Source: Alistipes sp.
Lineage (GTDB): Bacteria > Bacteroidota > Bacteroidia > Bacteroidales > Rikenellaceae
NCBI GenBank assembly: GCA_045659425.1
Contig: JAZOWW010000021.1
Span: 8,638-72,637 of the forward strand
Reading direction: 5' to 3'
DNA length: 64,000 nt
The notes under the pieces were generated by a model. That model was not told the DNA's origin. It searched no databases and saw only the letters and a list, made by a program, of their open reading frames with translations. Below, in pieces: positions 1 through 64,000 of the stretch; within the stretch, counting starts at the first letter, position 1; every line of letters begins with the position of its first letter. The translations under genes and the position numbers were made by a program.

Positions 1-1889
1 CCGCTCATATCTTGGGTGTGGAGAATACCCTCTGCAACTAAGGCGCATATCTCGGCCGTGATGGCATCGTCGTTGCCCAACAGCGTATCGGCAACCTCCT
101 TTGGAGACATCGCACGCTCCTCTAATAGGGCAAGTATTTGCTTGCGATAGTCTGTTGCAGGGGAACTATTTCCCCCTTTGGACTTACGGCGAGCAATGCA
201 TATATCGCAGACTCCGCACGGCTCGTTATGACCATCGCCAAAGTATTGGCCGATGAAGAGACTGCGGCACTCATTTTCCTGCTCGGCATAGCGTAGCATC
301 TGCTCAAAGCGCTCGTGCATCAACACCTTGCGACGAGTATAGGTTTCGGGGGCGATGTATATGTCGGCGGTTGGTAGTCGCTCCTCGTCGAAGTAAATCA
401 TAGGCGAGCGGGCCGATACGATGTAGTTTATCACGTGCATTCGGCGCAGTTGTTTCAGCGCCTCGCCAACCTCATCGAGCGACAAGTGCGAGATGGTTGC
501 AATCTCTGTCTCGTCGATAGATTTCATATCTGTGAATACGCCCGGATATTGACGCATAATGACCTGTAATACAGTATCTTCGTTGTGCGGTAGTCGGGTC
601 TTGTAGAGTTGTTCGGGGGTGGTCGTAATCCGCACTCGTGACGGGGTATCTACCTGGTCGGTGTAGGTCAAATATCCGTTCTGTTGCAGTAACTCTAACG
701 CACTTGCAACATCGAGCGGATAGAGCCTCTCGTTCATGCATAGTTCGTGGATGTTGAACAGATGCGCACAGTGCTTTCCGTCGCCTATGGCCACTTGCAG
801 TTGGTTGCAGACCTTCTCGTAAACGCTCTTGATGAATTCGATTTTCGGGAACGAGCGCTCGAAACGTCGGCGTATGGCAGGGGAGTCCTCAGGAGTTACC
901 AATAGAACGGCATAACTTCGCTTGCCGTCACGACCCGCACGACCCGCCTCCTGGTAGTAACTCTCCAACGAATCGCACATGGTGTAGTGTACGACAAATC
1001 GTACGTCGCTCTTGTCAATACCCATACCGAAAGCGTTGGTAGCCACCATTATACGTACTTTGCCAGAGATCCATTCGTCCTGCCTGATGCTGCGCTCCTC
1101 GTTGGGCATACCTCCGTGGTAGAAGGTTGCCGAGAGGGACTCCTCCTGCAAGAGTTTTGCGACCTGCTCCGTCGCCTCACGGGTACGAACATAGACGATA
1201 CCCTGGCCCTCTACGCTGTTTATGATGCGTAGCAGATGTTCCGCCTTGTCCTCAACGTGGCGTACAACATAGGTCAGATTAGGGCGTGCGAAGGAGGTGC
1301 GTATGATGTTCGGCTTTTCAAATTCGAGCCTCTCCATAATATCTTGCGCCACACGATCGGTAGCCGATGCCGTCAGAGCAAGTATCGGGGTGTCGGGGTG
1401 CAGTTTGCGAATCTCCGCTATGCGTAGGTATGACGGGCGGAAGTCGTATCCCCACTGTGAGATACAGTGTGCCTCATCGACAGCGATAAGCGATACCCTC
1501 ATGTCGGCAAGTCGCATTCGGAAGGTGTCGGATGCTAATCGCTCAGGGGCAATGTAGAGAAACCTCACGTCGCCATAGGCGCAGTTGTCCAAGGCGTTGG
1601 TTATCTGGCGACTGCTCATTCCTGCGTGAATCGCCACGGCGGATATTCCCTTACGACGCAACGTATCGACCTGGTCCTTCATCAGAGCAATAAGTGGTGT
1701 CACAACGATGCACAGTCCCTCCGATAGCAGGGTGGGAATCTGGTATGTGAGTGATTTTCCGCCACCCGTAGGCATCAACGCAAGGGTATCCTGCCCTGCG
1801 AGTATCGCCTGGATAATCTCGCATTGCTTGGGTCGAAATGAGTCGTATCCCCAATATTTTTTAAGTGTTGCGTATAGTCTTTTCTCCAT
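1..1889 (-). CDS. recQ: ATP-dependent DNA helicase RecQ (3' end of the gene runs off the left edge)
   Basis: Absent from the ORF track because it is open at the window edge. My translation of the minus strand from the ATG at 1889 gives MEKRLYATLKKYWGYDSFRPKQCEIIQAILAGQDTLALMPTGGGKSLTYQIP. It also shows the DEAH box (AVDEAHCISQWGYDFRP), YYQEAGRAGRDG and a downstream Cys-rich region (EPCGVCDIC). Confidence 0.9.
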   Translation of the reverse strand, partial: MEKRLYATLKKYWGYDSFRPKQCEIIQAILAGQDTLALMPTGGGKSLTYQIPTLLSEGLCIVVTPLIALMKDQVDTLRRKGISAVAIHAGMSSRQITNALDNCAYGDVRFLYIAPERLASDTFRMRLADMRVSLIAVDEAHCISQWGYDFRPSYLRIAEIRKLHPDTPILALTASATDRVAQDIMERLEFEKPNIIRTSFARPNLTYVVRHVEDKAEHLLRIINSVEGQGIVYVRTREATEQVAKLLQEESLSATFYHGGMPNEERSIRQDEWISGKVRIMVATNAFGMGIDKSDVRFVVHYTMCDSLESYYQEAGRAGRDGKRSYAVLLVTPEDSPAIRRRFERSFPKIEFIKSVYEKVCNQLQVAIGDGKHCAHLFNIHELCMNERLYPLDVASALELLQQNGYLTYTDQVDTPSRVRITTTPEQLYKTRLPHNEDTVLQVIMRQYPGVFTDMKSIDETEIATISHLSLDEVGEALKQLRRMHVINYIVSARSPMIYFDEERLPTADIYIAPETYTRRKVLMHERFEQMLRYAEQENECRSLFIGQYFGDGHNEPCGVCDICIARRKSKGGNSSPATDYRKQILALLEERAMSPKEVADTLLGNDDAITAEICALVAEGILHTQDMS

Positions 1890-1968
1890 CAGGTTGCGGA
1901 TGTTGCACATTTTGCACCATAAAGGTATTGATTTTTTTGCGGATGCAAGATATTTTCGTAGAAAATCG

Positions 1969-1976
1969 TATCTTTG
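1969..1976 (+). promoter_or_regulatory. Bacteroides-type -7 promoter box (TATCTTTG) upstream of ruvA
   Basis: Exact match to TAnnTTTG, 22 nt upstream of the ATG at 1998. Confidence 0.55.
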
Positions 1977-1997
1977 TGTGATAAAACACATCAAACT

Positions 1998-2591
1998 ATG
2001 TACGAATATATCACAGGAAAACTTGCCGAAGTGGCTCCCGCCTATGCTGTTGTCGAGGCAGGGGGAATCGGCTATTTTATCAATATATCGCTCCAAACCT
2101 ACTCCGAAATCGAGAAACAGGAGCAGGTGTTGCTCTATCTGCATCATGCGGTGAGAGAGGATGCGCAGACGCTCTACGGCTTCGCCTCGAAAGCGGAGCG
2201 TGAACTCTTTCGTCTGCTCATCGGGGTGTCGGGTGTCGGAGGCAACACGGCACGTATGATTCAATCGACATATTCCCCCTCGGAATTGCGCAATATCATC
2301 GCTACGGGTAATGCCGTATTGTTGAAGAATGTCAAGGGTTTAGGTCTGAAAACGGCACAGAAAATCATCGTTGACCTGAGCGGTCGTATGCTCGACCTCA
2401 AAGGTGATGATGCAGCCTCTGCGGCACTCGCTGCGGGCGTGGCAAATCCGGTGCTTGATGAGGCGTTGGCAGCGCTGGTTATGCTCGGTTTCCAGAAGGC
2501 AGCCTCCGAGAAAGTTTTGCGCAAACTCTTCAAGGAACAACCTTCGATTGCAGTCGAGGAGGCGGTGCGTATGGCGTTAAAACATTTGTAG
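1998..2591 (+). CDS. ruvA: Holliday junction branch migration protein RuvA
   Basis: MYEYITGKL...GIGYFINISL...GVSGVGGNTARMI...VKGLGLKTAQKIIVDL (HhH motifs). Start moved to the internal ATG at 1998, which gives the canonical RuvA N-terminus. Confidence 0.9.
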   Translation: MYEYITGKLAEVAPAYAVVEAGGIGYFINISLQTYSEIEKQEQVLLYLHHAVREDAQTLYGFASKAERELFRLLIGVSGVGGNTARMIQSTYSPSELRNIIATGNAVLLKNVKGLGLKTAQKIIVDLSGRMLDLKGDDAASAALAAGVANPVLDEALAALVMLGFQKAASEKVLRKLFKEQPSIAVEEAVRMALKHL

Positions 2592-2659
2592 GGAACAATA
2601 ATCTTTCTTAAATATTTCGTTTTAACGTAATATTTCCTACCTTTGCACGTTATACGACT

Positions 2660-3262
2660 ATGAAAAGATTTTTCTACATATCGCTCTTGGCTTTGGCAAT
2701 GCTCGCTACGGGGTGTGCTGATGATGAGGATTATTTCCTCTCGCAGCAGAACAATATGGTCAGATACCTGACCTCTACTCGTCGTTTTATTGCCGAGGAG
2801 GAGATTGGTAATGTCATCGAGGAGTCGCCTAAGTTTTATAGCACCTTCGGTCGCTCGACTTATCGCTTTATCCCAACCTATTACGAGGAGGGTAGAGAGG
2901 ATTGGGAGAGTGTTGAGGTTGGCTCGACGGTCGAGATTCTCTTCGATGCATATGTCTTTTCAGGTTCCGAGCCTTCGAAATCGGCTATCTATTGGTCGAA
3001 TATCCCCGAAACAATCTCGAATTTAGAGAATTCGAGCAACAAGCAGGCCTCTTTGACGTGGAGTACCGAGCCTTTGACCTTCAAGGTCGGCAATGGGGAT
3101 GTTATTGATGGGCTTGATCAGGCTCTCGTCGGTTGTCATAATCAGGACTCTGTACAACTCTATATTAGTTACAATATGGCCTATGGCAAGCAGTTGGTCG
3201 GCACGGTGCCGAAGAAGTCTGCCGTAGCGTGGTATATAAAGATTTTGAACGTAATAAAGTAA
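2660..3262 (+). CDS. Lipoprotein with an FKBP-type peptidyl-prolyl isomerase-like domain
   Basis: Lipoprotein signal peptide (LLALAMLATGC). The C-terminal part, GNGDVIDGLDQALVGCHNQDSVQLYISYNMAYG, resembles the FKBP core. TACCTTTG box at 2638-2645. Confidence 0.5.
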   Translation: MKRFFYISLLALAMLATGCADDEDYFLSQQNNMVRYLTSTRRFIAEEEIGNVIEESPKFYSTFGRSTYRFIPTYYEEGREDWESVEVGSTVEILFDAYVFSGSEPSKSAIYWSNIPETISNLENSSNKQASLTWSTEPLTFKVGNGDVIDGLDQALVGCHNQDSVQLYISYNMAYGKQLVGTVPKKSAVAWYIKILNVIK

Positions 3263-3271
3263 AAAAGATAT

Positions 3272-4807
3272 ATGAAACAACTTCTTGCAATATTTACCCT
3301 TTTGTGCGCAGTAGCACTGAGTTCTTGCGTTAAGGAGCCCGAACTGTCGGGAGAGGAGCTCGAGAGCCGTTCGTTGCGTGCCTGGATGAAGAAGAATAAG
3401 TCTGAATTGCTCGATAACTACCAGACCAATGGCGACTACTATGTCGATGTGTTGGAGTGGGGTGAGGCTTCGCCTGCAAAGAGCGACAACGACTTCGGTG
3501 GCCAGCCTATTATGGAGCAGGACACCTGCTGGATGATATATAACTTTACGGGTTATAACCTTATGGGAGATGTATGTGTGACTCGTGAGTCTTTGACAGC
3601 CCGCATGCAGAATTCATTTTCGAAGAATACGCACTATGTTCCATTCCTGAACTATTGCGGCTTGACCAACTCGTACGGTGTTTTGGAGGGTACATATCTC
3701 GCAACTCGTAATATTTTGAAGTTGAGCCAGAAGTATGTAGCCGATAAGGGCTTTTCGAGCTCCGATTTCGTTATGCGTAAAGGTTCGAAGGTGCGCCTTT
3801 ATATGCCGTCAACCGTGGGTTATGGCTCTACGGGTACTACACAGGAGGGTGGTTACGAGGGTCAGTTCCAACTTGATACCAACGTGCCGGTAATCATGGA
3901 TATAGAGGTTGTTAAGGTTGTTAAAAATCCTTCTGACCTCGAAGTTGAGATGGTTGAATGTGTTGTTAAGGATGCCAATACACGTGCCGGTAGAGAGGTG
4001 TGGCATACCGTTGCTACCGAGAAGGAGGGTAGCGACGAAGATATGGATGGGGAAGGCGCATCGTCGTCCGAGACAGAAACATATACGGGTCTTTACTATA
4101 CCAATGACTATAAGCCAGGTGACGAGACTCTCTCCCCTAAATATATGACCGTAGCGAGCGATACCGTCGGTGAACCATATACGGATAGTTACGACACGGG
4201 CAGATATGCCGATATGAAGGCTCTTGATGAGGAGATTGCCAAGGTGTTGAAGGAGAAGTTTGCCAAGATGGAACTTGCAGAAGACGACGAGCAGGCCAAG
4301 GAGGTCGGCAAGAACAACTCGGCCATCATTTGGTATATCGCACGCTTCTTCGACGGTTTTATTCTTGATACCAATATTCCGGAGGTGCGTAAACTTGTCT
4401 TTGATTCTTCCGACGGAACCTCATCGTCGGCACTGACCTATAATGCCTCGACCAACAAGGAGGAATATGTAGGTGCATGGTATCACTGTATTCCGAAACT
4501 CAAATATGGTCGTTGGGGTGCCATTGCTACCACCTCGGGATATGCTTATGGTGCTGAGGGTATCTCCGGCTCAACCTCGTCAAGCAGTAGCAGCAGTACA
4601 TACTATGATTATGGCTATGGTTACGGATACTACGACTATTATAACTACTACAATTCGTACTCATACCCATATTATATGAGTTATCCGATTTACGATACGC
4701 CGTCTTATACTTACGATGGCGAGACTGGCGCAATCAACACCGAGGTGCAGCCATATACACCGCTCCTGTTCTACGTCTTTATTGAGCCGACAAAGAGTAC
4801 AGAGTAG
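3272..4807 (+). CDS. Lipoprotein with FKBP-like segment and Ser/Tyr-rich low-complexity C-terminal region
   Basis: Signal peptide plus Cys (LLCAVALSSC). GSKVRLYMPSTVGYG is FKBP-like. C-terminal SSSSSSSSTYYDYGYGYGYYDYYNYYNSYSYPYY tract. Confidence 0.5.
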   Translation: MKQLLAIFTLLCAVALSSCVKEPELSGEELESRSLRAWMKKNKSELLDNYQTNGDYYVDVLEWGEASPAKSDNDFGGQPIMEQDTCWMIYNFTGYNLMGDVCVTRESLTARMQNSFSKNTHYVPFLNYCGLTNSYGVLEGTYLATRNILKLSQKYVADKGFSSSDFVMRKGSKVRLYMPSTVGYGSTGTTQEGGYEGQFQLDTNVPVIMDIEVVKVVKNPSDLEVEMVECVVKDANTRAGREVWHTVATEKEGSDEDMDGEGASSSETETYTGLYYTNDYKPGDETLSPKYMTVASDTVGEPYTDSYDTGRYADMKALDEEIAKVLKEKFAKMELAEDDEQAKEVGKNNSAIIWYIARFFDGFILDTNIPEVRKLVFDSSDGTSSSALTYNASTNKEEYVGAWYHCIPKLKYGRWGAIATTSGYAYGAEGISGSTSSSSSSSTYYDYGYGYGYYDYYNYYNSYSYPYYMSYPIYDTPSYTYDGETGAINTEVQPYTPLLFYVFIEPTKSTE

Positions 4808-4910
4808 TGTTTTGAGCATTTTTTTAGAGCAAAAGGTTGTTATATGTAAAAAATATAGCAACCTTTTTTCGTTTTCTTGCACAAAAATTTGGCAAAAGAA
4901 AAAAAAGTAC

Positions 4911-4918
4911 TACCTTTG
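4911..4918 (+). promoter_or_regulatory. -7 promoter box (TACCTTTG) for tRNA-Ser
   Basis: TAnnTTTG match ending 6 nt before the tRNA 5' end. Confidence 0.6.
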
Positions 4919-4923
4919 CGCTC

Positions 4924-5008
4924 GGAAAGATGGCAGAGTGGTCGATTGCGGCGGTCTTGAAAACCGTTGAGCTGCGAGGCTCCGGGGGTTCGAATCCCTC
5001 TCTTTCCG
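4924..5008 (+). tRNA. tRNA-Ser (anticodon UGA)
   Basis: Acceptor GGAAAGA/TCTTTCC. Anticodon loop CT-TGA-AA closed by GCGGT/ACCGT. Long variable arm. T-loop GGTTCGAATCC. Discriminator G. No encoded CCA. Confidence 0.9.
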
Positions 5009-5011
5009 CTT

Positions 5012-5043
5012 AGAGCAGTAGAGATACTGCTCTTTTGTTTTTT
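5012..5043 (+). terminator. Intrinsic terminator after tRNA-Ser(UGA)
   Basis: AGAGCAGTA-GAGA-TACTGCTCT hairpin followed by TTTTGTTTTTT. Confidence 0.7.
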
Positions 5044-5312
5044 ATTGATACGGCCTGCAAATTATGCAGGCTTATTTTATGTTAGATGGCTACTTCTTGT
5101 AAATAAATTTACAGACAGAGCCATCAAACATAAAACAACACAGAGTGTTGCCGTATCAACAAAACAGAAAAGAGGATTACAAACATTATGTAGGGGGTTA
5201 CCTCCTCGGCTAATTGCGAGCCGCCAATGGCGACTACGCAGCCTCGTTGGTGACGGCTTCGCCGTTCGAATCCCTCTACTGTTCTTTGCAAGGGCCCGCC
5301 GGCGAGGCTAAG

Positions 5313-5363
5313 GGAAAGACGAGTAGCGCTTGCGCTACGAAGTCAATCCCTCTCTTTCCGCCA
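5313..5363 (+). repeat. tRNA-Ser(UGA)-derived fragment folding as an acceptor-stem minihelix ending in GCCA
   Basis: GGAAAGA (5313-5319) pairs with TCTTTCC (5353-5359), followed by G-CCA. The 17-nt AATCCCTCTCTTTCCGC at 5345-5361 is identical to tRNA positions 4993-5009. The internal hairpin GTAGCG-CTTG-CGCTAC replaces the D and anticodon arms. Confidence 0.6.
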
Positions 5364-5658
5364 CGAAGAAAAATTTTCGACAGACGACTGCTAAAAACGG
5401 TCGTCTTTTTTTTTGTTTCTACTGCGATGGAAGTTTACTTATGCAAAGCAGAGATATAAAAAAGATGGACACGTAGTGTTGACGAAAATTTTCTTTGAGC
5501 ATTAAGGATTATAGGGAACGATGAGCGCCAGCGAATCAATCCCCTTAACCTTTTTGCGAGAATAGAGAAAACAATAACTCCCGCAATATCTTGCGGGACG
5601 ATAAAAAAGTGAAGAGGGGAAAATATTCCCCCTCTTCGTCGATTTAACCGATACAGGC

Positions 5659-5936
5659 TTAGAAATAATATCCGAAACTAAAATAGAGATTTACGCTCGG
5701 AGAGATATTTGAGGTGCTAATATCAAAGTTTAGAGGTCCGACCTTTGTATCGATCGAGTATCTAACTCCCGCACCCAACCAATTTGACGAGTTGTAATCA
5801 TAGAGTTCGCTCCGCCACCGGATAATACAAGTCCTATCTTGGGACGCTTCTTAATCGCTGTGGTATCCTACGGGAATGCCGTAAATGAGATTAGCGAAAG
5901 CATTACAACCAAAACATACTTTGTAAATTTCTCCAT
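5659..5936 (-). pseudogene. Collapsed remnant of a patatin-like phospholipase with Omp85/BamA-type C-terminus
   Basis: Minus strand reads MEKFTKYVLVVMLSLISFTAFP, then an in-frame TAG, then DTTAIKKRPKIGLVLSGGGA (patatin Gly-rich N-terminus). After a frame change it reads GAGVRYSIDTKVGPLNFDISTS...NLYFSFGYYF-stop (Omp85 C-terminal strands). The whole remnant fits in 278 nt, so most of the gene is deleted. Confidence 0.6.
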
Positions 5937-6146
5937 AACTGCTTGAATATAACTATAAGTTACTTAGAGTGTTCAAATTTAGTAAATATTACGATAGCGA
6001 TCAAAATTATTTAATATACAGCCGCAAGAATGCTGCTATCGGGCGTTACGAATACGCAGTACGGGCATGGATGGGCTTGCATACATAACGTAACACTATC
6101 AATAAAAAAAGCGACCTAATTAGGTCGCTTGTCATTCCTATTAAGC

Positions 6147-6166
6147 GGAGGGCACTGGATTCGACC
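6147..6166 (-). repeat. Duplicated 3' end of tRNA-Ser(GCU)
   Basis: GCGGAGGGCACTGGATTCGA at 6147-6166 is identical to 6381-6400, the 3' acceptor and T-arm of the tRNA 215 bp away. It has its own hairpin plus T-run downstream (6105-6130 on the minus strand). No matching 5' acceptor half is present. Confidence 0.7.
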
Positions 6167-6381
6167 GGCGAAGCCGAAGAGTGAACACAAAGCGCAGGTC
6201 GTAAGACCGAGCAATAGACCCTTCTGTTCACTCAACCACATTTTTAGTGAGCAACGCACGCCCAACGCAGAGCAGTAGCCGCAGGCTGGTTTGTTATGGA
6301 GTGAGGGCGTGGGCTTGCACACGGACATCACTACAAAACAAAAAAAACAGACGACCTTTTGGTCGTCTGCTCTGCGTCTTG

Positions 6382-6468
6382 CGGAGGGCACTGGATTCGA
6401 ACCAGCGGATACCTTACGATATCGGCAGTTTAGCAAACTGCTGGTTTAAGCCACTCACCCAACCCTCC
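6382..6468 (-). tRNA. tRNA-Ser (anticodon GCU)
   Basis: The reverse complement reads GGAGGGTTGGGTGAGTGGCTTAAACCAGCAGTTTGCTAAACTGCCGATATCGTAAGGTATCCGCTGGTTCGAATCCAGTGCCCTCCG. It has a long variable arm and is followed by a hairpin plus T-run terminator at about 6345-6375. Confidence 0.9.
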
Positions 6469-6579
6469 GTTGTCATAGACTTAAACTACTCTTTATCTTT
6501 AAGAGCGTACAAAAGTAGTCTATTTTCCGACAACTGCAAAATAAAATGCAAATAAATTGTAAAAAAGTTAAGAACTCGA

Positions 6580-7635
6580 CTAAAAATCGAATCGCAACTG
6601 CACACATTCGCTACACGCTTCAGGAGTGTTGCCTACGGTAAGACCTATGAGTCGCACCTTGCGACCGTCAAGTTTTACCCCCTTTAACAACTCTTCGCTC
6701 GTGATATGCAATGTGTCGATGCTATCCACGGGAGTAAAGAGGGTTTTTGAGCGGGTTATCTGCTTGAAGTTGTCGAATTTAAGTTTAAGCACCACGGTCC
6801 TGCCTCGAAATTCGTGGCGTTGCATACGGTTCCACACCTCATCTCGCACGGCACACAACTCCTCCATCAGGGTGTTGCGGTCGTCAATATCGTTGGCAAA
6901 CGTTATCTCAGCACCGAGAGATTTGCGTACACGATCGGGCGTAACCTCTCTGTTATCCTCTCCTCTGGCATAGCCGTAATAGATGTGACCAGCCTTGCCG
7001 AAGTGCTGCACCAACTCTTGCTCGCTACGCAGTCGCAGGTCGGCACCGGTGTGAATACCCAGAGCGTGCATCCTTGTTGCTGTTACTGCTCCGATGCCGA
7101 AGAACTTCTCTATCGGCAGAGTTGCAACAAACTCCTCGACCTGCTTCGGAGGTATCACAAAGAGTCCGTTCGGCTTCTGATAGTCCGAGGCTATCTTTGC
7201 CAGCATCTTGTTCGTGGATACGCCAGCGGAGGCCGTAAGCCCTGTTGTTGCGTATATCTTTTGCTTTATCTCTTGCGCTACGATGGTCGCCGAGGGGTGG
7301 TGTGAAACATCGAGAAAGGCCTCATCCAACGATAATGGCTCTACCAGCGACGTGTACTCGGCAAATACGGATCGTATCTGCTCCGAGACCGCCTTGTAGG
7401 CATCAAATCGTGGCTCTACAATTGTAATTGTCGGGCATAGTCGTTTGGCTAAGACTATGGGTAGTGCAGAATGTACACCGTATGGACGGGCCTCATAACT
7501 TGCCGTAGCAACCACTCCACGTGGGGAGTCGTGACCCACAGCAATGGGGATGTTGCGCAAGGCGGGATTATCTCGCTGCTCCACGGCAGCAAAGAAGGCA
7601 TCCATGTCGATATGTATAATTTTGCGCTGCACCAT
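6580..7635 (-). CDS. dinB: DNA polymerase IV (Y-family translesion polymerase)
   Basis: IIHIDMDAFFAAVEQRDNPALRNIPIAVG...SLDEAFLDV...ASAGVSTNKMLAKIASD. Typical length of 351 aa. Confidence 0.92.
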   Translation of the reverse strand: MVQRKIIHIDMDAFFAAVEQRDNPALRNIPIAVGHDSPRGVVATASYEARPYGVHSALPIVLAKRLCPTITIVEPRFDAYKAVSEQIRSVFAEYTSLVEPLSLDEAFLDVSHHPSATIVAQEIKQKIYATTGLTASAGVSTNKMLAKIASDYQKPNGLFVIPPKQVEEFVATLPIEKFFGIGAVTATRMHALGIHTGADLRLRSEQELVQHFGKAGHIYYGYARGEDNREVTPDRVRKSLGAEITFANDIDDRNTLMEELCAVRDEVWNRMQRHEFRGRTVVLKLKFDNFKQITRSKTLFTPVDSIDTLHITSEELLKGVKLDGRKVRLIGLTVGNTPEACSECVQLRFDF

Positions 7636-7704
7636 ACATATATGAAAATAAGTAGCAACAAATATAAGCAGATTTGTAAAAAAATACTATCTTTGTAACG
7701 ATTT

Positions 7705-8091
7705 ATGAGAATTAAAGAGTTTATATTACTCTGTACTATTGTGATGGTGACATCTCTGTGTTTCGGTATTGTATCTACCGACAATGTGGAGACGGGCGGT
7801 GGTTACAAGTATATGCACGACGACACGGAGATTATTGCCGATAGGCTTGACTCCGCTTCTTGTAACATAGCCTTAGCCAGCGGCACAAGCAACACTTCAT
7901 CGGCACGGACATTTACCCGTAACAACAGCCGCAAAGGCAAGCATCTGCAACGTATGGTGCGTGGTATGATCCCCGAGCGTTTGCGCTCCATCCTCAACAC
8001 GCCAACGCAGACTCTGCATATCATCCATAACAATACCTCCCATCTATATACTCGCTGTATATACATCTTCGACGGGGTTCTGATAATTTAG
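7705..8091 (+). CDS. Hypothetical secreted or membrane protein
   Basis: ORF with an N-terminal hydrophobic segment. TATCTTTG promoter box at 7688-7695. No recognisable family. Confidence 0.35.
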   Translation: MRIKEFILLCTIVMVTSLCFGIVSTDNVETGGGYKYMHDDTEIIADRLDSASCNIALASGTSNTSSARTFTRNNSRKGKHLQRMVRGMIPERLRSILNTPTQTLHIIHNNTSHLYTRCIYIFDGVLII

Positions 8092-8170
8092 CATCGAAAG
8101 CCTCCTGTCCAATAATCACAGGACGGGAGATATACCTCTGTGCATAAATAAATTATCGGAATAAAAATCT

Positions 8171-9127
8171 ATGGAATATCTATTTTTAATTATATCGTTG
8201 TGTGCGGTTATCTTTGGTGCCGACACACTTGTTTCGGGAGCAGTAGCCATCGCTCGCAAGTTGAAAATCTCGGATTTTGTCATCGGTGCCGTCATCGTGG
8301 GCATCGGAACATCGTTGCCGGAGTTGATTGTAAGTGCCACAGGGGCGTGGCAGGGCAATGTCGATATCGCCGTCGGCAATGTTGTAGGCTCCAACATCTT
8401 TAACGTGTTAGGCATCCTCGGCCTCACCGCCATGCTCTGTCCTACAAACGTATCACGCAGCAACCTGCGCTTCGAGTTGCCATTCTGCATCTTCGTCTCG
8501 GTAGTGGTTATGCTACTAGCCTTCAACTTCTTCAACGGCAATACATCGTGTATCTCTCGTGTGGATGGAGTGGTGTTACTTGTACTGTTCGTACTCTTCC
8601 TCTACGTGTCGTTCCTTCGGGATAAGCAGAATAGTGCATCCGCCCCTACCGACGAGACCGAGTCAGCCTCCGTACAGCCTATGTGGCTGGCTCTGTTGAA
8701 GGTTGTTGGAGGTCTAGTAGTGCTTATTGTTGGCTGCGACCACTTTGTCGAGAATGCCGTAACGATAGCAACCCGCTGGGGCGTGAATGAAGCCTTTATC
8801 TCCATCACGTTGATTGCGTGTGGCACCTCGCTACCGGAGTTGGCGGCCTCAATCGCTGCCGCAATAAAGCGCAACACCGAGTTGGCTCTGGGAAACATCA
8901 TCGGCTCTAATATATTCAATATCACCTTTATCCTCGGGGTGAGTTCGCAGATTTCACCTTTGGGCGGTGGCGGCATCACCTCCATCGACTACGCTGTGAT
9001 GATTGTGGCAGCAGTGCTGCCTGTGGTGTTTGGCTGGTGGGGTAAAATCTTCCGCACGGCAGGTGTTGCAATGTTCCTCTGCTTCGTGGCATACACTATC
9101 TACCTCCTGCGAATGCAGGGCATTTAG
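8171..9127 (+). CDS. Calcium/sodium antiporter (CaCA family, YrbG-like)
   Basis: Two alpha-repeats, GTSLPELIVS...GNVVGSNIFNVLGILG and GTSLPELAAS...GNIIGSNIFNITFILG. Confidence 0.85.
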   Translation: MEYLFLIISLCAVIFGADTLVSGAVAIARKLKISDFVIGAVIVGIGTSLPELIVSATGAWQGNVDIAVGNVVGSNIFNVLGILGLTAMLCPTNVSRSNLRFELPFCIFVSVVVMLLAFNFFNGNTSCISRVDGVVLLVLFVLFLYVSFLRDKQNSASAPTDETESASVQPMWLALLKVVGGLVVLIVGCDHFVENAVTIATRWGVNEAFISITLIACGTSLPELAASIAAAIKRNTELALGNIIGSNIFNITFILGVSSQISPLGGGGITSIDYAVMIVAAVLPVVFGWWGKIFRTAGVAMFLCFVAYTIYLLRMQGI

Positions 9128-9154
9128 TCGAAAAACCTTAAAAACCCAAATAGT

Positions 9155-10876
9155 ATGTTATTACAGATTTTGACACTATTCGGTGCTCTGGGAATGTTCC
9201 TATATGGAATGAATATGATGAGTTCCGGATTGCAGAAGGTGGCGGGCAATCGTATGCGTACCTTCCTCGCCGCAATGACCTCTAACCCATTCAAACAGGT
9301 TCTGACAGGTCTCGGCATCACCTCTATCATCCAATCGTCAAGTGCAACAACTGTTATGGTTGTTGGCTTTGTGAATGCCGGGCTGCTATCTCTGGTGCAG
9401 GCAATTGGCGTAATTATGGGCGCCAATATCGGCACTACGATCACTGCTTGGCTCATCTCGTGGCTCGGTTTCAAGATGGATATCTCGGTGCTGGCGGTAC
9501 CTCTTATGGCCGTTGGTTTCATTATGAGTATGGCCAAGCGAGAGAAGTATCGCAATATAAGCGAGTTTGTCATTGGATTTGCACTGCTATTCCTCGGCCT
9601 TGCACTGATGAAAAATTCGGTACCTGATTTACAGCAGACTCCGGAGATTCTCTCCTTTATAACCAAGTGGACGGGCTACGGCTTTGGCTCCGTACTTATC
9701 TTCTTGATATTCGGCACGGTACTGACCCTTATTCTGCAATCGTCGAGTGCTACGATGGCTCTGACGCTGATTATGATGAGTCTGGGTTGGATTCCATTCG
9801 ACATGGCGGCGGCTATGGTGCTTGGCGAGAATATAGGTACAACCATTACCGCCAACATTGCCGCTGCGGTGGGTAATCCTAATGCCCGTCGTGCTGCGCT
9901 GGCGCACACCTTCTTCAATGTCTTCGGTGTTGTCTGGGCATTGATTTTCTTCCGTCTGTTCCTATCGCTAATAGGCAATATCATTGAGTGTATGGGATAC
10001 CCTAACCCGACAGAGATTGCATATACGGTTACGACCGACTCGGGTTCGACTGAATCTACCGCCGCTCTATATGGAGTGTCGATGCTCCACACACTCTTCA
10101 ACAGCATCAACACTCTTATCCTTGTGTGGTTCATCCCTCTGATTGGCAAGTTTGTAACTTGGATAATCAAGCCGAAGGCATCCGAGGAGGAGGACAACGT
10201 GAAACTCAAATATATCGAGGCTGGTCCGATGGGTACCGCCGAGTTGTCACTCACGCAGGCAAAGAACGAGATTATACACTTCGCACACATTTCTCGCAAG
10301 GGGTTAGAGTATGTTCGCTCCGCCGTTCATGCCGAGAAGGAGGCCGACTTCGAGTTGTATCGCAAAAAGTTGGTTAAGTACGAGGAGATTGCTGACCGCA
10401 TAGAGTACGAGATTGCATCGTTCTTGAATGCCATCCCGCAGAGCGATTTGAGCGAAAAGACACGTAGCATCGTGAAGGCTATGTACAAGATTGTCGGCGA
10501 GTTGGAGAGCCTTGGTGATTCCGGCGAGGCTATCAGCCGCATCCTTTCTCGTCGCAACATCCACGGCAAGAACTTTACAGCGCAAAACGTTGCCAAGATT
10601 GATTCGCTGCTGGATATGGTCGATAAGGCATACAACCTTATGATTGAACATCTTGCAATGGATAATGTTGATGCAGATGCATTGCGTAACTCAATAGACT
10701 GCGAGATTGAGATTAACAACCTGCGCAACGACCTGCGTGAGGAGGAGATTCTTCGCCTTGATGAGGAGGGTGCGCAGTATCAGAATAGCGTCTATTATAT
10801 CGACATCATCGCCGAGGTGGAGCGTATGGGTGACTACATCATCAACATCACAGAGGCTCTGCACAAGGTGAAGTAA
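9155..10876 (+). CDS. Na/Pi cotransporter family protein with C-terminal PhoU-like domain
   Basis: FLYGMNMMSSGLQKVAGNRMR...IQSSSATTVMVVGFVNAG...GANIGTTITAW repeated twice. Helical PhoU-like C-terminus. Confidence 0.88.
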   Translation: MLLQILTLFGALGMFLYGMNMMSSGLQKVAGNRMRTFLAAMTSNPFKQVLTGLGITSIIQSSSATTVMVVGFVNAGLLSLVQAIGVIMGANIGTTITAWLISWLGFKMDISVLAVPLMAVGFIMSMAKREKYRNISEFVIGFALLFLGLALMKNSVPDLQQTPEILSFITKWTGYGFGSVLIFLIFGTVLTLILQSSSATMALTLIMMSLGWIPFDMAAAMVLGENIGTTITANIAAAVGNPNARRAALAHTFFNVFGVVWALIFFRLFLSLIGNIIECMGYPNPTEIAYTVTTDSGSTESTAALYGVSMLHTLFNSINTLILVWFIPLIGKFVTWIIKPKASEEEDNVKLKYIEAGPMGTAELSLTQAKNEIIHFAHISRKGLEYVRSAVHAEKEADFELYRKKLVKYEEIADRIEYEIASFLNAIPQSDLSEKTRSIVKAMYKIVGELESLGDSGEAISRILSRRNIHGKNFTAQNVAKIDSLLDMVDKAYNLMIEHLAMDNVDADALRNSIDCEIEINNLRNDLREEEILRLDEEGAQYQNSVYYIDIIAEVERMGDYIINITEALHKVK

Positions 10877-10899
10877 ACGAGTTGAAAGATATACTTAGA

Positions 10900-10930
10900 G
10901 GGTCAAGAACAAAATTCTTGACCTTTTTAT
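10900..10930 (+). terminator. Intrinsic terminator after the Na/Pi cotransporter gene
   Basis: GGTCAAGAA-loop-TTCTTGACC followed by TTTTTATTT. Confidence 0.7.
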
Positions 10931-10983
10931 TTGCACTTCGAAGAGATATTTATTACTTTTGTTAAAATAAATACACAAAAACT

Positions 10984-11664
10984 ATGGGAAATAAGATTAA
11001 TGACCCTATTGCACGATTGATGGGTTTGCGTTACAAGTCGCATCCTTGGCATGGTATCGAGGTGGGCGATGATGCTCCAAATGTTATCACTGCATTTATT
11101 GAGATGGTGCCTACTGACACTGTAAAGTACGAGTTGGACAAGGTGAGCGGATATATCAAACTCGACCGCCCGCAGAAATATTCAAACGTCGTTCCTGCAC
11201 TCTATGGCTTCGTTCCGCAGAGTTTCTGCGGCGAGAGCGTTGCCAAGTACTGCATGCAGCAGAGTGGCCGTACGGGAATCGTCGGTGACGGTGACCCGTT
11301 GGATGTCTGTGTACTTACCGAGCGTGACATCTCGCATGGCGACATTATCGTAAATGTGCGTCCTATCGGAGGTTTCCGTATGTTGGATGGTGATGAGGCC
11401 GACGATAAGATTATTGCTGTATTGCGCCACGACGTAACATACAGCGGATATAACGATATTTCGGAGTTGCCAAAGGGTGTTGTAAACCGTTTGAAGCACT
11501 ACTTCCTCACATATAAGGATATGCCGGATAGCGAATCTTCAAAGAAGAAGGTTGAGATTATCGACACCTATGGACGTGATGAGGCTTTGGAGATTATCAA
11601 CCGCTCGTTGGAGGACTACAAGTGTCACTTCGACGGTCTGGATGAGATTTTGCGTCACGTATAG
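10984..11664 (+). CDS. ppa: Inorganic diphosphatase (family I)
   Basis: HPWHGIEVG...YELDK...YGFVPQS...GDGDPLDVCVL...MLDGDEADDKIIAV. Confidence 0.85.
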   Translation: MGNKINDPIARLMGLRYKSHPWHGIEVGDDAPNVITAFIEMVPTDTVKYELDKVSGYIKLDRPQKYSNVVPALYGFVPQSFCGESVAKYCMQQSGRTGIVGDGDPLDVCVLTERDISHGDIIVNVRPIGGFRMLDGDEADDKIIAVLRHDVTYSGYNDISELPKGVVNRLKHYFLTYKDMPDSESSKKKVEIIDTYGRDEALEIINRSLEDYKCHFDGLDEILRHV

Positions 11665-11666
11665 AT

Positions 11667-12422
11667 TTGACACAAGCGATCATGAGAAGAGTTTATATTA
11701 CTATTTTGTCGGCAGTTGCGCTTTTGTGCAGCGTGCAATCGGTATATGCACAGGCAAGTAATCTCTACGATGCCGATATATATATCCCGATTGAGCAGAT
11801 GCCGAATATGGTGGAGTGGTACGGAGGACCGCCTGCCGAAGGATCTGCCGCATTCGAGTACGACAAGGCTCGTTACGAGTGGGGCAAGCAGATGCGCAAC
11901 AATAAGGAGCGTGCCGAGGCTGCCATTCGTCAGGTTGATAACTCGATCCCGGGACTTTGTGCCGAGTTCAGCAAGCCGTTTGGAATGACCCTTTCGGAGA
12001 AGGAGACACCTCAAATCTACCGTCTGTTGCGTGATGCAGTAACCAACTGCGTCAAGACGGCGATAGAGCCGAAAAAACACTACGAGCGTATTCGTCCGTT
12101 CCGCTACTACAACGAGGAGTCGCTCATTCCGTTCCAGCAGGAGCATCTGCACGATAATGGTTCATACCCGTCGGGACACACCCTGCGAGGTTGGTGCGTA
12201 GCATTGTTGCTTATCGAGATTAACCCTGCGGCGCAGGATGAGTTGCTCAAAATGGGATATATGATGGGCGATAGCCGCCTTATCTGCGGAGTTCATTGGC
12301 AGAGTGATGTCACTGCATCTCGTCTGCAAGCATCCGCCGCATATGCCCGTCTGCATACAAGTCCACGTTTCTGCAAGCAGGTGAAGAGGGCTCGCCGTGA
12401 GTTTGTCCGCAAGAGCAGATAG
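11667..12422 (+). CDS. Class A nonspecific acid phosphatase (PAP2 superfamily), secreted
   Basis: Signal peptide, plus the PAP2 signature KKHYERIRPF ... YPSGHT ... SRLICGVHWQSD. Confidence 0.85.
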   Translation: MTQAIMRRVYITILSAVALLCSVQSVYAQASNLYDADIYIPIEQMPNMVEWYGGPPAEGSAAFEYDKARYEWGKQMRNNKERAEAAIRQVDNSIPGLCAEFSKPFGMTLSEKETPQIYRLLRDAVTNCVKTAIEPKKHYERIRPFRYYNEESLIPFQQEHLHDNGSYPSGHTLRGWCVALLLIEINPAAQDELLKMGYMMGDSRLICGVHWQSDVTASRLQASAAYARLHTSPRFCKQVKRARREFVRKSR

Positions 12423-12438
12423 AGAAGGCGTATATTAA

Positions 12439-12475
12439 CTAAATAAGCCCGAAGCAATGCTTCGGGCTTATTTAG
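12439..12475. terminator. Bidirectional terminator between convergent genes
   Basis: 17-bp perfect stem CTAAATAAGCCCGAAGC / GCTTCGGGCTTATTTAG with A/T runs on both sides. Confidence 0.75.
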
Positions 12476-12501
12476 TTGTGTTGTTCGTAAACTCGCAAGA
12501 G

Positions 12502-12771
12502 TTATCTCTTGCAGGCTTGACGTAAGGCTTTGGCTAACTGATCAGGACACGATGTGCCTCGCCCTGCACAGTCTATACCCTCCAAACGCTCGATAGCGTC
12601 CTCTATGCGCATATTGCGAACGAGTGCAGCGATACCCTGCGTATTGCCGCTGCAACCTCCTACAAACTGGACATTAACAATAATATCCCCATCTGTTTCA
12701 AGAAGGATTGCCTGCGAGCAGGTGCCTTTTGGATAGTATATTGTACTTTCAGCCATGAGTTTACCTCTCAT
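12502..12771 (-). CDS. TSCPD domain protein (TIGR03905-like)
   Basis: GGCSGNTQGIAALV...GIDCAGRGTSCPDQLAKAL. Confidence 0.8.
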   Translation of the reverse strand: MRGKLMAESTIYYPKGTCSQAILLETDGDIIVNVQFVGGCSGNTQGIAALVRNMRIEDAIERLEGIDCAGRGTSCPDQLAKALRQACKR

Positions 12772-12776
12772 TACGA

Positions 12777-13097
12777 TTATTTCTTCTCCTGTGGTGCAGC
12801 AGAAGGATCTCCAACAACCATACTCTTATCGATACGGAGCGTTACGTTGCTGTCAACCTCGATAAGGATTGAAGCCTCGCCCTCCTTTACCTCCTTAACG
12901 GTGCCATAGATACCACCTGCGGTAATAATCTTATCGCCCTTCTTCAAGTTCTTGCGGAACTCCTCCATCTGCTTGCGACGCTTTGACTCAGGGCGCCACA
13001 TAAAGAGCCACATAATCAAAATCATCGCTACAATCATCACCCAGAAGGACCAATTTGCGCCCTGCTGTGCAGCGGCTGCCTCTAACATTGTAATCAT
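12777..13097 (-). CDS. yajC: Preprotein translocase subunit YajC
   Basis: Single TM segment followed by RPESKRRKQMEEFRKNLKKGDKIITAGGIYGTVKEV. Confidence 0.85.
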   Translation of the reverse strand: MITMLEAAAAQQGANWSFWVMIVAMILIMWLFMWRPESKRRKQMEEFRKNLKKGDKIITAGGIYGTVKEVKEGEASILIEVDSNVTLRIDKSMVVGDPSAAPQEKK

Positions 13098-13193
13098 AGT
13101 TGTAAAAAGTTTTTCGTTTTATTTGGTAAATATACTAAATCTTATCTTCGTGGTGCAGGTATATCACTTATGCGATATAATTACACCCTTTTA

Positions 13194-14132
13194 TTATAAT
13201 AAGCCTTTGCCCGACTTGACGATACGACCCTCCTCCACGAGTTGTGAGGTAATCTTGTCAAGCACACCATTGATAAATACGCTGCTCGATGGGGTAGAGT
13301 AGTATTTCGCAATGTCGATATACTCGTTAAGGGTAACTTTTACAGGGATAGAGGCGAAAGCCTCAGCCTCGGCGATAGCCACAGCCAGGATGACGCTATC
13401 CATCATCGCTACACGGTCTATCTCCCAGTTGCTTGCATACTTGTCGATTAACTCCTGGTTGTCGGCAAAGTGAACGATTGAGGCACGGAGCAACTTCTTT
13501 GCAAAATCCAAATCCTCATCGCTCTTGAACTTTGGCAGGAGTTTTACCTGCTCGTGCGACTCACGCATCGATGTGACGGTGCGGATAACCATCAAGAGAG
13601 TGTGGCCCAAGTCGTCTGCCCAAAGCGAAGACATCTCTTCGAGGTTCTCCTCCAAGAGTTCGTTCTCTTCAAGAATATTCTGATATATGTCGGCAACAAG
13701 TTGTGCATCCTCACGGAATGAGCGGCTCTCGGATGCCATATACTTCTGGAAAAACTCCTGCGCACATAGGTCTGTATAGATGTTCTTTATAAGGTCGTTG
13801 CGTCCATTCCACGAGAGATGATGTTTTTTGCAGAAGTCGTTGATGAACTCGCACTCGGCAATGCGTGCAATGGCCTTGTTTTCAACGAATTTTCGGTTGG
13901 GATTCAACTCCTCATGTGTAGGCAGCATCTTGTTACGTCCAATCTCCTGACGCTCCTCTGCATAACTAACAAGTTCAGACATAAGGGTTAGCATCTGGAA
14001 ATAGAGTTCGTGTGCCTTATCAATAGAGGCAAGGAGATTTTTCTCGGTAGAGGGCACATTGTCACACTCACACTGCAAGTGTGCATATACAGCCTTGACA
14101 ACCTTAATTCTAAGTAATCTTCTACTCAACAT
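13194..14132 (-). CDS. nusB: Transcription antitermination factor NusB (long Bacteroidetes form)
   Basis: MLSRRLLRIKVVKAVYAH ... WEIDRVAMMDSVILAVAIAE ... VFINGVLDKI. Confidence 0.8.
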   Translation of the reverse strand: MLSRRLLRIKVVKAVYAHLQCECDNVPSTEKNLLASIDKAHELYFQMLTLMSELVSYAEERQEIGRNKMLPTHEELNPNRKFVENKAIARIAECEFINDFCKKHHLSWNGRNDLIKNIYTDLCAQEFFQKYMASESRSFREDAQLVADIYQNILEENELLEENLEEMSSLWADDLGHTLLMVIRTVTSMRESHEQVKLLPKFKSDEDLDFAKKLLRASIVHFADNQELIDKYASNWEIDRVAMMDSVILAVAIAEAEAFASIPVKVTLNEYIDIAKYYSTPSSSVFINGVLDKITSQLVEEGRIVKSGKGLL

Positions 14133-14246
14133 ATTCAGAACGATAATTTATTCGACTGCAAAAGTAGTAAAAAATAATGGGAGAACAAAAAAGTCAGCCT
14201 GCCTAAATGTACGACAGACTGACTTTTTACTCTTTTTAGTAGTTAA

Positions 14247-15485
14247 TTAGAATACAATAACTGCACGATTCTGCTGGAATGTGAGTTTGTCGAATGGAAC
14301 ATTCTCAACTCCGCAACCGTTGTAGGTCAGACGTGAAGCCTCTACTCCACACTCGATGAGGTACTCATAAACTACACGGGCACGCTTCTCGGCGAGTTTG
14401 ATGTTGTAGTTCTTGCTTCCGGTCTCAGCGTCTGCATAACCGTTGACAGTATAAACGTAATCCTTATTAGCATCGTTCTTAATTTTCTCTGCCAACAAGT
14501 TCAGGCGTACCTTGTTGTTCTTGGTAAGCAAACTGCGATCGATAGCGTAGAAGAGCAACTCGTCAGAGTGAGTGTTGAGCAGACGGTCGTTAGCCGAAGC
14601 CAATGCAGCGTCACGATCTGCAACCTGTGCGGCAGCAGCATCCAAAGCCTTAGCCTGCTCGTCAGCCAAAGCACGCAACTTCTCGTTCTCTGCCTGTGCA
14701 GCCGCCGCAGCCTGCTCGGCAGCCTCCAAACGTGCGAGGGTTGCCTTTGCCTCTGCCTCGGTTGCGCCCGAACGATCCCAATCACGACGGTTGAAACGGT
14801 ATGTTACACCTGCGTATATGCGCAAAGCATTGAAACGATCGCTACTTCCTGCGGTACATACGGGGAAGAGGGTGGCACGAGAGAGCATATACTCAATCGA
14901 GAGATTTACATTCCAAGCATCGGTAATACGGAAACGGTTCTGCAAGCCGAAGTTAAAAGCGTAGTCGTGTGGGCGACGACGAGCCGGCTCCTCCAATCCG
15001 CCCCAGTTGTTACCCTGAGTCTCATCCAACTTGGCGCCCAGGTCAACAAATGCTAAACCAGCACCCAAATTAACAACTGCGCTGTAAAAGCGATCCTTGC
15101 GATAGCCGCCAATCCAGTTTGTCAAGTCCACCATAAAGTCAGGGTGGAAATACATCATGCTTGTGCTAATCTGCTCGTCGAAAGGACTCTTATAGCGGAG
15201 GTTTGCAACCTCGACACCGAAACGAACACCAAATACAGGGTGGAACCACTTGTTGGCAGCAACGAAACCGCTCACACCGGTAGTTGCTCCGAATTTCTGG
15301 CTACCTGTGGCAACCATCCAAAGCGGACCTACGCCTGCGGATACCTCCCAGTTGTCTGAGAATTTATTAGAGATGAAGCCCTGACAACTTGGCTCCTTCT
15401 CCTGGTTCTGGGTTGCAGCAACAACACTCTCTGCTGAAAGTGTAAGTGTTGCGAGCATAACTGCAAGGAAGATAAATTTCTTCAT
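14247..15485 (-). CDS. OmpA-family outer membrane protein with Ala-rich coiled-coil linker
   Basis: Signal peptide (MKKFIFLAVMLATLTLSA), barrel-like N-terminal half, AEAKATLARLEAAEQAAAAAQAENEKLRALADEQ linker, and a C-terminal OmpA_C-like domain (NGYADAETGSKNYNIKLAEKRA). Confidence 0.8.
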   Translation of the reverse strand: MKKFIFLAVMLATLTLSAESVVAATQNQEKEPSCQGFISNKFSDNWEVSAGVGPLWMVATGSQKFGATTGVSGFVAANKWFHPVFGVRFGVEVANLRYKSPFDEQISTSMMYFHPDFMVDLTNWIGGYRKDRFYSAVVNLGAGLAFVDLGAKLDETQGNNWGGLEEPARRRPHDYAFNFGLQNRFRITDAWNVNLSIEYMLSRATLFPVCTAGSSDRFNALRIYAGVTYRFNRRDWDRSGATEAEAKATLARLEAAEQAAAAAQAENEKLRALADEQAKALDAAAAQVADRDAALASANDRLLNTHSDELLFYAIDRSLLTKNNKVRLNLLAEKIKNDANKDYVYTVNGYADAETGSKNYNIKLAEKRARVVYEYLIECGVEASRLTYNGCGVENVPFDKLTFQQNRAVIVF

Positions 15486-15634
15486 AATCAATTGATATTA
15501 AATCTTTTATATTATTTGTCCAGTTATTTCCTCTTCCGTAGGAAGAGTATATTATGTGCAAATGTAATAAAAAAATATGAAACAATATCGTTTTTGGACT
15601 TTTTTTGTTGAAAAAATAGGGTAGCCCGATATGT

Positions 15635-15664
15635 AAAAGAAGCGACACGAATGAGTGTCGCTTC
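15635..15664 (-). terminator. Intrinsic terminator after the GNAT gene
   Basis: GAAGCGACAC-loop-GTGTCGCTTC, followed on the minus strand by a T-run. Confidence 0.65.
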
Positions 15665-15671
15665 TTTGTTA

Positions 15672-16826
15672 TTACAAGTCCTTGATGAACGCTCGTCTGC
15701 GTTTATGTTGGATATGGTCAAAAATAACAAAGTTATTTTGGCTTTTTAGATTTGTTTCGAGGATAGCCGAAGTCTCTACTCGCTGAATGCCGTATTGTGA
15801 AAAATATGGAGTCATCTCATCAACAATCAAAGAGTTGACGCCCTTGTCCTGATAGTCCGGGCGTACGGCAATCAGGAGCAAATCGAAATCGGTCATCTTC
15901 TTTGCCTTCAATGCCTTCAACAGATAATACCAGCCAAATGGGAAGAGGCGGCCACGACACTTGCGCAGTGCCTCCGAGAGTGACGGCATACCTACACCCA
16001 GCGCAACAATCTCATCCTTTGCATTGACTACGATAGTGATGAAATCGAAGTTGAGCAGAGGGAAGAACATATTGCAATAGTACTGCTTCTGCTTATGTGT
16101 CATCGGTTGGTAGTTGTACAACTTTTGATACGCCTCATCGACAACATCGAAGTAGGAATAACCAAACCTCTTTTTCAACTCTTTTACGCTCTTAATCTTC
16201 ACGGTGCGGAGTCCGTAGCGCTCTGCCACATAGCCGGCAACACGTCTCATTCTCTCCGGAGCCTCCTTTGGTGGGAATACCTGGAACTCAATCCAATCTG
16301 CCTCTTTCTGCAAACCATAGCGCTCGTAGTGGCCCACATAGTATGGGTGGGTATAGAGGCTCGCCATAGGTGCGCTATGATCAAAACCCTCAATCAGCAA
16401 TCCCTGTCTGTCGAAATCGGTAAATCCAACCGGACCATTCAGGAGCTCCATTCCCTTACTTCTACCCCACTCGGCAACAGCATCAAGCAGCGACTTGAAG
16501 ACCTCGTAGTCGTCGATAAAGTCAAACCAGCCGAAGCGGCATTTCTTTACCTTCCACGCCTCGTTGGCACGATGGTTTACGATACCTGCAATGCGGCCTA
16601 CGATCTCGCCGTTGCGGTATGCCATATAGAGTACAAAATCGCACACTTCAAGTGCGGGGTTTCCGCCCTTTTTGAAGGTGTTAATCTCGTCGAAGATTAT
16701 TGGAGGACAATAGCAATCGTTGTCTTTATACAGATCGACTCCGAACTGCACGAAACGGCGCAATTCGCAATTTGTCGTAACCTCCTTGATAGTGATTAAA
16801 TCGGTGTTTGGGTTGGTTTTAGACAT
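15672..16826 (-). CDS. GNAT-family N-acetyltransferase-like protein
   Basis: C-terminal LLLIAVRPDYQDKGVNSLIV resembles the acetyl-CoA binding motif (Q/RxxGxG/A). Otherwise an uncharacterised conserved protein. Confidence 0.55.
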   Translation of the reverse strand: MSKTNPNTDLITIKEVTTNCELRRFVQFGVDLYKDNDCYCPPIIFDEINTFKKGGNPALEVCDFVLYMAYRNGEIVGRIAGIVNHRANEAWKVKKCRFGWFDFIDDYEVFKSLLDAVAEWGRSKGMELLNGPVGFTDFDRQGLLIEGFDHSAPMASLYTHPYYVGHYERYGLQKEADWIEFQVFPPKEAPERMRRVAGYVAERYGLRTVKIKSVKELKKRFGYSYFDVVDEAYQKLYNYQPMTHKQKQYYCNMFFPLLNFDFITIVVNAKDEIVALGVGMPSLSEALRKCRGRLFPFGWYYLLKALKAKKMTDFDLLLIAVRPDYQDKGVNSLIVDEMTPYFSQYGIQRVETSAILETNLKSQNNFVIFDHIQHKRRRAFIKDL

Positions 16827-16866
16827 AAATTTAGGTTGTAATTTTTCCTTCGTCTGTTCGGCAACT

Positions 16867-18024
16867 CTATAACTCGTCGCTGTACACGGCGCCCGGAAGA
16901 TCGTGTTGGTTATAACGTGAAGCCATAGACATTCCGTATGCTCCGGCCGATTTGATTGTCAGCAAATCGCCACGCTTTGTGATTGGCAACGATACATTCT
17001 CGTCGAATACGTCGGTAGATTCGCAGGCTGTACCAACGATGGTATATTTCAGACGCTGAGTCTCCTGTGAAGTGATATTCTCGATGTTGTGATACGAACC
17101 ATACAATGCAGGACGGATAAGTTCCGTCATACTTGCATCTACGATAGCCAGGCGGCGACCGGTAGCCGTAGTCTTATTGAATAATACACGGGTAATAAGT
17201 TCTCCGCACTGACCTACAAGCGAACGTCCGAACTCGAAGTGTACCTCACGATCACCAACATTCAGGTGCTGCTTGGTGATGGCGAATACCGATGTGAAGT
17301 TTGGAATAGGCTCGTTCTCCGGCATGTCGTAGTTGATTCCAAGACCACCACCTACGTCAACAAACTTCAAATCGAAGCCGAGTTTTGTGAGATTTTCGAC
17401 AATAACGTTTGCCTTATTACACATATTCTCAAATACGTGCAACTCACGAATCTGCGAGCCGATGTGGATATGCATACCCACAACTTTGAGGTTGTGCAGC
17501 GATTGAATATCGGCAACACTCGAAAGAATCTCCTCGTACGAGATTCCAAACTTACTGTCTGCCTGACCTGTGTCAATACAGTGGTTTGTCTTAGGGTCAA
17601 TATCAGGATTTACACGAAGAGCAACATCCACAACCTTGCCGGCCTCACGTGCCAACTCATCTACCAGGTGTAACTCTTCGATAGACTCACAGTTGATAGC
17701 GTATATCTCCTGCTCGATAGCATAGCGAATCTCCTTGTCACGCTTGCCTACACCTGCATATACGATGCTCTTCGGGTCGAATCCTGCCTCGATGGCGCAA
17801 CGCACCTCGTTACCGCTTGCGCAGTCGATACCGAAGCCGTACTCACGGATAATCTGCAACAGGCGAGGGTCATAGTTTGCCTTGATAGCATAGTGTACCT
17901 TATATCCATATTTTGATGCCATGGACATTGCGCTTTCGAGAGTTTGGCGCAACAATGCCACGTCATAAAGGTAGAACGGGGTTTCAAGTTTAGTTAGTTT
18001 TTCTGCTACTTGTCTACTTAACAT
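16867..18024 (-). CDS. lysA: Diaminopimelate decarboxylase (PLP-dependent, fold III)
   Basis: TPFYLYD...YAIKANYDPRLL...HIHIGSQI...DVGGGLGI...ESTD. Start trimmed to MLSRQV; the longer ORF starts at 18054. Confidence 0.85.
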   Translation of the reverse strand: MLSRQVAEKLTKLETPFYLYDVALLRQTLESAMSMASKYGYKVHYAIKANYDPRLLQIIREYGFGIDCASGNEVRCAIEAGFDPKSIVYAGVGKRDKEIRYAIEQEIYAINCESIEELHLVDELAREAGKVVDVALRVNPDIDPKTNHCIDTGQADSKFGISYEEILSSVADIQSLHNLKVVGMHIHIGSQIRELHVFENMCNKANVIVENLTKLGFDLKFVDVGGGLGINYDMPENEPIPNFTSVFAITKQHLNVGDREVHFEFGRSLVGQCGELITRVLFNKTTATGRRLAIVDASMTELIRPALYGSYHNIENITSQETQRLKYTIVGTACESTDVFDENVSLPITKRGDLLTIKSAGAYGMSMASRYNQHDLPGAVYSDEL

Positions 18025-18121
18025 AACCTTAAAAGTTTGATATTTAAGGTGCAAAGATAAGAAAAAATCAAAAAAACTATCGTTTCAGGACAAAAAAGTG
18101 TCGCATATCGCTCCCTTAAAG

Positions 18122-18159
18122 AAAAAAAGGAGTGTCACGACTCAAAAGTCGGACACTCC
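18122..18159 (-). terminator. Intrinsic terminator after nrdJ
   Basis: GGAGTGTC-CGACT-loop-AGTCG-GACACTCC compound hairpin, followed on the minus strand by TTTTTTT. Confidence 0.7.
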
Positions 18160-18181
18160 CACACATCTTATCTATAAACTA

Positions 18182-20722
18182 CTATCCGCACTTAGAGTAG
18201 CCGCAAGACATACAGGTCAAACATCCGTTCTGGTATGCCATATTCTCCTGACCACACTGCGGGCACTTGCCCTTAGAACGTGTACCGTCCTCGATATACT
18301 GCTTCAAGGCACGCTTAACACCGTTCTTCCAAGTGTTGATATTCTCGTCGTCGAGGTGCAGACCGTCAATAAGCGATACTACCTTCTCGATAGGCATATT
18401 GTAACGCAATACACCCGAAATCAACTTCGCATAGTTCCAGAAACTCTCATCGAACAAACGTGAGATACCACCGATGGTGTTGGTATAACCGTAGCGGTCA
18501 GTATATTGGAAGTCGTAACGCTTTGAGCCATCCTCCTCACGTACCTTCAAGATGTTACCCTTGGTAATTTTTGGAGGGATAAACATTGCATCGTCCTCAA
18601 TCTTACCGGTAAATACCTCGTAAGGACGACCCTCATAAAGACCTACGAATGCAATCCAATCCTCACGACCGTTCTTGAAACGTACCACGTCGGCAGGGAT
18701 TGACTTCGGACGCTTATTCTCGCCTGTTGCAGACTCACACTTTGTCTCCTCTTTCTTTTTACTCTTCTTATCTACGAGTACACCTGCACGGCAACCGTCA
18801 CGATATACGGTAACACCCTTACAGCCACACTCCCAAGCGGTGCGATATACCTCTGCTACCAACTCCTCCGATACATTGTTCGGGAGGTTAACGGTAACCG
18901 AGATCGAGTGGTCAACCCACTTCTGGATAGCACCCTGCATCTTAACCTTGGCAACCCAGTCAATATCGTTTGCAGTAGCCTTGTGGTAAGGCGATGCATT
19001 AACGAGTTTCTCCAACTCCTCGTCGCTCAAAGTTTTGAGGTTGGTAGTGTCGTAGCCGTTGATTGTCAACCAATCCACGAACTTGTGGTGATATACGTTG
19101 TACTCCTCGAATGCCTGTCCCTGCTCGTCGGTGAATGTTGCAACAACATCCTTGTCCGATGGGTTAATCTTACGACGACGCTTATATACAGGACGGAATA
19201 CAGGTTCAATACCCGAAGTGGTCTGCGACATGAGCGAAGTGGTACCGGTAGGAGCAATGGTAAGCATTGCAATGTTACGGCGACCATATTTGAGCATATC
19301 CTCGTAGAGGCTTGGATCAGCCTCCTTCAAGCGGTTAATCATTGGGTTGTTCTTCTCCTTCTCGGCATCGAATACCTGGAATGCACCACGCTCCTTCGCC
19401 ATCATTACAGATGCACGGTAAGCCTCTACGGCCAAAGTCTTGTGTACCTCAACAGCGAACTTCAAGGCCTCGTTCGAACCATAACGCAAGCCCAAAGCGG
19501 CAAGCATATCGCCCTCGGCGGTAATACCCAAACCGGTACGACGGCCCTTCAATGCCATATCCTTAATCTTGCCCCACAACTCCAACTCGACACGACGAAT
19601 ATCCTGATCCTCAGGATCGGCAGCAATCTTCTGCGAGATGAGTTCTACCTTCTCCAATTCGAGGTCGATAATATCGTCCATCAGGTGCATAGCCTTGTGT
19701 ACGTGGCTCTTGAACTTATCGAAGTTGAATGTAGCCTCCTTTGTAAACGGATTCTCTACATAACTGAACAGGTTGATAGCCAACAAACGGCAACTATCGT
19801 AAGGACAGAGCGGAATCTCGCCACAAGGGTTTGTAGATACGGTGGTAAAGCCTTGATCGGCATAGCAGTCAGGCACACTCTCACGAATGATTGTATCCCA
19901 GAACAACACTCCCGGCTCGGCCGACTTCCATGCATTGTGGATAATCTTATCCCAAAGTTGTTTTGCATCTATATTCTGGACATACTTTGGATTGTCGGAC
20001 TTGATTGGGAACTGCTGTGTATATGTGCGACCCTCGATAGCGGCACGCATAAACTCATCATCAACCTTTATTGATACGTTGGCTCCGGTAACTTTGTTAG
20101 TATCGAGTTTAGCGTCGATGAATCTTTCAGCATCAGGGTGCTTGATAGAGAGCGAGAGCATCAATGCTCCACGACGACCATCCTGGGCAACCTCACGTGT
20201 AGAGTTCGAGTAGCGCTCCATGAATGGAACGATACCTGTTGAGGTAAGTGCCGAGTTAAGCACCGGACTTCCGGCAGGGCGGATGTGCGAAAGGTCATGA
20301 CCCACACCGCCACGGCGCTTCATCAACTGCACCTGCTCCTCATCGATACGGAAGATACCTCCGTAAGAGTCAGCCGGATTTTTGTGGCCGATTACAAAGC
20401 AGTTAGAGAGTGAAGCGACCTGGAAGTTATTTCCGATACCGGTCATAGGGCCACCCTGAGGAATCACATAGCGGAAATGGTCGAGCAACTCGAAAATCTC
20501 CTGTTCTGCCAGTGGATTCTCATACTTGTTTTCAATACGTACGAGTTCGGCAGCAAGACGCTGATGCATCTGCTCCGGAGAGGACTCGTAAATGTTTCCG
20601 TAAGAGTCTTTTAACGCATATTTGCTGACCCAAACGGTGGCAGCCAACTCATCACCACCGAAATACTCTTTCGAGGCAGCAACGGCATCTGCATAATTAA
20701 CTTTTTTTGGAGCCTTTGTCAT
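18182..20722 (-). CDS. nrdJ: Adenosylcobalamin-dependent ribonucleoside-diphosphate reductase (class II)
   Basis: 846 aa. SNCFVIG, NPCGEIPL, TIAPTGTTS motifs and a C-terminal Cys-rich zinc ribbon (CPQCG...CLTCMSCGYSKCG). Confidence 0.92.
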   Translation of the reverse strand: MTKAPKKVNYADAVAASKEYFGGDELAATVWVSKYALKDSYGNIYESSPEQMHQRLAAELVRIENKYENPLAEQEIFELLDHFRYVIPQGGPMTGIGNNFQVASLSNCFVIGHKNPADSYGGIFRIDEEQVQLMKRRGGVGHDLSHIRPAGSPVLNSALTSTGIVPFMERYSNSTREVAQDGRRGALMLSLSIKHPDAERFIDAKLDTNKVTGANVSIKVDDEFMRAAIEGRTYTQQFPIKSDNPKYVQNIDAKQLWDKIIHNAWKSAEPGVLFWDTIIRESVPDCYADQGFTTVSTNPCGEIPLCPYDSCRLLAINLFSYVENPFTKEATFNFDKFKSHVHKAMHLMDDIIDLELEKVELISQKIAADPEDQDIRRVELELWGKIKDMALKGRRTGLGITAEGDMLAALGLRYGSNEALKFAVEVHKTLAVEAYRASVMMAKERGAFQVFDAEKEKNNPMINRLKEADPSLYEDMLKYGRRNIAMLTIAPTGTTSLMSQTTSGIEPVFRPVYKRRRKINPSDKDVVATFTDEQGQAFEEYNVYHHKFVDWLTINGYDTTNLKTLSDEELEKLVNASPYHKATANDIDWVAKVKMQGAIQKWVDHSISVTVNLPNNVSEELVAEVYRTAWECGCKGVTVYRDGCRAGVLVDKKSKKKEETKCESATGENKRPKSIPADVVRFKNGREDWIAFVGLYEGRPYEVFTGKIEDDAMFIPPKITKGNILKVREEDGSKRYDFQYTDRYGYTNTIGGISRLFDESFWNYAKLISGVLRYNMPIEKVVSLIDGLHLDDENINTWKNGVKRALKQYIEDGTRSKGKCPQCGQENMAYQNGCLTCMSCGYSKCG

Positions 20723-20764
20723 AATTTATATATTTATTTTATTGTAATTCAAACTGTTACAGGA

Positions 20765-20790
20765 CAAAATAGCCCCATTAAGGGGCTTTT
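20765..20790 (-). terminator. Intrinsic terminator downstream of the nucleoside hydrolase gene
   Basis: AGCCCC-loop-GGGGCT hairpin with flanking T-run on the minus strand. Confidence 0.55.
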
Positions 20791-20892
20791 GTTCTACCAC
20801 AAAGATAGAGGCTTTACGGTGAACTTGTCTATTTTTTTTGGTGGCCTTTTTCGACAACTTATTAACAATTATCGCAAAACCGCTCTGGATGC

Positions 20893-21924
20893 TTATTGGA
20901 GGCTTGTTGGCTCTTGAAAATTTTTCGGTTTTCTGCGAGTCAGTTCTACGATGCGGTGCATAATCTTCATACGTTGCACATCGTTTACCTTATAATATTG
21001 TCTGTTCGACTTGCAATCCCTGATAAAATGGGTAATTGAGCCCTGGTCCACGGTTACATATCCACGAGGCGAGAGTGAAGCGTATCCCTTGCCGGCCTCC
21101 ACAGCAAACAACACTGCGGTAGGGTCCCAGGTTGGACGGTTGTACGGCATCTTGGCATAGAACTCATGCGCCACAAGAGCCGGATGGTTCTTCATGTACG
21201 AGAAACTGTTGTAAATCTCCTGGTACGGATATAAAATAGAGTTACCTATGGTAAAATCGGTAAACAGCATCGGCACCGGGCACTCGGCAAAAAATCGCAC
21301 AGCAGCCTCATGATCCTTGTACACGTTATACTCCTTCTTGCGCTCCGAGAAGTTGCCCGCCATGATAACCACCTGCTTTACCTTTCGACGCATCAACTCC
21401 TTGCCGTCTAACTCCGAGTACTCGTCTCCCTTTGAATAGACCAAACGTTTGAGGTTTGTCGAGAATCCCACAGCGATAATGGTCACCTCGCCATCTTTTG
21501 CTTCCGAGAGTAGGCGACGCAACAAAAGGTATCCGTCAGGCACGGTCGAGTAGTCTTGAATAGTGTGCGGATAGTCTTGAAACTGAGTCGTATGGTCGGC
21601 ATAGTTAAATGGTTTGCTTGTATCGACGAAGTTCTCCTCCGGATAGTCGTATGCCAAGCCGATAGGAGTATTAGGGTAGCCATAGACGTTGTTCATAATA
21701 TCAATCATCTTTACACTGCTTTCCTTGCGCTTGCTCGACAACACGCCGAGCAGGTTAATATCTCCGCTATCCTGATATTTGTAGAGCATATCCAAGGCAA
21801 TCACATCATCTACGTCGTTACCCATATCTGTATCGAAGATGACCTTCATAGGCTCACGGGCAACGGTTGTATTGATGGCTGCACATGCCACAAAGAGCGA
21901 AAAGAGTCTAAATATTGTTTTCAT
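20893..21924 (-). CDS. Nucleoside hydrolase family protein (secreted)
   Basis: Signal peptide and the N-terminal Asp cluster VIFDTDMGNDVDDVIAL. Confidence 0.8.
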   Translation of the reverse strand: MKTIFRLFSLFVACAAINTTVAREPMKVIFDTDMGNDVDDVIALDMLYKYQDSGDINLLGVLSSKRKESSVKMIDIMNNVYGYPNTPIGLAYDYPEENFVDTSKPFNYADHTTQFQDYPHTIQDYSTVPDGYLLLRRLLSEAKDGEVTIIAVGFSTNLKRLVYSKGDEYSELDGKELMRRKVKQVVIMAGNFSERKKEYNVYKDHEAAVRFFAECPVPMLFTDFTIGNSILYPYQEIYNSFSYMKNHPALVAHEFYAKMPYNRPTWDPTAVLFAVEAGKGYASLSPRGYVTVDQGSITHFIRDCKSNRQYYKVNDVQRMKIMHRIVELTRRKPKNFQEPTSLQ

Positions 21925-22020
21925 ATCTGCATATGATAAAATTAGTGATTACAAATATATGGATTTTATCGAAATGTTACTAATTTTGTAGTGGTTTTTA
22001 TTTGCAAATACTGACAAACT

Positions 22021-22791
22021 ATGACTGCTCTATATCCTAATATTATATATGGTCCGGTACGTTCTCGCCGCTTGGGACTATCGCTGGGTGTTAATCTTCT
22101 GCCACTTACATCGAAATTGTGCAGTTTCGATTGCATCTACTGCGAGTGCGGGTGGAATGACGAGCATCGTGGCGAGCGCCGATTCAACACCAGAGAGCAG
22201 GTACGAGAGGCGTTGGAGGCGACGCTTGTTCGTATGTCGGAGGAGGGCGCATTACCCGATGTGATTACATTTGCCGGCAATGGCGAACCAACGATGCATC
22301 CTGATTTTGAGAGCATTATAGATGATACCCTGACGCTGCGAGATCGTTATGCCCCAAACGCAAAGGTTTCGGTTTTGAGCAATGCAACACAACTGCATCG
22401 CAAGAGCGTGTGTGACGCATTACGCCGTGTAGATAATAATATTCTCAAACTCGATTCGGCCTTTGATGCAACGGTGCAGGCGATGAATAAGCCGTGCGGA
22501 AATTATACGGTTGCCCGAACAATCGAGTATCTGAGATCATTTGAAGGTAATCTCATCGTACAGACGATGTTTCTGCGAGGAGAGTGTGACGGCAAGCATA
22601 TTGACAACTCTACAAAAGAGGAGGTTGAGGCTTGGTTGAGAGTAATAGGAGAGATTGCTCCCCGTCAGGTTATGATCTACTCAATCGCTCGTGATACTCC
22701 ATGCCAGAGCCTCGAAAAGGTCTCGAAAGAGGAGTTGGAGCGCATTGCCGAGCAGGTTTCTACGCTTGGTATATCCTGCTCGGTAGCCTAA
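22021..22791 (+). CDS. Radical SAM protein
   Basis: CSFDCIYCECG is a CxxxCxxC cluster near the N-terminus. FAGNGEPTMHP also present. Confidence 0.8.
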   Translation: MTALYPNIIYGPVRSRRLGLSLGVNLLPLTSKLCSFDCIYCECGWNDEHRGERRFNTREQVREALEATLVRMSEEGALPDVITFAGNGEPTMHPDFESIIDDTLTLRDRYAPNAKVSVLSNATQLHRKSVCDALRRVDNNILKLDSAFDATVQAMNKPCGNYTVARTIEYLRSFEGNLIVQTMFLRGECDGKHIDNSTKEEVEAWLRVIGEIAPRQVMIYSIARDTPCQSLEKVSKEELERIAEQVSTLGISCSVA

Positions 22792-22885
22792 AAATATCAC
22801 TTTATCTACATTTTTTCGGAGTTTTCGGAGAATAACGCAGTGCCGTTTAGTACTAATTTTGCAGTCGGTTAGAAAAACGGTTTAT

Positions 22886-24196
22886 ATGCAGCAAATCGAA
22901 TTATGGATGCTTATACCATTTGGTGTAATGCTCCTCTCTATTGCAGTGGCTCCACTCATAGCCCCACGCTGGTGGGATAAAAATATCAACAAACTGCTCT
23001 ATACGTTGCTCGTAGCCATTCCTACGGCCATCTTATTGGTAAAGTATGGACTTGGCGAGCCGCTCATGGAGCAGATATTGGAAGACTATATCCCATTTAT
23101 CGTACTGCTTGCGACACTCTTTGTCGTAACGGGCGGCATCAAGGTTCACTACTCTACGCCCCCTACGCCATTAGCCAACAGCATAATGCTTATTATCGGT
23201 TACTGCATTGCCTCGTTGGTAGGCACTACGGGTGCTGCAATGTTGCTCATCAGACCGCTATTGGAGATAAATCGTCAGCGTACGCACAAGGCGCATACGG
23301 TTATGTTCTTTATTGCCATGGTGGCAAACTGTGGAGGTGTGTTGTCGCCACTTGGTGACCCGCCGTTGTTCCTGCTCTATTTGCGAGGAGCCTCCTTCGG
23401 GTGGTTTCAGTCGATGTATGAGCAGTGGGCTTTTGTGGGCAGCTGCCTTCTCGTGATATATTTCCTAATCGATACCTATATATATAAAACAAAGGAGTTG
23501 ATAGGTATTCGCCCTTATGCCGAGGATGAAGAGGATGAGCCGATAACATTTTCGATTAGTGGCGGTATCAACGCCCTGTTTTTGGTAGCGACCATAGCCG
23601 CTGTGGCACTTCTCAACGGCTCAACTATACCGGCAATGGATGTCAAAGGGGCTCCAATACTTCTACATCACTTGCGAGAGGTTGTTCTATGTGTAATTAT
23701 GGCTCTCTCGCTAATCTTTACAGGCAAAAATGTAAGACGAGAGAATCACTTCTCATGGGAGCCGATTACTGAGGTGGCGATAATCTTTATCGGCATATTC
23801 GTAACTATGACCCCTGCAATGATATACCTCAACGCCAATGCTGCGGCGCTTAATATAGATACTCCTGCGCAGTTCTACTATGCTGCGGGTGCGCTCTCTT
23901 CCTTCTTGGATAACGCTCCAACGGCCGTAGCCTTTCATACTGTGGCATCGGGTCTGCCGGCAGTCGAGGGAGTGCCGATTGTCGCAGGTATTGCCGAGCC
24001 GCTACTTACGGCCATATCGCTTGGTGCTGTGCTGTTTGGTGCGATGACATACATCGGCAATGGCCCTAACTTTATGGTCAAGGCGATAGCCGAGAATGAT
24101 GGTATAAGAATGCCATCCTTCTTTGGTTATATCGTCAAGTTCTCGTTGCCGGTACTTCTGCCGATATATATACTTTTGCAGATAATCTTTTTTTAG
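22886..24196 (+). CDS. Sodium:proton antiporter-like permease (ArsB/NhaD superfamily)
   Basis: Polytopic membrane protein of about 436 aa. FLDNAPTA and GNGPNFMVK motifs are typical of this permease family. Start trimmed to the second ATG. Confidence 0.65.
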   Translation: MQQIELWMLIPFGVMLLSIAVAPLIAPRWWDKNINKLLYTLLVAIPTAILLVKYGLGEPLMEQILEDYIPFIVLLATLFVVTGGIKVHYSTPPTPLANSIMLIIGYCIASLVGTTGAAMLLIRPLLEINRQRTHKAHTVMFFIAMVANCGGVLSPLGDPPLFLLYLRGASFGWFQSMYEQWAFVGSCLLVIYFLIDTYIYKTKELIGIRPYAEDEEDEPITFSISGGINALFLVATIAAVALLNGSTIPAMDVKGAPILLHHLREVVLCVIMALSLIFTGKNVRRENHFSWEPITEVAIIFIGIFVTMTPAMIYLNANAAALNIDTPAQFYYAAGALSSFLDNAPTAVAFHTVASGLPAVEGVPIVAGIAEPLLTAISLGAVLFGAMTYIGNGPNFMVKAIAENDGIRMPSFFGYIVKFSLPVLLPIYILLQIIFF

Positions 24197-24209
24197 ATGT
24201 GCAAGCAGA

Positions 24210-24500
24210 CTACTGCACAATAAGACTCTTTACGATATAAAATCCTGCCTCCTGATTGAGTGCCGAGGTCAGAGCCTCACGTTGCATCATCAACTCTTGG
24301 CGGATTACGCTCGATGAGATGTGAACGTACAACACGCCTCGTACTAAACGCACTTGTCGTGTCTGCGCCGCTACTACGGGACCTACGACCTTGCGCCAAG
24401 TCTCGGGTATTGAGCCTTCGGCAATTTTTATTGCTATGTCGGGACTGCGGAAGAGTTCTTTGAGCAGAGCGCCGACGGGTTGTGCTTTTCGTGGTTTCAT
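24210..24500 (-). CDS. DUF721-domain protein (recF-associated)
   Basis: 96 aa, immediately downstream of recF as in most bacteria. The central segment ...VRGVLYVHISSSVIRQEL... fits this family. Confidence 0.75.
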   Translation of the reverse strand: MKPRKAQPVGALLKELFRSPDIAIKIAEGSIPETWRKVVGPVVAAQTRQVRLVRGVLYVHISSSVIRQELMMQREALTSALNQEAGFYIVKSLIVQ

Positions 24501-24502
24501 CT

Positions 24503-25627
24503 CTACTCCGCAGTGTCGGTTGAGGTTGGCTCGTTATCCTGACCCAAGACCTTACCGTAGGTTACATCAAATATCTTGTGGGAGCATCCGCTATTCTGCA
24601 ACAGACGCTCCATTCGCTCACGATTACAATCCGTGATTACAATCTGACCAAACTCCTCGCCTGATACCAGACGCAGCAATTCGCCGACACGTCCTTCGTC
24701 CAACTTGTCGAAGACATCGTCAAGCAACAATATAGGTACCTGCCCCGTCTGCTTATGGATAATGTGGTATTGGGCGAGTTTCAGTGCTATGATGAAGGAC
24801 TTTTGCTGTCCCTGTGAGCCATACTTTCTTAGCGGCATACCGCCAATAGTAAGTACGATGTCATCACGATGTAATCCGCAGGTTGTAAAGCCATTAGCCA
24901 AATCACGGCCTCGGGACTCTGCCAAAACCTCCATCATTGGTTTCTCGTTTAGTTCCGAACGATAAGCGAGTGAAACCTCCTCTCTGTCGCCTGAAAGAGC
25001 CTTGTAATATTCACAAACTACGGGCAGCAGTTGCTCAACCATCTGTTGACGTGCCTCGTGAATTTTTCCCGATACGGCAGCCAACTGTTGGTCGTAAATC
25101 TGTAACATATACTCCTCGGAGCCCATCTTCAAGTACTTGTTACGTGTGGCAAGCACCTCGTTGTAGCGGATAATTGCCGAGAGATATTCGTTGTCAAGTT
25201 GCGAGATAAAGGCGTTGAGATAGCGACGACGCTCCTCGGCCGCATCGGTAATAAGCACGGAGTCTGCCGGTGAAACAATAACCACAGGGATAAGACCCAC
25301 ATGCTCTGACAGACGTTCGTATGCTTTTCCGTTGCGCTTCATCACCTTTTGCGCTCCACGCTGGAAGGTGCAACTTATCTGTTCACGTCGCTGTTCGGGT
25401 GTCGTATAACTGCCCTCGATAACGAAGAAGTTTTCGCCGTGGCGGATGCACTGACCATCACTCATGCCAAGTGCCGACTTGCACATCGAAAGATAGTAGA
25501 TGGCATCGACAATATTGGTCTTGCAGGTTCCATTGTTACCGACAAAGCAGTTTATCCCCTGCTCCAACTGCAACGACTCCTGCTCCAAATTCTTGAAGTT
25601 TATGAGTGACAACTTTTGTAGAAACAT
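24503..25627 (-). CDS. recF: DNA replication and repair protein RecF
   Basis: LSLINFKN...FVGNNGTCKTNIVDAIY (Walker A)...SQGQQKS (signature)...LLLDDVFDKLD (Walker B). Confidence 0.92.
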   Translation of the reverse strand: MFLQKLSLINFKNLEQESLQLEQGINCFVGNNGTCKTNIVDAIYYLSMCKSALGMSDGQCIRHGENFFVIEGSYTTPEQRREQISCTFQRGAQKVMKRNGKAYERLSEHVGLIPVVIVSPADSVLITDAAEERRRYLNAFISQLDNEYLSAIIRYNEVLATRNKYLKMGSEEYMLQIYDQQLAAVSGKIHEARQQMVEQLLPVVCEYYKALSGDREEVSLAYRSELNEKPMMEVLAESRGRDLANGFTTCGLHRDDIVLTIGGMPLRKYGSQGQQKSFIIALKLAQYHIIHKQTGQVPILLLDDVFDKLDEGRVGELLRLVSGEEFGQIVITDCNRERMERLLQNSGCSHKIFDVTYGKVLGQDNEPTSTDTAE

Positions 25628-25695
25628 CCTCTCCTCGTTTTTTCTCTATATCAAACGCTGTTGGTCTAAATTGCCTCTTTCGCACTCTCGGCTGA

Positions 25696-26892
25696 CTAAA
25701 ATATTGCCGTAACGAGCACTTTTACAACGCTGCCGAAGTGATTGTTATTCTTGAAGGTATAGTTTATGCGCTGCTCCAACGAGTAGGCAACCTGTATGCG
25801 GCAATACTTTACGGGATAGTATCCCAAACAAGCGGTGTATCGCATATCTACGTGGGCATTTGCCGAGTCACGCTTAACATAGTCGAATACATCACGACAG
25901 AAGTAGTCTGCCATAAGGCACGGCTGCAAAACTCCTGCTTGCTTTGGCAGTGTAAAACTATAACCTCCCTTGATATATGCACCCTCCGAGACGAGATTTC
26001 CTGTCATACCTGCGAGGTACTCGGCACCTGCAAAAACCTTCTTGTTGTCAAACTTGAAGCCTCCGCCCCAACGGTGCATATCGACATATCGTGGGTTGCC
26101 GTTCCACTTGTAGTCGGCAAAATTCTCATACTTCTCAAAGTTTGCCTCTCCCCATTGGTAGTAGGTTGCCAACATAAGGTTGGCGGTTGGCTTGATAGTT
26201 ATACGAGCAAATATATCTTTGCTGCTATTATTATCTTTTGTATTGATACCGTTGCCGTTAAGCACACCTATATTATAGTTGATTATGCTGAAACCGTCAC
26301 GATGCAAAAAACCTCCGAAGAGTTGGAATCCGCAATCTCTGGCCGTTGTACTCATGCCCGATACATCGCCGCTGCCATTCTTTGCAAGGTTGCAGGTAAC
26401 ATAGGCGTAGTCAATAGCCTCGTTATCCTTACCACTGATACTTGCATCGAAAGTTACAGGATTCTTGAACTGTCCGAACTGGACACCAAACTCCTTAACC
26501 GGCTGATAGCGCAACCATAGGTCAAGTATCGGATTTGGCGTGCGTACGAAATCGACAAAGAGGCGATAGTCCAATTTTGCACCCTTTGCACCACGATACA
26601 GGTCGCCGGTCAGAGATACTCTTGCACGGCGGAGGTGGAATGTCGATGTGCCGACAGGGTTATCTCCCTCACGATCGTCATTCCAATCGTAGGCACCCTG
26701 AATAAATCCTGTGACCTTAAAATATTGTTTAAGTTTCTCCAATCGCTGGATACGTTTGTCCTGCGCATCCAACTGCTGGTTGAGAGTCGCAATTTTATTG
26801 TCGATAGCCTCGGAGATTACGCCCTCTTGTGCCGAAACCTTGGTTATTGACAGTGAAACAATAACGAGAAGTGTGTATAAAAATTTCTTCAT
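25696..26892 (-). CDS. Porin (phosphate-selective porin O/P-like)
   Basis: Signal peptide, N-terminal coiled coil, FHLRRARVSLTGDL motif, and beta-strand alternation ending in an aromatic residue. Confidence 0.7.
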   Translation of the reverse strand: MKKFLYTLLVIVSLSITKVSAQEGVISEAIDNKIATLNQQLDAQDKRIQRLEKLKQYFKVTGFIQGAYDWNDDREGDNPVGTSTFHLRRARVSLTGDLYRGAKGAKLDYRLFVDFVRTPNPILDLWLRYQPVKEFGVQFGQFKNPVTFDASISGKDNEAIDYAYVTCNLAKNGSGDVSGMSTTARDCGFQLFGGFLHRDGFSIINYNIGVLNGNGINTKDNNSSKDIFARITIKPTANLMLATYYQWGEANFEKYENFADYKWNGNPRYVDMHRWGGGFKFDNKKVFAGAEYLAGMTGNLVSEGAYIKGGYSFTLPKQAGVLQPCLMADYFCRDVFDYVKRDSANAHVDMRYTACLGYYPVKYCRIQVAYSLEQRINYTFKNNNHFGSVVKVLVTAIF

Positions 26893-27100
26893 AATCTTTT
26901 GTGTTGTATAGATGTCGCAAAGATACGTAATAAATATATATTTAACGACTTATATGAATCCAAAATGAAAAATCTTGTAGATTTTTAGTTGCGACATCCC
27001 TCTTTTTTCAAAAAAAAGTCATCTACCACTCGGAATATTGAGTAAAAAATTATATTTTTGCAGATTGAGAAAATAAAAACAATTAAATACAAGAAAAATT

Positions 27101-27787
27101 ATGGCAAAGAATGTTGAAAACCCACAGGAGGCAGTTGTTGCCGAGGCTGTGAGCAAAACTGAAACTTTTTTTGAGAACAATGGCAAGAAGATTGTCATTG
27201 CATTGGTAGTATTGGTACTTTTGGTAGCAGGTGGTTACACCTACAAGACATTGGTACTTGATCGTGGTGCTGAGCGTGCAGCAGAACTTATCGTTGAGGC
27301 TCAGAACCGCTTCGCAGTTGAGAACCCTGACTTCGCACTCGCTCTCAACGGTGACGAGGCTGGTGCAGGCTTCCTCGATGTTGTAGAGCAGTATGGCTCA
27401 ACTCCATCAGGTAACCTGGCAAAGCACTACGCAGGTGTTTGCTACCTTCGTCTTGGTGATTTGGAGAATGCCGAGAAGTATTTGGCACAGTACAACTCTG
27501 TATCAGGTCTGCCGGGAGAGGTGCTTAACGCACAGAACCTCGGTTTGCGTGGTGATATAGCAGTAGAGAAGGGTGATTTGGAGGGTGCAGTTGCTCTCTT
27601 CGGTAAGGCTGTAAAGGCTTCTGCAAACAACTATACCGCTCCGCTCTACACCTACAAGAAGGCGTTGGTATTGGCTGCTCTTGGTGACAAGGCTGGTGTT
27701 GAGGCTTGCTACGACTTCCTCAAAGCAAACTACACTAACGCTACCGAGACTCGTGATGTAGAGAAACTTGCAGGTTCATTGCAGTAA
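27101..27787 (+). CDS. Membrane-anchored tetratricopeptide-repeat protein (YfgM-like)
   Basis: N-terminal TM segment (IVIALVVLVLLVAGGY) followed by TPR-like helices. TATTTTTG box at 27051-27058 (tatatttttgcag). Confidence 0.65.
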   Translation: MAKNVENPQEAVVAEAVSKTETFFENNGKKIVIALVVLVLLVAGGYTYKTLVLDRGAERAAELIVEAQNRFAVENPDFALALNGDEAGAGFLDVVEQYGSTPSGNLAKHYAGVCYLRLGDLENAEKYLAQYNSVSGLPGEVLNAQNLGLRGDIAVEKGDLEGAVALFGKAVKASANNYTAPLYTYKKALVLAALGDKAGVEACYDFLKANYTNATETRDVEKLAGSLQ

Positions 27788-27817
27788 CAGAGGATTTAAT
27801 ACAGTATAATTAAACGG

Positions 27818-28240
27818 ATGATTTCGGTATCGGAGATACGCATAGGTCTTGTTGTCACAGATGATGTGACAGGACGAGAATATGCCTCGGAGGTCTACAA
27901 GGAGTTGCTCAAAAAGGGATGTGCAGAGGCTAATATTACCCTCAAATATGTTCCTTCGGCATTCCATCTGCCTCTGGGAACTCTCTTCTTTGCCGAATAT
28001 ACAGACGTGGATTGTGTCGTAACCGTTTGCGACGAGTATAATGAGGCGGTAGCCAAGGAGTTGCTCGAATTGCAGATTCAGTGGAATATGCCAATCGAGT
28101 ACGTACACTCCGAGCACAAGCACGGCGGCGACAATATTATATATATGGTACAACTTCAAGGCGAGATGGCGGGCGAGATTACCGAGGAGCAGGGATGCGT
28201 TCCTTCCGCTCCGCAAATACGCAAGGAGAGTATCAATTAA
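27818..28240 (+). CDS. Divergent lumazine synthase (RibH)-like protein, probably not catalytic
   Basis: IRIGLVVTDDVTG...LKYVPSAFHLPLG...DCVVTVC mirrors the RibH pattern RIGIVVS.WN...VPGAFELP...DAVI.LG. The G-(T/S)-x-H-F segment is missing and the protein is short at 140 aa. Confidence 0.45.
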   Translation: MISVSEIRIGLVVTDDVTGREYASEVYKELLKKGCAEANITLKYVPSAFHLPLGTLFFAEYTDVDCVVTVCDEYNEAVAKELLELQIQWNMPIEYVHSEHKHGGDNIIYMVQLQGEMAGEITEEQGCVPSAPQIRKESIN

Positions 28241-28262
28241 ATCTTACATACCAAGAATAGAA

Positions 28263-28294
28263 AGGGGCTGTCCAACAAGTTTGTGACAGCCCCT
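28263..28294. terminator. Bidirectional terminator between ribH-like gene and cysS
   Basis: AGGGGCTGTC-loop-GACAGCCCCT. Confidence 0.7.
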
Positions 28295-28317
28295 TCTGTT
28301 TAAGAATATGTAAAGAA

Positions 28318-29793
28318 CTATTCAATCTCCCAATCGTATCCATCCTTGCGATCCTTCACACGAATACCGATAGCGGTAAGACGGTCACGAATCTCGTCCG
28401 AAAGAGCCCAATTCTTCTCGGCCTTGGCTTTCATTCGCATATCGAGCAACATCTCAACCAATGGAGAGACCATATCCTTGCCTCCTGCATTCTGCGCCTT
28501 CTCATCCTTCAAGCCGAGAATGTCGAATACCCAGCGCTGAACGGTAGCACGTAACGCCTGCAAATCTGCCTCGGTAGCCTTCTGCGAGCCATCAGCCAAA
28601 CCATTGAAGATGCGCACATAGTCAAAGAGTGCAGAGATTACCATCGGAGAGTTCAAGTCGTCAGCCATTGCTGCTGCACAACGCTCCTCCAACTCGTTAG
28701 CATTGAAGGTCGATACATCCGAAGCCTTTGCCTTATTCAGGGCATCAATACCCTTCATCAAACGGTCAAGACCCTTCTCTGCCGCCTGCAACGCCTCGTT
28801 TGAGAAATCGAGAGTCGAGCGGTAGTGTGCCTGCAAGATAAAGAAACGAACGGTCATCGGGGTATATGCCTGCTCCAAAGCCGAGTGAGAGCCGTCAAAC
28901 ATCTGCTCCAAGGTGATGAAGTTGTTGTACGACTTACCCATCTTCTTGCCGTTGATGGTGATCATGTTGTTGTGAATCCAGTAGCGTGCCGAATCATGTC
29001 CGAGGGCAGCGGTTGATTGTGCAATCTCGCACTCGTGGTGTGGGAACATAAGGTCCATACCACCTCCGTGAATATCGAAACGCTCGCCGAGGTACTTAGT
29101 ACTCATTGCCGAACACTCCATATGCCATCCTGGGAAACCGTCGCTCCAAGGCGAAGCCCAGCGCATGATATGCTCCGGCGAAGCCTTCTTCCAAAGTGCA
29201 AAGTCGTACGAGTGGCGCTTGTCGCTCTGTCCGTCCAGGTCACGTGTATTGGCAACAATGTCATCGAGGTTACGACCCGACAAAAGACCGTAGCGATACT
29301 GTTCGTTATACTTCTCCACGTCGAAGTAGATTGAGCCGTTGCTCTCGTATGCCAAGCCTGCATCTACAATCTTCTTTACGAAGTCGATTTGCTCCATGAT
29401 GTGACCCGATGCGTGTGGCTCGATTGAAGGCGAGAGAACGCCCATCATATCCATATACTTATGGTAGCGCTCGGTGTAGTAATGTGCAACCTCCATAGGC
29501 TCCAACTGTTCCAAACGTGCCTTCTTTGCAATCTTATCCTCGCCCTCATCGGCATCATGCTCCAAGTGTCCTACGTCGGTAATGTTACGCACGTAACGCA
29601 CCTTGTAGCCCTCCGCTTTCAGGTAGCGGAACAAAAGGTCGAAAGTGATTGCCGGACGTGTGTGTCCCAAATGCGGGTCACCATATACGGTCGGTCCGCA
29701 TACATACATACCCACGTGCTGCGGGTTTATTGGCTCGAACTCCTCCTTGCGGCGAGTCAATGTGTTGTACAATACAAGTTTGCTCTTTTCCAT
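28318..29793 (-). CDS. cysS: Cysteine--tRNA ligase
   Basis: [19 protein letters not shown] (HIGH) ... KMGKSYNN (KMSKS). Start trimmed to [10 protein letters not shown], which also removes the overlap with the upstream gene. Confidence 0.92.
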
Positions 29794-29803
29794 ATAGTTT
29801 GTG

Positions 29804-32800
29804 TTATTCGTTTTGTTCACTCTTTTGTTCAGCCTTCTTGGCCTCTATCTCGGCCTGCTCCTCAGGTGTGAGAATCAAATCTGTATCCTCTACGCCCAAC
29901 GAGCGGTAGTAGTCGTTGAAACTGCGCACGACCTCCTGACGGTCGGCATAAGCCGACAGGTAGTACAACTGCGAAAGTTCGTCAAGTTTCTCGTCGATGA
30001 TATTAGTTACAAGGTCGCCATATATGCCCTCAAATTGCAGGTAGTACTCGATGTAATCAATCAGAGTATCTCCGTATGCCAGCAACAGAGCATCACCCTT
30101 CTCATTTGCTCCGATGGCATAATATGCTTCGAGGAACGGATAGGTATTTGCCTCCGAGAAGCGAATCTGCGTAGGTGGCAGCACCTGCAAGCCTCTGTCG
30201 AGCAACTCCTCGGCACGAGTATAGTTGCCCTCACGGATATACTCCTTCGCCACACGGGCAAAGGCCTCACGTGATCGTGATACCATAAGATTGTACTGCG
30301 TAAATGAATCGACATAGACACGAGGATCGCTCAGATTTCCATACTTTGTCTTATTCATCAGCACATCGTAAGCATAGTCGGCATCGATACGGCCAATCTC
30401 CCACGAGGTCTCGTATGGAGTAAGAATAGGCACAAAACGATAACTGTATCCGTCGAATTGCAGATAATCGACCAATCCGAAGTTTTGCAGGATATATACT
30501 TGTGTAAAATATATAGGTCGCTTCCAATCGAAGTGGGCAAACAAATCCAGCATCATCAACTCGGAGCGAGATATGGAGTTTTTGCGTAACTCGATATATA
30601 CGGTATCTACCATAAGGTCACGATCGCTCTCCTTGACAATACCCGAGGCGATGGCGTTGTCCTTATTTACCGGCAGAGCGATGCGCTTGGTCGGAATATA
30701 GTCGGACAACTCGCCCAATCCGTAATCAATCTTGGTGCGAGGGTCATCACTACGCACAAAATCCATAACCTCCTTGATATCTACGGCACGGTCGAGACGA
30801 TTGTCCACCGGCACCCAATCATTCACGAAGGTGTATTTATGGCGAGGTAGCGAGAACGGAATGCCCTCGGCATCGTTGGCCTTGCATTTCATCTCATCGA
30901 CGTACCACTCTCCGTCCAGATACGAGGAGTTCATAATACGAACGTCGGTGCGCACGCCATCAACCTCTTGATTGAACCACAATGGGAAGGTGTCGTTGTC
31001 GCCATAGTTGATAATTATCGGACTTACCCCCTCTTTCTCGATGATTGAGGTCAGGTAGTTGTAACCTACGTCACGAGCCATGGTGCGGTGCGAGCGGTCG
31101 TGGTCGTCCCAATTTTCAGCACAGAGAATACCCGGCACAATAAGACCGATTACGGTCGCCGATATTGCGGCTGCCTTTGGATGACGACGGAGCAGACGTC
31201 CAAGTCCATCAAATATCGCAAGCACGCCCAAACCTATCCACATGCAGAAGGCGTAGAACGATCCGGCATATACATAGTCACGCTCTCGAACTTCGCCCGG
31301 CGATGAGTTGAAATAGACCACCAGAGCGATACCCATCATAATGAATAGCCACATCACAACCGTGAAGTTGCGAGGATCACGATTGAGTTGATATATCAGA
31401 CCGATAATACCCAGCAGGAACGGAAGGAAGAAGTAGGTGTTTCTTGCACGATTCTCCTCCATCTCACGAGGCAACATGGTTTGAGGTCCGAGATACAACT
31501 CATCGATAGCACTGATACCCGATAGCCAGTTACCGTTGGTGATGGTAACATCCGTAGCCTGTATATCATCCTGACGACCCACGAAGTTCCAGAGGAAGTA
31601 TCGCCAGTACATGTAGTTGAGTTGATAAGATAGGAAGTAGTGCAGATTTTCGCCGAATGTAGGCTCAATGACAGGATAACTCTCCGAGCCGTCGTTGTAC
31701 ATTACCTTGCGGCCGTAGTCGGTCACCTGCTCACGCAGCGGACGACCCGTCTCGTCTCGACGGATATTGCCCTCCTCATCACGCACAAAATCAATCTTGG
31801 TACGATATGCTGCCCACGGCTTATAGTCATGCTCCTTCTTCATATAGTTCCACATTCGTGGGAAGAGGTGCATGAACTGCTGCGGATATACGTAATCGTC
31901 AACCGTGGTCAATTTTTTATAACTCTTTGTCGATGCATCGTAGTTGTAAAAACTCTTCTCTGTATAACTCTCTACGGGTGCGGCGTATGAAGCGCCATAG
32001 AGCAGAGGTCGGTTTCCGTATTGGTCACGATTCAGCACCGAAAGCAGTGCGCTCGGATTGTCGGGGTTGTTGGAGTTCATCGGAGGATTTACTGCCGCAC
32101 GGATGGTTACCGAGGCATACGATGAGAAACCGAGCATAATCATCGTCACCGATACAGCGATAAGGTTCCAGATACGATAACCTCGCTTATGAGTGAAGTG
32201 GATTGCTCCGCCCAACGCTGCAAACATCGCCAGCACAAAGGTAACGATACCCGAATTGACCGGCAACGAGAGTGTGTTCACGAAGAAGACATCGACCAGT
32301 GCTCCGAGATATACGGTGTAAGGGATGATTATTCCGTTGAGGACAATCAGGATTGCTCCTGCAATGCACGATACGAGGAATATGCCTTTAAGCGTAATCT
32401 TCTTGTATTTGCGGAAGTAGTAGATAAATACCAGCGCAGGAATGGTCAGAAGGTTCAGAATATGAACACCGATTGAGAGTCCCATCAGATATGCGATGAG
32501 GACAATCCAGCGGAGAGAGTGCGGCTCGTCGGCCTGCCCCTCCCATTTGAGCATCAACCATACCACAAGAGCCGTAAACATCGATGAGAGCGCATAAACC
32601 TCGCCCTCGACAGCCGAAAACCAGAAGGTGTCGGTAAAGGTGTAAGCCAAAGCACCCACAGCACCTGCGCCCAGAATGGCAACAGCATTGGCCGTGGTGA
32701 GTTCGTGGCCCTCACGAGTCATTAGGCGACGGGCAATGTGCGTAATTGTCCAGAAGAGGAACAGAATACAGAAGGCACTTGCGATGCCGTTCATTCCGTT

Positions 32801-33040
32801 CACCATATGTGGAACATAGTGTGACGATGGTGCAAATATTGTCGCAATACGTGCCAAAAGCATAAAGAGTGGTGCCCCCGGCGGGTGACCCACTTCGAGT
32901 TTGTATGATGTGGCGACAAATTCGGCACAATCCCACAGACTTGACGATGGCTCCAATGTCAAAATATAGACAAGTGCAGCGATGGCAAATACTGTCCATC
33001 CCGTAAGCCTGTTCCAACGATTAAATTTCTCAATATTCAT
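29804..33040 (-). CDS. DUF2723-domain membrane protein (glycosyltransferase-like, about 1080 aa)
   Basis: [33 protein letters not shown]-terminal signature, many TM segments, large C-terminal soluble region. Confidence 0.8.
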
Positions 33041-33165
33041 ATCTTGATTCTCTCTTATTCGAGTAAATAACGGACAAAGTTACGAAAAGTTATTTACAAA
33101 ACATATGTTTTGTATAAAAACGTAAAAAATCGACCAAAAATGATATGCTTTTTGAAAAAAGTCCC

Positions 33166-33173
33166 TATCTTTG
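33166..33173 (+). promoter_or_regulatory. -7 promoter box (TATCTTTG) upstream of gpsA
   Basis: TAnnTTTG match 39 nt upstream of the ATG at 33212. Confidence 0.5.
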
Positions 33174-33211
33174 CAGTCTTGATTTACAATTATTTATTCA
33201 AAATTTCACGT

Positions 33212-34261
33212 ATGAAGAAAGTAGTAACAATCATTGGCTCAGGTATGATGGGTTCAGCCCTTGCATTCCCTGCTGCTGAGAATGGTCACGAGGTACGTCT
33301 TGTTGGTTCTCCACTCGATCGTGACATTATCGACGAGTGCCGTCGTAGCAACCGTCACTTGAAGTTTGACCGTGATTTCCCTGCCGGCGTAAAGTACTAT
33401 CAGGTAGAGGAGTATCAGGAGGCTGTTAAGGGTGCCGATTTTGTTATCGGAGGTGTATCATCTTTCGGTGTAGATTGGTTCTTGGACGAGATCTTGACCA
33501 ACATAGATCCTAATCTTCCTGTATTGTCTGTAACCAAGGGTCTTATCGGTCTCGAAGATGGAACTTTGATCTCTTATCCTGACTACTGGGAGAGCAAGTT
33601 GCGTGAGCGTGGCATCGAGCGTGAGGTATGCGCAGTAGGTGGTCCTTGTACCTCTTACGAGTTGGTGTTCCACGACCAGACCGAGGTTGCGTTCTGCGGT
33701 AAGAATGCGGAGGTTTTGGAGATGTTGCGTGAGACACTTACTACATCTTACTACCACATATCGCTCACTAAGGACGTTATCGGTTTGGAGAGCGCAGTTG
33801 CATTGAAGAACGCTTATGCTTTGGGCGTAGCTTTGACTATTGGTCTTGTTAACCGTCACCACGGTGAGAACGCAGGTTTGCATTACAACTCACAGGCAGG
33901 TGCTTTCTATCAGGCTGTTAAGGAGATGCGTAAGTTGTTGGCTATCCAGGGTGCAGAGATCGATAGCGAGAACATCGGTATCGGCGACCTCTACGTAACC
34001 GTATATGGTGGTCGTACACGTAAGATTGGTATCTTGCTTGGCGAGGGTAAGACTTACGATGAGGCAATGGATATCTTGGCAGGTGTAACTTTGGAGTCAT
34101 TGGTTGTGGCTCGTCGTGTTGCTAAGGCTATCTACCGCAAGGCAGAACTCGGTCTTGTTAATCTTGCTGAGTTCCCAATGCTTACCCACGTAAACGATAT
34201 TCTTGAAAATAACGGTGAGGCTGAACACCCTTGGGAGGCTTATACATACCGTAGCCTGTAA
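33212..34261 (+). CDS. gpsA: NAD(P)H-dependent glycerol-3-phosphate dehydrogenase
   Basis: VVTIIGSGMMGSALAFP Rossmann motif, then VTKGL..., then LKNAYALGVAL. Start trimmed to MKKVVTI. Confidence 0.85.
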   Translation: MKKVVTIIGSGMMGSALAFPAAENGHEVRLVGSPLDRDIIDECRRSNRHLKFDRDFPAGVKYYQVEEYQEAVKGADFVIGGVSSFGVDWFLDEILTNIDPNLPVLSVTKGLIGLEDGTLISYPDYWESKLRERGIEREVCAVGGPCTSYELVFHDQTEVAFCGKNAEVLEMLRETLTTSYYHISLTKDVIGLESAVALKNAYALGVALTIGLVNRHHGENAGLHYNSQAGAFYQAVKEMRKLLAIQGAEIDSENIGIGDLYVTVYGGRTRKIGILLGEGKTYDEAMDILAGVTLESLVVARRVAKAIYRKAELGLVNLAEFPMLTHVNDILENNGEAEHPWEAYTYRSL

Positions 34262-34294
34262 TCAATGATGAGGGCAATCTCATTATTGGAATAA

Positions 34295-34324
34295 AAAAAC
34301 TCCGACCATGCGGTCGGAGTTTTT
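34295..34324. terminator. Bidirectional terminator between gpsA and the phosphatase gene
   Basis: AAAAACTCCGACC-ATGC-GGTCGGAGTTTTT. Confidence 0.75.
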
Positions 34325-34342
34325 ATTTTTTATTCCTCTCTG

Positions 34343-35647
34343 CTATTTTGCATCCGGCTCGCACTGCGCTACGCAGTATGCACGGAAGTCTTCCCACTTA
34401 TAGAACGGGTAGCAATCGGTCTTTACCGGAAGGCGAACATCTCGCTCGCTGTGCAACATTCTCACAAGCACATCTCCCTTTTTGTTGCGGTAGAATATAA
34501 ACTGAACATTTACCGACATAGATGTTATGCGGCTGTCGCACCATACTTCTGGCAATCGCTCAATCTCTGCAAAAGAGATGCGGCCATCACAGCCCTCGAC
34601 GTGAAGAATTGCAAGCAATGGTATTACCGCTGAGTCGTGACCAAAACGAAGGGTAGCAACCTCATTTGCGGTCTCACCGGAAATAACCTTGTCAGCACGC
34701 TCAATAATGTCACGCAACAACAACTTACCATCCTGATTACGAATATCTCCGAAATCAATCGAAGGACCATAGGTCAGATAGCGACGAATATTGAACAGGT
34801 GCCACATCTGGTAACGCTCCGGCTCAGTAAAGATATCGTGCAACTCCGGCAGGTTGTCGAAGTTCTGTACAATCATTGCCAGGTCGTGCATGTTGCCCAT
34901 AAAGAGGTGAGTAGTAGGACTGTTATATACCTTGCGAATTAATTCTGCTGCATGGTCATAATTATTGAATATGCGGCAGATAAACTCCTTGTCTTGGGTA
35001 TTATCACGCTGGTAATCCTTTGCCATCTTACGAGCCTTCTTATAGAAAATGTTCATATTCGACTCAGGACGTGTCATATCAATATCGTGTGCACTTGCGT
35101 AGCGTGTAAGTTCGAGTTTTGGGTAAATCTCCTTCAAACGCTCTGTAAATGCCGCCATGCTGATAACGCTGCGCACAGAAGGCGAAGAGAAACAGGTTAC
35201 GTGGTTGCCATTCTTACCCGAGAAGACTTGCGGATAGAGTGTTGCCATACGCTCGGCAATGCCCTTATGCTCACGCTCGCCACGAAGGGAGAGGTCGCCC
35301 GCTCTCATATGTGCATCCTCTGCAATAATCTTTACTCTACGCATAAGGTCCTTGCCCAACTCTGTCAGACAACCATCTTTACACGCTTGCTCCAACAACT
35401 CTACAGGCTGGTCGTACTTCTCTTGTGCGGTCTGGTAGCGAGAACCGTGACGGCCATAGTGTGAAATATAGAACGGTTTGTATCCACTTGGAGCCTTAAC
35501 TGCCGGCTGCTCCGTAACCATATATGCAGTATAGATACCGCCTGCAAGGTTTGGGTTGGCTGCAATTTCCTCACGCATTGTCTGTCCATTGCTCACAAAA
35601 GCAATGCTTACTGCGCAGATAAGTGATAAAAATAGTTTTCTTTTCAT
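34343..35647 (-). CDS. Histidine acid phosphatase family protein (secreted, MINPP/phytase-like)
   Basis: Signal peptide, RHGSRY catalytic motif (SHYGRHGSRY) and a downstream HD (FGHDSAV). Start trimmed to MKRKLFLSL. Confidence 0.8.
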   Translation of the reverse strand: MKRKLFLSLICAVSIAFVSNGQTMREEIAANPNLAGGIYTAYMVTEQPAVKAPSGYKPFYISHYGRHGSRYQTAQEKYDQPVELLEQACKDGCLTELGKDLMRRVKIIAEDAHMRAGDLSLRGEREHKGIAERMATLYPQVFSGKNGNHVTCFSSPSVRSVISMAAFTERLKEIYPKLELTRYASAHDIDMTRPESNMNIFYKKARKMAKDYQRDNTQDKEFICRIFNNYDHAAELIRKVYNSPTTHLFMGNMHDLAMIVQNFDNLPELHDIFTEPERYQMWHLFNIRRYLTYGPSIDFGDIRNQDGKLLLRDIIERADKVISGETANEVATLRFGHDSAVIPLLAILHVEGCDGRISFAEIERLPEVWCDSRITSMSVNVQFIFYRNKKGDVLVRMLHSERDVRLPVKTDCYPFYKWEDFRAYCVAQCEPDAK

Positions 35648-35791
35648 AAATATAATTAGGTTTAGTTTTGTCGCTTTGCAAAAATACGAAAAAGGTTTGA
35701 TATAGCATCGAAACACTATAAAAAATATATTGGTGACAAAAAAGTTTTCTTTTTCTTAAAAAATTTGTATCTTTCGAAAAAAATAGACGCT

Positions 35792-36871
35792 ATGAAAAGG
35801 ATTCTCTTATCTCTTCTGTTGGTTACATTATATTGCTCACTCTCGGCGCAGAGTCTTGATTATACCTTTCGTGTGAAAAACGATGCAGGGAAGGCTTCCA
35901 AACGAGCAGAACTCTTTACTGCGAGGGGTAAAACCGATGAGAATGGCTGTTTTAAGATGAACGCCAAGTTCAATCGTAATATAATTATTGTTGCCGAGGG
36001 TTGCAACAACAGAAGAACTGCGCTTAAAGCGGAGCCTACGCATAGAGTTATGCTAAGTCCAACGGGCGCAAAGAATGAGACGAAGTGCCCGGAATTGCTC
36101 AAAACAGAGTTGGAGGCTCCTTTGTATGTCGTTAATGGTGTGTACGTGAAGGGGTTTACTCCGTCGAACTATACGGCAGATATGATTGCGCAGGTGACCG
36201 CAACAAAGAAGTGGAACAAGATTACCAAGAGTATATTCAAAGGTACAGAGATAGACGATATAGATGTTACCAACAGAGGTGTTTTGATGGTGCAGACAAC
36301 CGATGAAATCATACTCAATACTCCGAAAAATAAGATGGACTACACCATACTTGTAACTGATACCGAAGGAAAGCCAATTAAAGATGCTGTGGTATATGCA
36401 AGGAAGGGGTCTGCCGACAAGACGGGGACAATTACATTTAGCGCCAAAGCAGGAGCGCCTGCAATGATTGTGGCTTTCGGGTATAATGATTATAATTTAT
36501 TACTTCCGGAACAGTCTGATATGGATGTAGTTCTGACAAAAAAGGTTGTCGCAGATGGCGCAAAGACCTCGGTAAAGCCGAGATTTCAATCGGGCGATTT
36601 TATGCAATTTAAACGTTGGTTTACGGAGAGTACACATGATCAACTTTTGCAATGCAGTGAAAGAGGTGCAACCCATGTTAAGGCTGAATTCGTAATTGGA
36701 AAATCGGGAAAGGTCATCACGGTAAATATTGTTGAATCGACCAATCCTCGTGCAGAACGTGTTGTAAAGAGAACTCTCTACCGCTCGCCTCAGTGGACTC
36801 CGGCTATGCAGAACGGCGAATTGAAGAAGTTTCATTATGTGCTTCCTGTGAATATTCCGAGCCTTTCATAG
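35792..36871 (+). CDS. Secreted protein with TonB C-terminal-like domain
   Basis: Signal peptide. The C-terminal ~90 aa (FQSGDFMQFKRWF...KAEFVIGKSGKV...PAMQNGELKKFHYVLPVN) matches the TonB_C pattern. Confidence 0.55.
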   Translation: MKRILLSLLLVTLYCSLSAQSLDYTFRVKNDAGKASKRAELFTARGKTDENGCFKMNAKFNRNIIIVAEGCNNRRTALKAEPTHRVMLSPTGAKNETKCPELLKTELEAPLYVVNGVYVKGFTPSNYTADMIAQVTATKKWNKITKSIFKGTEIDDIDVTNRGVLMVQTTDEIILNTPKNKMDYTILVTDTEGKPIKDAVVYARKGSADKTGTITFSAKAGAPAMIVAFGYNDYNLLLPEQSDMDVVLTKKVVADGAKTSVKPRFQSGDFMQFKRWFTESTHDQLLQCSERGATHVKAEFVIGKSGKVITVNIVESTNPRAERVVKRTLYRSPQWTPAMQNGELKKFHYVLPVNIPSLS

Positions 36872-36892
36872 AGTGCCATATTATGGGTATAA

Positions 36893-36915
36893 AAAAAGGA
36901 GTTCATAAGAACTCC
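36893..36915 (-). terminator. Intrinsic terminator after tRNA-Leu
   Basis: On the minus strand AGGAGTTC-TTAT-GAACTCCT is followed by TTTTTTT. Confidence 0.7.
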
Positions 36916-36999
36916 TGGTGCCCAGAATAGGACTCGAACCTACACGTCTCTCAACACTCGCACCTGAAACGAGCGCGTCTACCATTTCGCCATCTGGGC
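36916..36999 (-). tRNA. tRNA-Leu (anticodon CAG), CCA encoded
   Basis: The reverse complement reads GCCCAGATGGCGAAATGGTAGACGCGCTCGTTTCAGGTGCGAGTGTTGAGAGACGTGTAGGTTCGAGTCCTATTCTGGGCACCA. TACCTTTG box just upstream at 37011-37018. Confidence 0.9.
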
Positions 37000-37221
37000 C
37001 TTTGCGTGGTGCAAAGGTAGTAAATTTTTCTATAAAACAAATCCTTGTCCGAATTTTTATTGATTTTTCGGGAACGATGTCTAATTAGAGTGAACTATTG
37101 CTTGTTTTGACATTACCGTCGAGTATGTGAAATGCCCGATGTTGCAATTATCTTTGATAGGGCATACCAAGTAATTATACTATTTTCAAATAGTATATAA
37201 TAAATTTAGTATTTGTGACGA

Positions 37222-38133
37222 TTATTTGCGGGCGCTCTCTATTCCGAGCATAATTCCTCGACGCATACGCAGCAGATAGCGAGCCTTCGATGGTTGCAAG
37301 GCTAATGTATATAGCGCAGCCAAACCCCATGTGACAATCTGCTTTATACGCTCCGCTTTGAGCAGACTTTGCACCGCCTTCTCGCCTTGAAGTTCGGTGC
37401 GCAGGTATTTGCTGCGGCCGACATTGAAACTCAGTTTATCGAAGTACTCGTCGGAGAGTTTGCTGTCAGGGATATGGTGGTATATTGCGGCATTCTGGAT
37501 AAAATAGAACTTGTACCCCCTCTCTCGCAGGCGTGCAAAGAGGTCATTCTCCTCGCCCCCACAAAGACTCTCGCCGCTACGGCCGAGCAACGGATTAAAT
37601 CCTCCGACCTCTCCGAAAATATCTCGACGGAAGGCCATATTTCCTCCTGCGGGGACTCGTGAGGAGGGAAATTCGCACACCGCAACATCTAAATCTATCG
37701 GGTTGGCAATCATTCGCTCCGGATAGTGCGACATCCAGCGTGGTCGTCGGCTCTCGTAGCGTGGAACTACGGCGCCACCTGCAACCATCGCATATGGGAA
37801 GGCATCAAAGAACTCGATATACGACTCGATAAACGTATCTTCCAGTGTCTCGTCATCGTCAACAATGGCAATGTAGTCGCCCGCCGCCTCGGCAATACCT
37901 CTGTTGCGGGCATTGGAAAGACCTTGCTTTTGCTCTACAACCATACGAATATTATACTCCGAATGTGCTGCGGCGAAGTGGTTGAACTGCTCGCAGGTGT
38001 CGTCCGTTGAGTTGTTGTTGACCACGATGCACTCCCATGCCGAGCGCTCGGCACTCTGCCGTACGACCGACTCCAATGCACGTGTCAGCCATGCTGCACG
38101 GTTGTAGGTTGCTATGATGAGCGATAATTTCAT
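37222..38133 (-). CDS. Glycosyltransferase family 2
   Basis: KLSLIIATYNRA...VVNNNSTDDT...IAIVDDDE (DxD). Confidence 0.85.
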   Translation of the reverse strand: MKLSLIIATYNRAAWLTRALESVVRQSAERSAWECIVVNNNSTDDTCEQFNHFAAAHSEYNIRMVVEQKQGLSNARNRGIAEAAGDYIAIVDDDETLEDTFIESYIEFFDAFPYAMVAGGAVVPRYESRRPRWMSHYPERMIANPIDLDVAVCEFPSSRVPAGGNMAFRRDIFGEVGGFNPLLGRSGESLCGGEENDLFARLRERGYKFYFIQNAAIYHHIPDSKLSDEYFDKLSFNVGRSKYLRTELQGEKAVQSLLKAERIKQIVTWGLAALYTLALQPSKARYLLRMRRGIMLGIESARK

Positions 38134-38205
38134 GAGAACAAAGATAGTGTTTTTCGATGAAAATTATTACCTTTGAGTAGTTTTAATACAAAAATACCCT
38201 TTTTT

Positions 38206-39498
38206 ATGAAAAGATTATCTCTTATTCTTGTTGCTACGTTGCTGTGTCTTAGCAACTTGATAGCACAACCAAAGCAGTCGTATATAAAGGTTGAGGTTAC
38301 GCCCGACCATGCCGATTGGCTCTACAAGTGTGGCGAAAAACCTCGTTTTGCGGTCGCAGTAACCAATTGCAGCAATGCGCCGATTGAGAATGCGGAGATC
38401 TATTACGAGATTTCAGAGGACTTCCTCTCTCCGTTGAAGAAGGGTAATATGACCCTCAAAGATGGAACAACAACCTTCACCGGCTATACTATGCGCAAGC
38501 CGGGCTTCTTGCGTTGCCGTGTATGGGTTACGGTAGATGGCCGCAAGTATGAGGAGTGTGCTACGGCAGGTTTCGATGTTGAGAAGATTGAACCAAAAAC
38601 CGTGATGCCCGACGACTTCGTTGCATTCTGGCAGAAGGCACTCGAAGATAATGCGAAGATTCCTATGTTGCCACAACTGACTCTTGTGCCGGAGAAGTGT
38701 ACTCCGACCGTGAATGTCTATTCGGCAAGTTTTCAGAGTTATAAGAAGGGCTCACGTATCTATGGTACGATGTGTGTTCCCGTAAATCATGACGGCAAAT
38801 GCCCTGCCTTGCTGATTGTCCCGGGTGCGGGTTGCCGCTCACGCAAGGGCTACTTCGAGGAGGCAGAAAAGGGTTTTGTTACCTTCGAGGTGGGTATTCA
38901 CGGAATACCTACGGTGTTGGAGCCGGAGTCGATATATGCATCTCTTAAAGAGGGCTCGTTGCTCAACTATCAGTTCTCAGGCATAGACGATAAGGATAAC
39001 TATATATATAAGCGTATATTCCTCGGTTGCGCACGTGCTGTGGATTTTTTGGCGGGTCTCGATTTTGTTGATGGCGATCATATCGGCGTTATGGGCGGCA
39101 GCCAGGGCGGTGCTTTGTCTATTACTACGGCGTACCTGAACCCGAAAGTGAAGTGCGCCGGCGCATTCTATCCTGCGATGTGTGACCTTACGGGCTATCT
39201 CTACGATCAGGGTAATGCATGGCCATATGTCTTTAAGAATAAGAAACTCGCAACTCCGGAGCGCTTGGAGACTGTGAAGTATTACGATGTTGTGAACTTT
39301 GCTCGTCTGCTTACTGCTCCTATATTTATCTCGTTTGGATATAACGACTTGATTGTTTGCCCGACATCTATTCAGGGCGCTTGCAATGTAATTTCGTCGC
39401 CTAAGCACCTGCTCGTAGTGCCACAATCACGCCACTATACCTATCCAGAGCAGATGAAGGCTCGCTCGAAATGGATGATGGAAAATGTTGTTAAATAG
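38206..39498 (+). CDS. Acetylxylan esterase / cephalosporin-C deacetylase family (CE7-like)
   Basis: Signal peptide, GGSQGG nucleophile motif, and C-terminal ...NDLIVCP...SRH. Start trimmed to MKRLSLIL. Confidence 0.8.
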   Translation: MKRLSLILVATLLCLSNLIAQPKQSYIKVEVTPDHADWLYKCGEKPRFAVAVTNCSNAPIENAEIYYEISEDFLSPLKKGNMTLKDGTTTFTGYTMRKPGFLRCRVWVTVDGRKYEECATAGFDVEKIEPKTVMPDDFVAFWQKALEDNAKIPMLPQLTLVPEKCTPTVNVYSASFQSYKKGSRIYGTMCVPVNHDGKCPALLIVPGAGCRSRKGYFEEAEKGFVTFEVGIHGIPTVLEPESIYASLKEGSLLNYQFSGIDDKDNYIYKRIFLGCARAVDFLAGLDFVDGDHIGVMGGSQGGALSITTAYLNPKVKCAGAFYPAMCDLTGYLYDQGNAWPYVFKNKKLATPERLETVKYYDVVNFARLLTAPIFISFGYNDLIVCPTSIQGACNVISSPKHLLVVPQSRHYTYPEQMKARSKWMMENVVK

Positions 39499-39506
39499 CT
39501 ACTGAT

Positions 39507-40382
39507 ATGAAACGAATATTTTTGCTGTTTCTCCTTCTTGGATTGTCACACTCGCTGCTCTCGGCTACTGATTATGCCAAGGGTTGGAGCGATCATAAGA
39601 TGAAACATGGCGGCTTGGAGCGTGAATATACACTCTACCTGCCTGAAAACCTCTCCGAGGATGCTCCGTTGGTGGTTATGTTGCACGGATATGGTAGCCG
39701 TAGCAAACCAACAAGATACGGCTTGCACGAGGCTGCCGAGCGTCACGGTTTTGCGGTGTGCTATCCACGTGGAGCGAAGGATCATCGAGGCAAGGCTTGC
39801 TGGAATGTGGGCTATGCCTTTCATCTCGATAAGGAGCATCGCTATAAGGTTGATGATGTCGCCTTTGTTGCCCGCTTGGTGCGCTATCTGCAACGTGAGT
39901 ATGGACTCAGCCGTAAAAATACCTTCCTGACGGGTATGTCCAATGGAGGAGAGATGTGCTATCTGATGGCATACCTGCGCCCTGAATTATTCGCTGCCGT
40001 CGCTCCCGTTTCAGGTCTTACCATGGAGTGGATGTATAGAGATTTGAAGGCGAAACGTGCAGTGCCGCTATTTGAGATTCACGGCACGGAGGATAAAACC
40101 TCGGCTTGGAATGGCGACATTGAGAATAAAGGCGGTTGGGGTGCATATATAGGCGTTACGCAGGCAGTGGGGTACTGGGTTGCACAGGCAGGATGTACCC
40201 ATGAGGAGTGCGAAGAGTTACCTTTGATACGCAATAAAGTTGTGGCGCATCGATACGTCAATGGTGTCGATGGCTGTCAGGTGTGGCTCTATGAGGTTAT
40301 TGGTGGAAAACACTCTTGGGGTGAGAAGGATATGAATACCGCAGAGGAGTTGTGGAAATTTTTTAGTCTTTACGTTCGATAG
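39507..40382 (+). CDS. Secreted esterase, PHB-depolymerase / feruloyl-esterase-like family
   Basis: Signal peptide, LVVMLHGYG, GMSNGGEM (GxSxG), IHGTEDKT. Confidence 0.75.
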   Translation: MKRIFLLFLLLGLSHSLLSATDYAKGWSDHKMKHGGLEREYTLYLPENLSEDAPLVVMLHGYGSRSKPTRYGLHEAAERHGFAVCYPRGAKDHRGKACWNVGYAFHLDKEHRYKVDDVAFVARLVRYLQREYGLSRKNTFLTGMSNGGEMCYLMAYLRPELFAAVAPVSGLTMEWMYRDLKAKRAVPLFEIHGTEDKTSAWNGDIENKGGWGAYIGVTQAVGYWVAQAGCTHEECEELPLIRNKVVAHRYVNGVDGCQVWLYEVIGGKHSWGEKDMNTAEELWKFFSLYVR

Positions 40383-40403
40383 GGTAACGATTTGATTGCT
40401 ATT

Positions 40404-40435
40404 GGGTTGTGGCTATTGCGACAACCCGATTTTTA
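40404..40435 (+). terminator. Intrinsic terminator after the esterase gene
   Basis: GGGTTGT-loop-ACAACCC followed by GATTTTTATTT. Confidence 0.6.
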
Positions 40436-40532
40436 TTTATTTTCACAAAATATTTGCGAGACTCGTTTTTTTGCATTATCTTTGCACCAGCAAAACAAAG
40501 GAAACTTCGCTCTAAAAGCAGTTACGATACAT

Positions 40533-40606
40533 CGCGGGATGGAGCAGTTGGCAGCTCGTCGGGCTCATAACCCGAAGGTCGTGTGGTTCGAGTCCCACTC
40601 CCGCTA
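40533..40606 (+). tRNA. tRNA-Met (CAU), initiator-like; attachment site of the prophage
   Basis: CGCGGGATGGAGCAGTTGGCAGCTCGTCGGGCTCATAACCCGAAGGTCGTGTGGTTCGAGTCCCACTCCCGCTA. It has three G-C pairs closing the anticodon stem and an unpaired 1:72 position (C/U). The T-stem needs a one-nucleotide bulge. Confidence 0.8.
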
Positions 40607-40734
40607 CTAAAAGACCGTAATCATACTGAAAATCAGTTGATTGCGGTCTTTCCCGTAAAAACGACGGGACAAAAAGGGGACAACCCTATATTTTCAGGAA
40701 TATACATTTTTGCTTCGGCGAAAATGTAAAAAAA

Positions 40735-41916
40735 ATGTTGCCTGTAAAAAACGCGCGTAACTCTACGCTAAATGCAATTCTCTCGTTTACTTATCCGAGA
40801 TTACATACTGGAGCGTGTTGGTATATCTCTTTCAACGCATACGACCCAGCTCTGGGTATAATGCGCCGAAAGCGTATCAAGATAAACTCCGTAGGGACTG
40901 ACAAGGAAAAGAAACGCTATGCTGCACAGCTCTGCCATCGTCTATCGATGAAGCTCGAGGGAGGTTGGAATCCGTGGGTGGAGGCTGAAGCGGAACGCAC
41001 ATACAAACTCTTTGCTGATGCTCTTCAGCATTATCGCAACTATGTAACTAAACTCCTGAATGATGGTGTACATCGTATGTCCACCCATCACGATTGTATC
41101 TGTTTCGCTCGAATACTCGAGGATTGGAATAGCAATCAGAAGGTGCCTATCCGTTACATATATCAATTCGATAGAGAGTTTTGTGTTCGATTTCTGGACT
41201 ACATATATATAGATAGGCAAAGTTCCCCACGAACTCGTAACAATTATCTGGCGTGGCTCCGCACCTTCAGCTCTTTCCTGGTGCAGCACCTGTACTTGAA
41301 GGAGAAACCAACAGATGGACTCGAGAGTATAGGTAAAGCTCTTCTTATTAAAGAGCGTAAGGTTATCGCTCCTGCAGATATGCAGCGTCTGCACGATTGG
41401 TTGGTTGAGAACAATAAGAACTATCTGCTTGTATGTTATTTCTTGCATTATATGCTTATTCGTCCTCGAGAGATGGCGAAACTTCGTTTAAGCGATATAT
41501 GTGTGGCGAAGCAGACAATTTTTGTTTCAGATATCGTATCTAAAAATAAAAAGTCGGCTACGGTTACAATGCCTGCGAAGATCATTCAACTGATGCTGGA
41601 ACTCGGTTATTTCAACTATCCAAACGATTACTACATTTTCTCGCACGGGTTCAAACCAGGTCCAGATTGGGTGAACGAAAAAACTTATCGAGATTTTTGG
41701 AGTCGAAAAGTACGACCTGCTTTGAAGTTCCCGAAGGAGTACAAATTTTATTCGCTCAAAGATACGGGTATTACCTCGATGCTCCGAGCTGGCTATGATG
41801 CTCTGTCTGTTAAGGAACAGGCTCGACACTCGTCGTTGCTGATGACCGATGTTTATACTCCGCAAGATATACGAGATGCCAACCCTCTATTGTTAAACTA
41901 CAACGGCATATTATAG
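40735..41916 (+). CDS. int: Tyrosine-type site-specific integrase
   Basis: C-terminal catalytic region with LIRPREM (Arg), FYSLKDTG and ARHSSLLMTDVY (His-x-x-Arg-like region plus Tyr). Position next to a tRNA. Confidence 0.85.
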   Translation: MLPVKNARNSTLNAILSFTYPRLHTGACWYISFNAYDPALGIMRRKRIKINSVGTDKEKKRYAAQLCHRLSMKLEGGWNPWVEAEAERTYKLFADALQHYRNYVTKLLNDGVHRMSTHHDCICFARILEDWNSNQKVPIRYIYQFDREFCVRFLDYIYIDRQSSPRTRNNYLAWLRTFSSFLVQHLYLKEKPTDGLESIGKALLIKERKVIAPADMQRLHDWLVENNKNYLLVCYFLHYMLIRPREMAKLRLSDICVAKQTIFVSDIVSKNKKSATVTMPAKIIQLMLELGYFNYPNDYYIFSHGFKPGPDWVNEKTYRDFWSRKVRPALKFPKEYKFYSLKDTGITSMLRAGYDALSVKEQARHSSLLMTDVYTPQDIRDANPLLLNYNGIL

Positions 41917-42032
41917 GTACATGGGAAGATTGAGAGCTCCTCCAATTCTTTCCAAAGTATTGAGGATTGGAAAGAATTTTGCAATAGTAGTAAAAAAAGT
42001 ATGATTTTATTTGTAAATCGTAGTATTTTTAC

Positions 42033-42040
42033 TATCTTTG
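42033..42040 (+). promoter_or_regulatory. -7 promoter box (TATCTTTG) upstream of hicA
   Basis: TAnnTTTG match 29 nt upstream of the ATG at 42069. Confidence 0.5.
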
Positions 42041-42068
42041 CAGTGTCAAACAATAACAAATAGTAGAA

Positions 42069-42263
42069 ATGAAACGATACAAAGTACGAGAAATCATCAA
42101 GTTGTTAGAAGCCGATGGGTGGTATCTACACAACACGGTTGGAGATCATCGCCAATTCAAGAACCTGAATAAATCGGGAAAAGTTACCGTAAGAGGTAAA
42201 TTAAGCGATGTTTTAGACCAGTTTTTGTTAAATAGCATTTGGAAACAAGCAGGGTGGAAATAA
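42069..42263 (+). CDS. hicA: Type II toxin HicA (mRNA interferase)
   Basis: 64 aa. MKRYKVREIIKLLEADGWYLHNTVGDHRQFKN...GKVTVRGK is the YcfA/HicA pattern. Confidence 0.85.
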   Translation: MKRYKVREIIKLLEADGWYLHNTVGDHRQFKNLNKSGKVTVRGKLSDVLDQFLLNSIWKQAGWK

Positions 42264-42292
42264 CACCACCCTGCATAAAAAAGTAAAAAGAT

Positions 42293-42697
42293 ATGGCAAA
42301 GGTTAAAATCAATGTTGATTGGGATGACAACTATGGCGCAGCACCTGCCAATGAGGATATTGCTTGTGTTGTTACGGGTAAAACTCTTGACGAGGTAAAG
42401 GCTAATATGGCAGAGTCTTTGCGCTTACACCTCGACTGGATGCGTGACGAGGGAGATACTATCCCTGCTGAATTTCAAGGTGAATATGAGTTGGATTTTG
42501 AGTTGTCGGGCAGAGCTCTCATTCATTGTGCAGAGTCTTTGGTATCTCGTTCTGCTCTATCAAAGGCTTCAGGAATAAATGAGCGCCAGCTGGGTCATTA
42601 TTCTACTGGAGTGAGCGTTCCTCGCCCTCGCCAAATGGAAAGAATGCGACAGGGAATTAGAACGATTGTCGCACAGTTATCATTACTCTCTTTGTAG
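42293..42697 (+). CDS. hicB: Type II antitoxin HicB with C-terminal HTH
   Basis: Directly downstream of hicA. N-terminal HicB fold pattern (NYGAAPANEDIACVVTGKTLDEVKANMAESLRLHLD) and a C-terminal HTH-like SRSALSKASGINERQLGHYSTG. Confidence 0.8.
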   Translation: MAKVKINVDWDDNYGAAPANEDIACVVTGKTLDEVKANMAESLRLHLDWMRDEGDTIPAEFQGEYELDFELSGRALIHCAESLVSRSALSKASGINERQLGHYSTGVSVPRPRQMERMRQGIRTIVAQLSLLSL

Positions 42698-42730
42698 TTA
42701 TTGTTTGACAGCTTTTTCTTCAAAGAGTGC

Positions 42731-42754
42731 GCCCCGACGGTCATCCGTCGGGGC
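42731..42754. terminator. Bidirectional terminator between hicB and the lysis block
   Basis: GCCCCGACGG-TCAT-CCGTCGGGGC, followed by TTTATTATT. Confidence 0.75.
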
Positions 42755-42758
42755 TTTA

Positions 42759-43397
42759 TTATTCCATTAACTCAATATATTGGATATCATTAACTCTGGT
42801 GTGAGGATTTGCACTCACCACATCGTAACGGACAATCTTGCCTTTACGCTTAAATAGGCATTTCTTTGGCTTACGATATGCTACTATGGTCAAACTATCG
42901 ACAACCTTAATATCGACATCTATGGTGTCCTCTTTTACTACTCCGTCAAGTGTAACCCACTCATCAGTAAAATGGAATGCTCGCTCAAAAATTATAGGTT
43001 TTGATGGTGTGGTAATACTGTCTATCTTTATGGGTTCCTCGATTATGGGTGCGGTTACTTCAATTTTTGTTTCCGTGCTAATATGAGCCATACTTTCGAG
43101 GTCGGACACCTTCAACCGTAGATTTTTAATTTCTCGTTCATACTGCGGCATAAGATTTTCCAACTCCGCTTTACGCAGAGATAGGGCGTTGATAGATGCT
43201 ACCAACTGCCCGTTCTCTGCGGTGTAATACTCGACATCAGCCAACAGCGATGTTTGATTACTCTCCAAGCGGTCAATTTCCTCTCGTTTCTCGCTGTTTT
43301 GATGCGAGAGTAGTGCGATGATACCGATTGAGATTACAAGGGCTACAATGAGCCAAAACTGCACCGATTTGAGCAGTCGTAAAATTAGTGTTTTCAT
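42759..43397 (-). CDS. Membrane-anchored coiled-coil protein of the lysis block (spanin-like role possible)
   Basis: N-terminal TM segment (FWLIVALVISIGIIALL) followed by a coiled coil. The ORF overlaps the amidase stop by 4 nt. No family recognised with certainty. Confidence 0.4.
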   Translation of the reverse strand: MKTLILRLLKSVQFWLIVALVISIGIIALLSHQNSEKREEIDRLESNQTSLLADVEYYTAENGQLVASINALSLRKAELENLMPQYEREIKNLRLKVSDLESMAHISTETKIEVTAPIIEEPIKIDSITTPSKPIIFERAFHFTDEWVTLDGVVKEDTIDVDIKVVDSLTIVAYRKPKKCLFKRKGKIVRYDVVSANPHTRVNDIQYIELME

Positions 43398-44017
43398 TTG
43401 TTTTGATGTTTTTGGTTATACAATTCTATACATTTCTTTATGGATTCGAAGTACCATTCTGCAATTTGCTCTCTGCCCTCCTCGCTCATCAGGATACGAC
43501 AATCTGGCTCATAATCGAAGAAGTAACTCTCTATGAGTACAGCAGGGCACAATGTTTTGCGGAGCATATAAAAAGCCTCTTCCTTGTCGTGGTCGCCATC
43601 GCTCATATCGCAACGCTTTCGAGCATCTGGGCAATCCTCCAAAGATTGCTCATAGAAAATCTCCGCATACTCATCAGACTCCGTTACACCCTTACTCGTG
43701 TAAACCTCTATACCCGAGGCATTGTGATTTTTGCTTGCGTTGGAGTGTACGGAGAGGAGCAAGCAATTATTTCTACCGTACTTATGACACAATGCGTTCA
43801 CTCTGTTGACTCTCGTAGCAAGTGGCACATCAAACTCCTCGGGAGTGATAATGTGGTACGGAATGCCCTCTCGGTCAAGTTTAAGAGCCACTCTGCGCAC
43901 CGTATCTCTGTTGCACTCATATTCGAGGAGTTGAGAGCCATCAGCCCACTCTGGGCTATGCTTACCTGGGGTGTTATTTCCGTGTCCATTGTCGAGAAGT
44001 ATTTGTAATATGCTCAT
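43394..44017 (-). CDS. N-acetylmuramoyl-L-alanine amidase (phage endolysin)
   Basis: ILLDNGHGNNTPGK...LLSVHSNAS...GIEVYT...PAVLIESYF matches the zinc-amidase (Amidase_3-like) pattern. Confidence 0.8.
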   Translation of the reverse strand: MSILQILLDNGHGNNTPGKHSPEWADGSQLLEYECNRDTVRRVALKLDREGIPYHIITPEEFDVPLATRVNRVNALCHKYGRNNCLLLSVHSNASKNHNASGIEVYTSKGVTESDEYAEIFYEQSLEDCPDARKRCDMSDGDHDKEEAFYMLRKTLCPAVLIESYFFDYEPDCRILMSEEGREQIAEWYFESIKKCIELYNQKHQNK

Positions 44018-44020
44018 AAT

Positions 44021-44647
44021 TTATTGAATAGGAGGTAATATGTATTGGATTTGTTCTGCAACTGCCTCGAGTCGTCCCCTTGCATAGTCAGGTGATGTTT
44101 CTGTTATATGATTGAACTCGCAAAAAATGTTGCCCACCCAACCATCATCCTCTGTCGCAAGTTTCCGTATGATAGCGGACATCGAACCAGCATTGAGTAG
44201 TAATGCCCTTGCTCTTTTGTCACGAACATTGTTCGCAACATCTTTATAGTATAAGAAATCTCTTGACGATAATTCAGAAGAGAACTTTGCAACATCTTCC
44301 ATCGGGAGGTTTTGGATGCGAGATTTCATCCCTGATGCACCTGTCCTATCGACCTCCAGTGAGATAGATAAATACTCTCTATGTGTCAAAGGGTGTGGCT
44401 GTACGACATATACACGATCAGCTTTAAGGTCGTGTAGCAACTGCCACAAAAGTCCGTAGATTTGAGATACATATTGATTGCGCCGTTTACTCTGCTCCTG
44501 CAGCTCTGCCTCTTTTTTTTGGAGTTCCAACTTGATACGAGCCTCTTGGCGTGGCTGGTCGTGCTTCCACCACGCAATCAATATTACGCCTATCGCTGTG
44601 ATGATTGGCGAAATGTAGGGTGCAAATTCTTTTAATACCTGTTCCAT
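44021..44647 (-). CDS. Hypothetical membrane-anchored protein (TM, coiled coil, globular domain)
   Basis: N-terminal TM segment (ISPIITAIGVILIAWW), a Lys/Glu/Gln-rich helix, then about 130 aa with a globular look. Unknown family. Confidence 0.4.
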   Translation of the reverse strand: MEQVLKEFAPYISPIITAIGVILIAWWKHDQPRQEARIKLELQKKEAELQEQSKRRNQYVSQIYGLLWQLLHDLKADRVYVVQPHPLTHREYLSISLEVDRTGASGMKSRIQNLPMEDVAKFSSELSSRDFLYYKDVANNVRDKRARALLLNAGSMSAIIRKLATEDDGWVGNIFCEFNHITETSPDYARGRLEAVAEQIQYILPPIQ

Positions 44648-44650
44648 AGT

Positions 44651-44687
44651 GCAAAAGTAGCCGTCGATTGACGGCTACAAAAGGACA
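44651..44687 (-). promoter_or_regulatory. Hairpin module A (terminator shape and TTTG-N18-TAnnTTTG promoter geometry) between RT and the next ORF
   Basis: The minus strand reads TGTCCTTTTGTAGCCGTCAATCGACGGCTACTTTTGC. It has a 9-bp stem and shares its flanks with module B at 61324-61359. Confidence 0.5.
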
Positions 44688-44688
44688 C

Positions 44689-46110
44689 CTATTGGAACAT
44701 TTCAGGCGTTAAAAATTCTGCATAAGATTTACTCTTTACTATTCGCTTTGCTCGGTTCTTAGGCTTGTAACGGTTGCGTATGACAACTTTTGTACAGCAC
44801 GCTGTAATGTAAATATACTTGAACCATATCGGGGATATCATCTTTGCTGTTTTCATTCTACGACTATAACTGTTTGTGTGGACCATCATTCCCCAATAGC
44901 TATTGATGGATGCTGCAAATTTGTCCACAAACTTTTCGGCATCTCCGTTTTCTGCTATCTGATTGTAGTGATGTATTGTGTCGTAGAAATGTCCCAAAAT
45001 GCGATTGGATATGTATTTTCTTCCAGGTTTCAATATCCTGCCAACAAACTTAATCCCCTTTGAATAATGAGTGATATGACACTTCTTTGGATGCAGCTGC
45101 ACTCGGAGCTGTTCTTTCAAAAACTCGTCAATCTCCCCCTGCAACCCCCTCAAAGATTCCAGATTGTTGCTAACAATCTTCCCATCATCCATAAACCGCA
45201 CATACTTCTCAAACTTTTTAATCTTTACGATAAAATAGTCGAGAGGGGTAAGATAAAAGTTGGCTTCATCTTGTGATGAAAGGTTGCCCGGGGCGATACC
45301 TATGTTCGGATCATTGTAGCGTAAACTTTTGCTCGGAGGCAGACCCTCCCACGCTGATAATGGGGACATACGACGACAATTCTTCTGTGGACAATGGAAC
45401 GCAGTAATACGAGCGAGCCATAATACGAGGTCAATATCTTCTCCCTCATATTTGTCGCGAATAAATTGCTCCATCATCTCCCAGAGGATAGATTTGTCGA
45501 TACTCATAAAATAGCTGTGAATATCGAACGAGAGCACCCAACAATCCCTCGTATAGGCATTGCTTTCCTCGTATATCATACGCTCTAATTCATTGGCTGC
45601 AGAGTCTGGTCCTTCGCCTTTGCGACAATTCTTTGATACATTGCCGCATTCGTGGTACCAGGCTTCATAAAGGGGATTTAGGCGCATTTTCAAGAAATGA
45701 TGCACAATGCGATCTCTAAAAGCAGAGGCTATTATTTCTCGCTTAACTGGTCTATCGACTATAAAACAATAACTCTGCGCTGGCTGGTAGGTGCCATCGC
45801 AGAGTTCTCGATGAAGTTGCACGAGTTCTTCCTCTGCGTTCATCGAAAATTCGATACACTGACCTTTTGACTTCTTGTGTTTGATGCAATCAGCATACGC
45901 TTTCAGCACCTCCACAAACGGAATGTCATAGACTCTCTCTCCAATTGCTGCAACGGGCACGACATAGTTTGCATTGTTACGGTTGTTGTTGTTGGCGTTA
46001 CCACTGTTGAAGTTGATGTTCCAGGAGGCTGTCGCCACTGTCTTGGTCTTAACCGACTGCTCGCCGGTGGGCGACCCAATCGAAAAGTCGAGTTTCTCTC
46101 CCATAACCAT
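44689..46110 (-). CDS. DGR reverse transcriptase (ORF as drawn includes the TR in its 5' part)
   Basis: N-terminal DGR-RT pattern (LKAYADCIKHKKSK...LHRELCDGTYQPAQSYCFIV..PVKREIIASAFRDRIVHHFL). DGR-specific I/LGxxxSQ motif (APGNLSSQ). Catalytic RFMDDG. Adjacent avd-like gene and TR/VR pair. Confidence 0.9.
   Translation of the reverse strand: MVMGEKLDFSIGSPTGEQSVKTKTVATASWNINFNSGNANNNNRNNANYVVPVAAIGERVYDIPFVEVLKAYADCIKHKKSKGQCIEFSMNAEEELVQLHRELCDGTYQPAQSYCFIVDRPVKREIIASAFRDRIVHHFLKMRLNPLYEAWYHECGNVSKNCRKGEGPDSAANELERMIYEESNAYTRDCWVLSFDIHSYFMSIDKSILWEMMEQFIRDKYEGEDIDLVLWLARITAFHCPQKNCRRMSPLSAWEGLPPSKSLRYNDPNIGIAPGNLSSQDEANFYLTPLDYFIVKIKKFEKYVRFMDDGKIVSNNLESLRGLQGEIDEFLKEQLRVQLHPKKCHITHYSKGIKFVGRILKPGRKYISNRILGHFYDTIHHYNQIAENGDAEKFVDKFAASINSYWGMMVHTNSYSRRMKTAKMISPIWFKYIYITACCTKVVIRNRYKPKNRAKRIVKSKSYAEFLTPEMFQ
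45944..46026 (-). repeat. DGR template repeat (TR), 83 nt
   Basis: On the coding strand it reads TCCTGGAACATCAACTTCAACAGTGGTAACGCCAACAACAACAACCGTAACAATGCAAACTATGTCGTGCCCGTTGCAGCAAT. It is AAC-rich and matches the VR at 76 of 83 positions. Confidence 0.85.
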
Positions 46111-46118
46111 CGTAACGA

Positions 46119-46511
46119 TTATGGCTCTGGATTTAAGGTCTTCTTAACGCTCTCTGGCAGTGCTGCCAGCGTAGCATTTTTCCAACCAGTTGCTTGACGA
46201 CCGATGTTCTCCAGTAGTAAGATAACATTGGCATTATCGTCAATACTGATTATACGCCTGTCTTTACATATCCGAAGAAGTAATTTCAGCGTACCGAATT
46301 TTACAATGAACTGTTGAAGAAGTTTGAATCGCTCCAAACCTCGTGTCATATTTGCTGATTGTATTAACTCGCAGCAAGCAACTCCCGTCATAAAGAGTTC
46401 ATTGCCGAAGTCGTATTTATACATCTTTGGAAAGTGTACACGCAACTCCTCGATTGTCATCAGCAACGAGTACATATCGCGGTACACATCTAACTTTTGT
46501 GCAACTGCCAT
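46119..46511 (-). CDS. avd: Avd-like accessory variability determinant (four-helix-bundle protein)
   Basis: 130 aa. The pattern L.VY...L...I...FPK..KY.FG..L......I..AN...R....L..F......L..LL.I..D...IS is typical of the four-helix-bundle / 23S-IVS family. Located immediately upstream of TR-RT. Confidence 0.75.
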   Translation of the reverse strand: MAVAQKLDVYRDMYSLLMTIEELRVHFPKMYKYDFGNELFMTGVACCELIQSANMTRGLERFKLLQQFIVKFGTLKLLLRICKDRRIISIDDNANVILLLENIGRQATGWKNATLAALPESVKKTLNPEP

Positions 46512-46528
46512 TGTTTAGGATTTTGCCA

Positions 46529-46536
46529 CAAAGGTA
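46529..46536 (-). promoter_or_regulatory. -7 promoter box (TACCTTTG) upstream of avd
   Basis: TAnnTTTG on the minus strand, 17 nt before the avd ATG at 46511. It sits in the loop of an imperfect inverted repeat (AGGAATTTTTGC / GCAAAATCCT). Confidence 0.5.
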
Positions 46537-46552
46537 GCAAAAATTCCTAAAC

Positions 46553-46939
46553 TCACTCAATCCATTGTCGTTCTTTGGCATAGGCGACTGCTTTAGCAGC
46601 CACCTCTTTAGCCATTGAACGCCAGTCTTGCAGAGCTTGGTATTCTGCTGAATACTCTATGCGTTTTGTTTCTGAAGCGCACTCCTTGTTCAGATAATTA
46701 AGGCTGATAGCCGTAACATCGTCATTAGAGTACCTCTGCGATATAATTGCAGAGATTATTGACCCATAGGAAAACTCTCGTCCGATTTCGACAGAGAATA
46801 TTTTATAAACCTCGACCCCGAGGTCATTCACAAACTTTTCTTCGCCCCACGATATTGTATATTTGCGGCGAAGCCTGCTCTCTGACATTTGAACTAACGG
46901 AGGGCGCACCTCGAAAGTTTGAAAATTTTGAACTTCCAT
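46553..46939 (-). CDS. Hypothetical protein between DGR target and avd
   Basis: 128-aa ORF in the same orientation, tightly packed. No recognisable motif. Confidence 0.4.
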   Translation of the reverse strand: MEVQNFQTFEVRPPLVQMSESRLRRKYTISWGEEKFVNDLGVEVYKIFSVEIGREFSYGSIISAIISQRYSNDDVTAISLNYLNKECASETKRIEYSAEYQALQDWRSMAKEVAAKAVAYAKERQWIE

Positions 46940-46958
46940 TTTTCCAAAAAAAATTTCG

Positions 46959-46973
46959 ACTCCCTTCGGGAGT
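46959..46973 (-). terminator. GC hairpin downstream of the VR (terminator-like; candidate DGR target-site hairpin)
   Basis: The minus strand reads ACTCCC-GAA-GGGAGT, followed by CGAAATTTTTTTT. It lies 33 nt after the target stop codon. Confidence 0.5.
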
Positions 46974-46980
46974 ATTAAGA

Positions 46981-47012
46981 GTTAAAGTGTTAAATTGTTA
47001 AAGAGTTAAACC
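46981..47012. repeat. Four phased GTTAAA repeats (8-bp period) overlapping the target-gene stop codon
   Basis: gttaaagt gttaaatt gttaaaga gttaaacc, at an exact 8-nt spacing. Confidence 0.8.
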
Positions 47013-50000
47013 TTTGACTTTTCGATTGCTGCAACGGGCACGACATAGTTTGCATTGTTACGGTAGCTGCTGTTGGCGCTACCACTGATGAAGTTGATGC
47101 CCCAGGATGTTTGATAATTGTACTCGGTTGAACTCCAATGCCAGCTATTGGTAATTTGAGGGAACAGCGTGTCGCCATTATTATCAACAAGGTTGCGCGG
47201 TTTTGCGAAAATTGGAATAGAGTGATCGTACTCGGGTTCCGTGTCTGGAATTGTATAACCCTTGCGGTGATACCAATACAAGCGCGACAGCTCGCCTTCC
47301 GATGGCAAATACCAATTGCCCTGTTTGTAGGCGTCTGCGAGTACCTCACCCTCCATTACCGAAGGTTCGTAGAAGTTGCAGATTGATGCAGCTCTATAAT
47401 AGTAGAGGCGAAGAATATAGTCCTCGCTATTGCTATCTGCGTTAAACTCATTGTATTTTTCATCAAGTTCTGCCAAAGAGTTTGGGATATCCAAGTCTGC
47501 AAGAAGAAGCATTTCGTTTCTGTACGCAATAATTTTCTGCGTGTTGCCTCGTCCATCCCAGTCAGAGAATGAACCTGCAGTAAACTCCCTAAACGCATCC
47601 CCATCAGGAGTAAGATACAATGACTCCCAATCGGAGTACTCGGGGACATAGCTTGTCGAACCATTATAATTAGTGTAGTTCTTGAGTGTAGGTATATCTC
47701 CTGTTGGGTTAGACTGCGTATTTATACCCCAAGTTGCAGTGCCTGGTCGATGACGACCCACTATTCGAATCAAACCGTCCTCTGCCTCGTCTATTTGATA
47801 CACAATGCCAACTACGGTCTTATTTCTATCAAGAACATCATCAAATGTGCCATCTGCATACGCAAAATCACCTACTCTAACAGCTCTCTTATAGAAGCCT
47901 ATTGTCTTCGAAATAGAGATTGCTACACCATCGCTTAAACGAGTTGTCGTCGCTGTTATTACAGCAGTTGGTTCTCCAACTGTGGCATCGTTTTTCAGCG
48001 TCAGCACACCTGTATTCTCGTTGATAGTGGCGTATGTTTCATCATCAATAGACCATTTTATAGGTGTAAAGTAGTTAGCTGAAGCTGGCGAGGGGACTGC
48101 TTTATATTCATATTTACCAGCCTTATATATGTAGCTTGAGCCCGTAATATGTAGCGCACTGATGTTACGAGTAGTGTATATTACATGCAAATCGTTGTCG
48201 GGGTCATCGATGTCGCCAAATGCTTGCATTAAAATAGCCTTCTGCTCGTAGTTAATAGTAGAGCTTGAAGATGTAGCCAAGTTGATAGTTCCCGAGAGTT
48301 TAGCCCCTATCTGGGCAAGATAGAGCAGATGATCAACCGAGAAGTTTGTCCAAGCAACACCATCTATCTCTACTACTGCGAGGATACGATTCTCTCTATT
48401 TAGGCACGCTTCAATGATAATCTGGCTATTCACTCCTGGACAACCGCTAATATCTACCTGGGTCATCGAGTCAGCACCCTCAATGGTAAATGTTGAGAGT
48501 TTTGACAATCCTGATAGACGAAGGCGTTGGATAGTAGCAGGGAGTCGCATTTCGGTCAGACTATCTGTTGAAGGTAGTGTAATGCCGACTATTGGCGTGC
48601 CTCGGAAGTCTATTCGCTCGATCATCTCGCTGGCAATGGTTACAGCTCGAGTTAGAGAGGTGTTATAGGTAACAACGACCTCCTTGAGCATCGTACACGC
48701 AGATAAATCGAAGCCAGAATTGGAGAGCTGCGTATTCGGTGTATCGGCAGTATGTGCCAGGATGAGCCTCTTTAAGCGACGACATTTGGGAAGATTAGTT
48801 TGAATGTCAATTTGTCCAAGACCCTCCAAGCCTTTCTCTGTTGTTGTGCCATCAGCACCGACGGTATAGGTTGATATCTCAGTCAGCAAATCTGCATCAT
48901 AGATAGAGAAAGTAACCTCGTTTGCGCCGCTTGCAGTGATACCGTTCTCGAAATATGCAGGACTTCCAGCCTCAATGTTTCGTTGAGATTTAACACCTCC
49001 CGAGCCCCAGTTGAGTGATGCGTAGATAGGACAATAGTGGCGTAGTGCGACACCTGCGCCTCTCTTCCATAAACGAAGCATCAATACATTTGAAGAACTT
49101 TCGCCTGTGGCACACTTCGAGTCCCAATAACGCTGTCGGTACTTGTAGAAGTATCGAGTAAGCTCGAGCTTATCTCCATACGCCATCGAAAAGTTACCCG
49201 TATTTGCATACCCCATACCATCCACATTATAAAGAGCCTCGCACCAATGCGACCAATACTCTTTGTATTTAGCAAAAAGAGCTGAAGCGTTAAGTCCTCC
49301 GCTACGCATTGCTACATACATCGCCTTGATATCAGCTTCCCAGACTTTGGCAACACAATCCCATAAACCCGACAATCGTCCATTGAAGATTGGTGTGCCA
49401 GCAGAAGTGGTGGCAGTATATGTTCCTGTGGCAGCATCGTATGTTTCCCCGAGAACTGTTCCAGTCTGCCCCGTTGTAGCATCAAAGGAATCTCCCCATT
49501 CGTGGAAGAACATCCATCGAAGCAGACCAGAGTTGTTAAATAGGTTGATGGTGTCCGTATCTCGTATGAATACGAGCCAATTGGCATTATCTACCGTTAC
49601 ATCATCACACGCGATAGACATATTCTTATCCATCGAGTCAGTGCCGAGGTGGTATGTAAGGAAAATAAAGTAGAATATAGCACTCCACTTGTTAAGATAC
49701 CTCGAGTACTCGGTGGCAAACTTGGCATATCGATATGCTGGGGTATCGGTTGTAAATACCTCCTCTCCATAGGTGTACTGCTCGTAGCCATCTTCTGCTA
49801 TCGACAACTTTCGATAATTGCCATAGCGCAGTCTATATCGCTCGGCGACGGTAGGATTGCAAGACTGAATCCAATTGTGAAAGCGACGAAGAGCAGCTGT
49901 TTCTACATTGGCTTGCGACACCTGGTCTGAAGATCCTGCAATACCAAGTTTCTCCCCTGTCACGAGCGACTTTTTCGGTACTCGAGCATAGTACAAAGTG

Positions 50001-52723
50001 GTTGTAAGGCTATCAAAGCCATCGTTCCATTTAGCCTCGTCAAGATGACTCATAAAGAAGTTGATATTGTCATCTACCTCCCAAATCTGATTCTTATCCG
50101 ATTTTTTCGAGTACCCAAACATTGATGGGCTATACTTGTTGTTTATGAAGTTGTAGAGCGACAAGAACGAAACGGTGGGATTTCCAGCGTTATCAAAAGT
50201 TCTGCGAAAACCTATCTCGGGGAAGCCACTTAAAGACTGTCTAAATGTGATATCCAGACCTGCTGCATCTTGTTCTGCTTGGCGAGCTGTCAAGATACTT
50301 GGGTAACCGCTGGCAGCAGTAGCGACTGCCACCAATATATCCTGGTACACATTCATTGCAAGCATATTGAAAATGCCTTCACAAGACGCAAAGTTTACCT
50401 TGTGGACAAAGTCGGTTTCGGCGGCTTCCACACCAGGAGTGATAGAAAACTTTGTTATCACTACATCACCTTCAGGAAGATTGACAACCCAAGCATTATC
50501 ACTATTAAACTCGAATGTTTCTGCCCAATTCTTATAAGGCAGGGGGTAGTTGTTTGACGATGTGCCATCGCCATTTATCTCGTGCGCTCCAGCTGTAAAA
50601 CTTGCTCGAGCATAGCCCAACTCCTCATTCCATTGAGGATTGACAAATACAGTCCTATCGCAGGTGCGTGGATCGTTCTTTGAAGTGGGCAACTGCTTCA
50701 TCTCCCAAATGATGTATGGTGTGTTCGGAAGAGCTGTAAGAACCTTTGCCAAACTTACAGCACCAGCACTATCAAGAACATCATTTCTTTTTGCGATTGC
50801 AATCTTTGCCTCCAAATCAGGTGTATCATAGGCGTAGTTGTCAATCATTTGACGATAGTTCAGGCTCTTGTCATATACTCTAACGGTATAGAGTATAACA
50901 TCGCAATCGGGCGAGCCGATTACGACCTCTTGAGGTGTCGTTTGCCTCCACTCGGAGGTGTCGTAGTTCATCATACGCACGATGACACCATTAACATACA
51001 TATATGCGATGTTCGCATATGTTGTTGTTGAACCTTGCTCCGAGTTTCCTGTGTCGTTCACGCAGGTTGTTGTTTGTCCATCAATACAGAAACCAACGCG
51101 AACACGCTGTTCATCGCAGTACAAAGTGTGTATCTCTCCAGCAGCACAATGAAGTTCTACTCGGTTTGCATAGACTACAAAACCGATACCGTCATTCAAA
51201 CAACGAATAATCTGGGCATCGATATTGGTACAGTTTCCCGTTTCAAACTCAAATTCGATAGTCTTTCCTGTACGAGCAGCCGAAGCTTCAGCATTAACGC
51301 CAAAATCTGTCGCAAAAGGCGATAATCCCGATAGTGTTATACTCTTGCCAGCTTTAATGTGGAAACCGTCGTTATGGAAACCGTTATCACCAATAAGGTC
51401 GAAGTTGTCAGAGCGCACAACCGTACAAGTTCGGACTCCTCCGTATTCCGAGTGCCAATCCTCCGCATCGCTATCAGCATTAGTTCTACCTGCTGCCGAA
51501 AGATGCACCTTACATTCTGAAGCAGCTTCCAATGTTACTCCTGCAGATATAACCTCCAACTCAAACGATGTACTTGCAGTACCTACCTGAATGGTTGGTA
51601 CGATGGTGCCAAGATAGGCATTATCGCCAAGTGTTAATCTCCACTCCTGCATTCCTGAGGTAAGATCATTGAGCAGCTGCACTTGCTGTGATGTAACACT
51701 CGATAGTGCAGTACCAGACTTGTCGAGTACGACAAAGTTTACGGTTACGATATCACCAGGATTACCCGTTGGGAAATAGAAGTAGTAGGGAATTGATGCC
51801 GTGCCATAAAGTTTTGCTTTTCGGGCTGTATCTTTTCCGATACAAACCGAAGGCGATGATAAACCTCGCTTGATAAACGAGGTCGTGATAACATCTGTGG
51901 TGATTCCATACTCTGCATTTGTTGCATAGAGCTTAATGGTGTGAGAACCGTATGCCAAAGCATTAGCGGCATCAATAATAAAATCATATGTTGAGTTGTT
52001 GATTGTTGCCAGCTGCTCGGTCAGAGGATCATCATCAATTATCAAGTGTACTTCAGCCGAGGTACCACGACAAGCGACACGGAGGAGCCATCCAGCATCA
52101 CGCACAGAACTCTCATCGTAGCTGTCATCAATTGCCAATATGATTTCTCGAGTGTCGAGGGTGAAAGTCCATTGGCGCGATTTGCCGTGTGCATTGCCGA
52201 TAGTCAATTGCACAGAGTTCGTTTCTTGCGTCAGGTATGGACCGAGGTCGATGGAGAACTCTTGTCCACCAGCTGGGAGGCTCATCGATAAGGCATCGAC
52301 AACTGTTGAGTTGATAATAACTCGAGCATAGCCTGGCTCACTATCCAAATCTGCGCTATCTGAACCATAGTATGAGTTGTATGTGAACTTGACAATGTTG
52401 CTGGCACCCTTCACAACCGTTGAAGCAGGTTGTTGCGTTATTCGTGCTGCGAGAGTGTAGTCTGCACTACCCGTCTGCTCATAGAACTCGACCTGCGTCA
52501 ATATCAAACTTTGTTTGTTGTCTGGATCTGCAGCCCACTCGTTATAAGAATCAACACTGGCGAAACCACGCACCGTTGCCTTGCCCGTTTCGTCAGATGT
52601 TTTATCCAAATATCCTAATCTTTCTCCAAAAAGCTTTTTGATAAACTTCTCGACAAATTCTCCCGAATAGCCCTCCCATGGTGTTGAGATGTCAAGAATA
52701 TCCTTTTCGATTTTTTCAGCCAT
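47006..52723 (-). CDS. DGR target: 1905-aa tail-fiber / receptor-binding-like protein with C-terminal variable DUF1566 / C-type-lectin-like domain
   Basis: Largest ORF of the tail block. LRR-like segment (LKRLILAHT...LTEMRLPATIQRLRLSGLSKLSTFTIEG). Ig-like segment (ATINENTGVLTLKNDATVGEPTAVITATT). C-terminal GNWYLPSEGELSRLYWY, and a VR-encoded end SWGINFISGSANSSYRNNANYVVPVAAI. Confidence 0.85.
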   Translation of the reverse strand: MAEKIEKDILDISTPWEGYSGEFVEKFIKKLFGERLGYLDKTSDETGKATVRGFASVDSYNEWAADPDNKQSLILTQVEFYEQTGSADYTLAARITQQPASTVVKGASNIVKFTYNSYYGSDSADLDSEPGYARVIINSTVVDALSMSLPAGGQEFSIDLGPYLTQETNSVQLTIGNAHGKSRQWTFTLDTREIILAIDDSYDESSVRDAGWLLRVACRGTSAEVHLIIDDDPLTEQLATINNSTYDFIIDAANALAYGSHTIKLYATNAEYGITTDVITTSFIKRGLSSPSVCIGKDTARKAKLYGTASIPYYFYFPTGNPGDIVTVNFVVLDKSGTALSSVTSQQVQLLNDLTSGMQEWRLTLGDNAYLGTIVPTIQVGTASTSFELEVISAGVTLEAASECKVHLSAAGRTNADSDAEDWHSEYGGVRTCTVVRSDNFDLIGDNGFHNDGFHIKAGKSITLSGLSPFATDFGVNAEASAARTGKTIEFEFETGNCTNIDAQIIRCLNDGIGFVVYANRVELHCAAGEIHTLYCDEQRVRVGFCIDGQTTTCVNDTGNSEQGSTTTYANIAYMYVNGVIVRMMNYDTSEWRQTTPQEVVIGSPDCDVILYTVRVYDKSLNYRQMIDNYAYDTPDLEAKIAIAKRNDVLDSAGAVSLAKVLTALPNTPYIIWEMKQLPTSKNDPRTCDRTVFVNPQWNEELGYARASFTAGAHEINGDGTSSNNYPLPYKNWAETFEFNSDNAWVVNLPEGDVVITKFSITPGVEAAETDFVHKVNFASCEGIFNMLAMNVYQDILVAVATAASGYPSILTARQAEQDAAGLDITFRQSLSGFPEIGFRRTFDNAGNPTVSFLSLYNFINNKYSPSMFGYSKKSDKNQIWEVDDNINFFMSHLDEAKWNDGFDSLTTTLYYARVPKKSLVTGEKLGIAGSSDQVSQANVETAALRRFHNWIQSCNPTVAERYRLRYGNYRKLSIAEDGYEQYTYGEEVFTTDTPAYRYAKFATEYSRYLNKWSAIFYFIFLTYHLGTDSMDKNMSIACDDVTVDNANWLVFIRDTDTINLFNNSGLLRWMFFHEWGDSFDATTGQTGTVLGETYDAATGTYTATTSAGTPIFNGRLSGLWDCVAKVWEADIKAMYVAMRSGGLNASALFAKYKEYWSHWCEALYNVDGMGYANTGNFSMAYGDKLELTRYFYKYRQRYWDSKCATGESSSNVLMLRLWKRGAGVALRHYCPIYASLNWGSGGVKSQRNIEAGSPAYFENGITASGANEVTFSIYDADLLTEISTYTVGADGTTTEKGLEGLGQIDIQTNLPKCRRLKRLILAHTADTPNTQLSNSGFDLSACTMLKEVVVTYNTSLTRAVTIASEMIERIDFRGTPIVGITLPSTDSLTEMRLPATIQRLRLSGLSKLSTFTIEGADSMTQVDISGCPGVNSQIIIEACLNRENRILAVVEIDGVAWTNFSVDHLLYLAQIGAKLSGTINLATSSSSTINYEQKAILMQAFGDIDDPDNDLHVIYTTRNISALHITGSSYIYKAGKYEYKAVPSPASANYFTPIKWSIDDETYATINENTGVLTLKNDATVGEPTAVITATTTRLSDGVAISISKTIGFYKRAVRVGDFAYADGTFDDVLDRNKTVVGIVYQIDEAEDGLIRIVGRHRPGTATWGINTQSNPTGDIPTLKNYTNYNGSTSYVPEYSDWESLYLTPDGDAFREFTAGSFSDWDGRGNTQKIIAYRNEMLLLADLDIPNSLAELDEKYNEFNADSNSEDYILRLYYYRAASICNFYEPSVMEGEVLADAYKQGNWYLPSEGELSRLYWYHRKGYTIPDTEPEYDHSIPIFAKPRNLVDNNGDTLFPQITNSWHWSSTEYNYQTSWGINFISGSANSSYRNNANYVVPVAAIEKSKV
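47025..47107 (-). repeat. DGR variable repeat (VR), 83 nt, last ~28 codons of the target gene
   Basis: Differs from the TR at 7 positions, every one a TR adenine. On the coding strand the changes are AAC->GGC, AAC->ATC, AAC->AGC three times, and AAC->TAC. Confidence 0.85.
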
Positions 52724-52735
52724 AGTATTGATTAT

Positions 52736-52906
52736 TTAGTATTTCCAAGAATCAGAACCCTTCCAAGCTTTATCACTGCGCCACCATCCTGAACCAAAAC
52801 AAGAGCTTACAGCCTCCCAAATTTTCTTTGCCCCGAGATATAGCGTTCTTATGGCGATTTTTCCATAATACAGTCGCCCAACTTTTTCTTTGCCCACAAA
52901 AAGCAT
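52736..52906 (-). CDS. Small ORF (56 aa) between baseplate-like gene and tail fiber
   Basis: Below the ORF-track size cutoff. My translation is MLFVGKEKVGRLYYGKIAIRTLYLGAKKIWEAVSSCFGSGWWRSDKAWKGSDSWKY. The ATG lies 4 nt after the upstream stop. Confidence 0.3.
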   Translation of the reverse strand: MLFVGKEKVGRLYYGKIAIRTLYLGAKKIWEAVSSCFGSGWWRSDKAWKGSDSWKY

Positions 52907-52909
52907 ATC

Positions 52910-53440
52910 TTACTCCTCCTCGATATAATAAAGTTGTCCTGGCTCAAATGTGTTGTCGGCAATCATCTTTTCCATTACCTCTTCACTCTCCACTCGCTGG
53001 GGCGTGAGTAATTTTATTTGAGCTTGGATGCCTTGTATGTTATTAACCACCGATTGAAGTGTTGATGTTTCCAGAACACTCGTATCATCATCGGTTGCAC
53101 CCGTCCATAATAGTACATCGAGAGCCCCAGGAACAGGGCAAGCTCGCTCTCCCTTTGGGAAAGCACTATCAATAACATACTCTATGAGAATATATCGTAG
53201 TTGTCCGTTGCCGATATGTTTTTCAGAGAGTGCCAGGTGCGATGATAATATCTTTCCATCATCCGAAATCGAGCAATATTTTCGTTTGTCGCCATTTCGC
53301 TCCACGATGAACTTACCACACATCTCGTCAGTGTAATATTGTACCTCGAGGTGTGCTGGCACATCGACTTGTGCGCCATCTTTATAGAATTTGTGCGAAA
53401 CGGTGAAGTCGCCTCTGCTATTTTGTTTTCTTGTAGCCAT
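52910..53440 (-). CDS. Hypothetical phage tail/baseplate-block protein
   Basis: 176-aa ORF, co-oriented and abutting its neighbours. No motif recognised. Confidence 0.45.
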   Translation of the reverse strand: MATRKQNSRGDFTVSHKFYKDGAQVDVPAHLEVQYYTDEMCGKFIVERNGDKRKYCSISDDGKILSSHLALSEKHIGNGQLRYILIEYVIDSAFPKGERACPVPGALDVLLWTGATDDDTSVLETSTLQSVVNNIQGIQAQIKLLTPQRVESEEVMEKMIADNTFEPGQLYYIEEE

Positions 53441-53441
53441 A

Positions 53442-54572
53442 TTATCCTATATAAAATTCAGGTAACGATTCAGCCTTATTAAATCCGCTTCCCTCCGCAG
53501 CTTCTGCATAGTGGAATTTGAAAGTGAAACTATCTGCCTCCATCGTGGCTCTTTCTGTCTTATACTCCTCGACAATAATCTTTCGATATGTGCCATTCTC
53601 AAGAAGGATGTATCTGTTTGTTGAACGCAGGAACTCGTGCCACAGGTTTTCTTCCTGCGCCGTTACGATATAGCCCGTATTTACCTCCCACGACTTTACA
53701 TAGGCATTATGTACCTCTGTTTCCTTTCTACGCACCATTGAGGTTTGAACATCTCCTTTTGCGGAGCTTACTACCTCGCCCGTCGCAGTAATCGTATCAA
53801 AGCCCCCAAGTGTATTCTGAAAGAAGAAATGCGTGTGCGAACTACTGCGAGGGCGTACAATAAATCTTTGAGGGTTAATCACAACACTATCGTCAGTATT
53901 TTCGTCAATGCCTCCATAGATGTCGTATGCGACAACTTCATCATCGATTTGAAGCATTTCTGATAGTATTGCGATTCTATTATACGAACAATCGATCCTG
54001 TACAGGGTTAAATCCTGGTCAGCAACCTCCAAACCGAAAACGACTGCCTGATGCGTGCGGTAATAAATCTTGGCAAAGATCTTTCGGTGGCTTGTTGTAG
54101 GGTATGTAATGCCCTCATCAGGACCCTCGTTGCAAATGACAAAAGACAGCTGCTCTTTCACTCCTGGTGAGGTGTAGCAGATTTGTGGTCGCCAGGTCAA
54201 AAAGTTGTGCTGAATAAATTCATATTCATTAGAGATTTCAAGCTTATCGTATCCGCCAAAAATTGCATATATAGAGTATGACCAAACAGTAGCCTCATCA
54301 GTCTCATTGCGTATTTGTATGGAAACTCTATCGAGCGGATACACAACCTTTGCGACATCTGTTATATGAGGAGTGTAACTTTTACTATAATTTCGTATAA
54401 TTTCTGATATACACAATCGTATATTCGAGTCTATTGCATACAACCTAAATACAGTAGATGGAGAAGTATCTGAGTGTATAACAATAGGACAGCTAACATC
54501 TTCGCCGATATCAGCAAGGATGTCTGCCATATTACAAGAGAATATCGACTTGGTTTGTTTAATCGCACCCAT
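53442..54572 (-). CDS. Hypothetical phage tail/baseplate-block protein
   Basis: 376-aa ORF. Called from position between the tape measure and the fiber. Confidence 0.45.
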   Translation of the reverse strand: MGAIKQTKSIFSCNMADILADIGEDVSCPIVIHSDTSPSTVFRLYAIDSNIRLCISEIIRNYSKSYTPHITDVAKVVYPLDRVSIQIRNETDEATVWSYSIYAIFGGYDKLEISNEYEFIQHNFLTWRPQICYTSPGVKEQLSFVICNEGPDEGITYPTTSHRKIFAKIYYRTHQAVVFGLEVADQDLTLYRIDCSYNRIAILSEMLQIDDEVVAYDIYGGIDENTDDSVVINPQRFIVRPRSSSHTHFFFQNTLGGFDTITATGEVVSSAKGDVQTSMVRRKETEVHNAYVKSWEVNTGYIVTAQEENLWHEFLRSTNRYILLENGTYRKIIVEEYKTERATMEADSFTFKFHYAEAAEGSGFNKAESLPEFYIG

Positions 54573-54627
54573 ATATAACTTTTTACTACAAAATTACGCT
54601 TCTATATTATGTATTGAAAGGACAATA

Positions 54628-56655
54628 TTACACCCTCTTTAATACTCCCTGTGCATATATCTGTGATGAATCTTCTCGAGGTGAGATATTCGTTATTGCA
54701 AATGGAATACCCGTCTTGGTTTCACTTTGTGTGCTATTAAGAGGGATTGTTAATGTAACGGCAGATTGTGAGGTGTCTGAACTTTGGTCATACACCTCTA
54801 CCGTAACAACTACTTCAGAGGTTACTTTGTATTTAGATACAGCCTTAAACTTCATATCCTCATAATCTCCCCAATACTCTATATTGACAATATTTTTATC
54901 ATCTTCAGAAATTGTCATTGGAGCCTCAATGAGTTCAACTCGGGTTGCGATATGGTCAATATTGGCTATGAAGGTGTGAGTGATCTTCTTAATGAAGAAA
55001 ACTTGTCCATATACCATAATCTTACGATACAATCGCAAATCGGCTATCTCTTGTAATGACAAGAACACATCCATTGTTATTACTCGCCTATTTTCAGCCA
55101 ACCATTCTGCAAAATGTCTATGGAAGCGACGGTATAATACAGCTGGATCAATAGACAAGTTACTATTTGCCCACTCGCCAGTATTGGAGTGGATCTTGCT
55201 GGTTGGGCGTTCAAAATAGACACCTTTATCTACCAACTGATTATTTATTAAGGCTCCAATCCAAATATCCGATGATCTTTCGTCTTCGGCAGCAGGGAAC
55301 TTGATAATAGGACAAACCTGATGCAATGTAATAGAGGGACTCAAATCATATACAGAGGTAACGGGAATACATCTCACGCACTTAAAATCCACGCTATTGT
55401 CAAACGAGTTTTCCTTCTCATCGTCAGATGCTACCTTGTGTAGTTTGTGCAATAACATATCCATATACGGCAAAGTGTATTGTGAGTTTGTAGCAGTTGT
55501 AACTGTCATCTTCTTTCCTGAATACATATCGCCTGTCGCAAGATTGCGTACAGCAACATATTCACTACTGTTCTCAATGGTTTGGATAACACTCAGCATA
55601 TTACTAACATCCACAATAGAACCGCTGGTAGCTCCTGATGACTCGCTCTCTGTTGTATAGGTGTTTTCGCTATCGTCGTTGGAATAACCAAAGGAATATG
55701 AAGACGATTCCTCTCGTGAAAGAGAATATTCATCTAACACTTTATTGGTCCAGTCTATGATTGTGCTATCTGCTAAAACCTCTCTGTTTGTCTTCAAAGC
55801 AAATGATTGTCCCTCCCTAAATATCGAGGCACAGAAGAGTCGTGCGATGTTTGTTACCAAATCCAGCACAGTGCATTCTGGTAACATATCTGCCACATCT
55901 AATAGAAGCTTGTAGTTTTCTGTTTGTTGGAAACCGTAAAGAGCGCATAGTTGTTTGCTACGATGCAATCCAAGTATTGCGAGTGATTCATATAGTGTTG
56001 ATATTTTTTCACTGACGCTAATTCTTTTAAACGCCTCAGAAAGGATACTTGCCACTTTAACAGCAGGGGTTACAACGCTCATTATTGGAGCCCAGTAGTA
56101 ATTGTGGTACTTAACAATATACTCTGCTTGCTCTGCACCAATATCATTTTTCGTATATTCGACATCTGTGATGTTCTCTTCCCCTACAATCATCGGAATT
56201 TCAAAATCTTTGATGAACTCAGCTTTACCGTCCTGAATATATCTAAGATGCTGGTTAAATTGCTGAATGTAGGAGTTGCCTCTGTTTACCTCTATCCTCG
56301 ACAGATGCGTGAGCTTATGAATATACCCACCCCATTCATCCTCTAAATCTCGACCAGCAAAGGTGTAATTTAGTTTGCCATCCTCCACGCTATCATACTC
56401 CAACCGTCCCCAAAACAGAGGAATACCGCCAGCGTGTATCGATACGGAGAGTTGCTTTACATCTGGCTCTCGATACATTGCCGCAAGGTAGCCAAATACA
56501 GACTTGTTTTTTGCAGTAGGCAGAAAGGCAATGCTCGTTGAATACGCAATAGGGATGTGCGTGTCATCGAGCATTGGATTCTCCATCTCTATCTCAAATT
56601 CGTATGACGGGTCGATATCAAGCGATACTCCCGAGGCTGTTATAATCTCAATCAT
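54628..56655 (-). CDS. Hypothetical phage distal-tail-like protein
   Basis: 675-aa ORF starting 2 nt after the tape measure stop. Called from position only. Confidence 0.45.
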   Translation of the reverse strand: MIEIITASGVSLDIDPSYEFEIEMENPMLDDTHIPIAYSTSIAFLPTAKNKSVFGYLAAMYREPDVKQLSVSIHAGGIPLFWGRLEYDSVEDGKLNYTFAGRDLEDEWGGYIHKLTHLSRIEVNRGNSYIQQFNQHLRYIQDGKAEFIKDFEIPMIVGEENITDVEYTKNDIGAEQAEYIVKYHNYYWAPIMSVVTPAVKVASILSEAFKRISVSEKISTLYESLAILGLHRSKQLCALYGFQQTENYKLLLDVADMLPECTVLDLVTNIARLFCASIFREGQSFALKTNREVLADSTIIDWTNKVLDEYSLSREESSSYSFGYSNDDSENTYTTESESSGATSGSIVDVSNMLSVIQTIENSSEYVAVRNLATGDMYSGKKMTVTTATNSQYTLPYMDMLLHKLHKVASDDEKENSFDNSVDFKCVRCIPVTSVYDLSPSITLHQVCPIIKFPAAEDERSSDIWIGALINNQLVDKGVYFERPTSKIHSNTGEWANSNLSIDPAVLYRRFHRHFAEWLAENRRVITMDVFLSLQEIADLRLYRKIMVYGQVFFIKKITHTFIANIDHIATRVELIEAPMTISEDDKNIVNIEYWGDYEDMKFKAVSKYKVTSEVVVTVEVYDQSSDTSQSAVTLTIPLNSTQSETKTGIPFAITNISPREDSSQIYAQGVLKRV

Positions 56656-56656
56656 A

Positions 56657-59600
56657 TTATCCTAATTTACCACGTTGTCTTTGTTTCTGGTATTGTTCCC
56701 ACTTTTCTACAAACCCGTTCTTTCCAAGCATCACAACCTGTGCGTTGAGAGGTTTATCCAATCGAGTTAGTACCCTCTCGAGCATCTTATAAAGAATTGC
56801 AATATCTGCTGGTGTTCCTCCTGATGGGCTAATCGATGAAGCATTGCCGCTTTGACCAATATATCCTCCGATAGCACGACCTACGACGCTATAAGGGGAG
56901 TATATCGCAGAGAAGTCGAGAGTGTCCAGAGTTCCATTTCGACGAGCTGTTTCCATCGCTGACAGCAGAGGATATACCGTAGGGTTCTGCAATGCCTCAT
57001 TTGGCATAACATACTCGGTTCCGTTCTCTGCAACAATAACCGTTGGTGTGCTAACAAAACCTCGCTTACCTGGGTTGAGTCGCGCACGGAATGGTTTACC
57101 ATCCTGCGCTCGACGCACCGAGATAGGATCGCCACCTCCGATGGGTCCGCCCTCTTCAGCACCGGTTGTGATGGGCGTTGCTGCGATTAAGGCAATTTCG
57201 GCAGCACCCATAGCAGCCATAATTCCTGCAGGGATAAGACCCCACGGAACACCCCATTGTGCAAGAGTCATCGTTACACCGAGGGCGGTGTTGATGATCG
57301 CTTGTGTGATGTTCATTGCTTTTTGGCGTTTTGCTTGCTTCAGCTGCAACTCTTCTTGAAAAGCGTCATATTCTGCATCCATTGCCTCGACCTCCGAATT
57401 GTATTGTGCTTCGGTGATCAGACCAGCATTAAGGCGTTTCTCGAGATCCTTCTTCTTTTTGTCGTTGTTCTTCTCGAATAGCTTGAGTTGCTTGTTCTCG
57501 GTTGCAGTCATATACTTATCGACAGCACCCCACAGCTGCATCATCTGGTCAGCAGCTGCACCAACAATTGTCGTAATCTGTTCTGTCCACTCTTCCCAGC
57601 CCTCCAAGTTGCCGTTAAACAAATCTGCCCACTCATCTTGAGAAAGCCCCCAAAACTCTCCGCCGCCAGAAGATTTATCTTGTGTATTAGATGATGCGCC
57701 TCTCAGTTTTTCCAATTCGGCTTGCAAGTCCGCAATCTCTTGAAGGAGTTTTGCCTTATCGGCATCCGAGAGTTCCACGCCAATCTCGAGGTCGCCAACT
57801 TTGCCGTTCTCGACCAAATTAGAAAGTTGAGCAATCATCTCGACCAGATACTTCTCGTCGAGGTCGTTGAGTTCCTTCCATTGCTTTTTACGCAATTCAC
57901 GAAGCTCACGCTGGGTGCCATCGAAGGACTCTAATTCCTGACGATGGCGACTCTCCATCATTCTACGCTCAACCTGGTATTGAGCTTGTCGTTTTTCGGT
58001 ATCATCGTTGAACTCGTCAAGTTTGATTTTGCCCAATCGAGCTTGATGAGCTCGCTCCAACGCCTCTAATGCTTTCGCATTGCCAGCATACTTGCGCTTC
58101 AACTTTTCGTAGTTGGCGTTCTCGATAGCAACTCGATCGTCACTCATTCGAGCAATCTCCATCGCCAACTCTTCTTGCTCACGCAAAGCCTGTTCGCTCT
58201 GCTGTCGTTGCTCTTTGGCTTGTCGCTCTTGCTCTTTGGCAGCTGTTTGTTGCTTCTCTAATAACTTGTCTGTAAGTTGCTCCTGTATAGCCAGACGGTC
58301 TTCAGCCGAGTCCGCATTGGCAGCCAAACGCTTCTGTAAAGTTGCAATTTCCAAGTCAAGAAGCTGTGTATTATACGCCTCCTCCGTAGCTATTTCTCCA
58401 CTCAAAAATTGGTTTTTCAGCGCAAGACGCTTTTCGAGGTATGATTTATCCGAATTTAGCGACCATTTGTCAACTCCTCCACTTCCTCCATTATTGTCAT
58501 CATTATCATTGTTGTCATCATCCTCACCAGTGGGATTTACTTTCACGGTTAAGGTTGTTTCGTAGCCATCCGCAACCTCTTTCTCGAGAACTGAAATAGC
58601 TTTATTTACTTCTGCAATTTCATCAGTAGCCTTCGAATAGCGTTCACTGGCTTTTTTGTAATCACTCTTGACAAAATCAATACCCGTCCACTGTTCAAAA
58701 TAACTTTGATTCCAAGGGCCATCTGGAGTTGCATTATTTCTATCTATTCGTGCAGACTCTTGTTCCTGCTCGAGTTTTCGTTTTTTCTTGTATAACTCCA
58801 CGAGTTCATCTTCAGCAGCCTGTAGTTTTATTTTTCGTTCAAGGGCTGTTAGGTAATTATTTATGGCAATTGTATTGTCGTTAATTAAATCACCTTCATC
58901 GGTAAGGGATCCTTTGTATTCAGGAATAATTCTCTGCAATTCTTCGATAGCTGCTTTACGAGCGAGAATCCCTCGTTTGTTATCGTGAATAATACTCGTA
59001 AGCGAGGTTATTTTTGCCCTTTCATCAGCGGTTTCTTCCGCAACTCGCTTGCTAATGCGCCCCATCGTATCAACAGCTTCACTCGTATCATCAGCAGATT
59101 GTTTCCAAGCTTGATACGCTGTAACAAGAGTACCTATTGCCAGCGTTGCCCAACCGATGGGACCCATTGATGCAAAGAAGGTCTTGAACGCAGTTCCTGC
59201 GGCTTTAAGATTGCCAACGAGTAAGTTCTTGGCAGCACTCAATAGAATTGTTGATTTTCTCGCTCCATTGAGAGCCACAACCTCATTTGCCAGCGCTGTA
59301 CGATTGGCAGCTGACCAGAACACCTGCAATTTTGACCACGCCACCTGTGCCTTCTGCTGTGCAACATAAGCGGCGTAGGTGGCAGCAAGTCCGATGATAA
59401 TTGCTCGATGTTTGATACCAACTGTTACGAGAGTGTTAAGAGTCCGTATTATCCAGGTACCTGTCGAGAGCGATACATTCATCGCAGGTACGAGAGTCTC
59501 ACCAAGAGCCACAGCCTCTTCGACGAGAGCCTTCTTGCGCTTCTCCGATTGTGCTGTTGCGGTATTGTTTTTGGTATTGAACTCGTCGATAATAGATGTG

Positions 59601-60940
59601 CCTTCATCAAATGCCTGGTTTGCGAGCAGCTGCTGGTTACGCAGCTCGTCGGAGTGCTTCGCCAAAGAGCCAAGAACCGTAGAGGCTCGCTGTCCCTGAA
59701 GGTTTAACGAATCGAGAGCTTTGACGACGGTGGTCATACCCTCACCACCTCTGTTCATACCCTCCAAAACTCGTATAAACGCCTCGTTCGCATCTTTCTC
59801 CAATAACTCCTTGAACTCACCAAAACTCATATGAGCAACACGAGCAAAGTCCTCGGTGCGCTTATACATACCTGTAATAGTCTGACCTACGGCGGTAGCA
59901 GCGGTTTCGCTCATTTGACCATACTTGTCGAGTGTAGCTGCCAAACCGAGCACCTTGTCGATAGCGATATTGGCATTAGGAGCAATACCAGCGATACGCT
60001 TTGTAAAGTTTACGATATAGCCCTCGTTAGCAGTGGATGCCATACCGAGGGAGTTAATAGCCGAGCCAGTCTTTAACATAGACTGCTCCAAACCGTACTG
60101 ACCTTCGAGGTTGAAAATATCGACGAGCTTACCAATCTCTCTGATTGCATCCTCGGCATCACCTCCAAGATCTTCGCCCAATGCCAGGTCGATTTTATCG
60201 GCTGCACCCACGAACTGCAAGATGCTATCTCGTCCATCGATACCGAGTTTACCTGCAATACGAGTAAGCCCCAAAAGTCTATTCTGGGAGGTGCGTGTAT
60301 CTATTTTCTTCAGATCTGCATTCAGAAGTAGCATCTCTTCTCGGGAGAGCCGGGTGGTCTTCATTGCATCGGCAATAGCCTCGTCCCACTCTTTGAACGA
60401 CTCTTTTGCTCGGTTCACTCCCGAGAACACAGCGGTCAAGGTGGCAAAACCAGCAGTAATAAGACCGATATAACGGTTGGCTCGTTCTGCCATCGTGCAG
60501 ATCGCACCACCTGTCGCCTTCGATTGCGCTCGGAGTTCTGCAAGTCGTGCGCTCGAGGTCTTCAGCTCTGCGTTGAGTTGTTTCCACAGTGGAGTCTTCG
60601 GGTCGGTCTTTGCAAGCTGTGCCCGGACACGATTGATGTGAGAGGTTAGCTCGGAGAGCGTCATCGTATTGACGGACTGCTGGCGGCGTAGAGCCTCCAG
60701 CTTCTCTCGATAGCCCTCGATGGCTTTAGTGTTCTTGCCAATCTGTGCTGATAGGTTACGATATGCCTGGGTGTCCTGCTTGCCCTGTTGTTCGAGCTTC
60801 TTGCGCTTGGCATACAATGTTTCGAGTTTCGAGTTGGTGTCGTGGATTGCACGCTCCAGCTCGCCCATCTGCTTGCGCCCATTATCGCCATTGATGATGA
60901 TGTTTAAGCGCAAATCTTCGTCACGGATAATCTTTGCCAT
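56657..60940 (-). CDS. Phage tail tape measure protein
   Basis: 1427 aa. N-terminal coiled coil, then a TP901-type core-like region (INSLGMASTANEGYIVNFTKRIAGIAPNANIAIDKVLGLAATLDKYGQMSETAATAVGQTI), hydrophobic segments, and long Glu/Lys/Gln-rich coiled coils. Confidence 0.8.
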   Translation of the reverse strand: MAKIIRDEDLRLNIIINGDNGRKQMGELERAIHDTNSKLETLYAKRKKLEQQGKQDTQAYRNLSAQIGKNTKAIEGYREKLEALRRQQSVNTMTLSELTSHINRVRAQLAKTDPKTPLWKQLNAELKTSSARLAELRAQSKATGGAICTMAERANRYIGLITAGFATLTAVFSGVNRAKESFKEWDEAIADAMKTTRLSREEMLLLNADLKKIDTRTSQNRLLGLTRIAGKLGIDGRDSILQFVGAADKIDLALGEDLGGDAEDAIREIGKLVDIFNLEGQYGLEQSMLKTGSAINSLGMASTANEGYIVNFTKRIAGIAPNANIAIDKVLGLAATLDKYGQMSETAATAVGQTITGMYKRTEDFARVAHMSFGEFKELLEKDANEAFIRVLEGMNRGGEGMTTVVKALDSLNLQGQRASTVLGSLAKHSDELRNQQLLANQAFDEGTSIIDEFNTKNNTATAQSEKRKKALVEEAVALGETLVPAMNVSLSTGTWIIRTLNTLVTVGIKHRAIIIGLAATYAAYVAQQKAQVAWSKLQVFWSAANRTALANEVVALNGARKSTILLSAAKNLLVGNLKAAGTAFKTFFASMGPIGWATLAIGTLVTAYQAWKQSADDTSEAVDTMGRISKRVAEETADERAKITSLTSIIHDNKRGILARKAAIEELQRIIPEYKGSLTDEGDLINDNTIAINNYLTALERKIKLQAAEDELVELYKKKRKLEQEQESARIDRNNATPDGPWNQSYFEQWTGIDFVKSDYKKASERYSKATDEIAEVNKAISVLEKEVADGYETTLTVKVNPTGEDDDNNDNDDNNGGSGGVDKWSLNSDKSYLEKRLALKNQFLSGEIATEEAYNTQLLDLEIATLQKRLAANADSAEDRLAIQEQLTDKLLEKQQTAAKEQERQAKEQRQQSEQALREQEELAMEIARMSDDRVAIENANYEKLKRKYAGNAKALEALERAHQARLGKIKLDEFNDDTEKRQAQYQVERRMMESRHRQELESFDGTQRELRELRKKQWKELNDLDEKYLVEMIAQLSNLVENGKVGDLEIGVELSDADKAKLLQEIADLQAELEKLRGASSNTQDKSSGGGEFWGLSQDEWADLFNGNLEGWEEWTEQITTIVGAAADQMMQLWGAVDKYMTATENKQLKLFEKNNDKKKKDLEKRLNAGLITEAQYNSEVEAMDAEYDAFQEELQLKQAKRQKAMNITQAIINTALGVTMTLAQWGVPWGLIPAGIMAAMGAAEIALIAATPITTGAEEGGPIGGGDPISVRRAQDGKPFRARLNPGKRGFVSTPTVIVAENGTEYVMPNEALQNPTVYPLLSAMETARRNGTLDTLDFSAIYSPYSVVGRAIGGYIGQSGNASSISPSGGTPADIAILYKMLERVLTRLDKPLNAQVVMLGKNGFVEKWEQYQKQRQRGKLG

Positions 60941-60941
60941 A

Positions 60942-61307
60942 TTACTTTTCGGATTTTAATTCTTCACGGAAAGTGGCAACAACTTCATCTGTGAGGTCAT
61001 ACATCAATCGATATGCGATTGACGAGTAGTGTCCGAATACGAAACGGTTGTGGATTTGTCGATTACGACGCACCTCTTTCGACTTGTATTGAAGTCGTTT
61101 CATATCGAGGAAACGCTGATATACGGTGTGCGAGAACGAGAGTTGCCCGTCCATTTCAGCACCTCCCGATACACTTGTCTTTCGAGTGTTGAAGAGTCGC
61201 CCTGTTCGGAACTGCAATTTCCGACCAAGAGCAGCTGCCTGGTTCTCCATCAAGCGGCGACCTTCGTCCTCGAGAATAGATTTCACAAACCTTTCTTTGA
61301 TTGACAT
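60942..61307 (-). CDS. Hypothetical protein upstream of the tape measure gene (chaperone position)
   Basis: 121-aa ORF ending 1 nt before the tape measure ATG. No motif recognised. Confidence 0.45.
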   Translation of the reverse strand: MSIKERFVKSILEDEGRRLMENQAAALGRKLQFRTGRLFNTRKTSVSGGAEMDGQLSFSHTVYQRFLDMKRLQYKSKEVRRNRQIHNRFVFGHYSSIAYRLMYDLTDEVVATFREELKSEK

Positions 61308-61323
61308 TGTTGCCTTTTTGCAA

Positions 61324-61359
61324 CAAAAATAGCCACCCGAAGGTGGCTACAAAAGGACA
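61324..61359 (-). promoter_or_regulatory. Hairpin module B (paralog of module A)
   Basis: The minus strand reads TGTCCTTTTGTAGCCACCTTCGGGTGGCTATTTTTG. Its flanks are identical to module A, and the stem differs by compensatory changes. Confidence 0.5.
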
Positions 61360-61372
61360 AAGATTGTGGCGA

Positions 61373-61531
61373 TTATTGGTCGTTGGAGTCGGCTTTTGTT
61401 TTGTCAAATAGTGTCAAAATGCCGCCGATGGTTGCCCCGAGAAAGAATAGTATGCCGTAGCCGACAAGTGCTATCACTCCCAGAGCAATCAAAATCATTA
61501 TTCCGTAACCTATAAAACTCCAAATCTCCAT
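61373..61531 (-). CDS. Small membrane protein (52 aa)
   Basis: Below the ORF-track cutoff. My translation is MEIWSFIGYGIMILIALGVIALVGYGILFFLGATIGGILTLFDKTKADSNDQ, with two hydrophobic segments. Confidence 0.35.
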   Translation of the reverse strand: MEIWSFIGYGIMILIALGVIALVGYGILFFLGATIGGILTLFDKTKADSNDQ

Positions 61532-61576
61532 AGTAAACTTGACTTTGTGAGTACAAATTTAACAAAAATTATTCAA

Positions 61577-61699
61577 TTATTCGTTGATGTCCTCAATTCG
61601 AGTGGGCTGCATACCAAGAACTGACTCCACTTCGGCTATCATTCGTGTCTTCTGCTCCTCGTTCTCGACGAGTATCTCATATATCAATTTCTGCTTCAT
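61577..61699 (-). CDS. Small ORF (40 aa)
   Basis: MKQKLIYEILVENEEQKTRMIAEVESVLGMQPTRIEDINE. Tightly packed in the same operon. Confidence 0.25.
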   Translation of the reverse strand: MKQKLIYEILVENEEQKTRMIAEVESVLGMQPTRIEDINE

Positions 61700-61711
61700 A
61701 GTTCTATCTGT

Positions 61712-61945
61712 TTAGGAATTTGCCTTTTTACTTGAGTTTTGATTACGGATAACTATACCCAAAGAACCGAAACAATTCGTGGTCGTGAGGAATATTAACT
61801 CTGGTGTCGCATTCTCATTCATTGAGCCAGCCATTAGGATAATAGACAAAATGACCCAAGTCCCAAAAAGTTTTGACTTTAACGAAATTGCCATCCACTC
61901 ACGACCGAGCAATCGTATTGCCCAATACTTCAAAAATCTTCTCAT
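61712..61945 (-). CDS. Small hypothetical protein with one TM segment (77 aa from the internal ATG)
   Basis: MRRFLKYWAIRLL...LFGTWVILSIILMAG. Starts 4 nt after the upstream stop. Confidence 0.3.
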   Translation of the reverse strand: MRRFLKYWAIRLLGREWMAISLKSKLFGTWVILSIILMAGSMNENATPELIFLTTTNCFGSLGIVIRNQNSSKKANS

Positions 61946-61949
61946 AGGG

Positions 61950-62219
61950 CTATTTCGGTTCAATGAGTTTACCAACGAATTGCTGTGCCAACAGGTCGCC
62001 GCCGACCTCCATCATAGCATTGATAAGATGCTCTTCAGCTGTACTGACGCACCCCTTGTACGAGTCGTAAGTGGCACGGTCAGGGATTGCCTCGAGATAG
62101 TTCAGCAACGCAGCTCGGGCATTTGCAATTTGCAAAAGAATCTGGGAGAGTTCTTTGTCGATTGGCAGTTCTTTCCAATCGGTGCGTAAGATTTTACGCT
62201 CTTCTGATTTGTTTGACAT
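61950..62219 (-). CDS. Small helical hypothetical protein (89 aa)
   Basis: MSNKSEERKILRTDWKELPIDKELSQILLQIANARAALLNYLEAIP... First ORF after the structured leader. Confidence 0.35.
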   Translation of the reverse strand: MSNKSEERKILRTDWKELPIDKELSQILLQIANARAALLNYLEAIPDRATYDSYKGCVSTAEEHLINAMMEVGGDLLAQQFVGKLIEPK

Positions 62220-62418
62220 AATGTGGTTTAGCATTAAATTAGGGTACAAAAAAACGGCGACCCTTTCCCGCTGCTAAACCACTTTTGAGGTGAGTTGCCA
62301 CAACTATTACGGTTGTGGCACGGGGGTAATCGCCGTGTACGAATATATATAGGCACAAAAAAAGCACCTAATTGGTGCAACCTCGGCACCTCAAATATGG
62401 TTTAGCACTACAAAGGTA
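62220..62418 (-). promoter_or_regulatory. Structured leader: promoter box, two hairpin-plus-U7 terminators and three-way competing pairings
   Basis: TACCTTTG box at 62411-62418. Terminator 1 is GCACC-AATTA-GGTGC plus TTTTTTT (62357-62378). Terminator 2 is ACGGCGA..TCGCCGT plus TTTTTTT (62248-62336). GCTAAACCA occurs twice and its complement TGGTTTAGC once. Confidence 0.55.
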
Positions 62419-62431
62419 AGCATTATTTGTT

Positions 62432-62472
62432 AAAAAACAATAGAGGAGCGAAGATTTTTTGTTTCGCCCCTC
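62432..62472 (-). terminator. Intrinsic terminator after the BRCT/exonuclease-like gene
   Basis: On the minus strand GAGGGGCGAA-loop-TTCGCTCCTC is followed by TATTGTTTTTT. Confidence 0.65.
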
Positions 62473-62497
62473 CTTAAAATTGTTATTCTATGCGTGT

Positions 62498-63373
62498 TTA
62501 TGCCTCGTCAAAAGCGTCCGTAAGCTCTGACATCATCATATAGAAGCTATCCGATGACATAATCTCAATATGAGCCTTGCCCTCTTTATTCAACTTCTCT
62601 GCTTTGGAAAGTTTACCACTCTTGCCCGTAGTAAGAACCGCTGGATTGTTATAGTTGCCAACGACGAGGATAGTGGTGTCTTTCGTTAAAGAGTCAGCAA
62701 AGTTACAACCAAGAGCCACAACAACATCTTTCAGTTCCTTGCGTGGTCTATCGAGGCTACCCGTAAACACGATTGTTTCGCCATATAGAGGACCATCAGG
62801 ATTGCCCTCTACACTCTCGATGCGGCTATTATCTCGCAGTCGTATTCGAGGTTTGTTTGCCAACTCAATCAATTCCTCGAGTGAGGAGCCCGTATGTGCA
62901 ATGGCTCGTTGGATAATCTCGTAGGTTGCCTCTGCGCTCGATAGGTCTGAAGGGATATCGAGAGCTGCTCTCATACTGCCAAGTCCATAACCGCTACGAG
63001 AGTGTTCCGTCCAGACTCGACGAACAATCCTTTCGCTGTTGATGTAGTTGGCATCAGGCAGATGTAGCCCGTATCGATTGCAAGCAGCTTGTAAAGCAAG
63101 TTTACTACTCGGCATATGGAATAGTACCGTTTTACCTTGCAGCAAGGAGCATATCTGCGAATACACATCGGGGAAAATCGGAGCAGACTCCAATATTTCA
63201 GCGGTGCCGCCAAATTCGTAGATTAGACCATAGTCAAAAATTTCATCTTCGGGATTGACATAAGTACGGTAGAGGTTCTGCTGGTTGTCAGATACCGTAA
63301 GTATCTCAATAAGATACACTAACTCGGGATTGTAGTCGGTGTACCTAACATTTAGGTAGGCAATGGTTTTCAT
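62498..63373 (-). CDS. BRCT-domain protein with degenerate DnaQ-like exonuclease N-terminal domain
   Basis: The C-terminal segment GETIVFTGSLDRPRKELKDVVVALGCNFADSLTKDTTILVVG...KLSKAEKLN is a clear BRCT pattern. The N-terminal ~170 aa have epsilon-exonuclease-like spacing but lack an obvious DxE. Start trimmed to MKTIAYL, because the upstream 81 codons translate DNA repeats. Confidence 0.6.
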   Translation of the reverse strand: MKTIAYLNVRYTDYNPELVYLIEILTVSDNQQNLYRTYVNPEDEIFDYGLIYEFGGTAEILESAPIFPDVYSQICSLLQGKTVLFHMPSSKLALQAACNRYGLHLPDANYINSERIVRRVWTEHSRSGYGLGSMRAALDIPSDLSSAEATYEIIQRAIAHTGSSLEELIELANKPRIRLRDNSRIESVEGNPDGPLYGETIVFTGSLDRPRKELKDVVVALGCNFADSLTKDTTILVVGNYNNPAVLTTGKSGKLSKAEKLNKEGKAHIEIMSSDSFYMMMSELTDAFDEA

Positions 63374-63395
63374 ATGTTTAGGAAAAAAACTTTCC

Positions 63396-63403
63396 CAAAG
63401 ATA
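63396..63403 (-). promoter_or_regulatory. -7 promoter box (TATCTTTG) upstream of the BRCT gene
   Basis: TAnnTTTG on the minus strand, 22 nt before the ATG at 63373. Confidence 0.5.
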
Positions 63404-63481
63404 GTGATTTTCTTTCAATCTGTCACGCTTCGTAGTATATATAAGAATGGAGAACTTGCAACATAAGTAGCCATATAGCGA

Positions 63482-63547
63482 GTAAGGTTGCAAGTAAGGT
63501 TGCAAGCTGGGCGGTTGTCTAATAGGTTGCTTAATGGGTTGTCTAAT
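63482..63547. repeat. Iteron/operator-like array: five direct GGTTG(C/T) repeats
   Basis: GTAAGGTTGCAA twice in tandem, then GGTTGTCTAAT / GGTTGCTTAAT / GGTTGTCTAAT. GGTTG starts at 63486, 63498, 63513, 63525 and 63537. Confidence 0.75.
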
Positions 63548-63738
63548 CAGATGTGACGGTAATGTGATTACGCCCTTTCTTTTTTTCTGCGAAAAGATTA
63601 AAAGAAAGTAAAGCATTGATACATAGCATATTGCCTTCTTTTCTTAAATATAATAGCGTTTATTTCTTTCTTTTATTGCCAAAATAAAAGCCTATCTATT
63701 TGCCTTTTGTTCGGGAAGAAAACTTCCGAAACAAATTA

Positions 63739-63769
63739 TATGCTCAAAAAATTGCAAATTTTGAGCATA
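63739..63769. promoter_or_regulatory. Large palindrome (operator-like)
   Basis: TATGCTCAAAA-N9-TTTTGAGCATA with 11-bp perfect arms. The centre contains TTGCAA. Confidence 0.6.
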
Positions 63770-63810
63770 AGACAACCGATATGTAAAGGAAAGTGCCATT
63801 TGCTTTACAT

Positions 63811-63838
63811 AAAAAACGAGCCGACTTTCATCGACTCG
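63811..63838 (-). terminator. Intrinsic terminator for the partial ORF at the right edge
   Basis: On the minus strand CGAGTCGA-loop-TCGGCTCG (one mismatch) is followed by TTTTTT. Confidence 0.5.
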
Positions 63839-63901
63839 CCACCTAATCGCTGCCTCACGGCGGTAATGTTGGTAAAAATTCCTAAACAAATGAAGTACCT
63901 A

Positions 63902-64000
63902 TTACTTGAAGGCTAATACTATGGAGTACCCATTCCACCCTCCAAAAATAGAGGAAACGGGGAATAGTTCTACATTGATGAGGTCAAGACCCGAGAGTAG
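63902..64000 (-). CDS. 3' end of an ORF entering from the right edge (unknown function)
   Basis: The open frame reads ...LLSGLDLINVELFPVSSIFGGWNGYSIVLAFK-stop. Only 32 codons are visible. Confidence 0.2.
   Translation of the reverse strand, partial: LLSGLDLINVELFPVSSIFGGWNGYSIVLAFK

Follow-up and report, generated by a model that had tools for sequence, protein, structure and literature searches.

Read on the minus strand of the window (the whole 64-kb stretch of DNA analysed), the ORF list gives a target gene, a short gene designated orf128, an avd-like ORF, a template repeat (TR) and a reverse transcriptase (RT) gene, in the order claimed by an earlier note that had described a prophage-borne diversity-generating retroelement (DGR). 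The target ORF (52723-47006, minus strand) codes for 1905 aa and contains the variable repeat (VR; 47025..47107, minus strand), whose 83 nt correspond to codons ~1873-1900. It is followed by orf128 (46553..46939, minus strand), a conserved 128-aa gene lying between target and avd, by avd (accessory variability determinant; 46119..46511, minus strand, 130 aa) and by the DGR RT ORF (44689..46110, minus strand), whose product has 473 aa if translation starts at the 46110 ATG and 471 aa if it starts at a conserved ATG at 46104. None of the target, Avd and RT ORFs is interrupted. While the avd, TR, RT order stood, the TR (45944..46026, minus strand, 83 nt) proved not to be intergenic: it is contained in the long RT ORF, which reads it in the frame of the VR.

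The two repeats have the sizes and identity initially given: both are 83 nt long, with 76/83 positions identical, 7 differing and an offset of 1081 nt between the copies. The repeat occurs in two copies only across the 64-kb window, for a chance expectation of 0. As claimed, the differences are confined to adenines: all seven mismatches fall on TR adenines (hypergeometric P = 3.8e-4 for 7/7) and 0/54 non-A sites differ. The reported codon changes (AAC to GGC, AAC to ATC, three AAC to AGC and one AAC to TAC) were all exact, as was the count of 29 TR adenines, 22 of which belong to AAC or AAT codons; in the VR frame, the TR contains ten AAC codons and one AAT codon. When the alignment was extended, non-A divergence appeared on both sides of the 83-nt core, which reflects the repeat boundaries and not a breach of the adenine rule. 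At the 3' end, VR and TR share an identical block of 38 nt with a short G+C-rich core, GTCGTGCCCGTTGC, after which the flanks part (CGAAAAGTC… for the VR, TGGAGAGAG… for the TR).

The conserved 3' flank of the VR holds a tandem array of four 8-nt units, TTTAACNN (46979..47010, minus strand), which begins within the stop-codon region of the target gene and provides a TAA in all three frames. This motif has a single site in the window (3 overlapping matches versus 0.14 expected), and in 17 related loci it was found only directly 3' of the VR; two of these loci (L017 and L018) have RTs with 41-45% identity to that of the window. A GC hairpin, ACTCCC-GAAG-GGGAGT followed by a T run (46946..46973, minus strand; a terminator-like match), lies ~50 nt 3' of the VR and has no counterpart at the TR. 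It is kept in all relatives, a stem change in L010 being compensatory (CCCCC/GGGGG); L017 and L019 have equivalent GC hairpins with 4-nt loops, and L021 has a GC inverted repeat. One simple reading of the hairpin is a terminator for the target gene; it may also, or instead, be a DGR target-site hairpin.

The prophage setting was borne out by a tRNA-Met gene, an integrase, an endolysin and a tape-measure protein encoded upstream of the target. The tRNA-Met gene (40532-40607, plus strand) is followed by a tyrosine integrase gene (40735-41916, plus strand), and the two make up the left end of the prophage. Homology to related prophages extends only as far as ~40444-40470, beyond which the host flanks are unrelated: when the integrase and seven ORFs of the host flank, eight window ORFs in all, were compared with the related loci by tblastn, the integrase alone matched. 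Downstream of the RT (42759..44647, minus strand) are a 208-aa ORF (PHROG 38864), an Amidase_3 endolysin gene (44017-43394, minus strand) and a gene for a DUF6549 protein. The tail module upstream of the target (52910..60940, minus strand) starts with the tape-measure gene (60940-56657, minus strand; PHROG 25337, E 3.8e-120), which is followed by ORFs of 675, 376 and 176 aa and then by the target. Taken as a whole, the locus very probably holds an intact DGR of the form target-X-avd-TR-RT, in a temperate tailed phage integrated beside a tRNA-Met gene.

The X of this formula, orf128, has 19 homologues at 58-98% identity, and wherever the context was read the gene lies between the ~1905-aa target and avd. 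Its product has no match in Pfam, PHROG or NCBIfam. An AlphaFold2 model (pLDDT 87.5) gave no significant structural match in the PDB and, in BFVD, matched uncharacterised phage proteins only, some of them from crAss-like phages.

The target protein and its DUF1566-type tip

The VR is in frame and codes, as claimed, for residues ~1873-1900 of 1905 (SWGINFISGSANSSYRNNANYVVPVAA), after which the target gene codes for just IEKSKV and a stop codon. The usual place of a VR in a DGR target is the C-terminus of a domain with a C-type-lectin or Ig fold. The repeat overlaps the end of a match to the Pfam domain Lcl_C (DUF1566) that spans residues 1799-1897 (E 1.5e-8, 35.4 bits for a cut-off of 34.9). 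A profile of the C-terminal domain also matched the last 45 residues of PDB entry 8q4e (E 0.003), the C-type-lectin-like domain Lcl-CTD of Legionella (PMC11162425). A phmmer search of the PDB with the last 204 residues returned chance matches only, and an AlphaFold2 model of the last 305 residues, built from a 5-sequence alignment, had a pLDDT of 33.6 and did not confirm the C-type-lectin fold.

The position of the gene, last of the tail-gene run and downstream of the tape-measure gene, together with the type of its C-terminal domain, suggests that the target is a receptor-binding or tail-fibre protein. An active DGR might instead act on a protein of another kind, such as a superinfection-exclusion or cell-surface protein produced from the prophage: bacterial DUF1566 DGR targets such as Legionella LdtA are found at the cell surface (PMC5758913), and the N-terminal 1600 residues of the present target show no match in the PDB or Pfam and no recognisable tail-fibre domain. 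We consider this unlikely, since the gene is part of a near-contiguous run of ORFs on one strand, preceded by the tape-measure gene and three further ORFs of the tail region and with the lysis genes downstream, since a protein of this size encoded at this position is typically a distal tail or fibre protein, and since its N-terminal half falls into two phage protein families, PHROG 14959 and PHROG 24896 (function unassigned for both).

Turnover of the variable repeat in related cassettes

We compared eight cassettes: that of the window and seven relatives (L001-L004, L006, L009 and L010), namely five Alistipes MAG loci, one IMG/VR contig and one assembly contig. Over the eight cassettes, 100 TR/VR mismatches are located at TR adenines and 3 at other nucleotides, the latter all at the 5' edge, in the first one or two nucleotides of the repeat; further cassettes showed the same adenine pattern on inspection. 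Lineage-specific changes at non-A positions are present both in a TR and in its own VR (GTCGTGCCC / GTGTTGCCC / GTGCTGCCG; GCAGCA / GTAGCA / GTGGCA). These matched changes indicate that each VR derives from its own TR by copying.

The VRs also differ far more between phages than the genes that carry them. Between the window and L001, divergence is 21.7% inside the VR and 1.3% outside, with differences at 15/29 A sites and 3/54 non-A sites; between the window and L008, it is 20.5% inside and 2.1% outside. In near-identical phages, VR divergence is thus 10-17-fold above that of the rest of the gene. This adenine-restricted turnover across related cassettes, with all components present and intact, upholds the original interpretation of the locus as a DGR. 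As a relative only 1.3% divergent outside the VR differs from the window by 21.7% inside it, the element, judged across related phages, looks recently active in retrohoming.

The window VR itself has changed less, with 7/29 TR adenines differing versus 12-16/~30 in the relatives, a difference that a recent reset, or a smaller number of mutagenic rounds, could explain. The low figure also speaks for a fossil, i.e. a complete-looking cassette in which retrohoming has ended and the A-specific differences are relics, and decayed derivatives do exist within the lineage: L007 has lost avd-TR-RT while retaining a diversified VR, and L005 carries a VR/TR hybrid repeat, with the target fused to the RT. 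We nevertheless judge a fossil to be very unlikely. The three ORFs are intact, as are the catalytic motifs of the RT; a frozen VR would show drift at non-A sites, none of which differs in the window; and phages that are 1-2% divergent have completely different VRs, so that activity must have been very recent on the scale of the lineage.

The earlier note had named Bacteroides phage DGRs as an established class, which they are. The close relatives of the window cassette are in Alistipes MAG contigs, not in Bacteroides, and the nearest isolated phages, the Bacteroides uniformis phages F2/F4/F1, show only ~35% RT identity. A megablast search of 50,697 phage records with the cassette gave no match, and searches of IMG/VR with exact TR-end and leader patterns returned nothing, or L009 only: the DGR lineage of the window is rare in these two collections. 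Going by isolate names, several of the related Alistipes MAGs come from animal rectal samples.

The reverse transcriptase, Avd and the RNA around the template repeat

The best PDB match of the RT is 8ub7_A (E 6.3e-14), the sequence of which we take to be that of the Bordetella phage bRT, a DGR RT; the group II intron RT LtrA follows at 1e-5. The motifs that had been reported, PGNLSSQ and FMDD, are present and stand in the alignment opposite IGSLTSQ and YMDD of 8ub7_A. RTs of the DGR clade are marked by [I/L/V]GxxxSQ where QGxxxSP would otherwise stand, and by a YxDD catalytic box. The protein also matches PHROG 1423 (E 1.2e-70) and Pfam RVT_1, and assignment to the DGR type is supported by these comparisons. 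Residue 68 is the first to align with the Bordetella RT, downstream of the TR and ~35 nt past it. The upstream ATG has comparative support as the true RT start: it is itself conserved, indels preserve the reading frame, and in some members no other start codon is available.

Avd, which accompanies most DGRs but not every one, was recognized by PHROG 3206, 'Avd protein of DGR' (E 2.5e-20), by Pfam bAvd (E 8.8e-10; 39.5 bits, 0.5 bit under the cut-off of 40) and by NCBIfam DivGenRetAVD (E 1.5e-7, well under its cut-off); a search of PDB sequences gave no meaningful match. That the TR is a plain partial duplication of the 3' end of the target gene, with an adenine bias due to chance, next to an RT of another class (group II intron, retron or defence) is a negligible possibility: weak, sub-threshold NCBIfam and PADLOC matches to group II, Drt and retron RT models are expected of any RT and here fall far under the curated cut-offs (group_II_RT_mat, 70.5 bits versus 300; retron_St85_RT, 24 versus 235; Drt2, 30 versus 390; Drt3a, 22 versus 200), the DGR RT is the best PDB match by eight orders of magnitude, an Rfam scan of the window at gathering thresholds detected only four tRNAs, with neither a group II intron nor a retron RNA among its matches, the RT is flanked by Avd and phage genes, and the adenine bias is significant in the window and family-wide (100 versus 3).

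The element TACCTTTG (46529..46536, minus strand) lies 18 nt before the avd ATG and may be the promoter of a transcript covering avd, TR and RT. It fits the Bacteroidetes -7 promoter consensus TAnnTTTG, and this form is kept in 8 relatives.

The segment that runs from the avd stop codon towards the TR (46045..46125, minus strand) is almost invariant over the eight cassettes, even in L010, which is ~68% identical overall. Within it are the conserved 46104 ATG, a pair of predicted hairpins (46125-46101; 46069-46051) and the 5' strand of a predicted duplex. The fold of the window sequence here has a z of -3.6, and RNAalifold predicts a 15-bp duplex around the TR, pairing 46093-46077 with 45947-45932. 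The 3' strand of this duplex, CAATTGGAGAGAGAGT (45932..45947, minus strand), comprises the last 4 nt of the TR and the TR-specific flank; as it differs from the VR flank (CGAAAAGTCAAAGG), the latter part appears to be IMH*-like. Five one-sided changes keep the pairs of the TR-enclosing duplex and two pairs are broken in L010. Compared with shuffles, RNAduplex gave p ~0.01 in the window lineage and no significance in L010, L017, L018 and L019, and a cross-locus RNAduplex matrix did not separate cognate from non-cognate pairs. Compensatory changes seen by eye between the window and L017 in the TR-flank duplex are suggestive and fall short of proof of covariation.

Comparison with known DGRs and proposed mechanism

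The prototype, the DGR of Bordetella phage BPP-1 (mtd-avd-TR-brt), has the same general anatomy: a tail protein target with a C-terminal VR, a same-strand avd-TR-RT core, adenine-specific transfer from TR to VR, an RT with the xGxxxSQ motif and a GC hairpin downstream of the VR. Moreover, the predicted pairing of the region upstream of the TR with the TR 3' end and the sequence after it resembles the avd:Sp 'cPRT Stop' duplex of the Bordetella DGR (bioRxiv 10.1101/2023.10.23.563531). The differences lie in the target (Mtd is ~380 aa long; the present target, with its DUF1566-type tip, has 1905 aa, an unusual size for a tail protein), in the 140-nt non-coding spacer that separates TR from RT in BPP-1 and is absent here, where the RT ORF starts upstream of the TR, in the IMH, which in Bordetella starts with a 14-bp G/C-only stretch whereas only the short G+C-rich core is found here, and in two extra elements, the conserved orf128 and the TTTAACNN array beside the VR.

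The nearest phage RTs, at 33-45% identity, are those of Bacteroides phages (B. uniformis F1/F2/F4 and B. salyersiae BS-TP1) and of the uncultured human gut phages MT835523 and MT836212; bAvd genes are annotated in the DGR cassettes of the nearest Bacteroides phages. These DGRs share with the present one the target-avd-TR-RT order, DUF1566-like VRs (…WSSTE…, …VRPV…), a GC hairpin 3' of the VR and the TTTAWC array, complete or as a remnant. In MT835523 and BS-TP1 the TR is inside the RT ORF, as here, whereas in F2/F4 and MT836212 the RT begins after the TR. In MT835523, MT836212 and F2/F4 the VR is carried by a short separate ORF (236-270 aa), and here by a ~2000-aa tail protein; orf128 is missing from those phages. 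The DGRs assigned to category 'd' by Wu et al. in 2018 (DUF1566/CLec2 VRs, including Legionella LdtA), with architecture B1-X, likewise combine a C-terminal VR overlapping DUF1566, an avd-TR-RT core and an unrelated ORF nested between target and core (PMC5758913). However, Legionella LdtA is a bacterial lipoprotein diversified by a DGR that resides on an integrative conjugative element, whereas the present DGR is in a prophage; and nested ORFs are not conserved among DGRs according to Wu et al. (PMC5758913), whereas orf128 is conserved lineage-wide. A TR within the 5' end of the RT ORF also characterizes the DiGReF 'group 3' (Schillinger et al. 2012, PMC3521204), from which the present element does not differ categorically. 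We therefore rejected the TR-inside-RT-ORF arrangement as a novelty, the annotated RT CDS of BS-TP1 also containing the TR.

Sequence comparison shows the anatomy, the adenine rule, the presence of a DGR-type RT and Avd and, in related phages, VRs that have been overwritten repeatedly from their cognate TRs. If the element works like the Bordetella phage DGR, a transcript would begin upstream of avd and extend over avd, the conserved leader, the TR and the RT gene. A complex of RT and Avd would bind the structured RNA around the TR and reverse transcribe the TR, copying C, G and U faithfully and misincorporating opposite adenines; the priming chemistry is a part of this scheme that we infer. 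The cDNA would then take the place of the VR at the 3' terminus of the gene for the 1905-aa tail protein. The identical 3' block of 38 nt would guide it there, probably together with the flank specific to the VR, the TTTAACNN array and the GC hairpin. Each of the eleven AAY codons could thereby come to encode any of 15 amino acids, and each of three others any of 4, so that the C-type-lectin-like DUF1566 tip could exist in ~5.5e14 protein variants. If the target binds a receptor, such variants would alter receptor specificity and host range.

If the RT starts upstream of the TR, then the TR and the conserved leader belong to the RT coding sequence, and the RNA that positions the template would be mostly upstream of the TR or inside the RT CDS, not in a non-coding spacer. 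That the RT is translated from an ATG upstream of the TR and, in addition, that the TTTAACNN array is required for cDNA homing is, taken jointly, a doubtful proposition. How DGR cDNA synthesis is primed and how the cDNA homes are still poorly understood, and three conserved flank elements offer concrete candidates for a part in these steps: the pre-TR leader, the TTTAACNN array and the hairpin.

Phage DGRs, the avd-TR-RT core and DUF1566-type VRs were already established, and general knowledge of DGRs is unchanged. What the locus provides is a clean, intact phage DGR from a little-sampled lineage, and its family constitutes a natural series for DGR function and decay: active cassettes with differing TRs, a VR x TR deletion (L005) and an avd-TR-RT deletion (L007).

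Anatomy of the cassette and its prophage setting

The repeat finder returned a single long direct repeat in the window, with a 1081-nt offset and two copies only: the 83-nt TR (46026–45944, minus strand) and the 83-nt VR (47107–47025, minus strand). When the two copies were aligned on the minus strand, 76 of the 83 positions were identical and all seven mismatches fell on TR adenines, which number 29 (hypergeometric probability of this occurring by chance, 3.8e-4). The repeat length, identities, adenine count and codon changes claimed in an earlier note on this DNA were exactly reproduced. Outside the 83-nt core, the TR and VR copies differ on both sides at bases of every kind, and these differences delimit the repeat. 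The VR is read in the frame of the target, its product being SWGINFISGSANSSYRNNANYVVPVAA, and is followed in that protein by just IEKSKV and a stop codon. The TR contains ten AAC codons and one AAT codon, each of which can give rise to 15 amino acids and to no stop, as well as ATC, AGT and TAT codons, each giving 4 amino acids; the potential diversity computed from the TR amounts to ~5.5e14 protein variants out of 4^29 DNA variants.

The ORFs lie on the minus strand in the order that had been proposed, namely the target (1905 aa, 52723–47006), orf128 (128 aa, 46939–46553), avd (130 aa, 46511–46119), the TR and the RT (473 aa, 46110–44689). The RT ORF matches Pfam RVT_1 and PHROG 1423 (E 1.2e-70). 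Its best match among all PDB sequences is 8ub7_A (328 aa, E 6.3e-14), which we take to be the Bordetella phage DGR RT (bRT), the second being the group II intron protein LtrA (E 1e-5). In the alignment with 8ub7_A, the two motifs singled out beforehand find their counterparts: the GxxxSQ-type PGNLSSQ lies opposite IGSLTSQ and the FMDD box opposite YMDD. A group II, retron or Drt identity was rejected, since the corresponding models scored the window RT far under their curated cut-offs and Rfam found no intron or retron RNA in the window. The 130-aa protein is assigned to Avd by PHROG 3206 (E 2.5e-20); it also matches NCBIfam (E 1.5e-7) and Pfam bAvd (E 8.8e-10, 0.5 bit short of the cut-off).

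The C-terminus of the target, which holds the VR, scores slightly over the gathering threshold of Pfam Lcl_C/DUF1566, in keeping with the domain claimed for it. A small profile of this domain aligns with the final 45 residues of PDB entry 8q4e (E 0.003); this entry is the C-terminal domain of Legionella Lcl, a C-type-lectin-like DUF1566 domain that forms trimers and binds glycosaminoglycans (PMC11162425). From the profile matches we infer a C-type-lectin-like fold for the target tip, the AlphaFold model of which is unusable (pLDDT 33.6).

Ordinary chromosomal sequence fills the leftmost 40 kb of the window, with NrdJ (18182–20722), a GpsA-like gene (33110–34261), a glycosyltransferase and the tRNAs Ser-TGA (4924–5009), Ser-GCT (6381–6468) and Leu-CAG (36916–36999). 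The prophage region starts at a plus-strand tRNA-Met (40532–40607), rightward of which lies the integrase (40735–41916), and its right end is beyond the window edge. The integrase is followed on the minus strand by genes for a DUF6549 protein, an Amidase_3 endolysin and a 208-aa phage protein, then by the DGR, beyond which come three ORFs with no assigned function and a 1427-aa tape-measure protein, so that the target closes the tail module and is its largest gene. The related loci are homologous to the window from ~40444–40470 onwards, i.e. from ~60–90 nt to the left of tRNA-Met and not within the gene; the chromosomal flanks are unrelated, so the same phage family resides in differing chromosomal backgrounds. 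The segment 40444–40607 (plus strand) is either a tRNA and upstream sequence conserved between hosts or a segment carried by the phage.

Two other prophage ORFs deserve mention. A 134-aa ORF adjoining the integrase (42293–42697, plus strand) has a weak, sub-cut-off match to a HicB-like antitoxin (E 0.011). The other is a 372-aa ORF (62498–63616, minus strand) whose last ~90–140 residues hit the C-terminal portion of PHROGs for NAD-dependent DNA ligase (E 2e-10), which is unusual in the midst of structural genes.

VR divergence and decay among related loci

One genome per species was scanned for loci encoding a related RT, which yielded six, five in Alistipes MAG contigs (71–189 kb, RT identity 80–100%) and one on a 13-kb contig binned as Lachnospiraceae. 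Further cassettes were added from IMG/VR (L009), from metagenomes (L007 and L008) and from contigs with orf128 homologues (L010–L016). In eight cassettes with both repeats, 100 TR/VR mismatches fall at TR adenines and three elsewhere, the latter all at nucleotide 1 or 2 of the 83-nt frame. Non-adenine positions of the TR differ from lineage to lineage, and the non-A variants of every TR recur in its cognate VR, indicating that TR-to-VR copying was repeated after the lineages split.

The population-type comparison that the earlier note had asked for was made on related assemblies instead of reads. The Alistipes relative L001 diverges from the window by 1.3% over ~3 kb of the target outside the VR and at 21.7% of VR positions; 15 of the 29 A sites are changed versus 3 of the 54 non-A sites, and these three changes trace to a TR difference. 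For L008, the figures are 2.1% outside the VR and 20.5% inside. Judged from these comparisons, the VR is a divergence hotspot between near-identical phages.

Two relatives appear decayed. L007 (contig JAEIGA010007784.1, 820–1052) carries a clean 1.7-kb deletion corresponding to window 44814–46546, with which the candidate promoter, avd and the TR were lost and only the final ~125 nt of the RT were left; it still has the target, orf128 and a diversified VR, which would thus be an orphan, frozen copy. L005 (contig CANQFR010000067.1, 7223–10961; RT identity 70%) has a single, hybrid repeat, VR-like in its 5' part and TR-like in its 3' part and flank. Its target ORF continues in frame into the RT, the frame closing at 10018 within the RT match, and both orf128 and avd are missing. 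VR x TR recombination would be expected to yield just this arrangement, and L005 looks like a dead DGR that arose through such a deletion. The assignment of the L005 contig to a Lachnospiraceae bin may be erroneous.

Conserved elements around the repeats

The TR is located within the RT ORF and shares its reading frame with the VR. Upstream of the TR, all members keep an ATG (46104, MGEKLDFSIG…), the leader indels all have lengths that are multiples of three, and in L006, L013 and L010 no alternative start codon was found after the TR and before the conserved N-terminus of the RT. The same layout is found in L017, a human gut phage whose RT is only 45% identical, and the annotated RT CDS of Bacteroides phage BS-TP1 likewise contains the TR, whereas in phages F2/F4 and in the distant locus L018 the RT begins downstream of the TR. 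TRs overlapping the RT ORF form a known class, DiGReF group 3 (PMC3521204).

The ~80-nt segment from the avd stop to the TR is near-invariant in cassettes whose identity elsewhere is ~68%. Two local hairpins and a 15-bp duplex are predicted by RNAalifold; the duplex would pair 46093–46077 with 45947–45932 (the last nucleotides of the TR and its TR-specific flank) and thereby enclose the TR. The window RNA folds with z = -3.6, better than 100 of 100 shuffles. The predicted duplex is similar to the 'cPRT Stop' formed by TR-upstream and TR-downstream sequences in the Bordetella RT-Avd-RNA cryo-EM structure and predicted for 207 of 278 DGRs (bioRxiv 10.1101/2023.10.23.563531). Because its statistical support is confined to the window lineage, we regard the TR-enclosing duplex as suggestive.

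Two short motifs were also noted in this region. GTTAAGACYAAG(ACAGTG) lies directly upstream of the TR in the window (46027–46050, minus strand), L017 (8870–8890) and L018 (1628–1645). The region is coding in the window and L017 and contains stop codons in L018; being common to coding and stop-containing subfamilies, the motif suggests an RNA- or DNA-level element, not a protein constraint. The second, GTCAGTGTATCGAATTTTC, 19 nt within KGQCIEFSMN of the RT (45839–45864, minus strand), includes a small hairpin (ATCGA-ATTT-TCGAT) and has wobble positions that are invariant across the window lineage. Since these positions vary in the L017 counterpart, its conservation may reflect mere protein-level constraint and short divergence.

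On the 3' side of the VR, every member carries a tandem array of four to five copies of the 8-nt motif TTTAWCNN (46979–47010, minus strand, in the window), placed directly after the target stop codon and putting a TAA in each of the three frames. In the window the motif has no other occurrence, and in 17 loci, including L017 and L018 (RT identity 41–45%), it is confined to the post-VR site. We know of no earlier description of this array. Next to it, in every member, come a GC hairpin whose loop measures 4 nt and whose stem shows a compensatory change in L010, and then a T run; DGRs are known to carry GC inverted repeats on the 3' side of the VR (PMC5758913).

Homologues of orf128 (58–98% identity) lie between the target and avd wherever the context was read, and no family could be assigned. 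The model of the protein (46553–46939, minus strand), which is a confident one (pLDDT 87.5), shows a beta-sheet followed by a long helix, and its structural neighbours are solely uncharacterised phage proteins from crAss-like and other gut phages. We lean towards a tail-related role more than a DGR accessory one, because L007 retains orf128 without avd, TR and RT. Finally, 18 nt before avd lies a conserved TAnnTTTG motif, which agrees with the -7 promoter consensus of Bacteroidetes and is a candidate promoter.

Place among known DGRs

The defining DGR features that gave a clear result in silico (the adenine-restricted TR/VR pair, the DGR-type RT, the C-terminal VR in the target and the adjacent Avd) are all present in the window element, and the earlier note, which described it as a complete prophage-borne DGR, was correct in both description and interpretation. 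According to the scheme of Wu et al. (PMC5758913), the cassette is of architecture B1-X with a DUF1566/CLec2-type VR. Among isolated phages, B. uniformis F2/F4/F1 come closest (RT identity ~35%), and the closest record overall is an uncultured human gut phage (45%). The window cassette adds a further member to an already known class of DGRs.
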